DNA of 58,606 bases from a virus. A program made the translations under genes and the position numbers. Shown one piece after another: positions 1-58,606 of this stretch. The notes beneath the pieces were generated by a model that worked only from the letters and a program-made list of their open reading frames with translations, had not been told where the DNA came from and did not search any database. Numbering within the stretch: the stretch's first letter is position 1; each line of letters starts with the position of its first letter. The DNA is taken from positions 1-58,606 of IMG/VR virus record IMGVR_UViG_3300043478_000020; one strand, given 5' to 3'.

Positions 1-127
1 TTTACTAACGCTTGCAGAAGGCAGGATAGTTGAGACGGCAGCTCTACCCTACGGTGATAGGGTTTCTCCTCGGGTTGTATATCCGAGTCAAGGTCAAACA
101 GTCGTAACTGAAAAGGAGCTAGAATCG
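1..127. repeat. terminal direct repeat, copy 1 (identical to 58480..58606)
   Basis: Read directly: the first 127 nt (tttactaacgcttgcag...aaaaggagctagaatcg) recur exactly as the last 127 nt. Nt 1..33 duplicate the 3-prime end (FTNACRRQDS*) of CDS 58294..58512. Confidence 0.9.
111..126 (+). promoter_or_regulatory. ribosome-binding cassette AAAAGGAGCTAGAATC, copy 1
   Basis: AAGGAG Shine-Dalgarno 8 nt upstream of GTG 127. The identical 16-mer recurs at 248..263 and, within the terminal repeat, at 58590..58605. Confidence 0.6.
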
Positions 128-249
128 TGCCGAAGTATCGTGCTAAACCGTGTCGATGTTCTACCTGTAATGAGCCGTGTGCTCGTTTCTGGTATTTTTG
201 GCATGGTCGTTTACTTTGTGGTATCTGCTACTTCCTTCGGGATATCTAA
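127..249 (+). CDS. small Cys-rich zinc-ribbon-like protein (40 aa, GTG start)
   Basis: Hand translation gives MPKYRAKPCRCSTCNEPCARFWYFWHGRLLCGICYFLRDI*. Strong SD upstream. Below the 60-aa cutoff of the ORF track. Confidence 0.45.
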   Translation: MPKYRAKPCRCSTCNEPCARFWYFWHGRLLCGICYFLRDI

Positions 250-263
250 AAGGAGCTAGAATC
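248..263 (+). promoter_or_regulatory. ribosome-binding cassette AAAAGGAGCTAGAATC, copy 2
   Basis: Exact repeat of 111..126, 2 nt before ATG 266. Confidence 0.6.
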
Positions 264-265
264 CT

Positions 266-433
266 ATGTCTATGCGCCACTTCATCGAACAGCATCGACA
301 GGAAATCGACCAATGGATCGTGCGTCAGTGCAGTAATCTGGGTTCACTGTCCGATCGCGATAGGCGCGAATGGATTGCCAACGATGAACGGCTTTATCTG
401 TGGGCCAAACGAGAGGGAGTGAAAGGGATATGA
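266..433 (+). CDS. small phage protein (55 aa) with REWIANDERLYLWA motif
   Basis: Hand translation gives MSMRHFIEQHRQEIDQWIVRQCSNLGSLSDRDRREWIANDERLYLWAKREGVKGI*. SD cassette upstream. The stop overlaps the next start (ATGA). Not in the ORF track because it is under 60 aa. Confidence 0.55.
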   Translation: MSMRHFIEQHRQEIDQWIVRQCSNLGSLSDRDRREWIANDERLYLWAKREGVKGI

Positions 434-702
434 GACTGAAACAACTACCGCCGATTGCCAGTCCGAAGGATACCCAGCACGCGCGTATGGTGTCGGATGT
501 GCTGAACTCACACGCGAGGACGTGCAAGCACTCGCCGATAGAGTGTGCTCTCTGTGTTCGGAATATGGCGTGGTACGCCGCGCTTGGTCTGCCAATGCTG
601 TCTGACGTGCTCGCGGATCGTCCGACCATCAAGGCAAGCATCCGGTGTGACACCTTGACCAGCTACCGCATTACCAAAGGCTATTCGCTCTTGCTGTCCT
701 AG
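430..702 (+). CDS. hypothetical protein (90 aa)
   Basis: Internal ATG of ORF 400..702, coupled by ATGA to the upstream small ORF. Followed by repeat and hairpin elements. Confidence 0.55.
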   Translation: MRLKQLPPIASPKDTQHARMVSDVLNSHARTCKHSPIECALCVRNMAWYAALGLPMLSDVLADRPTIKASIRCDTLTSYRITKGYSLLLS

Positions 703-706
703 CTCG

Positions 707-730
707 TCTCTCTCTCTCTCTCTCTCTCTC
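707..730. repeat. (TC)12 dinucleotide microsatellite
   Basis: Read directly: tctctctctctctctctctctctc, 5 nt after the stop at 702. Confidence 0.95.
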
Positions 731-771
731 AGCCCGTCTAGTAGTGCCGATTGAATCGGGCTAGACGGGCT
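731..771 (+). terminator. hairpin (11-bp stem, 19-nt loop), candidate terminator of the + strand early operon
   Basis: AGCCCGTCTAG (731..741) pairs with CTAGACGGGCT (761..771). The loop contains an inner CCGATT/AATCGG pairing. There is no clear U-tract. Confidence 0.5.
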
Positions 772-877
772 GAACTACGTACGGGGGCAGGTTAGCGGGC
801 TAACTTGCTCAGCGTTGAATGTGGGGCGTCCTGGTAGGTTTTAAAGTGGGTTCTAGGCTGGGGCTACGCCGTACAGC

Positions 878-917
878 ATTCGAGCCGAGTAAGCGGGTTC
901 ACCTACTCGGCTCGAAT
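878..917 (-). terminator. hairpin (14-bp stem, 12-nt loop), candidate terminator downstream of - strand gene 949..1269
   Basis: ATTCGAGCCGAGTA (878..891) pairs with TACTCGGCTCGAAT (904..917). No U-tract. Confidence 0.45.
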
Positions 918-948
918 CCAAACGCTTGGATCTAGTGTGATCAGCCGA

Positions 949-1269
949 CTAGCTACCGAGGGTTGATTCAATCCGCCGCTTGAGGGTTCGGGTTCTGTCG
1001 ATCCACGCACTGAACGTATCGACCGCTAGCGCCCGGTCATGCAACGCGAGTAACGTCTTGCGAGCCTCGACAAGATTATCGTCCAAGGCGCCTAACGCTT
1101 CGACTAGCGTTGATCGTTCATCCTGGGTCAAGAGCAGGGCTTTGACGATGGGTTTAACGTGTGTACCCGCTGCCATAACAGTTTTGAGTTCATCGGTGCA
1201 TGCCGCACATGGGATTGACTTGTTACTGTCTAGACGGCAGACGTGTTTGAGGGTTGGCATTGGTGCCAT
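949..1269 (-). CDS. hypothetical protein (106 aa)
   Basis: ORF track entry. Last gene of the short - strand block. Helical, charged sequence. Confidence 0.6.
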   Translation of the reverse strand: MAPMPTLKHVCRLDSNKSIPCAACTDELKTVMAAGTHVKPIVKALLLTQDERSTLVEALGALDDNLVEARKTLLALHDRALAVDTFSAWIDRTRTLKRRIESTLGS

Positions 1270-1288
1270 CTCCTACTGTGTTCCGAGG

Positions 1289-1450
1289 TTAACGAAGATG
1301 TGATACTAGCAACATGGCGATAAGGGACGCGAGAGCGCACGCCACAAAGCAGAACACCGACACGACACGTTCATTCCTGGGAGCACTCAGACAGAGTGCG
1401 ACTGATGCGATATTGGCGACTAGTAGCAGCGTGACGTTGAATGCGGTCAT
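1289..1450 (-). CDS. small membrane protein (53 aa)
   Basis: Hand translation gives MTAFNVTLLLVANIASVALCLSAPRNERVVSVFCFVACALASLIAMLLVSHLR*. GGAGGG SD 5 nt upstream. Two hydrophobic segments. Confidence 0.5.
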   Translation of the reverse strand: MTAFNVTLLLVANIASVALCLSAPRNERVVSVFCFVACALASLIAMLLVSHLR

Positions 1451-1577
1451 GGTGTCCCTCCGAGTTTACGCCGAGTGACTGTGATCAGCTGAAGTATGTA
1501 GAGAATCCTGATGTGCTGAATTGCTGATTAGGGTTGCTCACTCCCTCCCCTCATCCCCTTGTCAAACTATTGACACT

Positions 1578-1682
1578 TCAGACCATGAACGGAATCAGCA
1601 TCGCGTAGACGGTGATCATACCGATTCCCAGGCCGATTGCCACAAAGCCGATAACTTCGAGGGCTGTCCAGAGTGATTGCAT
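1578..1682 (-). CDS. small membrane protein (34 aa)
   Basis: Hand translation gives MQSLWTALEVIGFVAIGLGIGMITVYAMLIPFMV*. AGGAGA SD upstream. Confidence 0.45.
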   Translation of the reverse strand: MQSLWTALEVIGFVAIGLGIGMITVYAMLIPFMV

Positions 1683-1708
1683 GGTCTGTGTCTCCTGTTA
1701 GTGGCAGT

Positions 1709-1933
1709 TTAGTCCTCGTTCTCACGTTGGTTGGTGCTCGGCTCGCGAGTCATAGCTGCCGCAGTGTCGTAGGCGTCTTGGATGTCGGTTGTGTAGTAGG
1801 CGATACGTTCGGCCATGGCGTGGTTGGCTGGGCTCGGGGAAACCGCGATGGTCACGCGGTACTTTCCGTATGGCGTCTTGCGTGCGGTCAGCCCGTGTGC
1901 CCGGCAATAGGTTCTGAGGGTAGATAGGGTCAT
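1709..1933 (-). CDS. hypothetical protein (74 aa)
   Basis: Internal ATG of ORF 1709..1990, preceded by GGAGGA. The TTG start of the track ORF is less likely. Confidence 0.55.
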   Translation of the reverse strand: MTLSTLRTYCRAHGLTARKTPYGKYRVTIAVSPSPANHAMAERIAYYTTDIQDAYDTAAAMTREPSTNQRENED

Positions 1934-2322
1934 GTTGTCCTCCGCTAGTGGCAGTATCGCCACCCAGAGGGCAAGCACAACCCACGCCAATGATACCCAT
2001 AGAGAACACTAGGGAATCCTCACCCTGGGACAATGCAGTCTGACCATAGGCAGACTATTGTCTACTAATCGGTACATCTGCTGACATCTGCTAGCTACAG
2101 GTGGCTAGGATTGTGGACAGTGCGCCAGTCTCGGCGCGGTATCACCCGAGCCACGGTTGCTGGAGGGGCGCGGCCTACTCAGGCGCATGCTAGTCGGTAA
2201 CTGTAAGTCTATATGTATGTATACTTTAGCTGATCTCGGCGCAGCAGAGTGCCGGAGCATTCTGACTGAAACGGCGGGTGATTTTTGTACACAATCCAGT
2301 AGATACTAGCTCAACAGTAGAA

Positions 2323-2637
2323 CTAGGTGGGCGAGGCAGCGGTAGGAGCCGCAACCTCGGTGAACAGGATGTAATGGGGCATGTGGCGGGTCAGCCTGAT
2401 AAACCCGCTATCGATGGTGGATAATGGGCAGAGTGTGCCCACGTTGGGGATGGTAGGAAGCTGGTCTACGGTGCCAATGATTTCCCGTAGACCAGCACGA
2501 GCACCGAAACTATGTTCAAGCACAACACGTTTTACCACAAGAGGTTCATGTGCAAAATCCATACCACATGCTACTATGGAGTAGGTAATGGGGGTGTTTG
2601 AACAAGTTTTCGTAGGGTTTGGGGGGTTTTGCGCCAC
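2323..2637 (-). CDS. hypothetical protein (start uncertain: GTG 2637 or ATG 2562)
   Basis: ORF track entry. Overlaps the 3-prime end of 2574..2828 in the -1 frame. Confidence 0.4.
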   Translation of the reverse strand: MAQNPPNPTKTCSNTPITYSIVACGMDFAHEPLVVKRVVLEHSFGARAGLREIIGTVDQLPTIPNVGTLCPLSTIDSGFIRLTRHMPHYILFTEVAAPTAASPT

Positions 2638-2828
2638 CAGAGAACATTCGTAAAGTTGATCGTGATAATCTCTGGAGGGGTGTGAAGGGTATATGTCATA
2701 AACCCGTTAAGGAAGTCGGCGGTATCCACGCTGTCGTGGAAGTTGAAGCTCAGAACATCGCCCACAAACCCGTAGTCATAGCGCGTGAACTTATCTTCAA
2801 TGTAGGTAGGTTCAGAGATAATTTCCAT
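2574..2828 (-). CDS. hypothetical protein (84 aa)
   Basis: ORF track entry. AAGGAGA SD upstream. Divergent from the terminase genes. Confidence 0.55.
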   Translation of the reverse strand: MEIISEPTYIEDKFTRYDYGFVGDVLSFNFHDSVDTADFLNGFMTYTLHTPPEIITINFTNVLWWRKTPQTLRKLVQTPPLPTP

Positions 2829-2870
2829 GGTGTCTCCTTGTTGGTACGATTGTTGCAGTCATAGGACAGT

Positions 2871-3359
2871 ATGCCCAGTGCTAGAGCCATAGTTGCAAAA
2901 GATGAGCCAAAGGGCGCACCGAAGAAGGTGTTCAAGCGTGGGGGTGCGCCGTCGGATACGGAGAGGGACTTCGTGGCGCAATATCTACAGGATCAACCCA
3001 CAGAAGTGACCAAAGCACAGGTCACAAGTTTAGCAAAAGTACTACGAAGGTCGCCAGCCGCCATCAGGAGCATTATTGAGGATGCGAGGGATGAGTTCGC
3101 CGCTTCTGCCGGGATGTATGTGAACATCCATAAACAAGCCGCGACCGGCGCACTGGAGTCTGGCGACTTTGAAGTCGCTATGAAGGGCGCACAGTGGTAT
3201 ATGGAGCATGTCGGGCTGGAGGGTGTGCAGATTGTCCAGAAACAGGCAGCACAGGTACAGGGCAATAAGATAATGATAGGGATTAGAATTGGCGGGGTTG
3301 ACGCAGCCAAGGATATCCAGATGCCTGAAATTACAGCCGAGGCGGTTCCTATTGAGTAA
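2871..3359 (+). CDS. putative terminase small subunit
   Basis: 162-aa ORF directly upstream of and overlapping the large terminase gene. Assigned by position only. Confidence 0.5.
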   Translation: MPSARAIVAKDEPKGAPKKVFKRGGAPSDTERDFVAQYLQDQPTEVTKAQVTSLAKVLRRSPAAIRSIIEDARDEFAASAGMYVNIHKQAATGALESGDFEVAMKGAQWYMEHVGLEGVQIVQKQAAQVQGNKIMIGIRIGGVDAAKDIQMPEITAEAVPIE

Positions 3360-4767
3360 CCCATGTAGCGTATCGGTCATTGATGAGACCGGCAAAGAGA
3401 AGGTGTTGTACGCCCCGTGGCCGAAGCAAGCCCTATTCCACGCATGTGAGGCTCCGAACGCCTTAGCTTTGGGGCCACGGGGCACGGGGAAGTCGCTCAC
3501 CCTACGTTGGGATGCAATTATGCGCTGCATGATGGTACCTAATTTCAGGGCGTTGATCATTCGGCGGACTATGCCGGAACTACGCCGCTCCCATTTGGTC
3601 TACATCGAGCGAGAAATGAAGGAACTGGGTGGAATCTTCCTCCATACGACTTTTACCGCCAAGTTTCCCAACGGCTCATCGCTAGTCTTCGCGCATTGTG
3701 AAACCGATGCCGATGTGATGAACTTCCTGTCGTCTGAGTACGGGTTCATCGGGTTTGACGAGCTATCGACCTTTACGTTGGAGCAGTTTCTGAAGATTAG
3801 TGCTGCTGCCCGAGCACCGCTCGACGCAGGGTATATGGCAGTCGTGCGAGCCGGGAGCAACCCGCTTGGCGTAGGCCAGGATTGGATGTACTCCTGGTTT
3901 GTGGACAAGGACGTGCGACTAGAGGACTACCCGGACTACCTACCTGACGACTTTGAAGTCCAGCACTCGACGTTAGAGGATAATCCTTCGCTGGATGCCC
4001 AGAAGTACCGCGTCCGACTCAAGAATCTACCCGAGCATGTCCGTCGAGCGTGGCTGAATGGTGAGCGTATTCGTGAGGGGATGTACTTCATCGATTTCAT
4101 GAAGCGGACTGAAGATGGAGCGCCATGGCATGTTATTGATGAAATCCCTATGTGGGAAGGGAAGCCCATCTTCGAGTATGAGTGGTTCCATGTTTATAGG
4201 GCTATTGACTGGGGCTATGCGCCAGACCCTGCCGTGTGTCTGTGGATTACTGTTCTGCCTAACAAACGCGCCATTGTTTTTAAGGAAAGGACGTGGCGAC
4301 GGACCTTGGCAAAGGATGTGGCTCTGGCAATTCTGGCGGAATCCAAAGACATGAAGGTGCTGGAGAGTTTCTGCGATCCGGTGATGAACATCAAAGAGGG
4401 GCAGGATTACTCGATTGGGGAAATCTTTGAGCGCAACGGCGTGCCGGTCACAGCAGCCATCAATGATCGCATCCTGTACGGCTATTCCGTCAACGAATAC
4501 CTCAACACCTTGATTGATGAAAAGCCACAGGTGCAGATTCTGTCTGGTGGGCAGGGGTTGGGGTGCCCGGAATTGATCCGCACTATCCCTATGCTACGGA
4601 CTGATGACCATGACCCTCGTAAGCTGGGGGACGGTAATGACCATTATGCCGTTGCTCTCGCTTACTTTTGTATGGGATTGGCTGCGCCCAGCCACGCCCC
4701 TCACGTCTCTACCCTGCCGCGCTGGATGCGGCCCAAGATTGCTCCACGAACCTATGCCCGTGCGTAA
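3289..4767 (+). CDS. terL: terminase large subunit
   Basis: Walker A GPRGTGKS, Walker B-like IGFDELS, C-terminal nuclease-like AIDWGYAPDP. Start uncertain: ATG 3289 overlaps the upstream gene by 71 nt, and TTG 3352 is an alternative. Confidence 0.85.
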   Translation: MAGLTQPRISRCLKLQPRRFLLSNPCSVSVIDETGKEKVLYAPWPKQALFHACEAPNALALGPRGTGKSLTLRWDAIMRCMMVPNFRALIIRRTMPELRRSHLVYIEREMKELGGIFLHTTFTAKFPNGSSLVFAHCETDADVMNFLSSEYGFIGFDELSTFTLEQFLKISAAARAPLDAGYMAVVRAGSNPLGVGQDWMYSWFVDKDVRLEDYPDYLPDDFEVQHSTLEDNPSLDAQKYRVRLKNLPEHVRRAWLNGERIREGMYFIDFMKRTEDGAPWHVIDEIPMWEGKPIFEYEWFHVYRAIDWGYAPDPAVCLWITVLPNKRAIVFKERTWRRTLAKDVALAILAESKDMKVLESFCDPVMNIKEGQDYSIGEIFERNGVPVTAAINDRILYGYSVNEYLNTLIDEKPQVQILSGGQGLGCPELIRTIPMLRTDDHDPRKLGDGNDHYAVALAYFCMGLAAPSHAPHVSTLPRWMRPKIAPRTYARA

Positions 4768-4776
4768 GGATAAGCC

Positions 4777-6915
4777 ATGATCGAACAAGACGACGTTGAG
4801 TTGGGTGAGACGGGTGCGGAACTGGAAGGGTCAACGAGTTCTGTAGACGAGTCTGAGATAGAGAAAGCGTTTAAGTCCGATATCGAGGAAAGTAAACGCT
4901 ATCGTCAGACCTTCTTCCACTCGTGGAAGCGGAGTGTGGAGACCAGACTAGGTCGAACCACTACCACGGACACAGGTGGGGTGAGTATCGGCGATGATTT
5001 GCAGTCGGAAATCAATCCTGATTGGTCGCTGGTCAAGACCAAGACGGCGAATCTGTTCTCGCAGGTGCCGCAAGTCCAGTTGACGCATGAAAATGAGCAA
5101 TACGCACCCGCCATTCCGCCCTTTGCTCGTGCCCTGAACTATGAACTTGGCGAAAAGCGAGCCAACATCGGTGTCGCCATCGAAGAGGTGCTCAATGATA
5201 CCGTTAATGCGTCGGGTGTGGGGGCTGTTGTCGTTGGTTATACTGCTTTGTTTGATGAGGTGGATGCCCCAGTGCAAGATACCCTGCCCTTCCCGAATGG
5301 GCCAATGCCTGTGTCGCAGATCCCGCCAGAACAGCTTGATCTGATCCTCAAGAATGCGAAGGAACAGGGGATTCCGATTCCCACGAGGAAGGTCAACCGC
5401 ACCAGAGACTCTAAGTTCTACTGTAAACGGATTTCGCCCATGGATTTGCTGTGGCCGAAGTCGTTTACAGGTTCATTATTTGATGATGCGGACTGGGTCG
5501 GGTATACCGACCGTACCAGTTGGGCAGAAGGGGTGAATGAGTTTGGTTTGACTCCTGAACAGAAGGAACAGGTGCTAGGGTCGGAGGATAACGGTACACA
5601 GGATACACTCAGAGCCGATTCTCGTGCCAGTGGACCCATGGATGGGCGGAAGGTGAAGTATGACACCATTTACTACTGGCGCTATCGGGTAGACCCCGCT
5701 GAAAAGTCGTTCAAGAGTATCTGGCGGTTGGTATATGTGCATGGGATTGATAAACCCGTCAAGCACGAAGCGTGGAAGGGGCAGCAGTACGACGAAAAGA
5801 CTGGGAAATACATCGGCTCATGTAAATATCCAGTACGAGTGCTTACACTGACCTACATATCGGACAACGCTGTCCCGCCATCCGACAGTGCGGCAGGACG
5901 CCCCCAGGTGGCTGACCTTCGTCGTTCGCGCAGCCAGATGTTCAAGAACCGGGAGCGGTCGTTTCCGCTGCGATGGGTCGATAGCACGAGAGTCGATCCC
6001 ATGATTCTGGATTTGCTTCAGCGTGGAGATATTCAAGGGTTTGTACCGACCCTGGGTGAAGGTTCACGCTCCTTTGGCGAGATTGCCAGAGCGCAGTATC
6101 CACCTGAAGACCGATCCTTTGATCAACAGGCGAAAGCCGACTTGATGGAGTCGTGGCAGATTGGGCAGAATCAGAACTCAGGAGCAGCAGAGCCGGGGCG
6201 GAAGACCGGCACGCAGGTGACGACTGAGCAGAACAACTTTGCTACCAGAATCGGCCAAGAGCGGGGAAGAGTCCTCACGTTCTTCACCAGTATTTGTGAA
6301 GTCCTGGCTGGCTGGATGGTGTTGTACTCTGACTTCCCCAACCTCTCCCAGCAAGAGCGGCAGCAGATGGATCAGGTGTGGGATAGTAAGCATATCCTCC
6401 ACGATCTGGTGATGAAGATTCATCCCGACGCTGCTGTCGTGATGGATGCTCAGTCGAAGATTCAGCGATTGAGCAACTTCCTCAACATGACGGGTAAGTC
6501 GGGCTATGTGAATCCGGAACCCATTATCGCCGAGATTGCGGAACTATCCGGCCTTGATCCCGCAAAGGTCATGACCAAACCACAGCCGCATATCGAAGAA
6601 CCAAACATCTCCTATCGCTTCTCCGGAAAAGACGATATGATCAATCCGATGGTTGTGGCGATTCTGCTGGCAAAAGGCCACGCCCCCACCCCCGAACTCA
6701 TCGAGCAAGCGAAACAGCTTTGCACGCTTGCCGCCACACCGCCCGCCCCGCCATCTGTTCCCGGCGTACCTGGTCAAGCACCCGGTATGCCCGTCCCAGG
6801 AGGCGCGGGCGGTCCTTCGATACCCAATCCACAGACTGTAAGTGCGAACGAGCATTGGCAGCAGATGCCCAAGGTCGCAAAGCGGGCTGAAGAGGTGACT
6901 GGAGGGAGAGTCTAA
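4777..6915 (+). CDS. putative portal protein
   Basis: 712-aa ORF immediately after terL. Pro/Gly-rich C-terminal tail. Assigned by size and position. Confidence 0.6.
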   Translation: MIEQDDVELGETGAELEGSTSSVDESEIEKAFKSDIEESKRYRQTFFHSWKRSVETRLGRTTTTDTGGVSIGDDLQSEINPDWSLVKTKTANLFSQVPQVQLTHENEQYAPAIPPFARALNYELGEKRANIGVAIEEVLNDTVNASGVGAVVVGYTALFDEVDAPVQDTLPFPNGPMPVSQIPPEQLDLILKNAKEQGIPIPTRKVNRTRDSKFYCKRISPMDLLWPKSFTGSLFDDADWVGYTDRTSWAEGVNEFGLTPEQKEQVLGSEDNGTQDTLRADSRASGPMDGRKVKYDTIYYWRYRVDPAEKSFKSIWRLVYVHGIDKPVKHEAWKGQQYDEKTGKYIGSCKYPVRVLTLTYISDNAVPPSDSAAGRPQVADLRRSRSQMFKNRERSFPLRWVDSTRVDPMILDLLQRGDIQGFVPTLGEGSRSFGEIARAQYPPEDRSFDQQAKADLMESWQIGQNQNSGAAEPGRKTGTQVTTEQNNFATRIGQERGRVLTFFTSICEVLAGWMVLYSDFPNLSQQERQQMDQVWDSKHILHDLVMKIHPDAAVVMDAQSKIQRLSNFLNMTGKSGYVNPEPIIAEIAELSGLDPAKVMTKPQPHIEEPNISYRFSGKDDMINPMVVAILLAKGHAPTPELIEQAKQLCTLAATPPAPPSVPGVPGQAPGMPVPGGAGGPSIPNPQTVSANEHWQQMPKVAKRAEEVTGGRV

Positions 6916-7235
6916 TGCCGATGTTTGATATGAAGTGTGCGACATGTGAAACCGTATACGATATGTTTGTCAAACCGGGGGAACAACGTGTCTGCCCCGA
7001 GTGTGGGCAGTTCTTGTATAAGGTTTTCGTTCCGGGGCACGCCACGGCGATGATTGGTGACGAATGCGACATCATGATTAAACATGGGCTGTGTAACGAG
7101 GACGGCTCCGCACGCCGCTATACATCCAAACAAGAGATTGCTCGTGAAGCGGAACGACGTGGCCTCACCAACGTCGTGCAGCATCGGGGGACTAAGAGTG
7201 GGGATAAATCCCAGCACACATCGCGCTGGGTCTGA
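6915..7235 (+). CDS. zinc-ribbon protein (106 aa)
   Basis: CATCETVYDMFVKPGEQRVCPECG gives a CxxC...CxxC pair. Start overlaps the portal stop. Confidence 0.5.
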   Translation: MPMFDMKCATCETVYDMFVKPGEQRVCPECGQFLYKVFVPGHATAMIGDECDIMIKHGLCNEDGSARRYTSKQEIAREAERRGLTNVVQHRGTKSGDKSQHTSRWV

Positions 7236-7275
7236 GGGACAACTTCGTCTCTCCTGACGTTACAAGGAGAAAGCA

Positions 7276-8412
7276 ATGGCAGATTTGGTTGATGTGATTG
7301 GCGGCGCAGTCGATGCCGCATGGGAGGGTGGGAATGCCGACGAATCTGGGTCAAGTGATGGCGATGCATTGGGGTCAAGTGCGGAGAATGACACCAGCGA
7401 TTCAAGCGAATCTGTGGGCGGAGGCGGCGTTTCTGAGGGAACTGGAGAAACAGGAGGTGATTCAGAAGGGTCCGCAACTGATGCTGCCGCTGGAGTATCA
7501 GGAAGCGTTTCAGACGATACCGCAGCCGCTAAAGGGACAGCTAAACCTCCCGTTCTAGACGAACTCGATAAAGAGCTAGAAGCCGAGGGCATCAAAAAGC
7601 ACTCCGATGCGACCCGCGAGAACCGTATTCCCTATTCTAGAGTCAGGAAGATTGTTGAAAACACGAAGAAACGGCTGAGTGAGGCGCATACTACTGCTCT
7701 TTCGACGAAAGAAACTGAATATCGTCAGTACAAGACAAAAGCCGACCAACTTGACCTTGTAGATCGCATGATTGCAACGGATGACGATCGCTACATGCGA
7801 ACGCTAGCGATTTTGCACCCGGAAAAGTACAGCAAATACCTAAATAGAGAGCCGGTCGCAGCCAAACCCGCTACCGATCCCGACGAAGGTAAGCCGCAAC
7901 CCGATTATAAGTTCGATGATGGCACCTTCGGCTATACCGATAAACAACATCAGCGATTGATGGAGTGGTATGGGGAGAAGGCACGGAAACAAGCCGTCGC
8001 CGAGGTTGAACAGCGGTTCAAGCCGTTAGAAGACCGTTTTAAGAGCGAGGAAACGAATCGTCAACTCCAGCCTCTCATCAACGCACAACTCGCACAGGCT
8101 CGTAAGGCGTGGGGTAAGTATTTCGAGGACGACTATAAGAAAGGCCAGTCTGGGCAGTCAGAAATTATAGCATTCATGGCCCAGAACCCGGATGTGGAGT
8201 TTCATGCAGCGGTTGCCATGGTGCTGGGGCCAAAGAAGGAAGCAGAATTGGCCGCTGATCGCACCAAGATTCGTGAGGAAGTGCATGCGGAACTCAATGC
8301 CCGCCCGCATGCGGTTCAGAGACTGGTGCCGGGATCGAAGAGGCCAGTAACTGAATCATCTGGTGAGCGAACCCTTGAAGATGTGATTCGGGAGTCGATC
8401 GCAACGCTCTAA
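7276..8412 (+). CDS. putative scaffolding protein
   Basis: Lies between portal and capsid genes. Acidic low-complexity N-terminus and a long charged helical remainder. Confidence 0.5.
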   Translation: MADLVDVIGGAVDAAWEGGNADESGSSDGDALGSSAENDTSDSSESVGGGGVSEGTGETGGDSEGSATDAAAGVSGSVSDDTAAAKGTAKPPVLDELDKELEAEGIKKHSDATRENRIPYSRVRKIVENTKKRLSEAHTTALSTKETEYRQYKTKADQLDLVDRMIATDDDRYMRTLAILHPEKYSKYLNREPVAAKPATDPDEGKPQPDYKFDDGTFGYTDKQHQRLMEWYGEKARKQAVAEVEQRFKPLEDRFKSEETNRQLQPLINAQLAQARKAWGKYFEDDYKKGQSGQSEIIAFMAQNPDVEFHAAVAMVLGPKKEAELAADRTKIREEVHAELNARPHAVQRLVPGSKRPVTESSGERTLEDVIRESIATL

Positions 8413-8419
8413 CTAGATA

Positions 8420-8450
8420 AGTGGCACGATTCTTGACAGGTCGTGCCACT
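8420..8450 (+). terminator. hairpin after the scaffold gene (10-bp stem, 11-nt loop)
   Basis: AGTGGCACGA (8420..8429) pairs with TCGTGCCACT (8441..8450). Confidence 0.45.
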
Positions 8451-8462
8451 CCCTTGTATCAT
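8433..8462 (+). promoter_or_regulatory. sigma70-like promoter candidate upstream of the capsid gene
   Basis: TTGACA (8433..8438), 18-nt spacer, TATCAT (8457..8462). The -35 element lies in the loop of the hairpin. Confidence 0.4.
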
Positions 8463-8630
8463 GAAGTCACAGTGTAGATGGTTACTGTCATGAACCATTC
8501 GTCGTTCGACCCTGCTCCTTCGTAGCTCCAGTAGGAACTACCCGTAGCCACGGTGATTGGCCTTTCCGGTAACTTGCTCCCCGTATAGTGGGCATCGAAT
8601 AACGGTTACTCGCGTAAAGGTGGCATCACT

Positions 8631-9572
8631 ATGGCTCAGCCCAATCCCTCAATTAGTCAAATGGTCGCTGTTTCCTATCCGGCAGTGCTTGCTGAGATGC
8701 GGAAAGCAGCAAATCAGTGGTCCGAATCGGCGTTCATGAAAGCGTTGGAGAAGCATGGTGGCATCGATCACCGTTCGCTTGGTCCGACCATCGAAGCACC
8801 CCTTGATTATCAGCGCAATCCCGGTGCGGCATTCCTGAGTTCGGAATTGCAGGAAACGTCGATGCAGAAGACTGAGGTGGTGACCTCGGCATCCTTCACT
8901 CCTGCTGAAATGTCAGTGCCGATTGTTTGGTCGAAGCGGGATGAAGTGCAGAATCCGGCTCCGAACCAGAAGATCGCCTTGGTCAAAACGCTCTTGGAAA
9001 ACGGCATCAACTCTCACGATGACATCATCGAACAAGCCCTCTTTGCGACTTCAACGAACGGTTTCTTGGGTCTGCCGACCCATATTCCGACTTCGGGTCA
9101 GGGCAGCGACGGAGGTATTGATGCCGTCACGTATCTGTTCTGGAGAAACCAACAGGCCACCTACGTCGATGATACCGACATTGAGGCCGGGTTCACTACG
9201 GTGTTCAACGCCTGTGCGAAGGGTAGCGGCGCAAAGCTGATGCCCACGCTGATGGTCAGCGACGGTGCGACGAATGCACTGTTTGAGGGAACCCAACAGG
9301 CGCTTCAGCGTTGGTCGAATACCGACGAGATGAAGGCGGGGTTCAAGTCCCTCAAGTTCAAGAACGCGGACTACGTCTTCAGTCAGTACGGCACGACCAC
9401 GGTCTACTTCCTCAACCCGAAGAACTTCACGTTGGTGGTTTCCAAGGAGTACTTCCGGGATCGCGGTGACACGCAAGAAATCCAGAACGCCAACGGCTTC
9501 GTGACGAAGATTTACTCGGCGTTGCAGACGGTGACGAACAACAAGTCCAGGCTCGGTTGCGTCCACCTGTGA
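8631..9572 (+). CDS. major capsid protein
   Basis: 313-aa ORF after the scaffold gene, followed by a strong terminator. Has a helix-then-glycine-loop segment (LVKTLLENGINSHDDIIEQALFATSTNGFLGLP) typical of HK97-fold coat proteins. Confidence 0.7.
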   Translation: MAQPNPSISQMVAVSYPAVLAEMRKAANQWSESAFMKALEKHGGIDHRSLGPTIEAPLDYQRNPGAAFLSSELQETSMQKTEVVTSASFTPAEMSVPIVWSKRDEVQNPAPNQKIALVKTLLENGINSHDDIIEQALFATSTNGFLGLPTHIPTSGQGSDGGIDAVTYLFWRNQQATYVDDTDIEAGFTTVFNACAKGSGAKLMPTLMVSDGATNALFEGTQQALQRWSNTDEMKAGFKSLKFKNADYVFSQYGTTTVYFLNPKNFTLVVSKEYFRDRGDTQEIQNANGFVTKIYSALQTVTNNKSRLGCVHL

Positions 9573-9579
9573 TAACGGG

Positions 9580-9610
9580 AGAGGGGTAGCAGAAAACTAC
9601 CCCTCTTTAA
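9580..9610 (+). terminator. rho-independent-type terminator after the capsid gene
   Basis: AGAGGGGTAG (9580..9589), 7-nt loop, CTACCCCTCT (9597..9606), followed by TTAA. Confidence 0.6.
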
Positions 9611-9642
9611 CATCTTCTTAACGAGACTGAAAGGACACGAGT

Positions 9643-10128
9643 ATGACTGCAATGATTACGGGCGGACAGGTGGCGGTCGCCGGACAACCGGGCGATGTGG
9701 ATACCACGGCACGGAATATTCTCGGCACACGGGCCATGGGTAGGGATACGACTGGCAACAGTGCGGAGTATATCTATCTTCAGGGCATCGGCAGCACCAT
9801 CGTCGGGTCTGTCGTGACCTTCGATGAGGCGGGGCTGACGGCACTGATTGCGGCAAACGCCAAGGGTCCGGTCGCGGTCGCGACAGCCATTACCGTTGCC
9901 AGCACCTACGGATGGTATGGCATTCAGGGCACGTTCCTGACGGATGTCGTGGCAAGCTGTGCGGATAACGCGACCATTGGTCGAGAAACCACGGACGGTA
10001 AGGTCGGCGATAATCGGGCCGCGGGCGACCAGATTGCCAACGCCTTCAGTCGTGCATCCACGACCGGGGCTGCGGTGATTCTGTGTCAGTTCGATCACTC
10101 CTACGTTGACGATTTTATGGGAGTCTAA
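9643..10128 (+). CDS. possible head decoration/cement protein (161 aa)
   Basis: Assigned by position directly after the capsid gene. Ala/Gly/Thr-rich, beta-rich-looking sequence. Confidence 0.35.
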   Translation: MTAMITGGQVAVAGQPGDVDTTARNILGTRAMGRDTTGNSAEYIYLQGIGSTIVGSVVTFDEAGLTALIAANAKGPVAVATAITVASTYGWYGIQGTFLTDVVASCADNATIGRETTDGKVGDNRAAGDQIANAFSRASTTGAAVILCQFDHSYVDDFMGV

Positions 10129-10183
10129 GAGCGGCGTAGCGGTCGGGTAAGGGTAAGTCGGCGGTTCATCGGTAACAGCAAGG

Positions 10184-10209
10184 ATGAGGGGGGAATAGGC
10201 TCCCCTCAT
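10184..10209 (+). terminator. hairpin ATGAGGGG/CCCCTCAT
   Basis: 8-bp GC-rich stem read directly. Lies between 10128 and 10232. Confidence 0.4.
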
Positions 10210-10231
10210 ACCTTGAGAGAAGGATACTTCA

Positions 10232-10891
10232 ATGGCAATCTACAAAGGTCGGAGACCGTGGTTCAGTTCGTTCATTCGCTACCCGCATAACGTCAATATT
10301 CCCCGAATCAGCACAGGCGTGCCAACGGACGGAACCAGCGGCACTGGTGCTGGTGTTGACGGTCCTGGCTCACTCTACATCAACTACGCGACAGGTATCT
10401 GGTACATCAATACCAACACCAAGGCTTCCCCGACATGGACGGCTGGCGCGTCCCTGAGTGGCGCGATTACCCCAACGACTGTCGTAGCAAGTGGAGCGAT
10501 TTCCGGTACGACCATTACCGGCTCAGGTGCCATCACCACGACTGGTGCGACGGCGTCGAGTGGGTATGCAACAGGTGCGGGTGGGGCAGTGACTCAGATC
10601 ACCAACGCAAGTACTGGTGTGACCTTGAGCAAGCCGTGTGGGCAGATCACCACGGTTGCATTGACGACTGCGGGGGCTGCGGAGGAACGGTTTACCGTCA
10701 CCAATACCTTGGTCACGGCAACCGATACCATCACGCTGGGTACAACCTATAATGGTGGCGGAACGCCCATGGTAGGAGTCCTCAAAGTGGCGGCTGGTGC
10801 CTTCGACATCGTCATCACCAATCTATCCGCCTCAGCACTCGACGACGTGATGGTCATCAACTTCGCCATTCATAAAGCTGTCGCGGCGTAA
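10232..10891 (+). CDS. Thr/Gly/Ala-rich surface protein (head-fibre or decoration-like)
   Basis: 219-aa ORF with GAGAAGGA SD. Repetitive GAIT/GTTIT stretches and a C-terminal beta-sandwich-like segment. Confidence 0.4.
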   Translation: MAIYKGRRPWFSSFIRYPHNVNIPRISTGVPTDGTSGTGAGVDGPGSLYINYATGIWYINTNTKASPTWTAGASLSGAITPTTVVASGAISGTTITGSGAITTTGATASSGYATGAGGAVTQITNASTGVTLSKPCGQITTVALTTAGAAEERFTVTNTLVTATDTITLGTTYNGGGTPMVGVLKVAAGAFDIVITNLSASALDDVMVINFAIHKAVAA

Positions 10892-10902
10892 GGGGGCCAT
10901 TC

Positions 10903-13419
10903 GTGGCAAATAAAGTCAGACCGCACGCTCTGGTTCACGGGCGAACGGTAGACAATATCAATGTTCCTCTGCTCGTTGACGATGACGGAACACTTCAGAC
11001 TGCGGGAGGCGGTGGTGGCGGGAGCGGTCCTGTCACTGTCGCTGACGGGGCTGATGTCGTTGAAGGGGAACTTGCAGACGCGAAGGTGCTGGGCGACAAT
11101 GCTGGCACGATCTCGGCGAAGCTGCGCGGACTGAACCATATCTGGAATGATGTGTGGGATTCAGTCAGTCATCGGCTGAAGGTCACGCCTGATCTGCCAG
11201 CACTCGCCTCAACCTCAACCAAGCAATCAGACGGCACACAGAAGACCCAGGTGGTTGATGGGTCAGGCAATGTTATTGGAGCGACCGCGAACGCACTGGA
11301 TGTGAACATCAAGTCCGGTGCGGGGTCGGGTGGAACGGCGCTTGCCGACGAAGCAGCGTTCACACAGGGCACGACACAGATCACACCCATTGGTGGGCTG
11401 TTTAAAGCCGCCTACACTGCGCTGACCACTGGTATGGCGGGTGTGCTCAGGATCACAGCGGGTGGTGCTGCCTACGCCAATGTCGATCAAGTCCAGGGCA
11501 CGAACGTCGATGTGAACTCGGGGAGTAAGTCGGCGGGCACTATTCGGGTAGTATTGGCGACCGATCAACCGGCACTCACCAACAAGTTGTTGGTCACTCC
11601 TGATTCTGTTGCGCTTCCTGCCAATCAAAGCACAAACATCAGCCAAATTGCTGGCACTACAGCAGACACCAACTCAGGAACAAAGTCTGCCGGAACTCTC
11701 CGGGTGGTGCTGGCGACAGATCAACCAGCCCTGACCAATAAGCTACTGGTCACGCCAGACTCTGTGGCGTTGCCCGCTAACCAGAGTGTCAATGCTGCCC
11801 AACTTGCTGGAACAACTACCGATACAAACTCTGGCAACAAGTCGGCTGGAACGCTGAGAGTAGTACTGGCAACGGATCAGCCCGCACTGACGAACAAACT
11901 ACTCACAACCCCTGATCTGCCCACTGGAGCATCGACCGCTGCTAAGCAGCCGGCATTAGGCACGGCAGGTTCAGCATCGGTCGATGTCATTACCATCCAG
12001 GGTATTGCCAGTGGTACAGTCGTGCCAGTCAGTGTCGCTACCATCCCCTCACATGCGGTCACGAATGCTGGAGTATTCGCCGTTCAAGAATCTGGAACAC
12101 AAGTTCAGGTTGATGATGCCGCATTCACACCCGCTACTTCTAAGATTGTCATGGCAGGGGCGGAATTTGATGATGCCTCTCCCGATTCCGTCGATGAAGG
12201 CGATGGTGGCGCACTGCGTATGTCGGGACGGCGAGAACTCTATGTGCAGCTTCGGGATGCCGCAGGGAATGAACGAGGACTCAATGTCTCGGCAGCGGGG
12301 TCGGTGGGCGTTACTGTAGCGTCTGGAGGAGTGGCGTCGGGAGCAGTAGCGAGCGGTGCGGTCGCATCAGGTGCCGTTGCAAGTGGTGCGTTTGCATCGG
12401 GCGCGTTAGCGAGTGGATCGATTGCTGCCGGGGCGATTGCCGCAGGAGCCACATCTATCGCGGAGAACGAGGATGTGGGGTCGGCAGACGGCGATCGTGG
12501 CGTTAAGGTGCTCTTTGTTCGCAAAGCCACTCCAGCCAATACTTCAGGCAACGATGGGGACTACGAGTTTCCACAGATGTCGGCTGGTCGCGTCTGGACA
12601 TCGTCAACGATTGATGCGGCACTTCCGGTAGGTACCAACGCGATTGGCAAACTTGCGGCAAATAGTGGCGTAGACATTGGCGACGTGGATGTCACGAGTG
12701 TGCCCACTGATCCCTTCGGCGCAAACGCCGATGCCGCAAGTGCGACAGGCTCTCTTTCTGCTAAACTTCGGGGAATTGCTACGGCACTCGGGATTACCGC
12801 ACTCGATCTTGGTTCAGGTACGGGCGGGAGTCGAACCCTTCGCTGGTTCATGGACACGGCACAGTGGATTGGGGGAGCAGGAAGTGTTACGTCTGCGACT
12901 CAGCGAACAACGCTCGCGAGTGATGATCCCGCCGTAGCGGTGCTTGGTGCAACAACCGGCACGAAGGTCATCACCGACGCCAATGGCACGATTCAGCAAT
13001 ATCTCCGTGGCATCGTCTATCAGATGATTACCGCAGGGGCATCGTTCTTCACGCCTGTGCCAACGACCTCTGGTGGGTGGTCGGTGTTCAACGCAACCTC
13101 TGGTGACGGCTCAACCGCCTTGACCAACACGGCTCAAGCCATCAAAGCCAGTGCGGGGCAACTGGGCGGGTGGTATATTTACAACCCCAACTCAGTCGCA
13201 GCCTACGTGCCGATCTACAACGTCGCAGCCGCGTCTGTGACAGTCGGCACCACAAACCCGTTGATGGTATTGACGATTCCTGCTCTTTCTGCTGCAAACC
13301 TTGAACTTGTGATGGGGATTGCGTTTTCCAACGCCGGATTCTCATGTGCCGCAGCCACAACCGCAGCAGGTAATACAGCTCTTACCACTGCGCTGGAAGC
13401 CAACTTCTGGTATAAGTAA
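10903..13419 (+). CDS. tail-fibre-like protein (838 aa)
   Basis: Gly run near the N-terminus, three tandem 52-aa repeats, an (ASGAx)n run, and recurring TPDLPxxASTxxKQ motifs. Confidence 0.6.
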   Translation: MANKVRPHALVHGRTVDNINVPLLVDDDGTLQTAGGGGGGSGPVTVADGADVVEGELADAKVLGDNAGTISAKLRGLNHIWNDVWDSVSHRLKVTPDLPALASTSTKQSDGTQKTQVVDGSGNVIGATANALDVNIKSGAGSGGTALADEAAFTQGTTQITPIGGLFKAAYTALTTGMAGVLRITAGGAAYANVDQVQGTNVDVNSGSKSAGTIRVVLATDQPALTNKLLVTPDSVALPANQSTNISQIAGTTADTNSGTKSAGTLRVVLATDQPALTNKLLVTPDSVALPANQSVNAAQLAGTTTDTNSGNKSAGTLRVVLATDQPALTNKLLTTPDLPTGASTAAKQPALGTAGSASVDVITIQGIASGTVVPVSVATIPSHAVTNAGVFAVQESGTQVQVDDAAFTPATSKIVMAGAEFDDASPDSVDEGDGGALRMSGRRELYVQLRDAAGNERGLNVSAAGSVGVTVASGGVASGAVASGAVASGAVASGAFASGALASGSIAAGAIAAGATSIAENEDVGSADGDRGVKVLFVRKATPANTSGNDGDYEFPQMSAGRVWTSSTIDAALPVGTNAIGKLAANSGVDIGDVDVTSVPTDPFGANADAASATGSLSAKLRGIATALGITALDLGSGTGGSRTLRWFMDTAQWIGGAGSVTSATQRTTLASDDPAVAVLGATTGTKVITDANGTIQQYLRGIVYQMITAGASFFTPVPTTSGGWSVFNATSGDGSTALTNTAQAIKASAGQLGGWYIYNPNSVAAYVPIYNVAAASVTVGTTNPLMVLTIPALSAANLELVMGIAFSNAGFSCAAATTAAGNTALTTALEANFWYK
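11515..11930 (+). repeat. 2.7 tandem copies of a 156-nt (52-aa) coding repeat
   Basis: NSG(S/T/N)KSAGT(I/L)RVVLATDQPALTNKLLVTPDSVALPANQS... read at 11515, 11671 and 11827. The copies differ mainly at synonymous positions. Confidence 0.85.
12319..12450 (+). repeat. pentapeptide-like (A-S-G-A-x)n coding low-complexity run
   Basis: ASGGVASGAVASGAVASGAVASGAFASGALASGSIAAGAIAAGA. Confidence 0.8.
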
Positions 13420-13424
13420 TAACT

Positions 13425-14036
13425 ATGAAGCCTAAATTGATTTTCTCAGCGTGGGTTGCAGCAATTACAGTATTTCTCACTGTTGGGTTCGTGGCCTATC
13501 CCTATGCTCAGGTATCGATAGCGAACCTCTTGGTTGGCCCGCCGTCGAACAAGTCGGCGTATATCATCCCCGACCCAACGTATAACACTGGCGTTGATGG
13601 GGCTCAAGACCAACATTGTCAAATCAAAAACGACCGGGCCAACAACGGCAATCAATTAGCTCTTGCATGCTTCTCTGTCCCAGACCCTACGACCGGGTAT
13701 TGGAATGCGGTTGTGCGACTTGGTGGGTACACTGGACACGTTAGCAACCAATACTTTGGTGGCTTTGAGTTTGGCGTTGAAGGCACCCGCAACCCCACCA
13801 CAGGCGTGGAGAGCGTCAACCGCGCCTACTTGTGGGACTTCCAGTCACAGCAGACTATCTGGGAACATGACATGAGCACCAATTCCTTGGTAGTCCCTAT
13901 CAATCTCTGGACAGGTGGAAGTGTCGATGCCGCTGGTGGCGTCCACGGAAGCCAATTCTGGTCAGCCGACTGGACAAAAGGTATTACCTCTACTTCTTGT
14001 CATAAATGGAAAGACGGACTGTGCGTAGGTAAATAA
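13425..14036 (+). CDS. secreted or membrane-anchored protein (203 aa)
   Basis: N-terminal signal-like MKPKLIFSAWVAAITVFLTVGFVAYPYAQV. Confidence 0.5.
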   Translation: MKPKLIFSAWVAAITVFLTVGFVAYPYAQVSIANLLVGPPSNKSAYIIPDPTYNTGVDGAQDQHCQIKNDRANNGNQLALACFSVPDPTTGYWNAVVRLGGYTGHVSNQYFGGFEFGVEGTRNPTTGVESVNRAYLWDFQSQQTIWEHDMSTNSLVVPINLWTGGSVDAAGGVHGSQFWSADWTKGITSTSCHKWKDGLCVGK

Positions 14037-14323
14037 TGCCGCCAATCAGAAGTGTGACGATTACAAATCGAGAACTGATCATCAACGATGGCCTTACCAA
14101 TAGAGTGCCACAGAAGATAGACTATGCCCTTATCGATCCTGTGACACACGATACAGATGCAAAAGCTGAAGCGGTATTGACTGCACGGGCTGAAGAGATT
14201 GCAGATAGCAACTACAAAGTCTTTATCCACGTCTTTGAGCGGCTTCCTGTTCGCACTACAGTATTGATTTGCGATAATAACGCCGTTCGGAACATACCCG
14301 ACCGCTGGTGGGAAGACAACTAA
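14036..14323 (+). CDS. hypothetical protein (95 aa)
   Basis: ORF track entry, start-stop coupled to the upstream gene. Confidence 0.5.
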   Translation: MPPIRSVTITNRELIINDGLTNRVPQKIDYALIDPVTHDTDAKAEAVLTARAEEIADSNYKVFIHVFERLPVRTTVLICDNNAVRNIPDRWWEDN

Positions 14324-14324
14324 C

Positions 14325-15431
14325 ATGGCTGCGACATTCATCGAATCAGCCGGGGCTGCGACTCAGGACTTTGCATTTTATCAAATCACGACAGGAGCAG
14401 TGTCTATTGCGACGGATCAGCCGGGGGTAGGGTGGACAGGCACGCATACCATCAAGATCGGCTCTGGGGCTGGTCCGACAAACGCCTCGGTAAATGGTCC
14501 GAATGCCATGAGCGATGCCGGGGCGCGGGTATCGTTCTCATTCGCCTACGACACCCTCCCTGCGGCGTCTGCGCGTATCTGTACCATCAAACAGACTGGT
14601 GGCACAAGCATCTTTTCACTTTCGCTGCATACGGATGGAACGCTACTCATTACGCCCGTTGGAGCGACAACAGTCGTGGGTACGATGGTGATGGCAGCAA
14701 ATACCCGCTATCGCATCTCCTTTGCCTATACTGTCACGAATACGACGACGTTTCGGTTTGATGCTTATATCAATGGGGTACTTCAAGGGTCTGCTACTGC
14801 TGGCACGATGACCAACGTGACTGGAGTACTGGTCTCCCCCGGTATTAACACCGCAGCAGGGGCTAATCGCACCTATTGGTATGGCGATATCTACACTGAC
14901 GACGTTGCTGATTACACTGATCCCGGCTGGATTCGTGTCGTTGCCAAGCGACCGAACGCGAATGGCTCGGTCAACGGCTTCACCACACAGATCGGTGCTG
15001 GCGGTTCCGGGTATGGTAGCGGGCACAGTTCACAGGTCAACGAGCAGCCTTTGAGCCAGATCAACGGCTGGTCGATGGTTAGCGCAGGGGCGCAGGTCAC
15101 TGAGGAATACAACATCGAGGGCAAGACCGTTGGTGACTACGATACGACGAAAGCGGCCATCATCGGAGTCACTGGATGGGTCTTTGCCAAATCTCTGGCA
15201 AATGAGACAGCCTCAATCATTGTTGACGACACACTGACGAATATTGTGTTGACCTCGACAGCTGCACTTTTCACGAAATTGTCTGCGACTCCCACGGTAT
15301 ACCCGGCAGGATCGGGAGCAGATATTGGGATCAGAACAGCGACCGATCTAACCACGGTAAGTCTGTATGAGTGTGGGGTACTGATAGCGTGTGTTGATCG
15401 GCGTCCGTTGTCGTCGTGTGGGGTGGGGTGA
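14325..15431 (+). CDS. LamG/concanavalin-like jelly-roll domain protein
   Basis: The RISFAYTVTNTTTFRFDAYINGVLQGSATAG...YWYGDIYTDDV pattern is typical of laminin-G-like lectin folds. Confidence 0.45.
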   Translation: MAATFIESAGAATQDFAFYQITTGAVSIATDQPGVGWTGTHTIKIGSGAGPTNASVNGPNAMSDAGARVSFSFAYDTLPAASARICTIKQTGGTSIFSLSLHTDGTLLITPVGATTVVGTMVMAANTRYRISFAYTVTNTTTFRFDAYINGVLQGSATAGTMTNVTGVLVSPGINTAAGANRTYWYGDIYTDDVADYTDPGWIRVVAKRPNANGSVNGFTTQIGAGGSGYGSGHSSQVNEQPLSQINGWSMVSAGAQVTEEYNIEGKTVGDYDTTKAAIIGVTGWVFAKSLANETASIIVDDTLTNIVLTSTAALFTKLSATPTVYPAGSGADIGIRTATDLTTVSLYECGVLIACVDRRPLSSCGVG

Positions 15432-15436
15432 GGATT

Positions 15437-15775
15437 ATGGATACATTACGAAGATGGCTGGTAGTAGTGGGATCACTGTTGATTCGCTGGGGTTCGCCTA
15501 CGCCGACTGCTGTACCCTTCACCCCTATGAGTGAGAAGGATGCGATGTTCCTGCGGACGATGTTTATCGCACCCCCGAGAGAGGGACGAGTGGTTGAAGC
15601 TGTGCGAGAAGCCTTCACTCGCTGTGGCCTCCCGGCTGAGGAATTTAGCGACGACTTCAATCTCACGAGAACGGGCAAACTTCATGAACTCCTTCACCAT
15701 ACCGGCGACTTACTCGGCGATGGGAATCAACTCCACACCATTGGAGACGTGCGTAGACTCTTTAACGGCCAATAA
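15437..15775 (+). CDS. hypothetical protein (112 aa)
   Basis: Internal ATG of ORF 15416..15775, preceded by GGTGAGGA. Confidence 0.45.
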   Translation: MDTLRRWLVVVGSLLIRWGSPTPTAVPFTPMSEKDAMFLRTMFIAPPREGRVVEAVREAFTRCGLPAEEFSDDFNLTRTGKLHELLHHTGDLLGDGNQLHTIGDVRRLFNGQ

Positions 15776-15805
15776 GGTACACTAGAACACACAGAGGTAG
15801 GGGAT

Positions 15806-18361
15806 ATGGCAAGATTGACGACAAAATGGTGCATGATTCTCGCTACTCTGCTGATGCTGCAATCGCATGTGCATGCTCAGGCCGTAGCGACCAAGACGTT
15901 AACCAGTGATGTGTGCCCCGGTGCGGGGTGCTTGGTGGTTGGCACTACGGGGGCCGGTGGGCTGGGTGTCCAGATTACGGGCACCTGGACCGGCACTGTG
16001 ACGTTCAAGAGTACGACGACCACAAGTACAGACTGTTCCACAACCAACTTCACCGCCCATAACATGATCCCCAAAGCAGCGGCAACCGCTGTGACAACCG
16101 CCACGGCCAATGGTGGCTGGCAAGCGGGTGTAGGTGGTGTCACCTACTTCTGCGTGGTCATGACGACGTTTGGATCGGGGTCGGCAGTAGTTACTACCCT
16201 CTCAGCCCCGACGACTGGACGAGTCGGGAATGGCGGGGGCACTGGGCCTGGAACTGGCGATGCACTGACGGCTGATCCGCTCTCACAGTTCGCTTCCACT
16301 ACATCACTCCAGTTGAAGGGGGTGCTCAGTGATGAAACGGGTAGTGGCGCAGCAGTATTCGCCACGAGTCCTACGTTGGTTACGCCTTTACTCGGCACTC
16401 CAACATCTGGCAATCTGGTTAACGCTACTGGCTATCCTGTCGCAAGTGTTGCGAATCTTGGGACCGGCGTAGCGACCTTTTTGACTACACCATCTTCAGT
16501 GAACCTGTTGGCAGCGATGACGACGAAGACTGGGACGGGATCGCTGGTGTTCGGCACTACCCCGACCCTAACAACGCCAGTCCTGGGTGCTGCCACAGGT
16601 ACCTCACTGAGTTTGACTGGACTCAGTGGGAGCGGTACCCGCTGCGTGCAGACGGATACCAACGGTAATCTCGCCGTAGCAGCGGCGGGCTGCGGCGGAA
16701 GTGGAGCCACTGCCGCATTGGATAACTTAGCCTCAGTGAATATCAACTCGGCGCTGTTGGCACAGTCGGGGGTTGATAATGGTAGTACGACCAAACCCTT
16801 CCGCAACCTCTTCATCTATGGGGGTGGGACGTATGGGAGCACCTATATTGAACTGACGGGCACCCCAACCGGCACCCGTGTGCTGACCTTGCCGAACGCG
16901 ACGGACACGCTGGTGGGGCAGAATACAACCGATACCCTTGCGAATAAAACCCTCGTGGCCCCCGCGCTGGGAACACCCGCAAGCGGCACTCTCACGAATG
17001 CGACAGGTCTCCCCGTCAGCACGGGTATCAGTGGAATGGCTGCGGGTATGGGTACATGGCTGGCTACGTCAACAGTAGCGAATCTAGCAACAGTGCTAGG
17101 TAGTCAGGCGGCGAATACTTTTCTGGCCGCACCCGCTGGGTCGAGTGGAGTGGTGTCGGCACGAGTGCTGGACTATACCGACCTTCCGGCAGCGATTGTC
17201 GAGACCGCCCTGACGAGCGGCACCACTATCTCTGCCTATAACGGCGCATACGAGGTTAACTGTGCGGCACCTTGCACGTTGGTATTGCCCACGACAGCAT
17301 CTCATGCGGGGCAGACAGCAGCCTTCAGAATTGTGCTGGGCAGTTCTGCCGTGACCCTGGATGGTAACGGCTCACAGACCATCTGTGACGCTTCAGGCTG
17401 TGCAACGACCAAGACCTATTCCGCCAACCAGAGCGTGAACCTGCTGATTGATCGTGCGGGCGGCTACTGGCAGGTTGTGAGTGCAGAGCGGGGTGGGGGC
17501 AGTTCAACCGTCTTCCCCAAGCTGCCGGGACTCAGGCTCACCACGCAGAGTGGGACGTGCCAGTCAACAGCCGACAGAACCGCACAAGGCACCATCTACT
17601 ACACACCAGGAGGTTATTGCGGAGGCAGTTCCTACGCGACTGCTTACAGCGGAACAGCGTGGCTGGAGTATACCCAAGGCGAGTTGAGCCTCGCGCTCAC
17701 TGTGACCAGTGGGAAGAACTACGATGTGTTCTACTGCTACAACAGCGGAACTCCCGCCCTAGCCTTGAGTGCGGCCTGGACGACGGATACAGCCAGGGCT
17801 GACGCGCTGGCCCTTCAGGACGGCATGCCGGTAAAATCCTCCGATCACACCTGTCTTGCGGTCGGGGTAATTCGTGCCAGTGGCTCAAACGTCGTGGCTG
17901 ATGCCGTGCTCAATCGCTACGTGTGGAATCGGTTCAATCAGTTGCCTACAGATTTGGTAGCCGTGGACACTACTGACTCCTGGGACTACGGCACAGATAC
18001 ATGGCGGCAAGCCAGAGCCACAGCCGCGAACAAAGTAGAGTACGTGTCGGGCGAGTCCAACTCACTGGCACAATGTACGGTGACGGCATCAATCCTCCAG
18101 ATCAATTCATCATCCAGAGGATCAAAAGTAGCGGTTGGTGTGAACTCGACCACAGTCCCATCCGGCCACTGGACACAGTACTACAACGCAACCGGCACGG
18201 GCATTATCACGGAAGTTGTTTCTACTTATCGTGGTCGGCCTGGGCTGGGGTACAACTTCCTGGCATGGTTGGAGTCAGGCGGCGATGCGATCACGTCTAC
18301 ATTCTTCGGGGATGACGCGGGTAACGTGGCGTCTGGATTGTCGTGTGTGGTGCCCATGTGA
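15806..18361 (+). CDS. tail-fibre-like protein with N-terminal signal sequence (851 aa)
   Basis: MARLTTKWCMILATLLMLQSHVHAQA. Three copies of the fibre motif L(V/T)xPxLGxPxSGxLxNATGxPV. Thr/Gly/Ala-rich. Confidence 0.55.
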   Translation: MARLTTKWCMILATLLMLQSHVHAQAVATKTLTSDVCPGAGCLVVGTTGAGGLGVQITGTWTGTVTFKSTTTTSTDCSTTNFTAHNMIPKAAATAVTTATANGGWQAGVGGVTYFCVVMTTFGSGSAVVTTLSAPTTGRVGNGGGTGPGTGDALTADPLSQFASTTSLQLKGVLSDETGSGAAVFATSPTLVTPLLGTPTSGNLVNATGYPVASVANLGTGVATFLTTPSSVNLLAAMTTKTGTGSLVFGTTPTLTTPVLGAATGTSLSLTGLSGSGTRCVQTDTNGNLAVAAAGCGGSGATAALDNLASVNINSALLAQSGVDNGSTTKPFRNLFIYGGGTYGSTYIELTGTPTGTRVLTLPNATDTLVGQNTTDTLANKTLVAPALGTPASGTLTNATGLPVSTGISGMAAGMGTWLATSTVANLATVLGSQAANTFLAAPAGSSGVVSARVLDYTDLPAAIVETALTSGTTISAYNGAYEVNCAAPCTLVLPTTASHAGQTAAFRIVLGSSAVTLDGNGSQTICDASGCATTKTYSANQSVNLLIDRAGGYWQVVSAERGGGSSTVFPKLPGLRLTTQSGTCQSTADRTAQGTIYYTPGGYCGGSSYATAYSGTAWLEYTQGELSLALTVTSGKNYDVFYCYNSGTPALALSAAWTTDTARADALALQDGMPVKSSDHTCLAVGVIRASGSNVVADAVLNRYVWNRFNQLPTDLVAVDTTDSWDYGTDTWRQARATAANKVEYVSGESNSLAQCTVTASILQINSSSRGSKVAVGVNSTTVPSGHWTQYYNATGTGIITEVVSTYRGRPGLGYNFLAWLESGGDAITSTFFGDDAGNVASGLSCVVPM

Positions 18362-19899
18362 GTGTGCTATCAAGTCTCTTTCTGCTCACCTGGATGTTGT
18401 TCACGGGGATTGATCGCGGTCCGTGGCTGCTGATTGGAAGAACGCCTGATCACAACCCTTATGGTTGTACATCGTCAGACTCGGGAACTCGTGTACCCAC
18501 CGATCCCAACATTACCGACAGTCTTTGTGCGGTGTGGACGATTGGTGGAGGCAGTTCACCGAACATTCAGCAGTTTCGCAATGGCACGCTGATTGGCACA
18601 GGTATCGAAATCCTGTGGTTTGAGGATGTACTGTATCTCCATGGGAATGACTCCCTGTGGTACTCATGGACGCCGGAATTTGGGTATACGTTCTACGGCT
18701 CTACAGACCCGGAAACAGGTGGCGGGGTGCCTTCAGGCTACTTTGTGTCCACAAGTGGTAATGATTCCCGTACCTGCATGCAAGCCGCAGATGTGGCAAC
18801 TCCAAAGCTGACGATTGCCAGCGGGATTACGTGTTTATCGGCTGGGCAGACGTTGTATATTCGTGGTGGCACCTACAACGAGAAACTGACCAACACCACC
18901 ATCTCAGGCACGTCTTGGGCCGCGACCAAGAAGATCGCCAACTACCCCGGTGAGACGGTCTGGATGACACCAGCATCTGGAGACTATGTTGTCTACTTCC
19001 ATGCCGCGCAGCAGTATGTGGAGTTTGATGGTATCAACATGGACGGTAGTGCCATGGCGAATGGGACGTTCAAGGTTGAGGCGTCACAGGGCAATAACCC
19101 TCACCACATTCGTGTCTCCAACTCGGAACTGATTGGACCGACCATCACGACAGGCCTTCCACAAATCGTGACCTTTGACCAGCAACAGGTGGGCGCAGTG
19201 GGTGCGAATGAGTTGATCAACAATACCATTCACAGTGCTGGGGCTGACTATTTCACGCACTGCATTTATGTGATTTCCTCAAACAACATCATCGACGGCA
19301 ATAACCTCTACGACTGCTCAGGCGGCATGGTGCATATCTATAACGGCACCTACTCGATTGTCGGCACGAAGGTGCGGAACAACACCATTCACGATGGGCG
19401 TTCAACGTCAGCCGGTCAGCAGCATTGGGGCATCATAGTCTCTGTGAACGCCACTCAGACCGAGGTCTACAACAACCTTGTGTACGGTATGCCGAACAAT
19501 GGGGGCAACTCCGAGGGTATCCTCTGCCTCTATTGCGGGGTTGGGAATATGTTCTACAACAACACCGTCACGGCAAATGCGGGTGGCGGCATCAACATCG
19601 GCAACGGGGATGCGACTCCGTCTGGAACCATTGTCAAAAACAACATCACCTACGGCAATACCGGCACTGACTACCAGAACTGGGGTACTGGAACCGTGGC
19701 TGGGAACAACCTCTGCTCGTCTGGCTGTGCTGTGACCAGTGACCCTGTGTTTGTCGGGGGTGGCAACTACCACATCCAAACCTCCAGCCCCGCCAAGGAT
19801 GCTGGAGTCACACTGTCTACAGTCTTCACCACGGATAAGGACGGCATTCCCCGCCCGCAAGGGGCCGCATGGGACATCGGAGCCTATGAGTTCCACTAA
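18343..19899 (+). CDS. right-handed beta-helix (pectate-lyase fold) protein, putative polysaccharide depolymerase/tailspike
   Basis: Repeated NNTIHxG / NNLVYG / NNTVTAN / KNNITYGN turns. C-terminal PRPQGAAWDIGAYEF motif. Overlaps the upstream gene by 19 nt. Confidence 0.7.
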   Translation: MCGAHVSVLSSLFLLTWMLFTGIDRGPWLLIGRTPDHNPYGCTSSDSGTRVPTDPNITDSLCAVWTIGGGSSPNIQQFRNGTLIGTGIEILWFEDVLYLHGNDSLWYSWTPEFGYTFYGSTDPETGGGVPSGYFVSTSGNDSRTCMQAADVATPKLTIASGITCLSAGQTLYIRGGTYNEKLTNTTISGTSWAATKKIANYPGETVWMTPASGDYVVYFHAAQQYVEFDGINMDGSAMANGTFKVEASQGNNPHHIRVSNSELIGPTITTGLPQIVTFDQQQVGAVGANELINNTIHSAGADYFTHCIYVISSNNIIDGNNLYDCSGGMVHIYNGTYSIVGTKVRNNTIHDGRSTSAGQQHWGIIVSVNATQTEVYNNLVYGMPNNGGNSEGILCLYCGVGNMFYNNTVTANAGGGINIGNGDATPSGTIVKNNITYGNTGTDYQNWGTGTVAGNNLCSSGCAVTSDPVFVGGGNYHIQTSSPAKDAGVTLSTVFTTDKDGIPRPQGAAWDIGAYEFH

Positions 19900-19997
19900 A
19901 ATGCTATACTGAAGTAGGCAATCATGCCTCAGACAGAGGGGGTGAGTCCAATTACCCGCCCCCTCAACTTGCTCCTGCAAGAGAAGGATAAGACATT

Positions 19998-20525
19998 ATG
20001 GCTACTGAGAAGAATCTGACATCCGAACCTGACCCCACTACCCTCACTCCTGCGGAGATGTTTGCTCAAATGCAACAGTTCGCCAAGGTGATTGGTGAAG
20101 GTGTGGCAGCGGGGATCGCCAAGAACACCCCTCGGAAGGTGACGATTGGACAGTACGACCCCAAGACCCCGTTTCACCCAAATCGTAAGACTGCCTCTCT
20201 ATTTACCCGCGACTATTACCAGAATGGGTTCAAACTGGAGTGGGATACGACATCAGATGCGGAAATCGATCTATTGAACAAGATCACTCACTCTGGGCGG
20301 TATATCAATCGACTGGTCGAAGTGGTAGTGAACAACGACTCGGCAGATGAAGTCGTCTATATCAACTTCAACTGCAAGTCTGCCGACCAGCGGTTCGCCC
20401 TTGCGCGAGTGGCACCCGACTTTGAGAACATGCTGACTCAGATCATTACGGCGCAGAAACTTGAAGACGAGGATGAATTAGACCGTCAGACCCGCCCACG
20501 GCGCAAAGTCCAGGTAGGAGCATAA
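19998..20525 (+). CDS. hypothetical protein (175 aa)
   Basis: ORF track entry, preceded by a 98-nt gap and a GAGAAGGA SD. Confidence 0.55.
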   Translation: MATEKNLTSEPDPTTLTPAEMFAQMQQFAKVIGEGVAAGIAKNTPRKVTIGQYDPKTPFHPNRKTASLFTRDYYQNGFKLEWDTTSDAEIDLLNKITHSGRYINRLVEVVVNNDSADEVVYINFNCKSADQRFALARVAPDFENMLTQIITAQKLEDEDELDRQTRPRRKVQVGA

Positions 20526-20527
20526 TC

Positions 20528-20722
20528 ATGCCACTGATGAAGGGGCACTCAAAAGGTGTGATTGGCGAGAACATCAGGGAACTGATGAAGTCCGGGAAGA
20601 AGCAGGATCAAGCCATCGCCATTGCCATGAAGCACGCGGGTAAGAGCAAGAAACCTGCGACGACCAAGAAGAAACCCGACTATAGACCTGATGTGGTGGA
20701 TGATCACGAGTTTGAGGAATGA
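20528..20722 (+). CDS. small basic protein (64 aa)
   Basis: ORF track entry. Lys-rich (GKSKKPATTKKKP). Confidence 0.5.
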   Translation: MPLMKGHSKGVIGENIRELMKSGKKQDQAIAIAMKHAGKSKKPATTKKKPDYRPDVVDDHEFEE

Positions 20723-21231
20723 AGGGACTGATTCTCGCGCTGTGTCTGTTTATGGCAGTTCCAGTATCAGCACAATCTCGGTTTACGCTACCGACCGAGA
20801 ACGAACGTCAAGCCGCAAATATCGCATCATGGGTGACGTTAGGCGTGGAAATGGGGCTAGACGCTAAAGCCTCATGGGGTTGTGGAGACGGGAAACGGGT
20901 CCGTTGTTTCGAGATGCAAGCGTTGAGAACGGGGGGCGTCATGGCAACCGGGTGGGCGGTGAACAAGCTGTTCCCCAGAAACCGCCCCTGTGCGCCAAGC
21001 TGTGGGGCTGATAACCCTACGGCTAACCGCCTCTCCATGCACATGGCACAAGCGACCGCTGCGATTCCGTTTGGACAGCGTTGTTCGCCGGGTCCAAGGG
21101 TCGGGGTCCAGTGGTCGCTTGCGGTAGGGACGGGAGCGGGTAGGTGGTTCTCGGCACGGCATGACCTCCCGGCGTTGGCGCTAGGTGCGGCGACGGGTGT
21201 AGTCTTCGATATGGCGACTCGATGTAAGTGA
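20719..21231 (+). CDS. secreted Cys-containing protein (170 aa)
   Basis: Signal peptide MKGLILALCLFMAVPVSAQS. ATGA-type overlap with the upstream gene. Confidence 0.5.
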   Translation: MKGLILALCLFMAVPVSAQSRFTLPTENERQAANIASWVTLGVEMGLDAKASWGCGDGKRVRCFEMQALRTGGVMATGWAVNKLFPRNRPCAPSCGADNPTANRLSMHMAQATAAIPFGQRCSPGPRVGVQWSLAVGTGAGRWFSARHDLPALALGAATGVVFDMATRCK

Positions 21232-21241
21232 AAGGATTGAC

Positions 21242-21889
21242 ATGACCTTTACAGAAATCGTGAGCGAAGTCTCGGGGAGGATGAATCTCACCTCCACTGC
21301 GGCGATTGCGCGGATTGGGGTGAATGTCAATATTCGGAACCGACAAGTGTGTACGGCATTGGGGCTGGATACATCTGGAAGGGCAGTAGCAACTCAGGCG
21401 GCAACGATTGGCAACCGTTACGTCACCTTTGCGAATACACTCAAAATCTTCAACATCACCCATCCGGCCAATCCCTTCCCACTGGGGGAGATTACGGTTG
21501 ACGAGATGCGGAATAGGCTGGCAGCGGCGAATCCACCGACTGAGTATGCGATCTATCGGCAACGGGAGGATTCCATTACCATTCTGCTGGATGGAGCGCC
21601 GCTTACTGCCTACGTGCTGACGGCTGATGTATTGGAGAAAACTGCTACCCTGTCTGGCAGTACCGAACCTGCCTGGGTCGAGAACTACCACGACATCCTC
21701 GTTGACGGCGCTATCGTGACTGAACTCCGTAAAATGGAGAAGTACCAGATGGCGAACGATCTGGACAAGGAGTTCAACCTTCGGCTGAATGAGTTGAAGT
21801 ACTTCCAAGCCAAATCCGGCTACCTCTCCCGTTGGGCGGGCAAACTACGGCAAGGTGGTCGCGGTCCTGCCTACTTCGTGGTGCCGTAA
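21242..21889 (+). CDS. putative head-tail adaptor/neck protein
   Basis: 215 aa, assigned by position at the start of the neck/tail gene run. No diagnostic motif. Confidence 0.35.
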   Translation: MTFTEIVSEVSGRMNLTSTAAIARIGVNVNIRNRQVCTALGLDTSGRAVATQAATIGNRYVTFANTLKIFNITHPANPFPLGEITVDEMRNRLAAANPPTEYAIYRQREDSITILLDGAPLTAYVLTADVLEKTATLSGSTEPAWVENYHDILVDGAIVTELRKMEKYQMANDLDKEFNLRLNELKYFQAKSGYLSRWAGKLRQGGRGPAYFVVP

Positions 21890-23800
21890 ATGGCGTCAAG
21901 TCCTGGCGATCTGGTCATTCCAACACTGAGAGGAGGTCTGAACGATACTGATCCGCCCCATCTCCTAGAGAATGATCAGTGTACCGTGGCTATGAATGTA
22001 GAGTTCTTTCATTCGAGCATTGGTGAGCGGAGGTTTGGGTGTTCAGCGTTCGATATCACGGGATCGGGACTGGCTGATGAGGATGTGATTGCCTTCCTGG
22101 GCGAGTGGTTCCCTGATGATGATATTGCCCATCCTGAGATATGGGCACTGGGCGTGACCGTAGGTGTCTCTACGACCTTAACCAAGCGTGCCCCGGCTGG
22201 ACCCTCTTGGTCAACAGTCGTGCCCGTAGACCCCATAGATACGACAGCACCTGATGTCTATGGGATGAATACGCAGATTCTGAATGCCAAGCAGTTCTTC
22301 GCCTATCGGAGCAATGTCGATCGCCTCCACCTGTGGGATGGAGATACGCTGCGACGAGCAGGGTTGGCGGAACCCACAGCCCCACCTGTGGTGACAGATA
22401 CCGGATCAGGCTCCTTTGCTGATGATCGCTATTATCGCATCCGCTATGTCAAATTGAGCGGTTCAGGCGAGGTACTGGTTCGTAGCGAACCCTCAGAGGA
22501 AGTGACGTTTGAGCCGAGTGGGAGCGGGTCTGGGGCGTCGATTACTCGCCCTGTGCTGCTTGGCGAGAGCGAGACGCATTGGGAAGTGGAAGCGTCGTCT
22601 GATGATGAGAATTGGTACAGAATTGCGACTGTGCTGGATTCGACCACGACCTATACTGACGAAACCGATCTGACCACTGATAGTTATGCCGATGTTGGCA
22701 CATTGTCGGAGGATATCGGCAGCTACCTGTTGCTGCCGTCTGCGAAATATTTGACTATTGACGATGATAGGTTAGTCTTTGCTGGACACTGGACTGACTC
22801 CACCAAGAAGTCGTTGGTGGGCTGGACTCCCGTGAAGAACGATCCCGGCAAAGGTAACGACGAACGGCTCCCCTTAGATTTCGACAATACGGTCGAACTG
22901 GATACCACGGATGAAAGCGAAATTACCGGACTCAGTGCCTCCACGAATGGCACATGGTATGCCTTTAAATGGGGACATATCTATAAATTTACACGGTTGT
23001 ATACTGGTGCGCTCCGAGCGTACCAAGTGTTTAATCTTAGCAAATCCCACGGAGCCATATCTGGCAGCATTGTTAGCGGTGCTGACGAAAATGGTCGATC
23101 CTGTATCTACTTCTTAGATCCAGCGGTTGGACCCATGAGACTGGGAGCAGCTGGACTCCAGCGAGTGCTCGGATTAAGCACGACATGGAAGAGGGTCAAC
23201 GCGACCGCGAGTATTGCGGCACGGGCACTGTACTACTCGGATAAATGCCAAGTCCATTGGTGGGTCGCGGCAGATGGGGAGGATACACCCTCGCTAAAGA
23301 TCATCCTTCAGACGGATGAAATCCAATCCGAAGGACGTGGTGCGAGTCGAGGGTTCTCGCTGGCTGATGGGCGGATTGCAGAAGCGTATGCCGCAACCAC
23401 GATTCATGAACTCATTCTCAATGATGAAGGAAATCAAGCGATATCTAACCGCCCCTTTATCGGCCTTCCAACCCCGAACTGTATCCAGCGCTGCGATATT
23501 GAAAATACCGACGATGGACAGGCATATGTGGCTCGTATCAGGACTAAAGCCTTCTTTCAAGCAGGATTGCTGAACCAGTGGGGAGCTATGGCAGGGGCGT
23601 TACTGGCCGACGCAAACGCGAGTGCTTCGGTGCGTGTGGCGCTGATTGGCGATTTTGGGCGCTATACTGCTGACACAAAAGCCATTACCACGTCTCTCGC
23701 TCCTGTCGGGACTGAAGAGTTCGTGATCAAGAAGTTTGACGATCTGAGTCTGTCAGAAGCCACAGGCATTCAGATCGAGTTCTCGGATGTGGGCGTATGA
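21890..23800 (+). CDS. large virion protein (putative tail tube/nozzle)
   Basis: 636 aa, contiguous with the preceding gene. Assigned by size and position only. Confidence 0.35.
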   Translation: MASSPGDLVIPTLRGGLNDTDPPHLLENDQCTVAMNVEFFHSSIGERRFGCSAFDITGSGLADEDVIAFLGEWFPDDDIAHPEIWALGVTVGVSTTLTKRAPAGPSWSTVVPVDPIDTTAPDVYGMNTQILNAKQFFAYRSNVDRLHLWDGDTLRRAGLAEPTAPPVVTDTGSGSFADDRYYRIRYVKLSGSGEVLVRSEPSEEVTFEPSGSGSGASITRPVLLGESETHWEVEASSDDENWYRIATVLDSTTTYTDETDLTTDSYADVGTLSEDIGSYLLLPSAKYLTIDDDRLVFAGHWTDSTKKSLVGWTPVKNDPGKGNDERLPLDFDNTVELDTTDESEITGLSASTNGTWYAFKWGHIYKFTRLYTGALRAYQVFNLSKSHGAISGSIVSGADENGRSCIYFLDPAVGPMRLGAAGLQRVLGLSTTWKRVNATASIAARALYYSDKCQVHWWVAADGEDTPSLKIILQTDEIQSEGRGASRGFSLADGRIAEAYAATTIHELILNDEGNQAISNRPFIGLPTPNCIQRCDIENTDDGQAYVARIRTKAFFQAGLLNQWGAMAGALLADANASASVRVALIGDFGRYTADTKAITTSLAPVGTEEFVIKKFDDLSLSEATGIQIEFSDVGV

Positions 23801-24621
23801 GTACCCCTCAAGCGACCACGAATCGGTTGTTCGCAGCACCCGCTGCTGCCGACCCTGTCACACTTACGCCGAATGTCGTCGCGTGGGCGAACAGTGCATG
23901 GGTGGAGTTAATCGCAGCAGCAGACGCTGATTTAGTATTGACCAGTATCTGTGTCGGGGCCGATACCAGTGCTGCCTATGCTGCCTTTGAGATAGATATC
24001 GCTACAGGCGCTCCTGCATCGGAAACGGTAGTCACGACCTTCAGAGGGGTCTTTAAGCGCACCTACTTCTGCGGACCGGGGTATATGCCGTGCCCCATAC
24101 CGCTGGACAACATTGCCACAGGCGCACGAGTGTCCGCACGGTTGCGGAAAAGTAACACCCGCACCGACCCGTGGACGGTATCAATGTCGTACTACAAGAA
24201 GGCTATTACGGGCACGTTACTAGTCACAGCTAAACCTCAGAAGTGCTTCCCCTCTGCTGCCGCCAGCTTCTCTGTTCCTCTCGGTGCTGGTACATGGGCG
24301 AATAGCTCGTGGTCACAGATGATTGCATCAACGGCAACCGCTATCGTACTCGTGGGGGTGTCTATTGATACCAGTGCGTTTAGTTATGATGAATTTGAGT
24401 GTGATTTGGGGATTGGGGCAGCAGCGTCGGAAGTCGTGTTTGCAACCTTTAAAACTCAAGTAGCAGGACCAGGTGGCGGGGGTGGACCGAACTTTGTACC
24501 CATCAACACGCCCTACGACTCTATTGCTTCTAGTAGCCGTATTGCTGTACGAGGTAGAGCCGCGAATGTCTCCTTCCGTGAAATGAACATCGCCTTATCC
24601 TATATCGAGAAGCCGCTATGA
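23797..24621 (+). CDS. virion protein with two copies of a WANSxW...E(I/C)D(I/L)xxGA domain
   Basis: Internal duplication read from the translation. Overlaps both neighbouring genes by 4 nt. Confidence 0.45.
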   Translation: MSTPQATTNRLFAAPAAADPVTLTPNVVAWANSAWVELIAAADADLVLTSICVGADTSAAYAAFEIDIATGAPASETVVTTFRGVFKRTYFCGPGYMPCPIPLDNIATGARVSARLRKSNTRTDPWTVSMSYYKKAITGTLLVTAKPQKCFPSAAASFSVPLGAGTWANSSWSQMIASTATAIVLVGVSIDTSAFSYDEFECDLGIGAAASEVVFATFKTQVAGPGGGGGPNFVPINTPYDSIASSSRIAVRGRAANVSFREMNIALSYIEKPL

Positions 24622-25742
24622 GTATTCTCAACACAGCGGCGCTCAAAGTCTTCCCCACATCGGCGTCGGGGATTGATGTTACGTCTGGGCCAAGTACAAA
24701 TACGTTTGGCGCATGGACGGAAATTGTCCCAGCTAGCTCATTTGCCTCACCTGTGCAAATGGCGGGATACATGATCCAAGGGTATGCGGCATCAGCCACC
24801 TTTGAATTACAGGTGGGTACTGGCACGGCTGGTAACGAAGTCGCTATCGCGAATATCCCGCAAATCTCCAGCAACGGCAACGAGAACATCCAGATCACTA
24901 TGCTGCCCACGGCGATTAACCTGGGATCAGCGAATGCCCGTATCTCGTTCCGCATGCGGCATGCGAATGCGAATACGACCCTGCCGTTTGCGATGTTCTA
25001 CTATCTCAGTTCAACCGCGACGACTGCGGCTGATGAAATGTCGTACTTACCCTATGGCGTATTAGGAGTCAATCAAGGTACGGCAATCGTTCCGAACACC
25101 ACTCCGTGGGCGAACTCCAGTTGGACTGAACTTAGCCCGAGCCTCGCATCCGGCACTCGAATCATCGGTGTCATGCCCGCACTCAACTCCTTCTATGTGA
25201 GTATGGAGTATGAGTTGGATATCGGGACGGGGGCACTGGGGGCGGAGACGGTTATCACCACGATTCGGAACAACTTTGCGCCTGTAGCTATTCAGGGGTT
25301 AACGAATGTCTATCTTCCGGCAGTCTATACGCTTCCCGGCACATCTAGGGTATCGTATCGGTTGCGGAAGTCGGGGACTGATCCTTCGACGTTTTATGTC
25401 TTTCTGATCTACCTACCGGCGTCGGATCTGGTCGCGGATATCGATAGTATTGGTTGCGGGCTGACCACGAACCAGATCCTCGCGTTTGGCACCAACCTCG
25501 ATATCGCGTCTGATATCTCCGTGACCCGTGACGGGGATGAAGTCGAGTTCTCCGTCACAATGGCAACAGCGGATCAACTTCAGATTGACATTCCTGATTA
25601 TGTAAATGGCGAATACTGCGTGGCTCTTGGCGAAGGGACGCCCGTCTGTGCGGAGCTAGAGTGTGCCCCGCCACAGGTGACGGCTGCGAACTGGCGACTC
25701 CACCGCTTTGACCTCAAGCAGAGGCTGGAGCAGACCAGCTAA
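24618..25742 (+). CDS. virion protein with two further copies of the same domain
   Basis: FGAWTEIV...FELQVGTGTAGNE and WANSSWTEL...YELDIGTGALGAE. Confidence 0.45.
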   Translation: MSILNTAALKVFPTSASGIDVTSGPSTNTFGAWTEIVPASSFASPVQMAGYMIQGYAASATFELQVGTGTAGNEVAIANIPQISSNGNENIQITMLPTAINLGSANARISFRMRHANANTTLPFAMFYYLSSTATTAADEMSYLPYGVLGVNQGTAIVPNTTPWANSSWTELSPSLASGTRIIGVMPALNSFYVSMEYELDIGTGALGAETVITTIRNNFAPVAIQGLTNVYLPAVYTLPGTSRVSYRLRKSGTDPSTFYVFLIYLPASDLVADIDSIGCGLTTNQILAFGTNLDIASDISVTRDGDEVEFSVTMATADQLQIDIPDYVNGEYCVALGEGTPVCAELECAPPQVTAANWRLHRFDLKQRLEQTS

Positions 25743-26488
25743 TGCTGAACCTGTTTAAACTCTTAGGTGGTCCGTGGGAGGATGTGCGGCAAGGTCTTCA
25801 AGACGACCTTGAGCACATTGAAGCGGCGATTAACCAGTTCTATACCCAGACCTTTGACCGGGATGGGAAACTCCAGACCGACATGATGGGGGATGTACTG
25901 CTGACCAACCTCCCAGACCTCAATGCCTCGGAGTTGTTGGGCAGAGGGTCGGGGAGTGCGGGTAGCCCAGAACCCATTACTGTTGGCGCGAACCTGCTGA
26001 TGTCTGGACGAACGTTATCCGCAACAGGCGGGGTAACGTCTACAACCCTAGTCGCAGGCTATCCCGGTCGTGATGGGCGAGACGGACGTTCACAACTCCA
26101 GATTACCCCTGCCCCGACTTCTTACGGCACCTTTGGTCTAACGATTGACGGCGCTGGAGCGGCGATTACGACAGGTGTGAAGGGGTTTCTAAGTGTGCCC
26201 TACGACTGCACTATCACCAGTGCGACGTTGCTTTCAACTGATGCCGCAGCCACGGCTGGCAATATCGTGATTGATGTGTGGAAGGATCTGTATGCGAACT
26301 ATCCGCCCACAGTTGCCGATACCATCACCGCGAGTGCGAAACCTACGCTCTCTAGTGCGTCGAGTTCGGTTGATACTACGCTCACTGGTTGGACAAAGTC
26401 TATCAAAGCGGGGGATGTACTGGGGTTTAACGTAGACTCTGCGGCAACGGTCACTCGCGTCACCCTAATGTTAGGAGTGCGCCGATGA
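25742..26488 (+). CDS. tail-fibre/receptor-binding-like protein
   Basis: The LLGRGSGSAGSPEPITVGANLLMSGRTL motif resembles N-terminal motifs I recognise from phage tail fibre proteins. Confidence 0.4.
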   Translation: MLNLFKLLGGPWEDVRQGLQDDLEHIEAAINQFYTQTFDRDGKLQTDMMGDVLLTNLPDLNASELLGRGSGSAGSPEPITVGANLLMSGRTLSATGGVTSTTLVAGYPGRDGRDGRSQLQITPAPTSYGTFGLTIDGAGAAITTGVKGFLSVPYDCTITSATLLSTDAAATAGNIVIDVWKDLYANYPPTVADTITASAKPTLSSASSSVDTTLTGWTKSIKAGDVLGFNVDSAATVTRVTLMLGVRR

Positions 26489-27171
26489 TTTACCGTCCCA
26501 GTAACTACGTGACGGCGCACTCGACAGGTGGAGCCACGACCTTAACTACCACAGGGTTCACAACCACTACTGGTAGTTGCCTCGTCGTCATGGTCTTTGC
26601 CTTTGCGAATACCATTGGCGCAACCCCCGTTACGGATAGTAAGAGCAATACGTGGACAGCGGCTATCGCGTCCGTTGGTACAACTCAGGGTTGGGGTGCG
26701 ATGTTCTATGCCAAGAACTGTACAGGCGGTGCATCCCATACCTTTACTTTTACACCCTCGTCGTCTGACTTTATCTCGATGGCGGTATATGAGATTCCGG
26801 GAGCAGATTTAACCAGTCCCTTGAACGGCACAAACTCGTCTATCTCTAACTCCACGACCCACGCATCAGGCACCATTACCGCAGGAGCGGTGCCGGAAGT
26901 ATTTATTGGTGGTGGGGCGCTCTCTAGGGGTGCAGAGGCGACTCCTGTGGTCGTGACGGCCGACTTAGAGTGGTTTCCTCAGACTCAGTTAGCCTCAAGT
27001 GCGGTCGTGGAGGGGTTGGCAACTGCCCACTATCTTGCGGAAGCAGGGGCCGTCAAACAGTTCACCTTTACGACCGCCTCAGCTTTTGCTGAAGCGTGTT
27101 TGATTGCTGGATTCAAGCAAGCCGCATCAGCCCCGGCGAATACTGAGACGGTCTCGTTCATCGTCACATAA
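26485..27171 (+). CDS. putative virion protein (228 aa)
   Basis: ORF track entry. Translationally coupled within the tail gene run. Confidence 0.45.
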   Translation: MIYRPSNYVTAHSTGGATTLTTTGFTTTTGSCLVVMVFAFANTIGATPVTDSKSNTWTAAIASVGTTQGWGAMFYAKNCTGGASHTFTFTPSSSDFISMAVYEIPGADLTSPLNGTNSSISNSTTHASGTITAGAVPEVFIGGGALSRGAEATPVVVTADLEWFPQTQLASSAVVEGLATAHYLAEAGAVKQFTFTTASAFAEACLIAGFKQAASAPANTETVSFIVT

Positions 27172-27183
27172 AGGAATAGAGTT

Positions 27184-27519
27184 ATGGCAGGCACATTAAA
27201 GCGGATTGCGGGGCCAGCGTATATCGCGAATTCGGCAACCAATATCTATACACCCCCGGCATCGACCATCTATACCGTCATTCGGCATATCCATGTCGCG
27301 AACGTGACAGGATCTGTGGCGACCTTCTCATTGTATGTGGGGGCGACAGGGGGGTCATCGGGCGGAACGGAACTGTTTAAGGCGTTCGCAGTTGCCGCGA
27401 ACAGCACCTACGACTGGTATGGAGAGTTACTCATGCTTTCGACTGATTTCCTCAGTGGATTGGCGAGTGCAGGTTCGACCTTGACTATTCTGGTCGAAGG
27501 TGAGCAAGGTGTGGTCTAA
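27184..27519 (+). CDS. putative virion protein (111 aa)
   Basis: ORF track entry. Confidence 0.45.
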   Translation: MAGTLKRIAGPAYIANSATNIYTPPASTIYTVIRHIHVANVTGSVATFSLYVGATGGSSGGTELFKAFAVAANSTYDWYGELLMLSTDFLSGLASAGSTLTILVEGEQGVV

Positions 27520-27542
27520 ATAGGCTAAAATAAGGATACCCA

Positions 27543-28703
27543 ATGGCGTATGATACTTACGGTAACTGGACAGACGATACCATGCAGCAAGGGCAGCAGA
27601 AGCCCCCGCAGCCCGTAGGTCCGACAGCGCAGTCGCAGTGGTCGCCCACTCCTGCGTATGGACAGCCGGGATTTGGGCAACCACCGGGGTATCTACCACA
27701 ACCAAATATTGGTATTACTGATCCGGGGCAAGGGTCGAATAAAGGTAACTGGGTAGAAGAATCTAGACTTGGTCAGTATCCAGAGTACCGGATGCCACAG
27801 ACATATCCAGTAGATCCCCACGAATGGGACTACAACACGCAAACAGGGGGTCCAGGGGCGGGAGCACTTGGGGGTGGTGTGCCGTTCGTTATTGATGACA
27901 ACCGTCCACCCCTCTATGACAAGAATGGTCAACCGATACCTGACACGGGCGGTAGAGGATATATACCACCCCCTATGACCCTACCGCAGTCAGGACCACA
28001 GGATGGCAACTATCAAGCCTGGGTTCAGGCGTTACTAGGCGGCAGCAACAACGCGAAAACCACGCTGACTGGCCATCAAGCGGAGTTAGAGGCAGCAGGG
28101 TTTCATGTGACCCCCGCTAACGCTAAAGGGGATAGAACTAAGATTCAACTCCCGACTGGTGAATGGGTCAGAGTCATTGGTAACGGAGAAGGCAAACCTG
28201 TGTGGAATGTGCAAGGGAATCAATCGATGAATGCCAGTCTGACACGACCTTTCGGTTCGGGGATTGATACGGATAAATCCAACCAACTCTACGAGATGTT
28301 GATGAATAGGGCTGGTCAGGGGTTGAACGTCAACCGCAATGATCCGGTGATTCGTGCGCAGACGGATGCGTATGGTGCAACGCAGGAGCGATCACGGCGC
28401 AGTTACCTTCAGGACTTGGCTGAGTCGGGTGGCCCGAATGCCAACATCTCGGCTGAACGGCGAGCATCGGCTGAAAAGGTTGGACAGAATACGGCTGGGT
28501 TCGAGGGCGTGCTGATGCAGCATGAACTAGATGCGCGTCGGCAGGAGATTGAATCGGCACTGTCTGGTGCCTACGGGTTGTTGACCGCTGAACAGCAGAT
28601 GGCGCTTCAGGAAGAACTCCAGCAAATGTCGCTGGCGCAGAATGCGTATCAATACGATACCACGCAGCAGTACTTGAACTCGCCGTTAGCCCCCGGAGCA
28701 TAA
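27543..28703 (+). CDS. Gln/Pro/Gly-rich protein, putative internal virion/ejection protein
   Basis: 386 aa with a low-complexity N-terminal half. Assigned by position before the other large low-complexity proteins. Confidence 0.4.
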   Translation: MAYDTYGNWTDDTMQQGQQKPPQPVGPTAQSQWSPTPAYGQPGFGQPPGYLPQPNIGITDPGQGSNKGNWVEESRLGQYPEYRMPQTYPVDPHEWDYNTQTGGPGAGALGGGVPFVIDDNRPPLYDKNGQPIPDTGGRGYIPPPMTLPQSGPQDGNYQAWVQALLGGSNNAKTTLTGHQAELEAAGFHVTPANAKGDRTKIQLPTGEWVRVIGNGEGKPVWNVQGNQSMNASLTRPFGSGIDTDKSNQLYEMLMNRAGQGLNVNRNDPVIRAQTDAYGATQERSRRSYLQDLAESGGPNANISAERRASAEKVGQNTAGFEGVLMQHELDARRQEIESALSGAYGLLTAEQQMALQEELQQMSLAQNAYQYDTTQQYLNSPLAPGA

Positions 28704-28712
28704 GGATCACCC

Positions 28713-30002
28713 ATGGCACTAGCACCGAACGAAATGCTTCCTCCCGACTTTGCGGAATTTGCAGGTCGCGCCGGGTATCAGGTGGAGACGGATGGCAGGG
28801 TCTATACCTCGACTGGAGGAAAGAAGTCCTATGTTCCGCCGTGGGTGGTGTGGCAGAACTCTACATCCGGTAAAGACCCTGTCACGGGCCAACTGACCCC
28901 AGACGGCATGGCTCACCGTATTCCCGGCAGCGACCCCAATTCCGTCTGGCACTTCATGTACGAGAATGGTGGGCCGTTTCGCAAAGGCTCACAGTGGGAT
29001 ACTGAAAAGGGTACCTATAAGGGGAGTATCGACTGGGGCACTCTTCTAGGGACCATTGCGGCTGGTGGGCTGATTGGAGCAGGGATTGCCGGGGCAGCGA
29101 CAGGAGGTAGTGTCGCTGCTGGTGGAGGTAGTACAGGTGGCAGTGCGGCTGGTGGGTTGGCGTCAACCAGTGCTGGAGTGCCCGCACTAGGCACCCTTCC
29201 GACAGTCACAGCCAGTGGGATGGTTCCTGCTGCACTAGGTGTTGGTGAGGGTATTGGACTTGCTGGAGTAGGAGCGGGAGTCACAGAAGCAGGACTCGCA
29301 GGAACTGAAGGGGCTGCGACGACAGGATTGACGGCAGGAGTACTTCCCGGTGAAGTCGGATCAACCATGGGCATCGGTGACGCTGTCGCGGGAGGACTAC
29401 TGCCTTCTAGCACAATCACACCAACCATGGGTTCGTTAGCTCCTACCGTTGCGCCGAGTGGGGCAGTTCCGGCAGGGGTGAGCACTGGTAGTGGCCTTAT
29501 GAGCGGCTCTACTATGAGTAAGATCAGTGATATCGCGGGTTTAGCCGGTAAAGGTATTGGTTCCGCCACTCAAGCAGCGGGCGAAACCCAGTTAACCAAT
29601 GCCAAGTTGGGATTGGATGCGAATGGTCAGAACATCCAAGGTCAGAATGCCTTTGAGAACCAGTTGATGGCCCGTGCCAAGAAGGAGCAGGAGGATCGCA
29701 AGAACGCTCTGGCGAACATCTACCGCTCCAGCATGGCTGCGAATCCTCGTGTCAGTCCGTATAATATTGTGGGTGCGCCGAAGTATAGTCAGGACTATCT
29801 TGATGCCCTAAACACGACCGCTGCTCAAGGCAAGGATCAGATTAACGCCCCGTTGCAGTATGGATCGAATACGTTACCGCCGTTGGTTCCGTACAAACCT
29901 TATAAACCCGACACCGATCCCTCTACGATGCAGACGATTGGTAACTGGCTGTCCCCGACCCTGAGCACCATTGGCGCGATTGCCAAGCTGTACGGAAAGT
30001 GA
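28713..30002 (+). CDS. Gly/Ala-rich protein, putative internal virion/ejection protein
   Basis: 429 aa with a long AGGLIGAGIAGAATGG...GLAGVGAGV region. Confidence 0.4.
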   Translation: MALAPNEMLPPDFAEFAGRAGYQVETDGRVYTSTGGKKSYVPPWVVWQNSTSGKDPVTGQLTPDGMAHRIPGSDPNSVWHFMYENGGPFRKGSQWDTEKGTYKGSIDWGTLLGTIAAGGLIGAGIAGAATGGSVAAGGGSTGGSAAGGLASTSAGVPALGTLPTVTASGMVPAALGVGEGIGLAGVGAGVTEAGLAGTEGAATTGLTAGVLPGEVGSTMGIGDAVAGGLLPSSTITPTMGSLAPTVAPSGAVPAGVSTGSGLMSGSTMSKISDIAGLAGKGIGSATQAAGETQLTNAKLGLDANGQNIQGQNAFENQLMARAKKEQEDRKNALANIYRSSMAANPRVSPYNIVGAPKYSQDYLDALNTTAAQGKDQINAPLQYGSNTLPPLVPYKPYKPDTDPSTMQTIGNWLSPTLSTIGAIAKLYGK

Positions 30003-30008
30003 GAACGC

Positions 30009-31334
30009 ATGGCTGATTACTACAACGCTCCCGGTGCTGCCGCAACTGATGGGATGAATCAGTATCTGATTCAACAGGCGGCATTAAAGCGTCAAGACTT
30101 GCTCGATCGTATCGCCACGGCACGCGAGGACCGCCAAGCGAAGGAACAAGAGCAAGAGATGCAGCTGCGCCGAGACGAACTCAACGAGCGTCGGATCGAA
30201 CGCATGGCGTTGATTCATGAGCGGGAGAATAAGGATAAGGAAGCAGCAGTCGAGAAGCAGAAGGCCGCACACGAGAAGACCCTCTCCAACATGGTTCCCG
30301 GCGATATCATGACCCCGGATATGTCGAAGAACGATGTGGCATTCACGGGCGGGCAAATGAGTACCGACCCTAAGCAGGGGTTGAAGAACTTTATGGCAAC
30401 CCTTCCGGCTGGGAGTCCAGAACAGCTAGGGGTGCAAGCGCAAACAGTCGGACCCCGTATTTTCATGGGCAATCGCGTAGACCGGGAGAATGCGGCTGCG
30501 AAGGAGCATCTGGATAACTATATCCTCCGTTTACCGCCCAACAGTGTGGCGCGGAAAGTTGCGGAAGCAAAACGTGAAGGTGTCACACTCACGGCTGCGG
30601 ATTTGAAACTCGACAACCCTGCGACCACAGAAAATGAGCATCTCTATTCCTATAACCCTATCTCTGGGAAATATACCGACACAGAGACGGGTCAGGTTGT
30701 ATCTTCTGTGCCGAAGGGTTCGATTATTCAACGTATGGCCGAACCAAAGGATCATACCGCTTCTGACAACGCAAACAAGGATAGGGATCAGCGGACTCTG
30801 CTTGGCATTCAGGAACATGCCTATACTGAGTTAAATAAGCGTGCGGCACCTATCGAGGAACAGATCAACAACCTGAATAAACTGGATACATCCCTCGCAC
30901 AGAACTCAAATATCGCCGACTCTACCATCGCGGAGCAAGTCATTAAGATTACTGCTGGTGGTACGGGGTCTGGGGTACGAATCACTCAACCTGAGATTGA
31001 TCAGGTGCTGAAGCGTACCAGAACCAAGTGGGCAGACTTGGAAGTGGCATTCAATAAGTGGGGTGGTGATCCGAATGCACCACTCATTCTGAATACTGAT
31101 CAAAAACAGGGATTACGAGAATTGATGAAGGCCATTCGTCTTAAAGCGAACAACCTCCACAAGAAAATAATCACCGCACGCCACGAGATTGACGATGCCA
31201 AGACACCTGATGAGGTAAAGGCTGCACGTACTCGGAGTGAAGAAGCACTATATGCCGGGGGTAGTGATTCGGGTGGAGCGGGCGGCAAGGATATCGAATA
31301 CGACATGAACGGGAAGGTCATCAGTGGCCGATAA
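30009..31334 (+). CDS. coiled-coil protein, putative internal virion protein
   Basis: 441 aa with a charged heptad-like N-terminal region (QAKEQEQEMQLRRDELNERRIERM). Confidence 0.4.
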   Translation: MADYYNAPGAAATDGMNQYLIQQAALKRQDLLDRIATAREDRQAKEQEQEMQLRRDELNERRIERMALIHERENKDKEAAVEKQKAAHEKTLSNMVPGDIMTPDMSKNDVAFTGGQMSTDPKQGLKNFMATLPAGSPEQLGVQAQTVGPRIFMGNRVDRENAAAKEHLDNYILRLPPNSVARKVAEAKREGVTLTAADLKLDNPATTENEHLYSYNPISGKYTDTETGQVVSSVPKGSIIQRMAEPKDHTASDNANKDRDQRTLLGIQEHAYTELNKRAAPIEEQINNLNKLDTSLAQNSNIADSTIAEQVIKITAGGTGSGVRITQPEIDQVLKRTRTKWADLEVAFNKWGGDPNAPLILNTDQKQGLRELMKAIRLKANNLHKKIITARHEIDDAKTPDEVKAARTRSEEALYAGGSDSGGAGGKDIEYDMNGKVISGR

Positions 31335-33006
31335 CGAAGGCAAAGTCGTCATCGTAGACAACGACGGTAATCGTCATATCTTCCCAGCCGGGTTCGACCC
31401 CGTCAAGGCTGGGATGATTGTGCGCGGGCAAACGTCAACGGTGAAACCCGTGGATTTAAGTAAAGAGCCTCAGACATATTGGGGTGGGTTTGCGAAAGGC
31501 GCGTTAGAAGGGTCGATTGGCGGGGCCAAGGGGTTTGCCAAAGGGATTGTTCCCGGTCTTGCACATGGCGTGGCCGATATCGCCACCCTACCGCTATCCA
31601 TTGCCAAGGCCGGTGCAAATGCCGTGGTGGGTGGGATTCATCTCGTGCAAGACCCCGAGAAGACGATAGCCGGAGTCGGAGAGACGTTCAGTAAGATTCC
31701 CGGTCAGATCGCCGATGCCTATCATTCAGCTATTGACCTTGCTGGTAGAGACCCTGAAGCGTTCGGTAATGCCGTGGGCGACATGACCGGCAGAACCATG
31801 GTCGGCATTGCCGCATCGAAAGCGGCCCCCCTTGTTCCCCGCCCCATCGCTCGCACTGTGGGGGAGAAACTCTCGACCTATGGCAAGAAGGCTGAACTCC
31901 CCATGTTCCTGGTTGGGGGCCACCAGATTGCCTCTGGCAACATCCTAGGTGGGATGGGCACCATGGCTGTTCCCAGCTTAATGAAGGGCACAGGAACCAA
32001 GCTGAGTGCCTTCGGCGAGAACGACCCCGGCTGGTCGGATGCGATTATCAGCCGATTCAAGGGTGAGCCGAAGAATCTCGCTAAGACTCGTGTGCCTAGC
32101 GAGACTACGGTTGTTGGTGAGAAACCAGTCGTGCGGATTGTCTCTAACGGGGGTAAGACGGTGTCTCCCGAACCGCCTGAAAACGACCTATATCGCACCT
32201 ACAAGGAAGCTAGCACTCCTGCCGACAAGTTCAACCCGCACGAACTGAGAACAGCCAAGGAAGCGGCCAAAGCAGCGGAAAACCAAGCCAGACTGGATAA
32301 AATTGCTCAAAGTCGTGAAGGGATGGAGGCGACGAAACCTTCCATCAGTGAAAGCGTATCGGCCAAGACGCCCGAAGGTGGTCGTACCTCTATGTCTACC
32401 CGTTACCGGCTACCTGAGGAAGAGGTTCCAGGGGGTATCGACGGGTTGACGGCTGCTGAAAACGCCATGATTGACAAACAGTTGGCTGGGAACGACCCCA
32501 AGGTCATTGCGTCTGTTAAGGCTAACTTCTTGCAACAGAAGCAGGGGGCAGCACCTAAAGTCATCGATAACCCCCTACAGCCTGTCAGAATCGCCCCTAC
32601 AGGGGCTGTACCGACTGTCAAGCCCCCAGCCCCTACCCCGGCAGTCGCCTCTCCTAGCGTCTCTGTGAAGGCTCCAGGGGAGATTAGTGCTACGATCATA
32701 GGGGAGTCGAGGGTTAACCCGATTGACCAGGAATTGGCGGCACGAGCGGTGAAGGCACCGAAAGTGCCGATTAAGGATGTGCCAGTCAGCAAGTCTCGGC
32801 GTTCGCCACGGTCTACCATCAACCCCGGGTTGACCTTGGACGAAGAAGCGGAGTTGTTCGGGGGCGGGCCAGTGTTCAAAGTGAATGAACTGTCGCAGGA
32901 GGTCTTGCAGAAGTTGATGGAGCGTCGGGCGGCTAGAGCCGCTGCCTACCGAACCAACGCTGGAATGGATGCGGGTGCCACTCGTGCCATGGAAAGAGAA
33001 CCGTGA
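31324..33006 (+). CDS. putative internal virion protein (560 aa)
   Basis: Gly-rich amphipathic N-terminal part (GGFAKGALEGSIGGAKGFAKGIVPG) and a Pro-rich C-terminal half. Confidence 0.4.
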   Translation: MADNEGKVVIVDNDGNRHIFPAGFDPVKAGMIVRGQTSTVKPVDLSKEPQTYWGGFAKGALEGSIGGAKGFAKGIVPGLAHGVADIATLPLSIAKAGANAVVGGIHLVQDPEKTIAGVGETFSKIPGQIADAYHSAIDLAGRDPEAFGNAVGDMTGRTMVGIAASKAAPLVPRPIARTVGEKLSTYGKKAELPMFLVGGHQIASGNILGGMGTMAVPSLMKGTGTKLSAFGENDPGWSDAIISRFKGEPKNLAKTRVPSETTVVGEKPVVRIVSNGGKTVSPEPPENDLYRTYKEASTPADKFNPHELRTAKEAAKAAENQARLDKIAQSREGMEATKPSISESVSAKTPEGGRTSMSTRYRLPEEEVPGGIDGLTAAENAMIDKQLAGNDPKVIASVKANFLQQKQGAAPKVIDNPLQPVRIAPTGAVPTVKPPAPTPAVASPSVSVKAPGEISATIIGESRVNPIDQELAARAVKAPKVPIKDVPVSKSRRSPRSTINPGLTLDEEAELFGGGPVFKVNELSQEVLQKLMERRAARAAAYRTNAGMDAGATRAMEREP

Positions 33007-33448
33007 ACTGCTAATGGCAAGGAAAATACCCTTCGTCAGAGGACTCATTGTTAGCCCCCTAGTGGCGATGTATGTGGTGTTCTCGACCACGGCGTTGGTC
33101 GCTCAAGGGGCTATCCCCACGATCACCACATCCGATCCTATCTCTGAGTATCTGACGAAGGGCGGATCATATGCCGTCATCGCTCTGCTGCTGTACTTCT
33201 ACCGCCGCGACTGGGCGAATGCCTTGGATGTATCGAAGAATAGCGTGGAGATGCTTACTCGGATTGTTGAAGGATCAACGAAGGCACAAACTGAATCAGC
33301 CCTTGCCATTACTGCTTCAACGGCTGCGGTGAACATCTCCACATCAGCGACCAATTCCAATACCGTGGCCCTAAACCTACTGATCAATCGGCTCGATCGC
33401 AGTGCGTTTAAGGCTCCGCACATTCCCGGTCGTGAATCTTCATCGTAA
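32969..33448 (+). CDS. two-TM membrane protein, holin candidate (start may be ATG 33014)
   Basis: Hydrophobic segments LIVSPLVAMYVVFSTTALVA and SYAVIALLLYFY. Last gene of the + strand block. Its 3-prime end overlaps the convergent gene by 41 nt. Confidence 0.35.
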   Translation: MRVPLVPWKENRELLMARKIPFVRGLIVSPLVAMYVVFSTTALVAQGAIPTITTSDPISEYLTKGGSYAVIALLLYFYRRDWANALDVSKNSVEMLTRIVEGSTKAQTESALAITASTAAVNISTSATNSNTVALNLLINRLDRSAFKAPHIPGRESSS

Positions 33449-34010
33449 GCAACATTTCATGGACTGAGTCTACTCGCGTTGCCTGGGTGTTGCAGTCTGC
33501 ATTCCACGACCGATTCATCATGAACATACGAGTCTCTGGCGACTGCTGCATCACGTCGTCGGCATTCTCATCGTTGTCGTCAATATAACAATCCAGCCCC
33601 AGTACTTTAGCCGCCAGCCCCTTCTCAGGAGTAATCAATACTGTTGGTCGCACCTGAAACCCGCAGTGCTTCAGCCACATCTCAGTCTGCGCCTTGACCT
33701 TGACCCCAGATCGACAGGTGATGAAGTAGATATCGTCACCTTTGGCTTCTCGTGTGGTGAGGCGGTAGATGTCGTCTACCGCAGTTGGATACGGCTCTAA
33801 CGTGACCCAGAACCTATCCCACGACCTCATCGTAGCGTACGCGGCTGCTGCCTCCTGTGCCGTATAGCCAAACTCAGTGATCCACTCCCAACACGGAAAT
33901 ACGACTGGAGTTGGTACAGGGCAGGGTCGCCCTGTAGAAGTCACCAGCAGTCGAAGGAAAGCGTTGCTCCAGTCTGCCAAAACACCATCAACGTCGATAC
34001 CTATACGCAC
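33408..34010 (-). CDS. 5-prime(3-prime)-deoxyribonucleotidase (HAD superfamily, NT5C-like)
   Basis: N-terminal MRIGIDVDGVLADW (DxDGVL nucleophile motif), a size of 200 aa, and C-terminal YIDDN. Confidence 0.7.
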   Translation of the reverse strand: MRIGIDVDGVLADWSNAFLRLLVTSTGRPCPVPTPVVFPCWEWITEFGYTAQEAAAAYATMRSWDRFWVTLEPYPTAVDDIYRLTTREAKGDDIYFITCRSGVKVKAQTEMWLKHCGFQVRPTVLITPEKGLAAKVLGLDCYIDDNDENADDVMQQSPETRMFMMNRSWNADCNTQATRVDSVHEMLLTMKIHDRECAEP

Positions 34011-34019
34011 AAATGCCTC

Positions 34020-34457
34020 CTATTGGTTAGCGAGTCTGGCTTTGATGTACTCGACTTGATTGATGTTGAAGTACGTGGCACTGGCGTGATCCTCGTCTTG
34101 CTCTCCCGCCAGCCATTGCTCAAAGTGCCGCACTGCGGACTCTCTGGCACGGTCTAACTCAGCTTCTCCTGCTGCCAGCATCCAGTTGCGCTTGGCATAC
34201 TTAACCGCACCCTTGGTCAAATGGATGGCCCAGCGTTTCAGCATGGGACCGTCACGGGTCAGTAGGTAATTGATCTTGCCTTCGTCAGTGTCCCGAACCA
34301 TACCGCCATCAAATTGTTTGCGCTGGCCTGAGTCTTTAATCGTGAAGACAGTAGGCGTGCATTGTGTCTGTATCATGGCCCCACGTCTCGCTGCGCACAG
34401 TAGATTCTCACACTGATGTCCTTCTTCGGGGTCACATCCACAGGGCTGACAACTCAT
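34020..34457 (-). CDS. MazG-like all-alpha dNTP pyrophosphohydrolase (DUF5664 / dATP-dGTP diphosphohydrolase-like)
   Basis: DSGQRKQFDGGMVRDTDEGK...LTKGAVKYAKRNW...AVRHFEQWLAGEQDEDHASATYFN matches the family pattern as I remember it. Has an extra Cys-rich N-terminus. Confidence 0.5.
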   Translation of the reverse strand: MSCQPCGCDPEEGHQCENLLCAARRGAMIQTQCTPTVFTIKDSGQRKQFDGGMVRDTDEGKINYLLTRDGPMLKRWAIHLTKGAVKYAKRNWMLAAGEAELDRARESAVRHFEQWLAGEQDEDHASATYFNINQVEYIKARLANQ

Positions 34458-34460
34458 AAG

Positions 34461-34853
34461 TTAGCTCTCCAATCTCAGAATACTCACAGGGGTGGCGGCA
34501 TACACCGAGAGAAATACATCGTAATCCCAGATCGTGGCATCCGTGTCGATGATCAGCCCTTCTTTGAGGACAACCAAATGATCAGTATGCCAACGATCAC
34601 TACGCACCGCAAGAACTCCCATATCGGCATCAAGATCCCCCAATTTCCTACTCCACACCAGTTTACGTTGCAATCGTCGTGCCGCTGCTTTCACCTGTCG
34701 GATCGTCGCGCCTTCGGTAATGACGTGATGGGTAAAGGCAATCAGCACATCCTCGTAAGCAAGACCAAATAGCATTGCCAGACACGCCACCGCACAATCC
34801 ATATGATGCCGCTGGGGTACGACCTGTAGAAATGGCGTATGCGCGGTGCTCAC
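34461..34853 (-). CDS. papain-like cysteine peptidase (C39-like domain)
   Basis: HHMDCAVACLAMLFG (Cys), HTDHLVVL (His) and IIDTD (Asp), in the order expected for C39-type peptidases. Confidence 0.5.
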   Translation of the reverse strand: MSTAHTPFLQVVPQRHHMDCAVACLAMLFGLAYEDVLIAFTHHVITEGATIRQVKAAARRLQRKLVWSRKLGDLDADMGVLAVRSDRWHTDHLVVLKEGLIIDTDATIWDYDVFLSVYAATPVSILRLES

Positions 34854-36070
34854 TTGCGCACAGGGGCGGTTTCTGCCTCGCCGTTCAGGACGCGCTGGTA
34901 GACTCGTAGCATGTCAGCCGTCAACAATTCGTCTGCCCGCCGATACGCCCCATCCTGGAACCTCAGATCGATAGAGTTGGCCCCGTCACACCATGCCCGA
35001 GCCGCTTCCTCGGTATCTTCGCCAAACAACACCGCAGCCTTGCCCTCTACCGAATGGAAGGTGCTGCCCGCACACAGCAATGCTGCGGCCATCGCGGCAT
35101 CATACGCATGTTCCAGGGTGGTATCTGGTTTATCTGTATAGCGAGTATTCTCATCAGCGATGGTCGGTACCCCCGACCCTGCATACACAATCCCGTTCTC
35201 CGTCACGCCTTCGGTAATCTGCCGTGCGCCATTCCCGGCCTTCCGCCACCATTCAGGGGCACCATTCGTGTGAAACAGTTCATAACTCCACCACGGGCGA
35301 ACGGGGAACTGCTGCGAACCATTTGACCCATGAGAGGATAATAGTGGGGCAGGAGCCTGAGTATAGTCACTCAGGTTGAAGATACGTCCTTGGTCATCTG
35401 CTTCGTTCGTATTCTCACTCAATTCATTGACTAATTCCAGTAACGGTCTCGGCGAACACTGGAGGGCTGCATCACACAACTTGCCCCAATGCGTGGGATC
35501 GTTGATGCCTGTATACGCGGTGAACTCTACATGAAACCCAAAATCCGCACAGAGTGACACAAAGCCAGGAATCACACTATAGTCGAGAGTCGTAAACACG
35601 CCGATGGTATCAATGCTGAACGCCGTCCATACCCGGAGCATGTTGAACCCGCAACTTCGCCACTGCACCAATTGAGAAATAATACTCTCCCCATTCTGAT
35701 ACTTTGCCAGCAGTGCAAAGGCTGACGTACCCTTGATGGTGTGATAGGTGCCATCTTCTAGCGCGAAGAACTTACCTCGTGTCACAAGATTCTGTAGTGA
35801 ACTATGCGGAGGATCAGGGGGATCAGGCGGGTCTGGAGGATCAGGTTTACGCTGAAGTGAGACGGGAATGATCCCACTCGGACTCGTATACAGCCCTTGA
35901 TACGGTTCATACTGTGCGCCTTCGACAGTTAGTAGCACACTGGTAATGACTGCTACCCCATCGCTACGAGTCGGGGTCGAGGTTAACACTCCACCGACTG
36001 TGGCTCCCTCGATGACTGGTCCCTCATTCGACCCTTCACGTACCATCACCTTGAGTTCAAAGTTGCTCAT
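34850..36070 (-). CDS. glycoside hydrolase (clan GH-A / GH5-like TIM barrel) with N-terminal beta-sandwich and (PDP)n linker
   Basis: The N-terminus resembles a carboxypeptidase-regulatory-like domain. PDPPDPPDPPDPP linker. GFNMLRVW and LVNELSEN (NE acid/base motif). Confidence 0.55.
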   Translation of the reverse strand: MSNFELKVMVREGSNEGPVIEGATVGGVLTSTPTRSDGVAVITSVLLTVEGAQYEPYQGLYTSPSGIIPVSLQRKPDPPDPPDPPDPPHSSLQNLVTRGKFFALEDGTYHTIKGTSAFALLAKYQNGESIISQLVQWRSCGFNMLRVWTAFSIDTIGVFTTLDYSVIPGFVSLCADFGFHVEFTAYTGINDPTHWGKLCDAALQCSPRPLLELVNELSENTNEADDQGRIFNLSDYTQAPAPLLSSHGSNGSQQFPVRPWWSYELFHTNGAPEWWRKAGNGARQITEGVTENGIVYAGSGVPTIADENTRYTDKPDTTLEHAYDAAMAAALLCAGSTFHSVEGKAAVLFGEDTEEAARAWCDGANSIDLRFQDGAYRRADELLTADMLRVYQRVLNGEAETAPVRK

Positions 36071-36075
36071 ATTAC

Positions 36076-36462
36076 CTACCCTTCAATTTGATTACGGATA
36101 TCCCACAGCACTGTAGCCTGACATATTGATCCTCTTTGCCCAAAATAGTCAGACAATCCTGATGCTGCTTGCAGTACTGGCAATAGTCGCTCTTGAGCGA
36201 CCCATTCAACCCACCATCCGGTATAAGCCCAATTACACGCTTCTTGATTTATAGCTTTTCGACCTTTCGCCCGACTCCAGTGTAGTCCAGTAGACCCATC
36301 ATCAAATACTTTCATTGCCTGATAGGTTTCTTCTATTGAACGCCCATGGAGACTATTTGGACGGGCAAAGAATGCTGAAAAACGTCTATCTCCTTTAGAC
36401 GAGCATTCTAAAAATGGGGGTACACCGTGTCGTATCACGATTCCTCTACCAGTACAGGCCAC
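36076..36462 (-). CDS. conserved phage protein of unknown function (ECSSKGDRRFSAFFA motif)
   Basis: ORF track entry. A GTG at 36438 overlapping the upstream stop (GTGA), with AGAGGA upstream, is the likelier start. Confidence 0.5.
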   Translation of the reverse strand: MACTGRGIVIRHGVPPFLECSSKGDRRFSAFFARPNSLHGRSIEETYQAMKVFDDGSTGLHWSRAKGRKAINQEACNWAYTGWWVEWVAQERLLPVLQAASGLSDYFGQRGSICQATVLWDIRNQIEG

Positions 36463-37619
36463 GTTGCGGTTCTGCCACGCTTTTTGTCGATTAGAAAGAG
36501 TACTTGCTTGGGTTTCTCAAAATCAGCCTTGATAGACAGGGCGAACGCATTGTAGCCAATTAAACTACCGTTGCAGATGAAACTCCCTCCATCCCTCATT
36601 TGATGGAAGTGACCAAACACATCCAAGTCAGCGTGCCGTGCTTTCGACCACTGAGCGATGGATTTGTTAGCCGGGATGTAAATCCCCCCCACCCCGCCCC
36701 CATACTTAATCGCATGCCCATGCTGAAAGCGAATGGTCGTATCGTAAATATCCATATACGAGTGCATGCCTTCAGGCACGATGAAAGTGATCCGTTTCTC
36801 AGCCTTAAACTCAGTCGCTAGGTGGAGGTACATCAAGTACTCCAAGCTATGCCCATTCTCGGCAGCAAAACGAGTAGTCTTGGTAGTGCGAGCATGGTTG
36901 CCAGAATGGCACGGCACCACGATATTCCCCTCGAAATGCTCTAACAGAAACTGAATCCCTGAGACGATGTAGTTTTGCGCCCGTACCAGTGCATGGATAG
37001 GCTGTAACTGGCACACATCACTGCACTCTTCATGAATATCGTTGGTAATGAAATCACCCAGCAGAGCCAGAACCACTGTTGGAATTTTCACGTCTTGCTG
37101 CAATAATTTGATCAACCTGTGAGCACTCTGGAAGAACATCGTCGCCCGTTGCTTGCTGATGTCCAGGTTGTAACGATTCAGCCCGCCCACTTCCGCCCCC
37201 ACCCGTTCCTCGATGTGCCAGTCCGACGCGACGATCACGGCGGTTGCTTCGGAGGTTCCTTTGCCGTGGCGGGGCTTGATTTGAAAGGTGTTCAAGCCTT
37301 GTCCGAGTACTCCCAGTGCTCGGATGTCTTGTTCCTGCGCCTCGATGGTCTTCAGCGCCAGCTGGTACCGGCTGCGGAGTTGAGATATCTCTGCCGACAG
37401 TCGGCGTTTGTCCCGATCCTGTGTAACCGTGTTCGTAGGCTCTATTAAGGAGGAACCTTCCGAGATTGGTGTCTCGCTGGATTGTATAATCTTCTCCGAC
37501 TCGTACCGGGTTCCACGTTTGCTGCAAATCAAACACTGCTTGGACCCCCTGTGCATCTCTCCCCCACAGCGGCATCTCTTCAGTCCTATGGACATGCTGT
37601 TCCCTTCTTTGTGGCCCAA
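36435..37619 (-). CDS. calcineurin-like metallophosphoesterase (Mre11/SbcD-like nuclease) with N-terminal zinc ribbon
   Basis: Motifs VASDWH, LLGDFITND, SGNHART and GHFH. CRCGGEMHRGSKQCLIC. The track start is TTG; ATG at 37595 is more likely. Confidence 0.75.
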   Translation of the reverse strand: MGHKEGNSMSIGLKRCRCGGEMHRGSKQCLICSKRGTRYESEKIIQSSETPISEGSSLIEPTNTVTQDRDKRRLSAEISQLRSRYQLALKTIEAQEQDIRALGVLGQGLNTFQIKPRHGKGTSEATAVIVASDWHIEERVGAEVGGLNRYNLDISKQRATMFFQSAHRLIKLLQQDVKIPTVVLALLGDFITNDIHEECSDVCQLQPIHALVRAQNYIVSGIQFLLEHFEGNIVVPCHSGNHARTTKTTRFAAENGHSLEYLMYLHLATEFKAEKRITFIVPEGMHSYMDIYDTTIRFQHGHAIKYGGGVGGIYIPANKSIAQWSKARHADLDVFGHFHQMRDGGSFICNGSLIGYNAFALSIKADFEKPKQVLFLIDKKRGRTATWPVLVEES

Positions 37620-37956
37620 GTTTCGCCCGAACCTCGTCTATCAATAGCTTACGTGCTTCGTCTTTGCGGGCGTTGAAGATGTGGACTCCGCTAGATATAA
37701 ATTGCTCTTGTGCAGTCACAAGACAGTATGTTTGCCCCAGCAGCCCCCACAAGTCATTTTCTGAACGTGCTGTCCACCCGCCTCTCCATACTAGTCTACT
37801 CTGATCCTGTCTCCATCCACTCCAGTAGAGTTGAATAATTTGACCCCTTCCTACACCACTTAACCAGACAGCTTCAGTCGTGGCAGTCTCGATAGGTGCA
37901 GTTTGTAGGGGTCGTGGGGGTGGCGTACCGAAAGGTAACGCTAGTTGTTCCGCCAT
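37054..37956 (-). CDS. hypothetical protein; only the N-terminal ~110 codons (37620..37956) look protein-like
   Basis: The ORF has no stop until 37054, so it overlaps the phosphoesterase gene out of frame for ~565 nt. The overlapping part is Arg/Gly/Ser/Thr-rich and looks like off-frame sequence. Confidence 0.3.
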   Translation of the reverse strand: MAEQLALPFGTPPPRPLQTAPIETATTEAVWLSGVGRGQIIQLYWSGWRQDQSRLVWRGGWTARSENDLWGLLGQTYCLVTAQEQFISSGVHIFNARKDEARKLLIDEVRAKLGPQRREQHVHRTEEMPLWGRDAQGVQAVFDLQQTWNPVRVGEDYTIQRDTNLGRFLLNRAYEHGYTGSGQTPTVGRDISTPQPVPAGAEDHRGAGTRHPSTGSTRTRLEHLSNQAPPRQRNLRSNRRDRRVGLAHRGTGGGGSGRAESLQPGHQQATGDDVLPECSQVDQIIAARRENSNSGSGSAG

Positions 37957-38306
37957 TACTTCTTCTCATCCGGTACCGTCACCAATTCATAGGCTTTGGT
38001 CGGTCTCGTCACCATGGCTCTATTATAGATCGACAAATCTCCGCCCAAATCGATGAACTTCTCCTTGTCGAAGGTGTCGCGGGTGCCAGCCACGAGGGTG
38101 GTTTTGAAGCCTTCCAGACCAACTGAAGGCACGCCCAGGTCGTCTCGGATACCAGCAATTTTACCCTTGACAGCATCCATCTGTACCTTGATGGCATCAG
38201 CCCGTTGTTTCAGATGTTGGTACTGCCGGAACTGGGAGAGCAGTTCCTGTCGCTGCTTCACCGTTAACTCGACTTCAGTCGTTTGTGTGGTCGTGATAGT
38301 GGGCAT
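37956..38306 (-). CDS. hypothetical protein (116 aa)
   Basis: ORF track entry. Start-stop coupled on both sides. Confidence 0.55.
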   Translation of the reverse strand: MPTITTTQTTEVELTVKQRQELLSQFRQYQHLKQRADAIKVQMDAVKGKIAGIRDDLGVPSVGLEGFKTTLVAGTRDTFDKEKFIDLGGDLSIYNRAMVTRPTKAYELVTVPDEKK

Positions 38307-41065
38307 CAGAATCCTCTCATTCCTTCAGGGTTGTACCAATCCGCAATATCCTTCTGTACCATTGGGGCCATATTCCAGCCCCATTCGCCCTCGATCAGTA
38401 GGGGCACACTGAAACCTTGCGGTACCTGTGTCATGGCGCAGGTCATAAGTTCATGCAACTCCTGTTCCATACCCTCTTCACACTCAATTTTGATACAATC
38501 GTGGACTTGTAGCAGCGGCTCAATCCATCGACCGTCCTTCCAGTAGGGCACCAGGATGTCCTCGTATACGATCTTTTCGGCCTGTTTCATGATATACGTG
38601 GCCGATTCCTGAATAGGTGTAGAGAATGCGAAACGCTCTGCTTCCTCTCGCACTCTAGCGTTGTGACTGCGTATACCACCGATATACCGAATGCGCCCAC
38701 TGAGGCACCGGATGAAACCGTGTCGCCGTGCTTCGGCTTTTCGTTCCTCCATATACGCAGCGACACCTTCATATAGCGCCAGTGTCTCATCCAGCCACCG
38801 TTGTGCGGTATCTTCATCGGCGTCTACTCCATTCTTCCGAAGTTCAACAGACAGCCCCTTACACGTCATCCCCATCGGAATCCCGAAGTTAATAGCCTTG
38901 GCAGGTAGACGATGACGGTGCTTATCCTGTAGGGCAGGTTTGACCCCGAAGATGCGTTCAGCTAGTGCCGCGTGTAGGTCGATCATGCTTCCATCTGGGT
39001 TTCGCTTCTCGCCTCTAAACACAGCTAACATGATGGGGTCTTGACTGAGATGGGCTAATCCCCTGAGTTCGACCTGGGATTCGTCCCACTGGCAGATGAC
39101 GTGGGGAATGGTTCTATGCGGTAGTATTCCCGCACCAGATAGTCGTGATGCTGCTGTATGGCGTCGTCCATCAGTTGTCGTATGCGAGCCAGCAACCCAG
39201 CCTCGTTTAAAGTAGGGGGCAAACTTGCCATGTTCTGGTTGTGCCAGAACATTCGGTTCTGATGCAGCCAGTCTACCTGTAACCACTGATGTGGTTCGAA
39301 AGGTCGCATGGATTCGTCCATCAAAAGGGTATCGGTTAACAAAGTCGGGGAGTCGGTCCACGAACGTGTTCTTGAGTTTGTACGTTTCTCGATATTCCCG
39401 AACGGTAGAGATAACTGGATACTCCGGGTGTTCATGTTCCAGGGCTTCGAGTATTTTGTCATTGGTTGATCCTCTGCCAGATTCAGTCATCTTGAGGGGT
39501 TCGAGGTTCAGCTTATCAAATAGATAGGCGGCGACCTGATCCCCTGAGTTCGCGTTGAACCCTACCAGCCCAGTCGCTTCATCCAGTTCTTGACGCAGTC
39601 GATCAATCTCACTCTGAAGGACTTCCGAGAGGGTGGCGAAATGCTCAAGATCCGGGAGCAGCCCCACCTGCTGCATGCGATCGATGAAGGGGTAGGTGGC
39701 GAGTTCAAGGTCGTAGGTTCCTGACAAACCCATGCTATTGATTTGTTGACGGTATTCAGGAGCAAGCCGTGTAGTGCCATCCGCGTCCCGGCATCCGTAA
39801 TTAACGGCAACGGGTCGTTCAACATAATCAAGTGTCGCGTGGGGCAGCGGTCCAAGTCGATGGTACCCGGCAACTTGGATATCTTCAAGTTGATCAAGCC
39901 AGAGGCTGTGTGGGCGCTTAGATTGTAATACCCGCCCTGCGGCTTTGTGGAGGGGCGACTTGGGTAAGGTTGGGACTTTGCGTATCTTCCGTCCTGGGAG
40001 AACCTTCCCTTTGGCGTTGGTGTATGGGGTGGTCTGGAGTCGGATGAGTTCGGCATACTGTTTGTCCTCGTAATCTGCCTGTTCAATGTCAAACAACCAC
40101 GTCAGGTAATCTCTGGCTAGGATGTTCGCCGTATCCCCGATGATATCGGTATACTCGTCCATCTTCATGCTGCAATAGCGTAAGCAGCCAGCCTTCAAGC
40201 CTTTCGGTACTAGCTGCAACAGATACGCCATCACCATTGTGTCGTCGTATTTCAACCCACTAATGTCAATGTCCAGAACCCTGAGCATCCCGAGATCGTG
40301 AAGCGCCGAATGGAATACGAGGACAGGGCGTATTCGACGGAGATGTCTACTGAATCTTCTGAGGAGATTTCGATCATTCGCAGAAATGAGATAGCCTGTT
40401 CCCGGCTCATACGAGTACTGCACACTCCAAGGGCATCTTGTCCAGCCTTCTGTGTCGATCGAGAGTGCTGTTTCTGCATTACACCCAGCCAGGGATTGGT
40501 CGAGTGATCGGGCGTTTGTGATTTCTTCATACTGAGGTTCCTTATAGGGATCATCAAACAGCAGTCGGGGTTGAACATTTCCCTCGTAGTATTCGGCTAA
40601 CTGGTGAAATCCCGCCACGACGTGTGGACTCATTTCTGAATTATGAGCACCAATAGCCGGATGCACTACGGGAAATATCGTGACTCGCTCAGGCGGACAG
40701 GGATACTTATCACAGGTATCGGGCATCCAGAAGGGGATGCCTTCGCAAGACTCCATATCCACATCACCAAGGAAGTATCTCGTCGCCTCTCGCCCCAAGG
40801 TAATGATGATCTTCGGTAAGACTTCCTGTAGTTCAGTCTGTAGATACGGCTCACTTACCGCATAATCAGCAGAGGTATAGCTATAATCCTTCCCACCCGG
40901 CTGACGCAGTAAGCTGGTGACAAACACATCACTCCGGTCAGGAAGATCCATCCCGTTGAAGTAATGATCCAGTTCCCTCAAATCCTTGCGAAACCCTGGC
41001 TTCTCGGAGATGACCATGGTTTCACAAGGTCGAGGCCCGACACCATGGATGAGGGTATCGCTCAT
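38306..41065 (-). CDS. polA: DNA polymerase, family A, with N-terminal UDG-superfamily (SPO1-type) domain and 3-prime-5-prime exonuclease domain
   Basis: N-terminus has VISEKPGF and VVHPAIGAH (UDG family 4-like). Exo motifs are SIDTEGW, HSALHDLG and YGCRDADGT. Pol motif A is DESQVELRGLAHLSQD, motif B is RLPAKAINFGIPMGM, motif C is LLQVHDCIKIE. Confidence 0.9.
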   Translation of the reverse strand: MSDTLIHGVGPRPCETMVISEKPGFRKDLRELDHYFNGMDLPDRSDVFVTSLLRQPGGKDYSYTSADYAVSEPYLQTELQEVLPKIIITLGREATRYFLGDVDMESCEGIPFWMPDTCDKYPCPPERVTIFPVVHPAIGAHNSEMSPHVVAGFHQLAEYYEGNVQPRLLFDDPYKEPQYEEITNARSLDQSLAGCNAETALSIDTEGWTRCPWSVQYSYEPGTGYLISANDRNLLRRFSRHLRRIRPVLVFHSALHDLGMLRVLDIDISGLKYDDTMVMAYLLQLVPKGLKAGCLRYCSMKMDEYTDIIGDTANILARDYLTWLFDIEQADYEDKQYAELIRLQTTPYTNAKGKVLPGRKIRKVPTLPKSPLHKAAGRVLQSKRPHSLWLDQLEDIQVAGYHRLGPLPHATLDYVERPVAVNYGCRDADGTTRLAPEYRQQINSMGLSGTYDLELATYPFIDRMQQVGLLPDLEHFATLSEVLQSEIDRLRQELDEATGLVGFNANSGDQVAAYLFDKLNLEPLKMTESGRGSTNDKILEALEHEHPEYPVISTVREYRETYKLKNTFVDRLPDFVNRYPFDGRIHATFRTTSVVTGRLAASEPNVLAQPEHGKFAPYFKRGWVAGSHTTTDGRRHTAASRLSGAGILPHRTIPHVICQWDESQVELRGLAHLSQDPIMLAVFRGEKRNPDGSMIDLHAALAERIFGVKPALQDKHRHRLPAKAINFGIPMGMTCKGLSVELRKNGVDADEDTAQRWLDETLALYEGVAAYMEERKAEARRHGFIRCLSGRIRYIGGIRSHNARVREEAERFAFSTPIQESATYIMKQAEKIVYEDILVPYWKDGRWIEPLLQVHDCIKIECEEGMEQELHELMTCAMTQVPQGFSVPLLIEGEWGWNMAPMVQKDIADWYNPEGMRGF

Positions 41066-41382
41066 TACATGATGTTGCGGGCAAGAGGTTGCTTTGCTTG
41101 GGGTGCGTCAGAGGTCGCAGCGGTCGTATTCTCCTGCACGCCCGACACATCCTTATAGTCGTGCCATACCCTGAATCCTCGCTTGAACAACGGCATAAGT
41201 GCATCTGACACCATCGGGTGGGGAACAAAAGTCTCAAACAGCAGCACTCCAAACTCAACCGATACCCGATGGGCTTCCACCATTTCCGTATCGTCCTTCG
41301 TCTGTGACTTCTGCACCAGAAACAGCCGCAGGGCTGGAATAATCGTCAGAGGCGGCTCCGTCTCGGTATCACTATCGCTCAT
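41065..41382 (-). CDS. hypothetical protein (105 aa)
   Basis: ORF track entry. Acidic N-terminus. Confidence 0.5.
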   Translation of the reverse strand: MSDSDTETEPPLTIIPALRLFLVQKSQTKDDTEMVEAHRVSVEFGVLLFETFVPHPMVSDALMPLFKRGFRVWHDYKDVSGVQENTTAATSDAPQAKQPLARNIM

Positions 41383-42158
41383 GTAAACTCCTTCTGGATG
41401 AATGCCACAATATCCTCTGCATGTTTCAGGCCAATCCTGCGTTTACGCCCACGAGGGTCGGCAGTACAAACTTCCGCCCATTGTGGTGCACTTGCCGCTA
41501 CCGCCTTCTCCAGACTCCCAAAGTAATCCAACACTGCCTTACTCGTGAGACGCCCGATGTGCGGAAAGGTGGACAACGTCTTGCGCTGGTCGCTGATCGG
41601 CAGGATAGAGGTCGCGGTATAGATGCCCAGATGAGACTTATGCTGATCCATGTCAGTATCGGTCCAGGTCTGATACAGCGCAATGAGCGTCTGGATGCTG
41701 TCAGCCCTGCTGGTCGTCCAGTAGGGATTCATCCCGCCGCAGATATGCAGTACATTCACCCGTTTCAGCAACTCATTGACCGTCATCTGGCCTTCTAAGG
41801 GTACGAGCCGACTCAGCGCGCTACGACGAAGGAGAGTACCAGACGAATCATAGATCAACTCTCCCTCAATCATCAGATACGAGTGGTCGAACAGAGGGCG
41901 CATACCGGGCACCTGATGACCCTGCAACCGCTGTGTGCGAAGGGCCTGCACCAGTTCTCTCAGTTGTTTGAACTCAATCCCTATTTGAACAGGAGCACCC
42001 CCAACCCCTCGACCTTCAAAGGCGATATCGCCGAAATCCAGCCGCACCAGTTCGACCGGCAACCCCTGCCGACGTAAAGGTGCGGCCAGATCCTTCGAGC
42101 CATCCCGATCGTCTACTAGGATCATAGTGGGACAATCCTGTAGCCGAAGTAGCCACAT
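41379..42158 (-). CDS. ERCC4 (XPF/Mus81)-type structure-specific nuclease with C-terminal helix-hairpin-helix
   Basis: VDDRDGS, FGDIAF, IGIEFKQLRELV (ERK-like) and LMIEGE. C-terminal FPHIGRLTSKAVLDYFGSLEKA. Confidence 0.6.
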   Translation of the reverse strand: MWLLRLQDCPTMILVDDRDGSKDLAAPLRRQGLPVELVRLDFGDIAFEGRGVGGAPVQIGIEFKQLRELVQALRTQRLQGHQVPGMRPLFDHSYLMIEGELIYDSSGTLLRRSALSRLVPLEGQMTVNELLKRVNVLHICGGMNPYWTTSRADSIQTLIALYQTWTDTDMDQHKSHLGIYTATSILPISDQRKTLSTFPHIGRLTSKAVLDYFGSLEKAVAASAPQWAEVCTADPRGRKRRIGLKHAEDIVAFIQKEFT

Positions 42159-42229
42159 ATTGCCTGTAGTACCAGTCTACGATTGTCAGATGAGTAGAAG
42201 GTTCCGATCGTAGACAAGCACATGGCAAT
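42159..42229 (-). other. nested hairpin directly upstream of the ERCC4 gene start
   Basis: ATTGCC (42159..42164) pairs with GGCAAT (42224..42229), enclosing GTCTACGAT (42175..42183) paired with ATCGTAGAC (42207..42215). Confidence 0.4.
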
Positions 42230-42288
42230 AGCTGTTGCGTGTGATGTTAAAGTAATCGACTTCCGAACCGTCGTTTCCTTAATAGCCA

Positions 42289-42522
42289 TTATCGAGTCAC
42301 CAGCCCACTCCTGAGCAGTTTGATACTGGTAATGTTCATGTCAAAATCGGGGTTATCTGGAATCCCATTTAACGTCGTGTACTTGCCGAAACGATTGTAC
42401 GCTTTCTTCATCGCCCAGCGTGCCGACCGCGCCACCACGTAATACGTGGTATGCATCAAGTTCTTGGCACTCTCATCAGTGCGGTCCAGTCGAATTCCAA
42501 CCCTGTACAGTCTCATACTCAT
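42289..42522 (-). CDS. hypothetical protein (77 aa)
   Basis: Internal ATG of ORF 42289..42633, preceded by AAGGAGAA just after the upstream stop. Confidence 0.5.
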   Translation of the reverse strand: MSMRLYRVGIRLDRTDESAKNLMHTTYYVVARSARWAMKKAYNRFGKYTTLNGIPDNPDFDMNITSIKLLRSGLVTR

Positions 42523-42535
42523 ATCTGTTCTCCTT

Positions 42536-43300
42536 CTACTCCCAGTCGGTTTTTTCGGTGTCAGGAAACACGAGTGTCGCAAAGTCTGAAAAGTCACAAT
42601 ACGGAATGACTGAGTTCTGAATATCCCTTCCACCCGGCCCCCTAGCCTTTCCTATCCGCAGCTTGAACTCCTTATCCACGGGATCGAGGAAGTGCTCAAT
42701 GTTGATGTGGACGAGTTCTTCTACTTCATCCATCCCCTTGCGTTCGCGTTCGTTACCCTTCACGGCCCCCTGTGCCCCACTCTTGGGGTTCACTTTTGTG
42801 ACCCATGGCGTTCGCATACCCTGAATGATGCCAAAGTTAATATCTGTGGACTTGGGCATGTTCAGGTAGCGGCGATAGCGTTGATAGAGTTGAGGGTAGT
42901 TGCGTGGGGCGTCGTTGGGTGCCCCGAACTCCGCATATCGGAACAGTTCCCATACCTGAGTTTCTTTATCCCACACCACAGTTCTAGCAACCGTAATCGC
43001 GTGCTCAAAGTCTTCGATGAACTTATCCCGTAGCATGATGGCTTCGTCCTGATCCAGTTCTTCGGTCGGGTTCCACTCGTACTCTGCGACGTAGATGTCC
43101 TTCCCACCCTTCAGGAACGGCTCCACCACCCCCTCTAGCCCCATATCCAGGGATTGCACGACGATTGGCCCCGGCGCTCCTAACCAGAAGCTGGTCTTTA
43201 AGGTGCCGATCTCTCCGTAACTGGCGGCAATGATTCGTTGTTTCGGTGTATCCTCGGCTTTCGTAAACCTGCTGAACGGGTTCGCTGCGGCTTTTGCCAT
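42536..43300 (-). CDS. Sak4-like (AAA_24-type) RecA-fold ATPase with degenerate P-loop
   Basis: IIAASYGEIGTLKT at the N-terminus. ATG 43300 is preceded by AAAAGGA. Size and layout fit phage single-strand annealing accessory ATPases. Confidence 0.45.
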   Translation of the reverse strand: MAKAAANPFSRFTKAEDTPKQRIIAASYGEIGTLKTSFWLGAPGPIVVQSLDMGLEGVVEPFLKGGKDIYVAEYEWNPTEELDQDEAIMLRDKFIEDFEHAITVARTVVWDKETQVWELFRYAEFGAPNDAPRNYPQLYQRYRRYLNMPKSTDINFGIIQGMRTPWVTKVNPKSGAQGAVKGNERERKGMDEVEELVHINIEHFLDPVDKEFKLRIGKARGPGGRDIQNSVIPYCDFSDFATLVFPDTEKTDWE

Positions 43301-43812
43301 TCGGTTGTCCTTTTCCATGTCCATACGTCTACTGCAAAGGGAGTGCCAGTACCAAACAGCACCAGCGCGCAATCTTTGGGATACAGCCACTTGGGGTTAT
43401 CAGGCATAAACCCAATGCGCCCATTCAGAAATAACACCTTCACTCCGAACTGGTCATGAATATAATCTCGATACCAGTTACTCCCCACACTGGCGGGCAC
43501 GAGGAAGGCTATCTTACCCCCTGCGAGAGACGTTTCCAGGCATCTCGCTGCCCACGGGCCGATGTTGGTATAGGGAGGGTTCAACCAACCCCAGCCCCAG
43601 CCTGTCGCATTAAGGTAGTCGTCCCAGAAGGGAATCGTGAGTGCATTCGCAAGTTCGTCAAACCACTCTGTCGCTTTCTTATTGTGCCTATCAGCAGCAA
43701 AGTCGTAACAGAATTTGTCAATACCTAAGTAGGTTTGCACAGCACTGATGAACTCATCAGGAGTTGAGTAATCCTGCTTACTACGATGAGGCTTTTGTGC
43801 GGGCATACTCAT
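43198..43812 (-). CDS. dam: DNA N6-adenine methyltransferase (phage Dam family)
   Basis: DYSTPDEF, FAADRHN and LNPPYTNIGPW (NPPY catalytic motif). The last ~35 codons overlap the next gene and look off-frame. Confidence 0.75.
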   Translation of the reverse strand: MSMPAQKPHRSKQDYSTPDEFISAVQTYLGIDKFCYDFAADRHNKKATEWFDELANALTIPFWDDYLNATGWGWGWLNPPYTNIGPWAARCLETSLAGGKIAFLVPASVGSNWYRDYIHDQFGVKVLFLNGRIGFMPDNPKWLYPKDCALVLFGTGTPFAVDVWTWKRTTEWQKPQRTRSAGLRKPRIHRNNESLPPVTERSAP

Positions 43813-44390
43813 AACATTCTCTTCGTTCTGGCATGCTGCATCATCCGTGCCCAGTTCTCCGCTAACTCTCGTTTACTGAACTCGATATCCCAGGCCAACA
43901 ACTCAGGCTTATACGGATGCACGTATGGCCCGTTCACAAAGAACGCAATCAGCTTGGCATAGGGTGTTTCCAGGCAGTGGCAGTAACTCATCATCTGGAC
44001 GAAGTACTTATCAAACTTCGGCGGAAACCCATTGGCGACTTCTCTGGGCACTTCTCCGCTAGACATCCAGGTCAGTTTGATTTCTCCAAGTCGAGTACTC
44101 CCGTTGAAGATGATCATGTCAGGGTTGTAGAGAATCCCCTCGTCACTCACCATCTCGTCTGGGCGTTCACTGCGGACCAATCGGCTTCGCAGCGCATCTT
44201 CTAGGAATGTCTCAAACGCCAAACCCGCCTCTAACCTTAGCGGGTCTGGCGCTGTCCCTCTGGTGAATCGCTTCGGCTCCAGGTCTTGGAACATGTCGTT
44301 ATAGATGGTTGACATGTGCAGCCCGCCACTGCGCGGACCACTCACACCAACTAAGTCTTCCAGACCATGGGGCACGGGGGTAATGATCAT
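43809..44390 (-). CDS. PD-(D/E)XK nuclease (YqaJ/lambda-exonuclease-like)
   Basis: NPDMIIF...GEIKLTW (D...ExK) and QMMSYCH. ATG 44390 overlaps the upstream stop (ATGA). Confidence 0.5.
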   Translation of the reverse strand: MIITPVPHGLEDLVGVSGPRSGGLHMSTIYNDMFQDLEPKRFTRGTAPDPLRLEAGLAFETFLEDALRSRLVRSERPDEMVSDEGILYNPDMIIFNGSTRLGEIKLTWMSSGEVPREVANGFPPKFDKYFVQMMSYCHCLETPYAKLIAFFVNGPYVHPYKPELLAWDIEFSKRELAENWARMMQHARTKRML

Positions 44391-44821
44391 GCGGGCACGT
44401 AGTTCTGTGCGAAGAACTGCGCCGCCACCAACCACTGATCGTTATGATCCTTCGGGTTACGGGCAATCATGTCACCTACCTGTGGCGAACCATTATCCGT
44501 ATCAATGATGGCGACACTGATCTTACTCATATCCTCCCCCGGCACATATGGCCGCATCTCGGCAATCTGTGCCTTGCGGTATTGCTTGAACTCACTCATG
44601 AATCCTCCTTTAGGTTGCCAGTCCGCATCAGCCGTACTGCTCCAATCCACGACTTCGTACGCCCATCCTTGTCGATAGTCACAGTCTTGGCAGACCCAGC
44701 CCTCTGGTGTTGCGAGAAGCACCTGATGCCTACTGTCGTTTCCACAGGTATACGGATGAAACGTGTGATTGTGTTGTTGCCTGTTCAGAGCCTCAACCTG
44801 CCCATCGCTAAATACTCCCAT
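44387..44821 (-). CDS. two-part hypothetical protein: Cys/His N-domain plus conserved phage C-domain (AEMRPYVPGE...GDMIARNPKDHNDQWLVA)
   Basis: Internal ATG 44821, 1 nt after the upstream stop. Confidence 0.5.
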   Translation of the reverse strand: MGVFSDGQVEALNRQQHNHTFHPYTCGNDSRHQVLLATPEGWVCQDCDYRQGWAYEVVDWSSTADADWQPKGGFMSEFKQYRKAQIAEMRPYVPGEDMSKISVAIIDTDNGSPQVGDMIARNPKDHNDQWLVAAQFFAQNYVPA

Positions 44822-44822
44822 C

Positions 44823-45041
44823 TTAGGCTCCGTCGTCGTCGTTATCGTTGTTAGGTTCCGTACCTGGCCCGTCCCACACCAACTGCCATTCCCCCAAATC
44901 CTCATCGTAGCTAGCGATAGGCGGCTCATCAGGGTTATGCTTCTTCTCCTCCACATCTCCCGCCCGACGCCGGAAGCGGGAAGTGTTGACCTTCCCAATC
45001 TCCCGGCGCTCAGACCCTTTCTGTCGTGCAAACTTCGACAT
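44823..45041 (-). CDS. small protein, basic N-terminus and acidic C-terminus (72 aa)
   Basis: ORF track entry. Confidence 0.45.
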   Translation of the reverse strand: MSKFARQKGSERREIGKVNTSRFRRRAGDVEEKKHNPDEPPIASYDEDLGEWQLVWDGPGTEPNNDNDDDGA

Positions 45042-45067
45042 TGATTAAATCTCCTTTACCGAACGTA

Positions 45068-45163
45068 GTGGCGTGTGTAGTAGGGGTGCACCCCGACAGT
45101 AGCCAGCAGGCCAAGTGCCCTCAACCTGAACATGTACTTAAAGGCACCTACTACACACGTCAC
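45068..45163 (-). other. long inverted repeat (16/17 bp arms) enclosing a 12-bp palindrome; candidate terminator or processing structure
   Basis: GTGGCGTGTGTAGTAGG (45068..45084) versus CCTACTACACACGTCAC (45147..45163). GGGGTGCACCCC at 45083..45094. Confidence 0.5.
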
Positions 45164-45177
45164 TCTCAGATATGAAA

Positions 45178-46026
45178 TCAGCTTTCCGCGACCAACGACA
45201 ACGTCTGCGTATCCGTGTCGAAGTTGATCAACCCCGCATCGGCCAATCCCGCAAGGTTATCGTCGTTGAACAGGTACTTCCGCACATCCTCACGAGCCGG
45301 ATTGCCCTTCAGCATGGGTGTCGTCAACGTGAGCATGGACAGCTTAGCCTTTGCCAGGGGTTTACCTGCCCTCGTCAGCATCTCGACCAGTGCTGAACCT
45401 GCCAAGTCGTCCAGGTCGATAGGAGGGGCGGCAGCAGCCTTGCCGTTCCCCTTCGCAGCGGTCTTACCCGCAGCCGCACTCTTGCCCACACCCTTCCCAC
45501 CCGGCAACTCATACACCTGATCAATCAGCAGATCCTGATAGTCATACTCCTTGCCGTTCTTGGCCTTACGCTTACCCAACCGCTTGGTGGTTTCCTCGTC
45601 CTTCTTCTGGACAAAGCGTGCCCGTGTGCCAATAATGGCTGAGAAGTCGATGCTATCTTCCGGCAAAAGGGTATCGGGGAATCCCGCACTACACATCGAC
45701 GTGATGAGTTTGGCAAACCCCGTATTCGCGCCCAACTCCCGACCGTCCTCGACTGGCTCCAGTGTGTGACCATCTTCGGAGACGATGAAATCATCAGCCC
45801 CGCCGACAAACAGCGTAGAGGTCACATCCTCGTCTGCCCCATCTGCCCGCACACTCAGCGCACAGTACAACGAATGAAACCGCTCCTTCTTGGTCTTGGG
45901 GTCTTTCCCGGGCGTAAACGCCACCCCGTTAAACTCGTCGGTGAACTGATAGCCCGTGATGGTGCCATCCACGCCGTTCAGAAACCCGCCACCCTTTTTG
46001 AACGAACTCGGTCTTGCTGATGCCAT
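45178..46026 (-). CDS. hypothetical protein (282 aa), possible ssDNA-binding protein
   Basis: Has a Lys/Ala/Gly-rich linker. The SSB idea rests only on its position in the recombination/replication block and the presence of a Sak4-like gene. Confidence 0.4.
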   Translation of the reverse strand: MASARPSSFKKGGGFLNGVDGTITGYQFTDEFNGVAFTPGKDPKTKKERFHSLYCALSVRADGADEDVTSTLFVGGADDFIVSEDGHTLEPVEDGRELGANTGFAKLITSMCSAGFPDTLLPEDSIDFSAIIGTRARFVQKKDEETTKRLGKRKAKNGKEYDYQDLLIDQVYELPGGKGVGKSAAAGKTAAKGNGKAAAAPPIDLDDLAGSALVEMLTRAGKPLAKAKLSMLTLTTPMLKGNPAREDVRKYLFNDDNLAGLADAGLINFDTDTQTLSLVAES

Positions 46027-46068
46027 GTTGTACTCTCCTTGTTGGTTGTTAACGTGTTGTGAAATGAA

Positions 46069-46347
46069 CTACTGCAAATCCGATGCCGATGCCGTGGTAT
46101 CGACAAAATGTATCTGCCCCTGCACATCCTCATTGAGATATTGCACGTACCCTGCCCCCTCAAGTGCATTAAAGATAGTATTGATATATCGTCGTCGTGT
46201 CTTAAAATTCCCCCCGCCTATTCGCCCCAGCACCGCTCTAAGCGTCTTCGCTTCGTCATCAGACATCACCAGCGTAACGGTTGTCTGATCCTCAAGAATG
46301 GTGATCTTCTTCGGCACCTGAGTGGTTGCCTTTGTTGCGGTTGCCAT
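46069..46347 (-). CDS. hypothetical protein (92 aa)
   Basis: Internal ATG 46347, preceded by GGGAGG. Confidence 0.5.
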   Translation of the reverse strand: MATATKATTQVPKKITILEDQTTVTLVMSDDEAKTLRAVLGRIGGGNFKTRRRYINTIFNALEGAGYVQYLNEDVQGQIHFVDTTASASDLQ

Positions 46348-46366
46348 TACAGCCTCCCTGCCAGTG

Positions 46367-46492
46367 CTAACACACCACAATCACCAGAATGATCAACGTG
46401 ACCGCACTCCCGCCCGCGACTGGCCCACCGACGTACAACCCTCCTCCCCCGAACAGAATGAGCAACAACAGCAGTATTACAAGAACATTCAT
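46367..46492 (-). CDS. small membrane protein (41 aa)
   Basis: Hand translation gives MNVLVILLLLLILFGGGGLYVGGPVAGGSAVTLIILVIVVC*. AAGGAG 6 nt upstream. Confidence 0.5.
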   Translation of the reverse strand: MNVLVILLLLLILFGGGGLYVGGPVAGGSAVTLIILVIVVC

Positions 46493-46525
46493 ATCCGTCT
46501 CCTTTGTCCGAAGTTTGTAGGCAGA

Positions 46526-47710
46526 TTACGGACAGACCTTCTGCCATTCCACAGTAATCGGTTTCACTGAGTCAGCAGGTAAATCCATCACTGGCCCCGC
46601 ATGCCTCACCGCAATCCCCGTTTGTTGCTGCAAGAACGTGACCACGCCAAGTTGTGAGAATTGTGTCAAATCATTATCCCCAACATCAGCAGTCGGCCCG
46701 ACCACTATTCCAGACGGCTGGAACTCAAACGTTACTTGTTCATGACGCTGATAGATCGAATGATCAGGGTCAGACAGGTGATACTGGTCGCCTGTGATCG
46801 CCGAGATTCTGTATTGTCCTGCTGGGATACCTCCAAATCCTAGCACAACGGGCGGCAGTTCGCTAGGGAACCAGGGGTTCGGGTAGCCAGCCGGAAAGGT
46901 CGCCAACCACGACGTTTGGCCTGGGAAGAAGTAGAACCCACTACCCTTGGTAGCATCACACACAGGCGGCACTGGCGGCAGTGGTGGCGCAGTCGGAGGG
47001 GTAGGGGGAGGGGGCGTTACAGGTGGAACTGGTGGTGTCGGCGGAACTGGTGGCACCGGAGGCACGACCGGCGGTACAGGCGGTGCTGGAGGCTCTGTAG
47101 GAGGCACAGGAGTCGTCGGAGGGGTAACGGGCGGCACAGGCACCGTTGGGGGCGCTGGCGGCACTGTAGGCGGTTCTGGCGTGCTTGGCGGGGCAACGCA
47201 CTCCCTGGTGTAGTACACCCCCGGCGCATCCCAGAAGTAATTCGCCAGTGTACTCAGTGTCGGTCCTGAAGGTGCAGTCTCCCCGACAATCTTGTAGATA
47301 TCTGTCTGAATCTTGCAGAACTTGGTGTCGTCAAAGGCTAGCCACATCTCTGCCGTTACCCCAGGATCAACGCATGCGACATTCGACCCCTGAATGAACA
47401 CCTGATTATCCTCACTCTTGGTGGCATCCCATGCGACCGTCCAGAAGCATGCCTTCACAGTGGTCGTGTTGACGGTTGTGGTGTGACCGATGGAGGGGAA
47501 GGTTGAACTCGCCTTGCTGGTCTTACCTGTCCGACTCGCTTCCTTTGCTGGAGAAACATTTGGGTCAGCATTTACGGTTAGCGGATTCCCCTTGGAGATA
47601 TCACTACAGCCGGTAAACGCTACGGCTAGTGACAGCCCTAGCACCAGCAGCAGGATACTGAACATGATCGTCGTGATACGGTCGCCGATACGTGTCTGTT
47701 GCTCTCTCAT
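46526..47710 (-). CDS. lipoprotein with ~75-aa polyproline linker between two domains
   Basis: Signal plus lipobox LSLAVAFTGC. Central PPTVPPAPPTVPVPPVTPP...PPLPPVPP. Confidence 0.6.
   Translation of the reverse strand: MREQQTRIGDRITTIMFSILLLVLGLSLAVAFTGCSDISKGNPLTVNADPNVSPAKEASRTGKTSKASSTFPSIGHTTTVNTTTVKACFWTVAWDATKSEDNQVFIQGSNVACVDPGVTAEMWLAFDDTKFCKIQTDIYKIVGETAPSGPTLSTLANYFWDAPGVYYTRECVAPPSTPEPPTVPPAPPTVPVPPVTPPTTPVPPTEPPAPPVPPVVPPVPPVPPTPPVPPVTPPPPTPPTAPPLPPVPPVCDATKGSGFYFFPGQTSWLATFPAGYPNPWFPSELPPVVLGFGGIPAGQYRISAITGDQYHLSDPDHSIYQRHEQVTFEFQPSGIVVGPTADVGDNDLTQFSQLGVVTFLQQQTGIAVRHAGPVMDLPADSVKPITVEWQKVCP
46960..47195 (-). repeat. Pro-rich low-complexity coding repeat (approximate bounds)
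   Basis: GGN/TGG-rich on the + strand. Encodes (P-P-x-P/V)n on the - strand. Confidence 0.6.
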
Positions 47711-47967
47711 CAGCTAATCTCCTTGTCCCAAGTGATTGATTGATAAAGGAATGTCGGTCCCGATATCGATGTTGACTCGAATAGTGCTTTCTCGATCAAG
47801 TCGTCGTGAGCGTTCAGCCCATTTTGTAGTAACTTTTTAACCAGAGCGAGAATGTCCTCATTGGACATCCGTGTTGCTTGTGCTTCTACCTGCTGAAGTT
47901 CTATCGTAGGAAGGGCTGCGCTTGCTAACGCAATACCGAGAAGTTTGAGTAGTGAACGTCTATCCAT
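47710..47967 (-). CDS. small Tat-signal protein with capsid-protein-like segment (85 aa)
   Basis: MDRRSLLKLLGIALASAALP...VEAQA matches the twin-arginine consensus RRxLLK with an AxA site. ALVKKLLQNGLNAHDDLIEKALF matches capsid residues 116-138. Confidence 0.55.
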   Translation of the reverse strand: MDRRSLLKLLGIALASAALPTIELQQVEAQATRMSNEDILALVKKLLQNGLNAHDDLIEKALFESTSISGPTFLYQSITWDKEIS

Positions 47968-48302
47968 TATTCGCAGTTTTCTGCACGACAGGCACAATGG
48001 TCTTTGTAACAAGCAGACCGACACCTGACGTTATCCTCCACCACCACAGCACTATTCGTGCCATCAGGGTTCTGCTCACAGTGTTTATGACAGGTGCAGT
48101 TATGGTCTGGTGCTGCCGGATTATGCACACAGTTCGACCCCGGTGCCGGTTCCTCGTGATTGGGATTGCCCTCGGGCGGTGACGGAATACCTTGAGCCAT
48201 CATGGTCGGCATCATACACGCTAAGTGCGTCGTTGGCGACATGACCATACCCACACTCACGAACAACCCCAACGACACAATAAATGAAGCAATCTTATAC
48301 AT
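47967..48302 (-). CDS. secreted Met/His/Cys-rich protein (111 aa), possible metal binding
   Basis: Signal-like N-terminus. HLACMMPTMMAQG, HNCTCHKHCEQ and CRSACYKDHCACRAENC. Confidence 0.55.
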   Translation of the reverse strand: MYKIASFIVSLGLFVSVGMVMSPTTHLACMMPTMMAQGIPSPPEGNPNHEEPAPGSNCVHNPAAPDHNCTCHKHCEQNPDGTNSAVVVEDNVRCRSACYKDHCACRAENCE

Positions 48303-48565
48303 TACAGTCCCTTCTCCGTTCCAGGCGGATTATGCTCTACTTGCGGCAAGTAGTGCGGGTTCATGATTTGTGGCGGAAAGTCACAGCGGGTGAGTTGTGT
48401 AAAAGCGTGTCCACTTTCATCAACCACGACGCCGATGATTGCTACCCCGCCCTGTAGTCGGCACTCGACGACTCGGTTGTTGCCCGTTGCCAGCAAGTCG
48501 TGCCGAGGGTCGCAGCATTTATCAATCGTCGCTGCCACGATCAAACTCATTAGCCACCATCTCAT
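48302..48565 (-). CDS. signal-anchored small protein (87 aa)
   Basis: MRWWLMSLIVAATI N-terminus. AAGGAG SD. TAATG overlap with the next gene. Confidence 0.5.
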   Translation of the reverse strand: MRWWLMSLIVAATIDKCCDPRHDLLATGNNRVVECRLQGGVAIIGVVVDESGHAFTQLTRCDFPPQIMNPHYLPQVEHNPPGTEKGL

Positions 48566-48765
48566 ACCTTACTCCTTTATCTGAATGTCCAGGGTGCTGT
48601 CGCAACCAGCATCTAGGGGAGCTACCCCCGGTCTTTTGAAAACCCGCGTTAGCCCAAGCTGGTGATAACTCCGTTGGCGTCTACTGACGTAGACAACCAA
48701 CCCTGCTATTCCTTGGCTATTCTGGCCCGTCCGGGTAGCACTTCTTAAACGAACCCCGGTCAACC

Positions 48766-48927
48766 TTATGTCAAAACTGATCCAATAATTTCCTGTTCAA
48801 CCCCATGCCTATACTCTTTCAGAATCGTCACGATCATCGGCACATCACTATCCCGTATCGTCATAATGGCCTTGAGTTTCTTGATGGTGTCCTGTTCCAG
48901 TGACGGTTTGGGGTTGAGTTTGGGCAT
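48766..48927 (-). CDS. possible small protein (53 aa)
   Basis: Hand translation gives MPKLNPKPSLEQDTIKKLKAIMTIRDSDVPMIVTILKEYRHGVEQEIIGSVLT*. Weak SD. Confidence 0.35.
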   Translation of the reverse strand: MPKLNPKPSLEQDTIKKLKAIMTIRDSDVPMIVTILKEYRHGVEQEIIGSVLT

Positions 48928-48954
48928 ATACGGAACCTACTGCAAAGGCTGTGC

Positions 48955-50472
48955 CTAGAGGTTCGGTACTCCCTCCACAAACGTCAAGTGACTCTTTGCC
49001 CGTGACCGTGCCACATACAGGCAGTTATCCTCTTCGATAGTCCGACCCCTGCGATAGAAACTCTCCTGCAACACGTATACCCGATCCGTCTCCAGCCCCT
49101 TCGCTTTGTGAACTGATGAACACAGGATGGTATCGGCTTCCGCTACATCGGTGAACAACCAATCGATTCTGTTCATCAAGTCGTCGGTCGATTCCGCTCC
49201 CTCCAACAGCATCCGCAGCATGTCCGCTTGATCCCTGGTTTTATCGACCATGTCCAGCCGCCCGTAGGAGGCGAAGCGGGTCACTTGGCTACTCTCCCAT
49301 TGGTCGAGTCGTTTGCTCAGTTCTGGAAGGCTCACAGGCACCTTCCCGCCTACCCCCAGCTTCTTCAGCACATCCTGAATATCGCCCCCGATATCCCGCC
49401 CCTTCATGCGGGCACGTTTGCCCTGCTTCAGCAACCGCAACGTGGTACTCATGAGCGGTGCGTTGATCCTCGACAGGATGAAGTCTCCCGCTTTCGCATG
49501 GGTCAGCACCATATCGAAGTAATCCATGGTGTCTACGACGCCGTCATGATTGTTGCTGTTGGCGACGAAGTCGGGCACAAGGGATTGGCACACAGTGACA
49601 ATGTTTTTCCCGCAGCGGAAGGTCTCATTCAACGGCAATTCCCCGGCATTCAACTGCATCTTGAGCCTATCAATGGAATTGGAATCGGCTCCTCGGAACC
49701 CGTAAATAGCCTGCCTATCGTCCCCCACCACACACATCCGACCCCTGCACACCACCTGTGCCAACTCCAACTGTGCCCCAGTCATGTCCTGCGCCTCGTC
49801 TACCACGACCATATCGAAATCCTTAGCGGTCAAACCCCAGATTAGCGGCAGGTTAATCATGTCAGCAAAGTCGATACCGATATCGTAGGTGGGTTCCTTC
49901 GTGGCTGCGACATCCAGCACCCGTAGCACACTTGCTACAACATAATCCAAGTCAAACTTGCCGAAATCCTGGGGCACACAATCGAAGAACAGCGCCAAGT
50001 CTAACACCTGTGACGCCATTGCTCGTGGAGCCATTTCCCGCACCTTGGTGTGTAGTTTCGTGACCAGTTTCTTGACCCCATCAGGCACATCCAGCCCACA
50101 GACCCTATCCGTAAGGCTCTTGGCTCTGGCGTTGTACTTCGTCACCGGCATGCCGCGCCATTCACGACGAATGTACCGATATCCCAGTGCATGAAGCGTC
50201 GATGCCTCTGCTCCTGTCTTACCCGCCAGCTTCTCATTCAACACTTCGGCAATCGGCTTGTTGAAAGCACAGACCAGAATGTCCTCTTCAGGTGCTCGGC
50301 GTACCCCTTCAATGATGGTGGTAGATTTTCCCGTTCCTGCACGCGCACGCACTACCAGATTGTCATAATCCTGAAACCCCTCAAACCAGTGGAATATGCG
50401 GTCCTGCTGCGGTGCCCACGCCCATTGCTGAACAGGTTCCGCAACGGCTTTGGCAAATCCTCGTGCTCCCAT
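48955..50472 (-). CDS. SF1 DNA helicase (UvrD/PcrA-like)
   Basis: Motif I ARAGTGKST, motif II VVVDEAQD, motif III VVGDDRQAIYGFRGA, motif VI VHKAKGLE. Confidence 0.85.
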   Translation of the reverse strand: MGARGFAKAVAEPVQQWAWAPQQDRIFHWFEGFQDYDNLVVRARAGTGKSTTIIEGVRRAPEEDILVCAFNKPIAEVLNEKLAGKTGAEASTLHALGYRYIRREWRGMPVTKYNARAKSLTDRVCGLDVPDGVKKLVTKLHTKVREMAPRAMASQVLDLALFFDCVPQDFGKFDLDYVVASVLRVLDVAATKEPTYDIGIDFADMINLPLIWGLTAKDFDMVVVDEAQDMTGAQLELAQVVCRGRMCVVGDDRQAIYGFRGADSNSIDRLKMQLNAGELPLNETFRCGKNIVTVCQSLVPDFVANSNNHDGVVDTMDYFDMVLTHAKAGDFILSRINAPLMSTTLRLLKQGKRARMKGRDIGGDIQDVLKKLGVGGKVPVSLPELSKRLDQWESSQVTRFASYGRLDMVDKTRDQADMLRMLLEGAESTDDLMNRIDWLFTDVAEADTILCSSVHKAKGLETDRVYVLQESFYRRGRTIEEDNCLYVARSRAKSHLTFVEGVPNL

Positions 50473-50538
50473 GTGCCCCCTTTAGTGAACGGTTGGTTAG
50501 CGGTTAGCGGGTATAGGTGCAAACCGCTTGCCATGTAT

Positions 50539-50799
50539 CTACCACCGTCCAGCCCATTTATTCAAATACTCAATAGCATCGAGTAATCTGCCAATATTTT
50601 CCTCAGCCATCCCAATCAGCACATTACAGCGGGTACACAGCAATCCTCTGTAAACCCCTGTTCGATGGTTGTGATCTTGGCACAGCCTTCTAGACAGTAG
50701 AAACGCATCTACCCGACAAATCGCACACCGCCCGTACTGGCTGTTCAATTTATCGGTGTACTGTGCTTTTGTAATCTTTGGTCGCTTCTGTTTCGGCAT
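50539..50799 (-). CDS. recombination endonuclease VII
   Basis: GRCAICR...CQDHNHRTGVYRGLLCTRCNVLIG is the endo VII signature. Confidence 0.8.
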   Translation of the reverse strand: MPKQKRPKITKAQYTDKLNSQYGRCAICRVDAFLLSRRLCQDHNHRTGVYRGLLCTRCNVLIGMAEENIGRLLDAIEYLNKWAGRW

Positions 50800-50888
50800 A
50801 TAGGTTCCGGTTCTGTTCCTCCCCTCCCTGTCTGTAGACAGGGAGGGTGGTTGGAACTACGAATATAACTTCCTTTAGAATCAACAAC

Positions 50889-51863
50889 TTAATCCAGTTC
50901 CAGGGGTAGTTCCACGTTTGGAGCCGATAACCCCCATAAGCCATTTTCCTTAATGATTTGGCCTGTTTTGACTAGTTCCGAGAAGGATCGATGAAAGGTC
51001 GTTTTTGCGAGGCCCGTGGAACTAAGCCACTCGTCCCAACGCATGGGACCGTTGGCGAGAAAGTCAATAATATGCTTGGATTTCTGCACATTTTCGACAT
51101 CTGTTCGTACCAACACGCAGGAATCCGTATCTGGAACTAGTTCCAGTCGGAATTCCATCGACGGAAAGTGCTCGGCATCCTTCTGCTTGGTACACGCGAC
51201 CTCGACCACGGAACCGTTCTGGGGCCGGGTGACAGAAATCATGGTGTCGGTACCACCCCTGAAGGCGGTGTTGCCCCGCTCGCGTTCCCCATCAAGGCGA
51301 GTGTGGTGAACTGCCAACACCGTTGCCCCGTACTCATGCCTCAACTTATCCAGCCCTGCGATAAACGCTCCCATGTCTTCCTGTTCGTTCTCGTTCCCTT
51401 CGAGGCAGCGAGCCAGAGTGTCAATGATGACCAATCCGGGTGTTTCCTGCAACTCGTTATCCAACCGTTCCATCAAGAGATCCATATCATTGGATTCGCT
51501 CGTGACCGAGATGGATTCGATCAGCCACGCCATGTGGGGGATGTCGGTAATACCACGAGTCTGCATCCAGGCACGGACACGCTTGCTGATGCCCGGCCCA
51601 CCCTCCGCTGCCACGTACAGGCTGTAGCCTTGCCGTACAGCGTTGCCTTGCCACGGGAGGCCCGTCGCTACAGACATGGCAATATCTAGGGCGATAAACG
51701 ATTTAGTGCTCTCTGGAGCGCCATACAAACCACACAATCCGCCTTCTGGCAAGATATTGTCGATGAGCCATTCAGGAGGAGGGAGGGTGAGCAACTCAGC
51801 AGTGCTGTACAACCTCAACGGTCCTGCTGAGGTTAACTGGAAGGCAGAAGGTCGTGAACCCAT
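50889..51863 (-). CDS. RepA/AAA_25-like RecA-fold ATPase (putative replicative helicase or loader) with C-terminal winged-helix-like domain
   Basis: LCGLYGAPESTKSFIALDIAMSVATGLPW (variant P-loop) and VIIDTLARC (Walker B). Confidence 0.6.
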   Translation of the reverse strand: MGSRPSAFQLTSAGPLRLYSTAELLTLPPPEWLIDNILPEGGLCGLYGAPESTKSFIALDIAMSVATGLPWQGNAVRQGYSLYVAAEGGPGISKRVRAWMQTRGITDIPHMAWLIESISVTSESNDMDLLMERLDNELQETPGLVIIDTLARCLEGNENEQEDMGAFIAGLDKLRHEYGATVLAVHHTRLDGERERGNTAFRGGTDTMISVTRPQNGSVVEVACTKQKDAEHFPSMEFRLELVPDTDSCVLVRTDVENVQKSKHIIDFLANGPMRWDEWLSSTGLAKTTFHRSFSELVKTGQIIKENGLWGLSAPNVELPLELD

Positions 51864-52219
51864 TAGTCGGTACCTTCTGTACTGTCGATAACAGTATTCG
51901 GATTCACCTCACCCCCTGTGGTATTTATGGGTTTGCGCTCCAGTTTAACCATAAAGTTGTTGGAACCCTCAATCGGCTCCACACTATAGTCAAGGGTAGA
52001 CAGTTCTTTGATTGTCCAGTCGAACATGGAATCAGACATGACGACACTACCACCAGATTCGCCTAGTACAGCGTAAAAGACAGCTTTGGTCAGTTTCAGA
52101 TTCTTGAATAACTGAACGGCAACATCCCTGGCGTGCAACTTCTCACGTGTCAACACTTTACGATCGATACGGTTGCGGGCGGCTTTACGGGCGGCTTTAC
52201 TGCGTTGAGCCATAGACAC
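51863..52219 (-). CDS. hypothetical protein (118 aa)
   Basis: ORF track entry. Basic N-terminus. Confidence 0.55.
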   Translation of the reverse strand: MSMAQRSKAARKAARNRIDRKVLTREKLHARDVAVQLFKNLKLTKAVFYAVLGESGGSVVMSDSMFDWTIKELSTLDYSVEPIEGSNNFMVKLERKPINTTGGEVNPNTVIDSTEGTD

Positions 52220-52244
52220 ATCCTTATGAGAAACTTACGGTTTA

Positions 52245-52282
52245 GTACGTACAGACTAGTCTTACTAGTTAACCTAGCTAGG
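52245..52282. promoter_or_regulatory. cluster of abutting perfect palindromes (candidate operator or origin element)
   Basis: GTACGTAC (52245..52252), AGACTAGTCT (52253..52262), ACTAGT (52264..52269), GTTAAC (52268..52273) and CCTAGCTAGG (52273..52282). Confidence 0.5.
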
Positions 52283-52321
52283 TGAGTGCCTGTTCGTAGG
52301 CTGTATCGAGTACACATGCTG

Positions 52322-52492
52322 TCACGAAATAGAGACGACTGGTACGGTCACGTAAATAGGAGTATTTCGCCTCGTCTCGATTCGTGAGCCGATCAACTTC
52401 TCTATTAGCGAGTTCAGCCCTGCTCCAGACTGACATGACAGCTTCAGGCTCGTGCGCCCCATGCCATCTTGTACGACAAAATATATAGTCAT
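52322..52492 (-). CDS. small protein (56 aa)
   Basis: Hand translation gives MTIYFVVQDGMGRTSLKLSCQSGAGLNSLIEKLIGSRIETRRNTPIYVTVPVVSIS*. TAAGGAG SD overlaps the upstream stop. Confidence 0.45.
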   Translation of the reverse strand: MTIYFVVQDGMGRTSLKLSCQSGAGLNSLIEKLIGSRIETRRNTPIYVTVPVVSIS

Positions 52493-52501
52493 AAGTGCTC
52501 C

Positions 52502-52774
52502 TTAGTCGTCACTCCAGTCCCTTGGTGTGTGATAGTAACTTTCATCAAACGTCATGCCGCTGGGTCGGGGCACGCTCCCCTGAGCCTGGGTACTCCTCCC
52601 GCCCCACGAGTGCCTACCCACAATGTTGATACGGATGGGTGCTCGCAATAACGCAATCTTCTGATCGCGGGTCAGTTCAAAGCCTGGGTTACGCTCACAC
52701 GATCCATTCGGCCAATTACAATGGTCGGGGCACAGAATCTCTTGATCACCGAAAGCACAGTTCTGTCCTGTCAT
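52502..52774 (-). CDS. Cys-rich small protein (90 aa)
   Basis: Internal ATG 52774, overlapping the upstream stop (ATGA). Confidence 0.5.
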   Translation of the reverse strand: MTGQNCAFGDQEILCPDHCNWPNGSCERNPGFELTRDQKIALLRAPIRINIVGRHSWGGRSTQAQGSVPRPSGMTFDESYYHTPRDWSDD

Positions 52775-53007
52775 GGAGTCCCTTTCTTGGGTTTGTAGAG
52801 TTGTTCCGTCATGGAGAATTGCGGCTGTCCACAGCACCCGTCACACCCGTGCGAATGCATCCAGGGGAGCCATTTGTCGGGGTTGGTTAACAGCTTTGAT
52901 GGATGGCCGATGCCGTGAGGACAGACAATCTCGATGCGAATATTATCCTCGCGTAACAGCGTCGGCCAAATCATGTGCTTACGATCGTCGGTCGTCAAGT
53001 TATTCAT
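52771..53007 (-). CDS. Cys/His-rich small protein (78 aa)
   Basis: ORF track entry. CPHGIGHP...HSHGCDGCC. Confidence 0.5.
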   Translation of the reverse strand: MNNLTTDDRKHMIWPTLLREDNIRIEIVCPHGIGHPSKLLTNPDKWLPWMHSHGCDGCCGQPQFSMTEQLYKPKKGTP

Positions 53008-53336
53008 GATATATCACCTTCTGGTAATAGGCCGACACGAGAGGCTTCCGCGACCAGTGCAGCCTGTACCCGATTGAAATATGCATAATCGTAGAAGTCT
53101 GCGGCAACATGCCAGATGTCGTCTTCATCTTTAGTGAAGACCGCTTTTAAGACTTTTCTGGCTTTTACCTTGGCTTGTGCCTCTTCCAGCTGCGCGGAGA
53201 CATCACGGAGACGGGCAGAGAGTTGAGCATTCCGTTCATCGCATGCGCGAGCACGCTCACGTTCAGCATCGGCTACGAGTTCTGCGGTCGCTAGCAGTGC
53301 CTTTAGTTCATTGGTCGTCAGGTTATTCGTCATCAT
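53004..53336 (-). CDS. coiled-coil protein (110 aa)
   Basis: ORF track entry. Charged heptad-like sequence. Confidence 0.55.
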   Translation of the reverse strand: MMTNNLTTNELKALLATAELVADAERERARACDERNAQLSARLRDVSAQLEEAQAKVKARKVLKAVFTKDEDDIWHVAADFYDYAYFNRVQAALVAEASRVGLLPEGDIS

Positions 53337-53396
53337 GATACCTCTCCCAAATCAGAAAGAGTAAGAAACAGACAGCAAAGGACAGCCAGAACCATT

Positions 53397-53561
53397 TCAT
53401 ATACCTACCGCCCACCCCACACGTTCAGGCGTGTGCTCGGGTGTAAGTAGTGCGGTAATGGCAAATATAATAATCCCTATCATCGCACTGGTAAATAGCA
53501 ACAACAAAAGAAACAGCGCCAACGACATCATGACTTCGATAGCGTTCTCAATCCATTGCAT
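53397..53561 (-). CDS. small membrane protein (54 aa)
   Basis: Hand translation gives MQWIENAIEVMMSLALFLLLLLFTSAMIGIIIFAITALLTPEHTPERVGWAVGI*. GGGAGGA SD. Confidence 0.45.
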   Translation of the reverse strand: MQWIENAIEVMMSLALFLLLLLFTSAMIGIIIFAITALLTPEHTPERVGWAVGI

Positions 53562-53575
53562 AAATGATCCTCCCA

Positions 53576-53995
53576 TTACCGTTTCCTCGCTTTCAAGTGC
53601 CCCAGTCGAGTGAGTGCGGCACGTTCAGAGATAATACGCCCTTGTTGTCCTTGTGTGGTAACACGCCAAACACATTGATCAGGATCGTAGGATACAATAG
53701 ACACAATCAGGACAGGCTCAAACGCTCGATATACAGAGTACAACTTCCGCATTGTTGCGTGATCAATACGTTCGGCACGCTTGACCGGAAACCCCAGCCG
53801 CTGCCCACTTGCCCCCTTCTTCTTCTTCTTCCACATGGTTAACGCTGCCTTTCGTGCAGATTCTGTTGTCCACCGATGGGCCAGACCCAGTTGATGCAAG
53901 GTATCCGCGGCCCGTCGGTACTGCTCCCGCTTCCGCTTCCACTGGGTATCAACAATCGTGCCATTGGGGTTGCGAGTCCAGGGGCGGTGTGTCAT
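53576..53995 (-). CDS. basic protein (139 aa), possible nucleic-acid binding
   Basis: ORF track entry. Arg/Lys-rich with a KKKKK run encoded by (CTT)5 on the + strand. Confidence 0.5.
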   Translation of the reverse strand: MTHRPWTRNPNGTIVDTQWKRKREQYRRAADTLHQLGLAHRWTTESARKAALTMWKKKKKGASGQRLGFPVKRAERIDHATMRKLYSVYRAFEPVLIVSIVSYDPDQCVWRVTTQGQQGRIISERAALTRLGHLKARKR

Positions 53996-54216
53996 TGGAG
54001 GCGTTCAATCTGGGTTGGATGATTAAGAGGTTTATCGCTCAGTGCTCCAATCATCATCAACGATACCACCGCGAGCATGATGGTAGTGACAATGAAAGCC
54101 AATAACGGCTCCCCGTTGGTCGCCATATCCCATGCCATGAACCCCAGCATCGTGAGCAGACCCAGTAACAACAACCCCAAAGACCCCACTAACAGCATCG
54201 TAAAGAATGTCAACAT
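53992..54216 (-). CDS. membrane protein, 2 TM (74 aa)
   Basis: ORF track entry. AAGGAGA SD. Confidence 0.55.
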   Translation of the reverse strand: MLTFFTMLLVGSLGLLLLGLLTMLGFMAWDMATNGEPLLAFIVTTIMLAVVSLMMIGALSDKPLNHPTQIERLQ

Positions 54217-54322
54217 ATTGTGTCTCCTTTATACCAACTCCTGCCAGTGTTTCGGACAAAGAGCGAGCCACACCCGTGTCCAACCCTTCGTAACGTATCC
54301 ACAGACCTGACACACCCCCTGT

Positions 54323-54547
54323 TCAGGTGGATGGTAGTCGGAAGGGTATTGTGCCTTCATGCCATTTTCCCCTACCTGGTATCATGGTTTCGACAAAGTT
54401 TGCCCGCAGGACAATCAGACAATCCTGACACACTTCGTACTCCATGTTGCTAGCGATGGGCTTGACCTTGTATAAGGGGGAGTTGAACCCATTCCCAGGT
54501 AACGGCGCAATATCCTGATCACACTTATCACAAATATACTTCGTCAT
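54323..54547 (-). CDS. zinc-ribbon protein (74 aa)
   Basis: Internal ATG 54547, preceded by AAGGAGACGT. CDKCDQ...CQDC. Confidence 0.5.
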   Translation of the reverse strand: MTKYICDKCDQDIAPLPGNGFNSPLYKVKPIASNMEYEVCQDCLIVLRANFVETMIPGRGKWHEGTIPFRLPST

Positions 54548-54563
54548 ACGTCTCCTTTCTGAT

Positions 54564-54770
54564 TCACAAATAGTACCGTGCGTATTCAACCGCCAGTATT
54601 CGAAAGATTTCATTGCAGACAGCATTGAGATGAAGAAGGGTTGTCCCGTCAAATGCTGTTTTTGCAATCCTCCGAATTTCAGAATCATCAGTGATATAGG
54701 GCACCTGTCCTGTTGTCCAATCGTTAGCCTCAATAAAGAGTCGTGCGGCGGTGTGAACGGAAATGTTCAT
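54564..54770 (-). CDS. hypothetical protein (68 aa)
   Basis: ORF track entry. Has the same AAGGAGACGT-ATG initiation context as 54547. Confidence 0.5.
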   Translation of the reverse strand: MNISVHTAARLFIEANDWTTGQVPYITDDSEIRRIAKTAFDGTTLLHLNAVCNEIFRILAVEYARYYL

Positions 54771-55033
54771 ACGTCTCCTTTTCTATGTGTATTCGACTGA
54801 TACTTCCTCAGCAACCAGTCGGATCGCTGCGGCAGGGTCTGGTTCCGGGGCTGTCCTTCTCCAAATCCTCCGATCGATCCACAGTCGTAAATCTCCAGCA
54901 ATTCGACCAGTGCCGCTAGTTTTGCGCGATAAAACACGACCCGATCCCAGTCCTCCTGTTTCTGCCAGAATTCGATCGCGTTAAGGTGGTCCCGCATTTG
55001 GGCCAGACCCAGTCGAAGGAGATTTCTCGTCAT
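54767..55033 (-). CDS. hypothetical protein (88 aa)
   Basis: Internal ATG 55033, overlapping the upstream stop (ATGA). Confidence 0.5.
   Translation of the reverse strand: MTRNLLRLGLAQMRDHLNAIEFWQKQEDWDRVVFYRAKLAALVELLEIYDCGSIGGFGEGQPRNQTLPQRSDWLLRKYQSNTHRKGDV
54997..55013. promoter_or_regulatory. operator-like site, copy 3 (TTTGGGCCAGACCCAGT)
   Basis: Identical over 17 nt to copy 1. Lies inside the 5-prime end of CDS 54767..55033. Confidence 0.45.
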
Positions 55034-55242
55034 CTCTCCAACCCTCCAAAATCCCACTCATCCATCAGAAACTTGATCGCCAGAAAGTCCCGCCTCGGCA
55101 TGGTGGAGTATGTCAGATCCCCAGGCGGTATCCACGTCCATGCTGCTGTCAGCGTATATCCACGAGACTCAAGATGTGCGATGGCAGGGGTTGAATCCGC
55201 CCCGCCCCAGTACCGTCGTAATGCGTCGGATGCTTGCGGCAT
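55030..55242 (-). CDS. hypothetical protein (70 aa), first gene of the - strand early/replication block
   Basis: ORF track entry. AAGGAGGA SD. Confidence 0.5.
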   Translation of the reverse strand: MPQASDALRRYWGGADSTPAIAHLESRGYTLTAAWTWIPPGDLTYSTMPRRDFLAIKFLMDEWDFGGLER

Positions 55243-55278
55243 GTATAAATTGTCCTCCTTGTTGAGCAGCCAATCACT

Positions 55279-55297
55279 TTTGGGCCAGACCCAGTGC
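55279..55297. promoter_or_regulatory. operator-like site, copy 1 (TTTGGGCCAGACCCAGTGC)
   Basis: Read directly in the divergent intergenic region. Confidence 0.5.
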
Positions 55298-55308
55298 CAG
55301 TAACGCGC

Positions 55309-55327
55309 TTTGGGTCAGACCCAGTGC
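55309..55327. promoter_or_regulatory. operator-like site, copy 2 (TTTGGGTCAGACCCAGTGC)
   Basis: 18/19 identical to copy 1, centre-to-centre spacing 30 bp. The core GGGTC-A-GACCC is a perfect inverted repeat. Confidence 0.5.
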
Positions 55328-55646
55328 AAGATCAATACCACGGGGCGGGAGCGGGGTGCGCCTTAGAGCGAGACGGCTGAACGCTCCAAACTGTCCAGAA
55401 TCGAGCACATCCGGCTGTCCTGGTACAGGATATGCAGTCTGGGTTGGCTCGATCGGTCGGTTAAGGGATTGGGGGATCTCTAGACGATCGGTCGATTCAC
55501 CGGGCGCATATGACGAACAGACACGAATACATGAAACGCCGCAGAAGGATTCTGGCAATGTCGCCACTGCGCATGTAGTCCGCCCATGTTCGCTCGTATG
55601 CGCCTACTTTCGTGTGCTTGCAATCCACGTTGACGGAGGATCAAAG

Positions 55647-57122
55647 ATGCCACACTATGTCCACCTGAAAACCGTAACAGTCACAAAGGAAAACGAGGAG
55701 AACTTCAGCGATCGGAAGTATGCCAGTCGAGAGGAGGCGTTTAAAAATTTCCCCAATCGAACAGACTACACCGTGACGTTCTTACCGACGGATCGGGAGT
55801 GCCGCGAATGGCGACGGCGTGAAAGTGAACGATTCGAGGATGGAACCTATCAGTATACGCCTTGGTCGAATCACTACCTCGTACAGTACAAAACAGAAAC
55901 GGCTAATCACTTTGCTCACCTCTCGACCGCCCATCCGGGAATGGTCGCCTATACACCCTCAGAAGAGTTTGGTGTAGCGGATCGGCAGCTTCGGGTACGG
56001 CCTGGGAAGTATTTAACCCAGTTTTACGGCAGTGAGTTCTCCCAAGAAACGATTGACGACTACTGCGGGGAATGCGAGTCAGTAAACTTTGAACTCCAGA
56101 TCGCCCGCAGTACGGAAGATATCGTCACGATTTACAGCAATCCAGATGTAGGGTTTCATAGCTGTATGCAGGCACGCCCGGATGGTGAATTCGAATACGG
56201 GTGGCAAGAGCAGACGGACTATGATTCTGACCTATTTATTCATCCGGTATCTGTCTACGGCGAGAGTGACCTTGCTGTCGCATACCGTGGCCCGCTGGAT
56301 ATGCCGAAACAACGTGCCGTTGTGTGGCCGGAGAAGAAACAGTACGTCAGGATTTATGGTAATGGTTCACTTCAGACGTTACTGCACAATGCCGGATACC
56401 GTCACGTTAATAGCTTTGATGGTGCCAGGATTCGACGCATCCCGTACCCCCGAAACGACCGATTCTCGGGCAAGGGATTCTACATGCCATATATCGACGG
56501 TAGCGACGGGTGCCACGCCTCATCTGACGGTCAGTGGTTTATTCTCGGATCAGGTGATACCTGTACCGCTGAGACATCGGGGTACGTGCAAGAAGTGTTG
56601 ACGTACGAATGTCCATTGTGTGAGACGCACTACGCACAACAGTACGCCCGTCACGGCAGTGATATGTGTAATACATGCGGAGAGCACTACTACACGTGCT
56701 ACCACTGCCACGACCATATCGACAATCGGGAGACGCCTAGCGTGTATGCCAGTAACAGCCGCATGTACTGCACACCATGCTGGGAAGAAGAATCGGTTGA
56801 ATGTCCGCACGGGAATTGTGGAACTCGTCACATCCCAAATACCTCCGATTATCCCGAAACCGTTCGCACTGGTCAGTATCTCTACTGTCACCGGCATAGG
56901 TATCTCTACACCTACTGCGATCGATGCGACACGCTACACCTTGATACCGCGTGGAGCGATAACAAGAGCCGCTGTCCCGCATGTGAGAGGTATCCTAGGT
57001 GTCTGGATACGCTCGATCTGTTGAATGATTCGATTCTATCGGCTACTCCCGTCGTACCCGATACCATTCCCGCTACATCGATCGACTGGGATAGCGTCGG
57101 CAGTGAAAGCGTGGCGTTCTAA
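55647..57122 (+). CDS. early protein (491 aa) with Cys-rich multi-zinc-ribbon C-terminal third
   Basis: ATG 55647 is preceded by GGAGGA; the GTG 55356 start of the track is unlikely. CPLC, CNTC, CYHC, CTPC, CDRC and CPAC pairs. Confidence 0.6.
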   Translation: MPHYVHLKTVTVTKENEENFSDRKYASREEAFKNFPNRTDYTVTFLPTDRECREWRRRESERFEDGTYQYTPWSNHYLVQYKTETANHFAHLSTAHPGMVAYTPSEEFGVADRQLRVRPGKYLTQFYGSEFSQETIDDYCGECESVNFELQIARSTEDIVTIYSNPDVGFHSCMQARPDGEFEYGWQEQTDYDSDLFIHPVSVYGESDLAVAYRGPLDMPKQRAVVWPEKKQYVRIYGNGSLQTLLHNAGYRHVNSFDGARIRRIPYPRNDRFSGKGFYMPYIDGSDGCHASSDGQWFILGSGDTCTAETSGYVQEVLTYECPLCETHYAQQYARHGSDMCNTCGEHYYTCYHCHDHIDNRETPSVYASNSRMYCTPCWEEESVECPHGNCGTRHIPNTSDYPETVRTGQYLYCHRHRYLYTYCDRCDTLHLDTAWSDNKSRCPACERYPRCLDTLDLLNDSILSATPVVPDTIPATSIDWDSVGSESVAF

Positions 57123-58294
57123 TGGCTAAAACTACGCTCTTTCACATGCTTACTTACATGCGCCCTGCCGGGTCCGCTACGGAATCGGCATTTATCGACA
57201 AGTATGTGGCGTCTATTCCGGGCGCGACACAAGACATTCACCGGAACTATCACGTTATCGTAGGCGAGAACTCGCCTGTACTGTGGTCGTGCCATACCGA
57301 TACTGTCCACACGCGAGAGGGACGGCAAACGGTACATGTTGATCCTCAGATTGACATGGTCGGACTGTCGCGGAAATCCAAGCGATCAGGTTCTAACTGC
57401 CTTGGTGCCGATGATACGGCAGGCGTCTGGCTGTGCACCGAGATGATCAAGGCTGGCGTGGCTGGTCACTATATCTTTCACTTCGGCGAAGAGAATGGTG
57501 GGATCGGCTCACAAGCGTTAGCCGACAAACCGTACCAGTATTTCGACGGGATCAAGTATGCGATTGCCTTAGATCGCAAGGGCTATAGTGACGTAATTAC
57601 ACACCAGTTCGGCGAATGTGCAAGCGATACGTTTGCCGAATCCCTAGCAAGCGCCATCAATCTGCATATGCCCGCTAGCAGGTTCCCGTATAAGCCGAGT
57701 TCACACGGCATATTCACCGACACCGCAAACTATGTCGGATTGATCGGCGAGTGTACTAACTTGTCAGTTGGCTACTTCGGCGCTCATACGTCGAATGAGA
57801 CCCTCGATTATAGGTTTCTTGATAGTCTACTGTTTGCGCTGATCCACCTGGACGCATCGACGCTGATAGCAGAACGCTTGCCGCAAGATAACGATTTTGG
57901 TTTCGGCAAAGGCTGGACAATCAACACGTCCAGCCACCACTGGAACATGAACGGAAACAGGAATACGCCGAAGCCTAAAGCACTACCCCAACCCGCCATC
58001 AACGCCTTTACGGACTGGTGTATCGAATGCGATCGACGGTTCCAGTACGATGAGTCAACCGCGATTCGTTACACCAAATTCTGTTCCCGCTACTGCGAGG
58101 ATCAGCACACGCTACGCAAGATCAACACTCGGCATGGATTCGATACGACACCGATGGTCGCAGCGGAGTACCTTAGTCCCGACTACTGGGAAGTACAACA
58201 AGCGTTAGCGGCTGATACGGGCGGATCACACTGGGAACAAACCGTGACCCAGCTTGCCTTAACCCTGAAACGCGAAGAAGGAGATAACAACTAA
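57122..58294 (+). CDS. M20/M28-type metallopeptidase-fold protein with C-terminal zinc ribbon
   Basis: CHTDTVH, GADDTAGV, FGEENGGIGS and GAHTSNE occur in the order of the di-zinc peptidase ligands. CIECDRRF...FCSRYCEDQH. Confidence 0.6.
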   Translation: MAKTTLFHMLTYMRPAGSATESAFIDKYVASIPGATQDIHRNYHVIVGENSPVLWSCHTDTVHTREGRQTVHVDPQIDMVGLSRKSKRSGSNCLGADDTAGVWLCTEMIKAGVAGHYIFHFGEENGGIGSQALADKPYQYFDGIKYAIALDRKGYSDVITHQFGECASDTFAESLASAINLHMPASRFPYKPSSHGIFTDTANYVGLIGECTNLSVGYFGAHTSNETLDYRFLDSLLFALIHLDASTLIAERLPQDNDFGFGKGWTINTSSHHWNMNGNRNTPKPKALPQPAINAFTDWCIECDRRFQYDESTAIRYTKFCSRYCEDQHTLRKINTRHGFDTTPMVAAEYLSPDYWEVQQALAADTGGSHWEQTVTQLALTLKREEGDNN

Positions 58295-58512
58295 TGGCGA
58301 TGTTTACGAAACGGCATTACGAAGCGATTGCAGGTATCCTGGCAGCCCATAGGCGTAAGATTCTCGCAGAAGAGGGTAATAGTCCTATCCTATTCAGTAG
58401 CATTCCTGATCTTGATCAGCTTGTACATGAACTCAACTATATGTTCCACCACGACAATCAACGCTTTAAATCGTGGGAGTTTACTAACGCTTGCAGAAGG
58501 CAGGATAGTTGA
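58294..58512 (+). CDS. hypothetical protein (72 aa)
   Basis: ORF track entry. The 3-prime end lies inside the terminal repeat. Confidence 0.55.
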   Translation: MAMFTKRHYEAIAGILAAHRRKILAEEGNSPILFSSIPDLDQLVHELNYMFHHDNQRFKSWEFTNACRRQDS

Positions 58513-58606
58513 GACGGCAGCTCTACCCTACGGTGATAGGGTTTCTCCTCGGGTTGTATATCCGAGTCAAGGTCAAACAGTCGTAACTGAAAAGGAGCTA
58601 GAATCG
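58480..58606. repeat. terminal direct repeat, copy 2 (identical to 1..127)
   Basis: Read directly. Confidence 0.9.

Follow-up and report, generated by a model that had tools for sequence, protein, structure and literature searches.

Why would a phage carry, in its replication module, a small gene that appears to join an export leader to a piece of its own major capsid protein? The question is raised by an 85-residue mini-protein encoded on the minus strand at positions 47710..47967 of the window, by which we mean the whole 58,606-nt stretch of viral DNA that was analysed. The mini-protein consists of a leader and a capsid-like core (MDRRSLLKLLGIALASAALPTIELQQVEAQA followed by TRMSNEDILALVKKLLQNGLNAHDDLIEKALFESTSISGPTFLYQSITWDKEIS), and the preliminary description of this DNA gave all of its coordinates and sequences correctly, the reading frame running on the minus strand from 47967 to 47710.

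The leader-helix gene, its neighbours and its family

The mini-protein is one of a rare and hitherto undescribed family whose genes join a leader to a capsid helix in environmental phages. An exhaustive search with a scope of 1.8-5.8 billion proteins returned, from contigs of environmental phages, about 10 proteins of only 61-101 aa, in each of which an M-N/D-R-R-x-F/L-L-K leader is followed by a capsid-like segment. The open reading frame, whose conservation had been open to doubt, is thus represented by about 10 members with the same leader-plus-helix architecture and the same small size. Among these, P0122 comes from samples ERZ28563591 and ERZ27254846, P0130 and P0131 from the Hainich samples ERZ1292625/37/44 and from SRR32696716, and P0124 from SRR30224734. 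The same search also gave one ankyrin-repeat protein, P0123 (...LIENGINVNAV...). No family in Pfam, PHROG, NCBIfam or PADLOC covers the mini-protein, apart from a sub-threshold Tat-signal match on the leader, and an IMG/VR scan with the family profile found capsid genes and, besides these, nothing but a single unrelated protein with a Tat leader. A GTDB genome scan gave a single 19-aa match at chance level, in an Erysipelotrichaceae genome; by our own estimate, about 15 chance matches to the pattern are expected. Searching 50,697 isolated or deposited phage genomes by tblastn with the window mini-protein, P0122 and P0124 gave no match, and therefore no cultured phage among them carries the family.

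Because the family N-termini all read M-N/D-R-R, we place the start at the ATG at 47967 rather than at the GTG at 48024. This ATG (47967..47965) overlaps by 1 nt the TAA of the upstream gene, and the TGA of the mini-protein gene (47712..47710) overlaps by 1 nt the ATG of the downstream gene. The upstream gene (47967..48302, minus strand), whose stop is coupled to the mini-protein start, encodes a 111-residue protein that begins with a hydrophobic signal or anchor and is rich in Cys, His and Met in its mature part. The downstream gene (46526..47710, minus strand) encodes a 394-residue protein with a lipoprotein-type signal (…LAVAFTG followed by C) and a poly-proline (PPVPP) linker of about 80 residues, and its Shine-Dalgarno sequence AAGGAG (47719..47724) sits within the final codons of the mini-protein gene. 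Judging from this arrangement, the mini-protein gene is translationally coupled in a replication-module cassette and flanked by the genes of two other proteins predicted to be envelope-targeted. Neither neighbour matches a family in Pfam, PHROG, NCBIfam or PADLOC, an all-against-all BLAST within the window found no other cassette protein that is a copy of a virion protein, and Rfam, tRNA and promoter/terminator scans around the mini-protein gene were uninformative. Seven other family members overlap the stop of their upstream gene, by 4 nt in six cases and by a longer called overlap in P0131, and P0122 has a gap between the upstream gene and its own. The operons in which the genes are so tightly coupled belong to the early or replication module.

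The leader occupies residues 1-31 (47875..47967, minus strand) and is of the Tat type in having a twin-arginine motif and an h-region. The motif DRRSLLK lies at residues 2-8 (47944..47964), the h-region LLGIALASAALPTI contains 14 uncharged residues with a mean Kyte-Doolittle value of 1.99, and AQA at residues 29-31 is a possible cleavage site; the other members, when aligned, show no conserved A-x-A. Across the family the h-region is an uncharged segment of 12-19 residues whose mean Kyte-Doolittle value is 1.9-2.5 (for P0125 the script took a later stretch), and a conserved Pro follows the h-region in the alignment. The earlier reading of this leader as twin-arginine-type is upheld by its conservation in 10/10 members, with RR invariant and F/L-L near-invariant in the motif RR-x-[FL]-L-[KSR], and by the 8/10 members that match Tat-signal models (E<=10; best E 1.4e-4 to 2.2e-4). 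The window leader itself falls under both curated cut-offs (13.6 bits vs 22.7 for PF10518 and 13.7 vs 16.7 for TIGR01409), and a PDB profile search gave only non-significant matches at the leader end, to the CueO and PsbU signal peptides (E 0.2-0.6). On the strength of its leader sequence, we consider it likely that the mini-protein is targeted to the Tat pathway. The nearest comparators are small Tat substrates (PF10518, TIGR01409), such as the ~66-aa 'formate dehydrogenase region TAT target' TIGR02811, which are similar in the R-R-x-F/L-L-K motif, the mildly hydrophobic h-region of 12-19 residues, the helix-breaking Pro and the small size. In contrast to these, the mini-protein is phage-encoded, its family has no conserved A-x-A, the window member scores below the cut-offs, and its mature part is unlike that of any known Tat substrate.

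Homology to the spine helix of the capsid protein

The major capsid protein of the window is a 313-residue protein encoded on the plus strand at 8631..9572, which scores 140 bits against the NCBIfam family NF033394 capsid_maj_Podo (cut-off 80) and also matches PHROG 9953. Its AlphaFold2 model (pLDDT 83, pTM 0.79) has the HK97 fold, and its top structural matches in Foldseek are HK97-fold capsids and encapsulins. The capsid-like core of the mini-protein, residues 41-63 (47779..47847, minus strand), corresponds to capsid residues 116-138 (8976..9044, plus strand), the two being identical at 17/23 amino acids and 47/69 nucleotides. The six differences had all been described as conservative, which is correct for five of them but not for the K/T replacement.

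One explanation for the match would be a chance likeness between generic amphipathic helices, and the return of the ankyrin-repeat protein P0123, together with weak DEP-domain and ankyrin profile matches in the PDB, could be taken in that sense, though these spurious PDB matches lie at E ~0.2 or worse. A shuffled-sequence comparison argues otherwise: the Smith-Waterman score is 103, where shuffled sequences average 28 +/- 4.6 and 0/5000 of them reach 103 (Gumbel p ~3e-10). The mini-protein aligns with the capsid protein by BLASTP at E=2e-11, tblastn with the capsid protein against the six frames of the window finds it at E=5e-8, and hhalign matches the family to the capsid family profile with 98.6% probability and E=1e-15 over capsid residues 96-142. 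Indeed, the homology is more extended in other members, reaching into the preceding strand in P0124, P0125 and P0130 (VPIAWS, ICWTK), and continuing downstream in P0124 to capsid residue 160, so that this member matches the window capsid at E=3e-16 across residues 88-160. The shared motif, LVKxLLENGINSHDDxIEQxLF, is restricted to one environmental subfamily of NF033394 and is missing from the distant Mx8 and BUCT555 capsids, so the similarity is a real homology and not that of a helix common to unrelated proteins. Chance likeness is already refuted by these results, its probability being vanishingly small, and the mini-protein is almost certainly the product of a real gene homologous to the capsid gene.

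The homologous capsid segment, as defined by the hhalign columns and the secondary structure of the capsid model, spans residues 97-143 (8919..9059, plus strand) and comprises the end of β-strand 92-101, a short helix 102-107 and the spine helix 111-137. The copied piece is thus the strand leading into the P domain with the long amphipathic spine helix (α3) that lines the shell interior. In the mini-protein, AlphaFold2 on the family alignment predicts a long amphipathic helix at residues 36-64 (47776..47862, minus strand), which contains the core; the pLDDT is ~85 over this helix and 65.6 for the whole model, a moderate confidence. The model consists of helices only and the protein gives no match to NF033394, so it is a derived fragment rather than a member of that family, and a search of the mini-protein family against PDB sequences gave no significant match. 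Helical-wheel reasoning on the sequence suggests that the helix has a wide hydrophobic face (~200 degrees) with a buried His flanked by Asp and Glu. Compared with the HK97-fold capsids, to which it is homologous over residues ~88/96-143/160, the mini-protein retains about 50 of 313 residues and lacks the A domain, the P-domain sheet, the N-arm and the E-loop, and it therefore cannot form a shell; it differs also in its export leader and in the replication-module location of its gene.

Residues N124, H129, D130, D131, E134 and F138 are invariant in the capsids (n=60-120), and the helix residues H, D, E, A and F (H-D...E..A.F) are invariant in both groups, whereas D131 is R in half of the mini-proteins. 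The mini-proteins share substitutions of their own, a basic pair after ALV and HDR, and are as far from the capsids (47%) as from one another (47%).

We also considered whether the leader could be diverged capsid sequence, as BLAST aligned residues 1-38 of the mini-protein collinearly with capsid residues 78-115, with only about 5 identities. The leader of P0124 and P0125 is followed by the capsid strand (VP.AWS), and the leader is therefore a separate module. Descent from a particular capsid allele by recent import was likewise rejected, 0/126 capsids being above 18/23 in the core.

Selection and mobility

Within the family dN/dS is ~0.3, and by this codon-level measure the mini-protein gene is under purifying selection as a selectively maintained accessory gene. 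That most synonymous positions differ from the capsid gene, as had been noticed, is confirmed by a Nei-Gojobori estimate on the 23 core codons, with pS=0.88 (saturated) and pN=0.16. The gene could instead be a non-functional relic of a capsid gene, possibly a foreign one, left by illegitimate recombination, its frame still open and its start signal-like by chance. In keeping with this, another relic-like capsid scrap exists in the genome (7406..7501), and since capsid alleles differ at synonymous sites, a recent divergent import could mimic an old and selected copy. However, the existence of ten independent homologues of the same architecture and size, the low dN/dS and the recovery of the same mini-protein in several samples already largely refute this explanation, as do the substitutions shared by the mini-proteins, the distance from every sampled capsid and the exact 1-nt overlaps with both neighbours, and we regard a relic as very improbable.

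The third-position composition of the gene is foreign to the genome, with a GC3 of 0.44 vs 0.65-0.70 for the capsid, helicase and 282-aa genes (capsid 0.70) and 0.53 for the polymerase. Its position is also variable. The gene is differently placed in the relative L113, P0124 adjoining a 54%-identical homologue of the window gene at 41379..42158, which indicates a related backbone with the gene at a different position. The relative L096, the sole one whose matching region could be read, is without the cassette, and the other members lie in unrelated phage contexts. An all-against-all BLAST over 9 loci found no shared neighbour that would be a conserved partner, except the backbone gene in L113, and a scan of IMG/VR and metagenomes for the syntenic region, with the neighbouring UvrD-type helicase as bait, found only helicases at 24-37% identity. 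Because of its foreign composition, its variable position and its absence from L096, the mini-protein gene is probably a mobile accessory gene that arrived by horizontal spread, and not a local duplication in this genome. As the gene combines a low GC3 with a mobile family, part of the synonymous divergence would reflect different codon usage. The proposal of an old duplication kept by selection therefore survives in part: the copy is old and selected and not a recent scar (saturated pS, 0/126 capsids closer than 18/23, dN/dS ~0.3), but composition, position and absence make a duplication in situ improbable. The family is in this respect a clean case of domain-fragment exaptation followed by horizontal spread over unrelated phage backbones, and it illustrates that within-genome similarity searches can expose genes that database annotation overlooks.

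Possible roles of a capsid helix with a predicted export leader

The explanation that we favour for the whole, to which we give about an even chance, is an accessory gene that joins a Tat leader to an exapted capsid helix and encodes an effector of the envelope. The mini-protein would be made early or in mid-infection and would fold in the cytoplasm, where it probably oligomerises or binds a partner through the hydrophobic face of its helix; such cytoplasmic folding or partner binding would make sense of the use of Tat rather than Sec. It may then be exported to the periplasm, or an uncleaved leader may hold it in the membrane. Most speculatively, in the envelope it might serve, with the secreted Cys/His-rich neighbour and the poly-proline lipoprotein, as a binding module in imitation of the capsid's inner surface; its likeliest purpose would be to keep superinfecting phages from entering or to remodel the envelope, much as T4 Spackle and other small exclusion proteins of the periplasm do. 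Several considerations count against this scheme. Capsids never enter the periplasm, so that a helix from the capsid interior has no obvious ligand there, and the envelope-protein neighbours are not conserved around other members, so that the argument from the cassette holds for this genome only. The sub-threshold Tat scores of the window leader, the lack of a conserved A-x-A in the family, the want of any match to a known exclusion or defence family and the moderate confidence of the mini-protein model also speak against it.

The phage exclusion proteins T4 Spackle (Sp), T4 Imm, P22 SieA, HK97 gp15 and T5 Llp are small, early, signal-bearing and largely helical accessory proteins at work in the periplasm or membrane, whose genes often lie beside other envelope-protein genes and vary among related phages. 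The mini-protein fits this profile of a small, envelope-targeted, early and variable accessory gene, though such features do not define an exclusion family. It has no sequence similarity to any of these proteins, which have Sec signals or transmembrane anchors rather than a Tat leader, and we know of no exclusion protein among them that is derived from a capsid. Searches of PADLOC, PHROGs, Pfam and NCBIfam gave no tie to a known exclusion or defence protein, and the literature on Tat with phage, capsid, decoy or superinfection exclusion yielded no precedent. By analogy with these proteins, an envelope or exclusion role for the mini-protein is conceivable, though we hold it to be rather unlikely. 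A further suggestion, for which we have slightly more expectation while still finding it doubtful, is that a Tat-exported mimic of the spine helix, repeatedly spread by phages, is deployed as an effector in conflicts between phages or between phage and host. It might, for instance, act in the periplasm and trap there the virion proteins, ejected or internal, of phages that are coming in, or saturate a membrane-associated capsid sensor, and it would then be the first case in which part of a virion structural protein has been recruited as a secreted effector. If the mini-protein is exported and active, it would represent a single capsid helix recycled into a small secreted effector by way of Tat, the route for pre-folded cargo, and would found a new class among the accessory ("moron") genes of phages. 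As a natural peptide it would presumably bind whatever recognises the H-D…E face that is conserved in this capsid subfamily (scaffold, internal proteins or an immune sensor), and it would be a testable entry point to the recognition of capsid interiors.

The helix could instead act in the cytoplasm, before or in place of export, as a decoy for a host protein of abortive infection or defence that senses capsids, or on scaffold or capsid subunits of its own or a competing phage as an assembly regulator or dominant-negative, with the RR leader tethering the protein to the membrane or to TatBC, or later clearing the cytoplasm of it. Defence proteins can be acted on in trans by pieces of capsid proteins, as Lit is by the T4 Gol peptide, and T4 Gol/Lit and capsid-sensing defences such as CapRel(SJ46) and PifA resemble the present case in that a short stretch of major capsid protein is active alone in trans. 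Unlike the mini-protein, Gol is part of the capsid gene, is cytoplasmic, has no export signal and triggers defence rather than countering it. Consistent with a cytoplasmic mimic, the polar residues H129, D130 and E134 of the capsid helix are invariant also in the mini-proteins, which suggests that the same contact is preserved, and in SPP1 the scaffold makes contact with the spine helix at its amino end (PMC6813328). The window phage, moreover, encodes the matching capsid itself. However, nothing in the family is better conserved than the RR-x-F-L-K motif with its h-region, which argues for an essential export, capsid residue D131 is changed to R in half of the mini-proteins, the gene lies in the early/replication module and not among the late genes, and no known defence or anti-defence family is matched. 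We consider cytoplasmic mimicry unlikely.

Less likely still is that the helix has a role unrelated to capsids, as an oligomerisation, partner-binding or metal-binding (His/Asp/Glu) module, either as a pure structural exaptation or as a Tat 'hitchhiker' escort that would carry a signal-less partner or cofactor through Tat. The use of Tat implies export in a folded, oligomeric or partner-bound state, and hitchhiker export is established for PaoABC (PMC4273604). The wide hydrophobic face with its buried and flanked His, as deduced from the helical wheel, and the Cys/His/Met-rich composition of the upstream neighbour would also suit such a module. No candidate partner, however, is conserved beside the family members, and the genome has no second, complementing capsid-like fragment save a frame-shifted N-terminal relic.

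The favoured reading of an exapted capsid helix has partial parallels in the encapsulins, the GTA capsids and the SaPI proteins Ccm and CpmB, which redirect capsid size. All of these are capsid-derived or capsid-binding proteins given a new role. Encapsulin and Ccm keep the whole fold and CpmB is an unrelated capsid-binding helix, and none of these is a single capsid helix with a secretion signal. Finally, the further capsid-derived scrap at 7406..7501 of the window lies out of frame inside the scaffold gene (7276..8412), is relic-like, and corresponds to the N-terminal part of the capsid protein.

Similarity between the mini-protein and the capsid spine helix

The 85-aa mini-protein encoded on the minus strand (47967 to 47710) joins a twin-arginine leader to a segment described preliminarily as 17/23 identical to the major capsid protein, and we recovered the same coordinates: its core (47847..47779, minus strand) aligns with capsid residues 116-138 (8976..9044), with 17/23 amino acids and 47/69 nucleotides identical. 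BLASTP aligns the pair with E=2e-11, and a tblastn search of the whole window with the capsid protein returns the mini-protein region at E=5e-8. The Smith-Waterman score of 103 lies well beyond the shuffled-sequence background of 28 ± 4.6, since none of 5000 shuffles of either protein reaches it (Gumbel p about 3e-10). The wide synonymous difference between the cores reported at the outset is also evident by the Nei-Gojobori method, with a saturated pS of 0.88 against a pN of 0.16. The similarity is thus real, and its initial interpretation was essentially right.

The 313-aa capsid protein (8631..9572, plus strand) matches NF033394 (capsid_maj_Podo) at 140 bits, with a cut-off of 80 bits, and PHROG 9953; its identity to the capsids of Mx8 and BUCT555 is about 26%. 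Its AlphaFold2 model, built with 60 homologues (pLDDT 83, pTM 0.79), has a strand at 92-101, a short helix at 102-107 and a single long helix at 111-137, and falls among HK97-fold capsids and encapsulins in Foldseek. Helix 111-137 is therefore the spine helix (alpha3) of the P domain, which in solved capsids lies along the inside of the shell and in SPP1 meets the scaffold with its amino end (PMC6813328). The stretch ALVKxLLENGINSHDDxIEQxLF is among the most conserved across 120 capsid homologues, with N124, H129, D130 and E134 invariant, D131 conserved in 117 and F138 in 119. A generic helix had been named as a refuting outcome; the Mx8 and BUCT555 capsids have unrelated sequence at its position, and the motif is therefore specific to one environmental capsid subfamily and not general to spine helices. 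The LLENGI part alone is a common helix-turn pattern, as judged from one spurious match of the family search, the ankyrin-repeat protein P0123, and from weak DEP-domain and ankyrin matches in a PDB profile search, all far below the family signal.

A family of small proteins with a twin-arginine leader

A word-indexed search with the mini-protein returned only the query itself. An exhaustive phmmer search, run over 1.84 billion representatives, yielded six small proteins that match it end to end, and a profile search added three further members, so that what was a single oddity is now a conserved, mobile gene family of 10 members (61-101 aa); the finding is surprising for phage specialists. All 10 begin M-(N/D)-R-R-x-(F/L)-L-(K/S/R), followed by an uncharged stretch, usually Pro-terminated, and then by the helix consensus (D/Q/E)K(I/V)ALV(R/K)(R/Q/K)LL.N(G/A)I..HD(D/R).IE.A(L/I)F, with R3, R4, L7, H54, D55, E59, A61 and F63 invariant. 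Alignment of the mini-protein and capsid families by hhalign (98.6% probability, E=1e-15) pairs residues 25-66 with capsid residues 96-142, and in two members, P0124 and P0125, the preceding capsid strand is retained as well (VPMAWS and VPIAWS, respectively; VPIVWS in the capsid), with alignments that cover capsid residues 88-160 (E=3e-16) in the former and 86-142 (E=1e-12) in the latter. These alignments support homology of the family to the capsid subfamily independently of the window's copy, and together with the shuffle test they leave a chance likeness with negligible probability, effectively excluding it. Over a 30-residue core, mini-proteins are 47% alike among themselves and 47% alike to capsids, and capsids are 71% alike. 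Because the mini-proteins share the leader and derived states, namely a basic pair after ALV and, in half of the members, HDR, their sequences favour one origin from this capsid subfamily, after which the members diverged independently, under constraint, for a long time. The mature part matches no Pfam, PHROG, NCBIfam or PADLOC family, no homologue was found in deposited phage genomes, and full-text literature searches turned up no account of a capsid fragment targeted to Tat; both the family and its architecture are new.

The leader was originally called a near-consensus Tat signal. The RR motif is universal in the family, and 8/10 members match Pfam TAT_signal and TIGR01409 (best E about 2e-4); the window's copy reaches 13.6 and 13.7 bits, under the respective cut-offs of 22.7 and 16.7 bits. 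The h-regions of the members span 12-19 residues with a mean hydropathy of about 2, and the N-terminal part of the profile matches the CueO and PsbU signal peptides in the PDB at non-significant E values of 0.2-0.6. Since the RR motif is the best-conserved feature of the family, the indication that Tat targeting matters is strong but indirect. The window's mini-protein has an A-x-A site (AQA, residues 29-31) that is not conserved across the family, which makes cleavage uncertain and an uncleaved membrane anchor possible. A separate phage contig, L106 (IMGVR_UViG_3300050821_002281), encodes at 8132..8551 a 140-aa protein with a Tat-like leader (MDRRGFLKLLGIGTAAAAVAP) identical to the window's at 16/32 residues and an unrelated mature part for which no known family gave a match; Tat-leader proteins encoded by phages may be commoner than recognised.

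Gene setting, mobility and possible function

An exact 127-nt direct repeat at the window ends (1..127 and 58480..58606), typical of circular assembly with k=127, identifies the window, which spans its entire 58,606-bp JGI contig, as a complete phage genome of ~58.5 kb (GC 0.536), in which tRNA and Rfam scans found no matches. The plus-strand structural module (3-33 kb) holds terminase-sized and portal-sized ORFs, a scaffold-like gene (7276..8412) and the capsid gene, and the mini gene lies in the minus-strand replication module (34-54 kb) with a family-A-type DNA polymerase (38306..41065), a methyltransferase, a UvrD-type helicase (48955..50472) and a primase/helicase (50889..51863). Its ATG shares one base with the TAA of an upstream 111-aa gene (TAATG), its TGA shares one base with the ATG of a downstream 394-aa gene (TGATG), and the AAGGAG ribosome-binding site of the latter is embedded in its final codons, an arrangement that forms a translationally coupled three-gene block.

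In the unsaturated pair P0130-P0131 dS is 0.57 and dN 0.18, identical P0122 and identical P0130 proteins recurred in several independent samples, and seven other members overlap the upstream gene's stop (by 4 nt in six, with a longer called overlap in P0131); the P0122 gene stands by itself, about 280 nt past the gene before it. These features argue for a real gene under selection, and with a family of 10 members they make a dead relic very improbable and effectively exclude it. The members' genomic contexts are all phage-like and mutually unrelated: the P0122 contig carries NAMPT, RNA ligase, dCMP deaminase and Endo VII, a different family-A polymerase immediately follows the P0130 and P0131 genes, the P0126 gene adjoins a SpoU methylase, and the P0127 and P0128 genes lie within arrays of tiny genes. 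The P0124 gene adjoins a homologue (54% identical) of window gene 41379..42158 on a backbone related to the window's, with the mini gene 5.5 kb off from its position in the window, and L096, another relative, whose polymerase is 54% identical to the window's, has other genes at the position of the three-gene block. The capsid subfamily comprises at least 979 protein clusters against about 10 for the mini-proteins, and the window's mini gene has a GC of 0.45 and a GC3 of 0.44, against GC3 values of 0.65-0.70 for the capsid, helicase and 282-aa genes and 0.53 for the polymerase. Together, these observations speak for an accessory gene that moves horizontally, so that of the old duplication kept by peptide selection that was first proposed, the constraint stands and the origin within this genome probably does not; codon-usage differences account for part of the synonymous divergence between the mini gene and the capsid gene. 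Shortly upstream of the mini gene region, three contigs that otherwise differ share a small Trp-rich protein (…WQWYRR…GGKWQYS…WWK…), judged similar only by eye: L090 (1833..2009), L094 (1093..1269) and L112 (91..273), the contexts of P0130, P0131 and P0126.

On a 100-degree helical wheel of the core, L117, L121, I132, G125, V118, A136, H129, L122, I133, I126 and L137 share a hydrophobic face of about 200 degrees, with D130, E134, E123 and N127 on its flank, and the AlphaFold model of the mini-protein has a single helix at residues 36-64 (pLDDT about 85 there, 65.6 overall). With so wide a face, the isolated helix would have to form a bundle with copies of itself or pack against a partner, which would make it a poor Sec but natural Tat substrate. 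The 111-aa protein (47967..48302, minus strand) has an N-terminal hydrophobic signal or anchor and a Cys/His/Met-rich mature part (HLACMMPTMMAQG, CVHNPAAPDHNCTCHKHCEQ, CRSACYKDHCACRAENCE), a composition suggestive of metal binding or several disulfides, and the 394-aa predicted lipoprotein (46526..47710, minus strand; signal …LAVAFTG directly followed by CSD) has two domains joined by ~80 residues of near-pure poly-proline (PPVPP/TPP repeats), long enough to span the periplasm; the former has no family match and the latter none in any library. Given these neighbours, the most economical reading is an envelope role, in which the mini-protein would be synthesised early in infection, fold or oligomerise, be exported by Tat or anchored Tat-dependently, and act in the envelope. 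By analogy with T4 Spackle, a small periplasmic exclusion protein, its likeliest role there would be to exclude incoming phages or remodel the envelope, a last step that is speculative and of rather low probability; the neighbours are not conserved around other family members, and no periplasmic ligand can be named for a capsid-interior helix. A cytoplasmic decoy or regulator acting on the scaffold, capsid subunits or an immune sensor that reads the H-D..E face would fit the invariant polar residues common to the capsid helix and the mini-proteins, but it is rather unlikely and leaves the superior conservation of the RR leader unexplained. Possible, but less likely still, is a role as a Tat "hitchhiker" escort or as a bundle that binds metal or a partner and has nothing to do with capsids. 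The likeness of the mini-protein to Tat substrates is confined to its leader, and that to capsid proteins to one helix; with exclusion proteins it has no more in common than size, timing and targeting. It is assigned to none of these.

Other observations in the structural module

A second capsid-derived fragment lies at 7406..7501 (plus strand; 'ANLWAEAAFLRELEKQEVIQKGPQLMLPLEYQ'), identical to capsid residues 26-61 at 16/35 positions (tblastn over the window, E=1.6e-4; shuffle p 1.4e-6) and scoring higher with the capsid-family consensus (86) than with the window capsid (74). It sits in a frame +2 ORF (7298..7558), out of frame in the acidic, Gly/Ser-rich N-terminal extension of the scaffold-like gene, and the relatives L108, L109 and L110 lack it. 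Its appearance is that of a frame-shifted remnant of a capsid 5' duplication overprinted by the scaffold N-terminus, or possibly an overlapping gene. The only intragenomic protein similarity beyond the capsid-derived ones is between the adjacent paralogues 23797..24621 and 24618..25742 (plus strand; 33% identity over 112 aa, E=1e-10).

Close relatives with capsids 79% identical to the window's carry an Endonuclease VII gene between scaffold and capsid genes (L109, 7264..7791; L110, 963..1490) and, in L109, an HNH gene after the portal gene (5322..5843); the window lacks both at the corresponding positions, and they look like mobile nuclease insertions. In another relative, L098 (IMGVR_UViG_3300033067_001508), the capsid gene is split into pieces about 670 nt apart (7427..7504 and 8178..9029) that encode residues 6-31 and 32-312, a split suggestive of an intron or of the insertion of a homing endonuclease.
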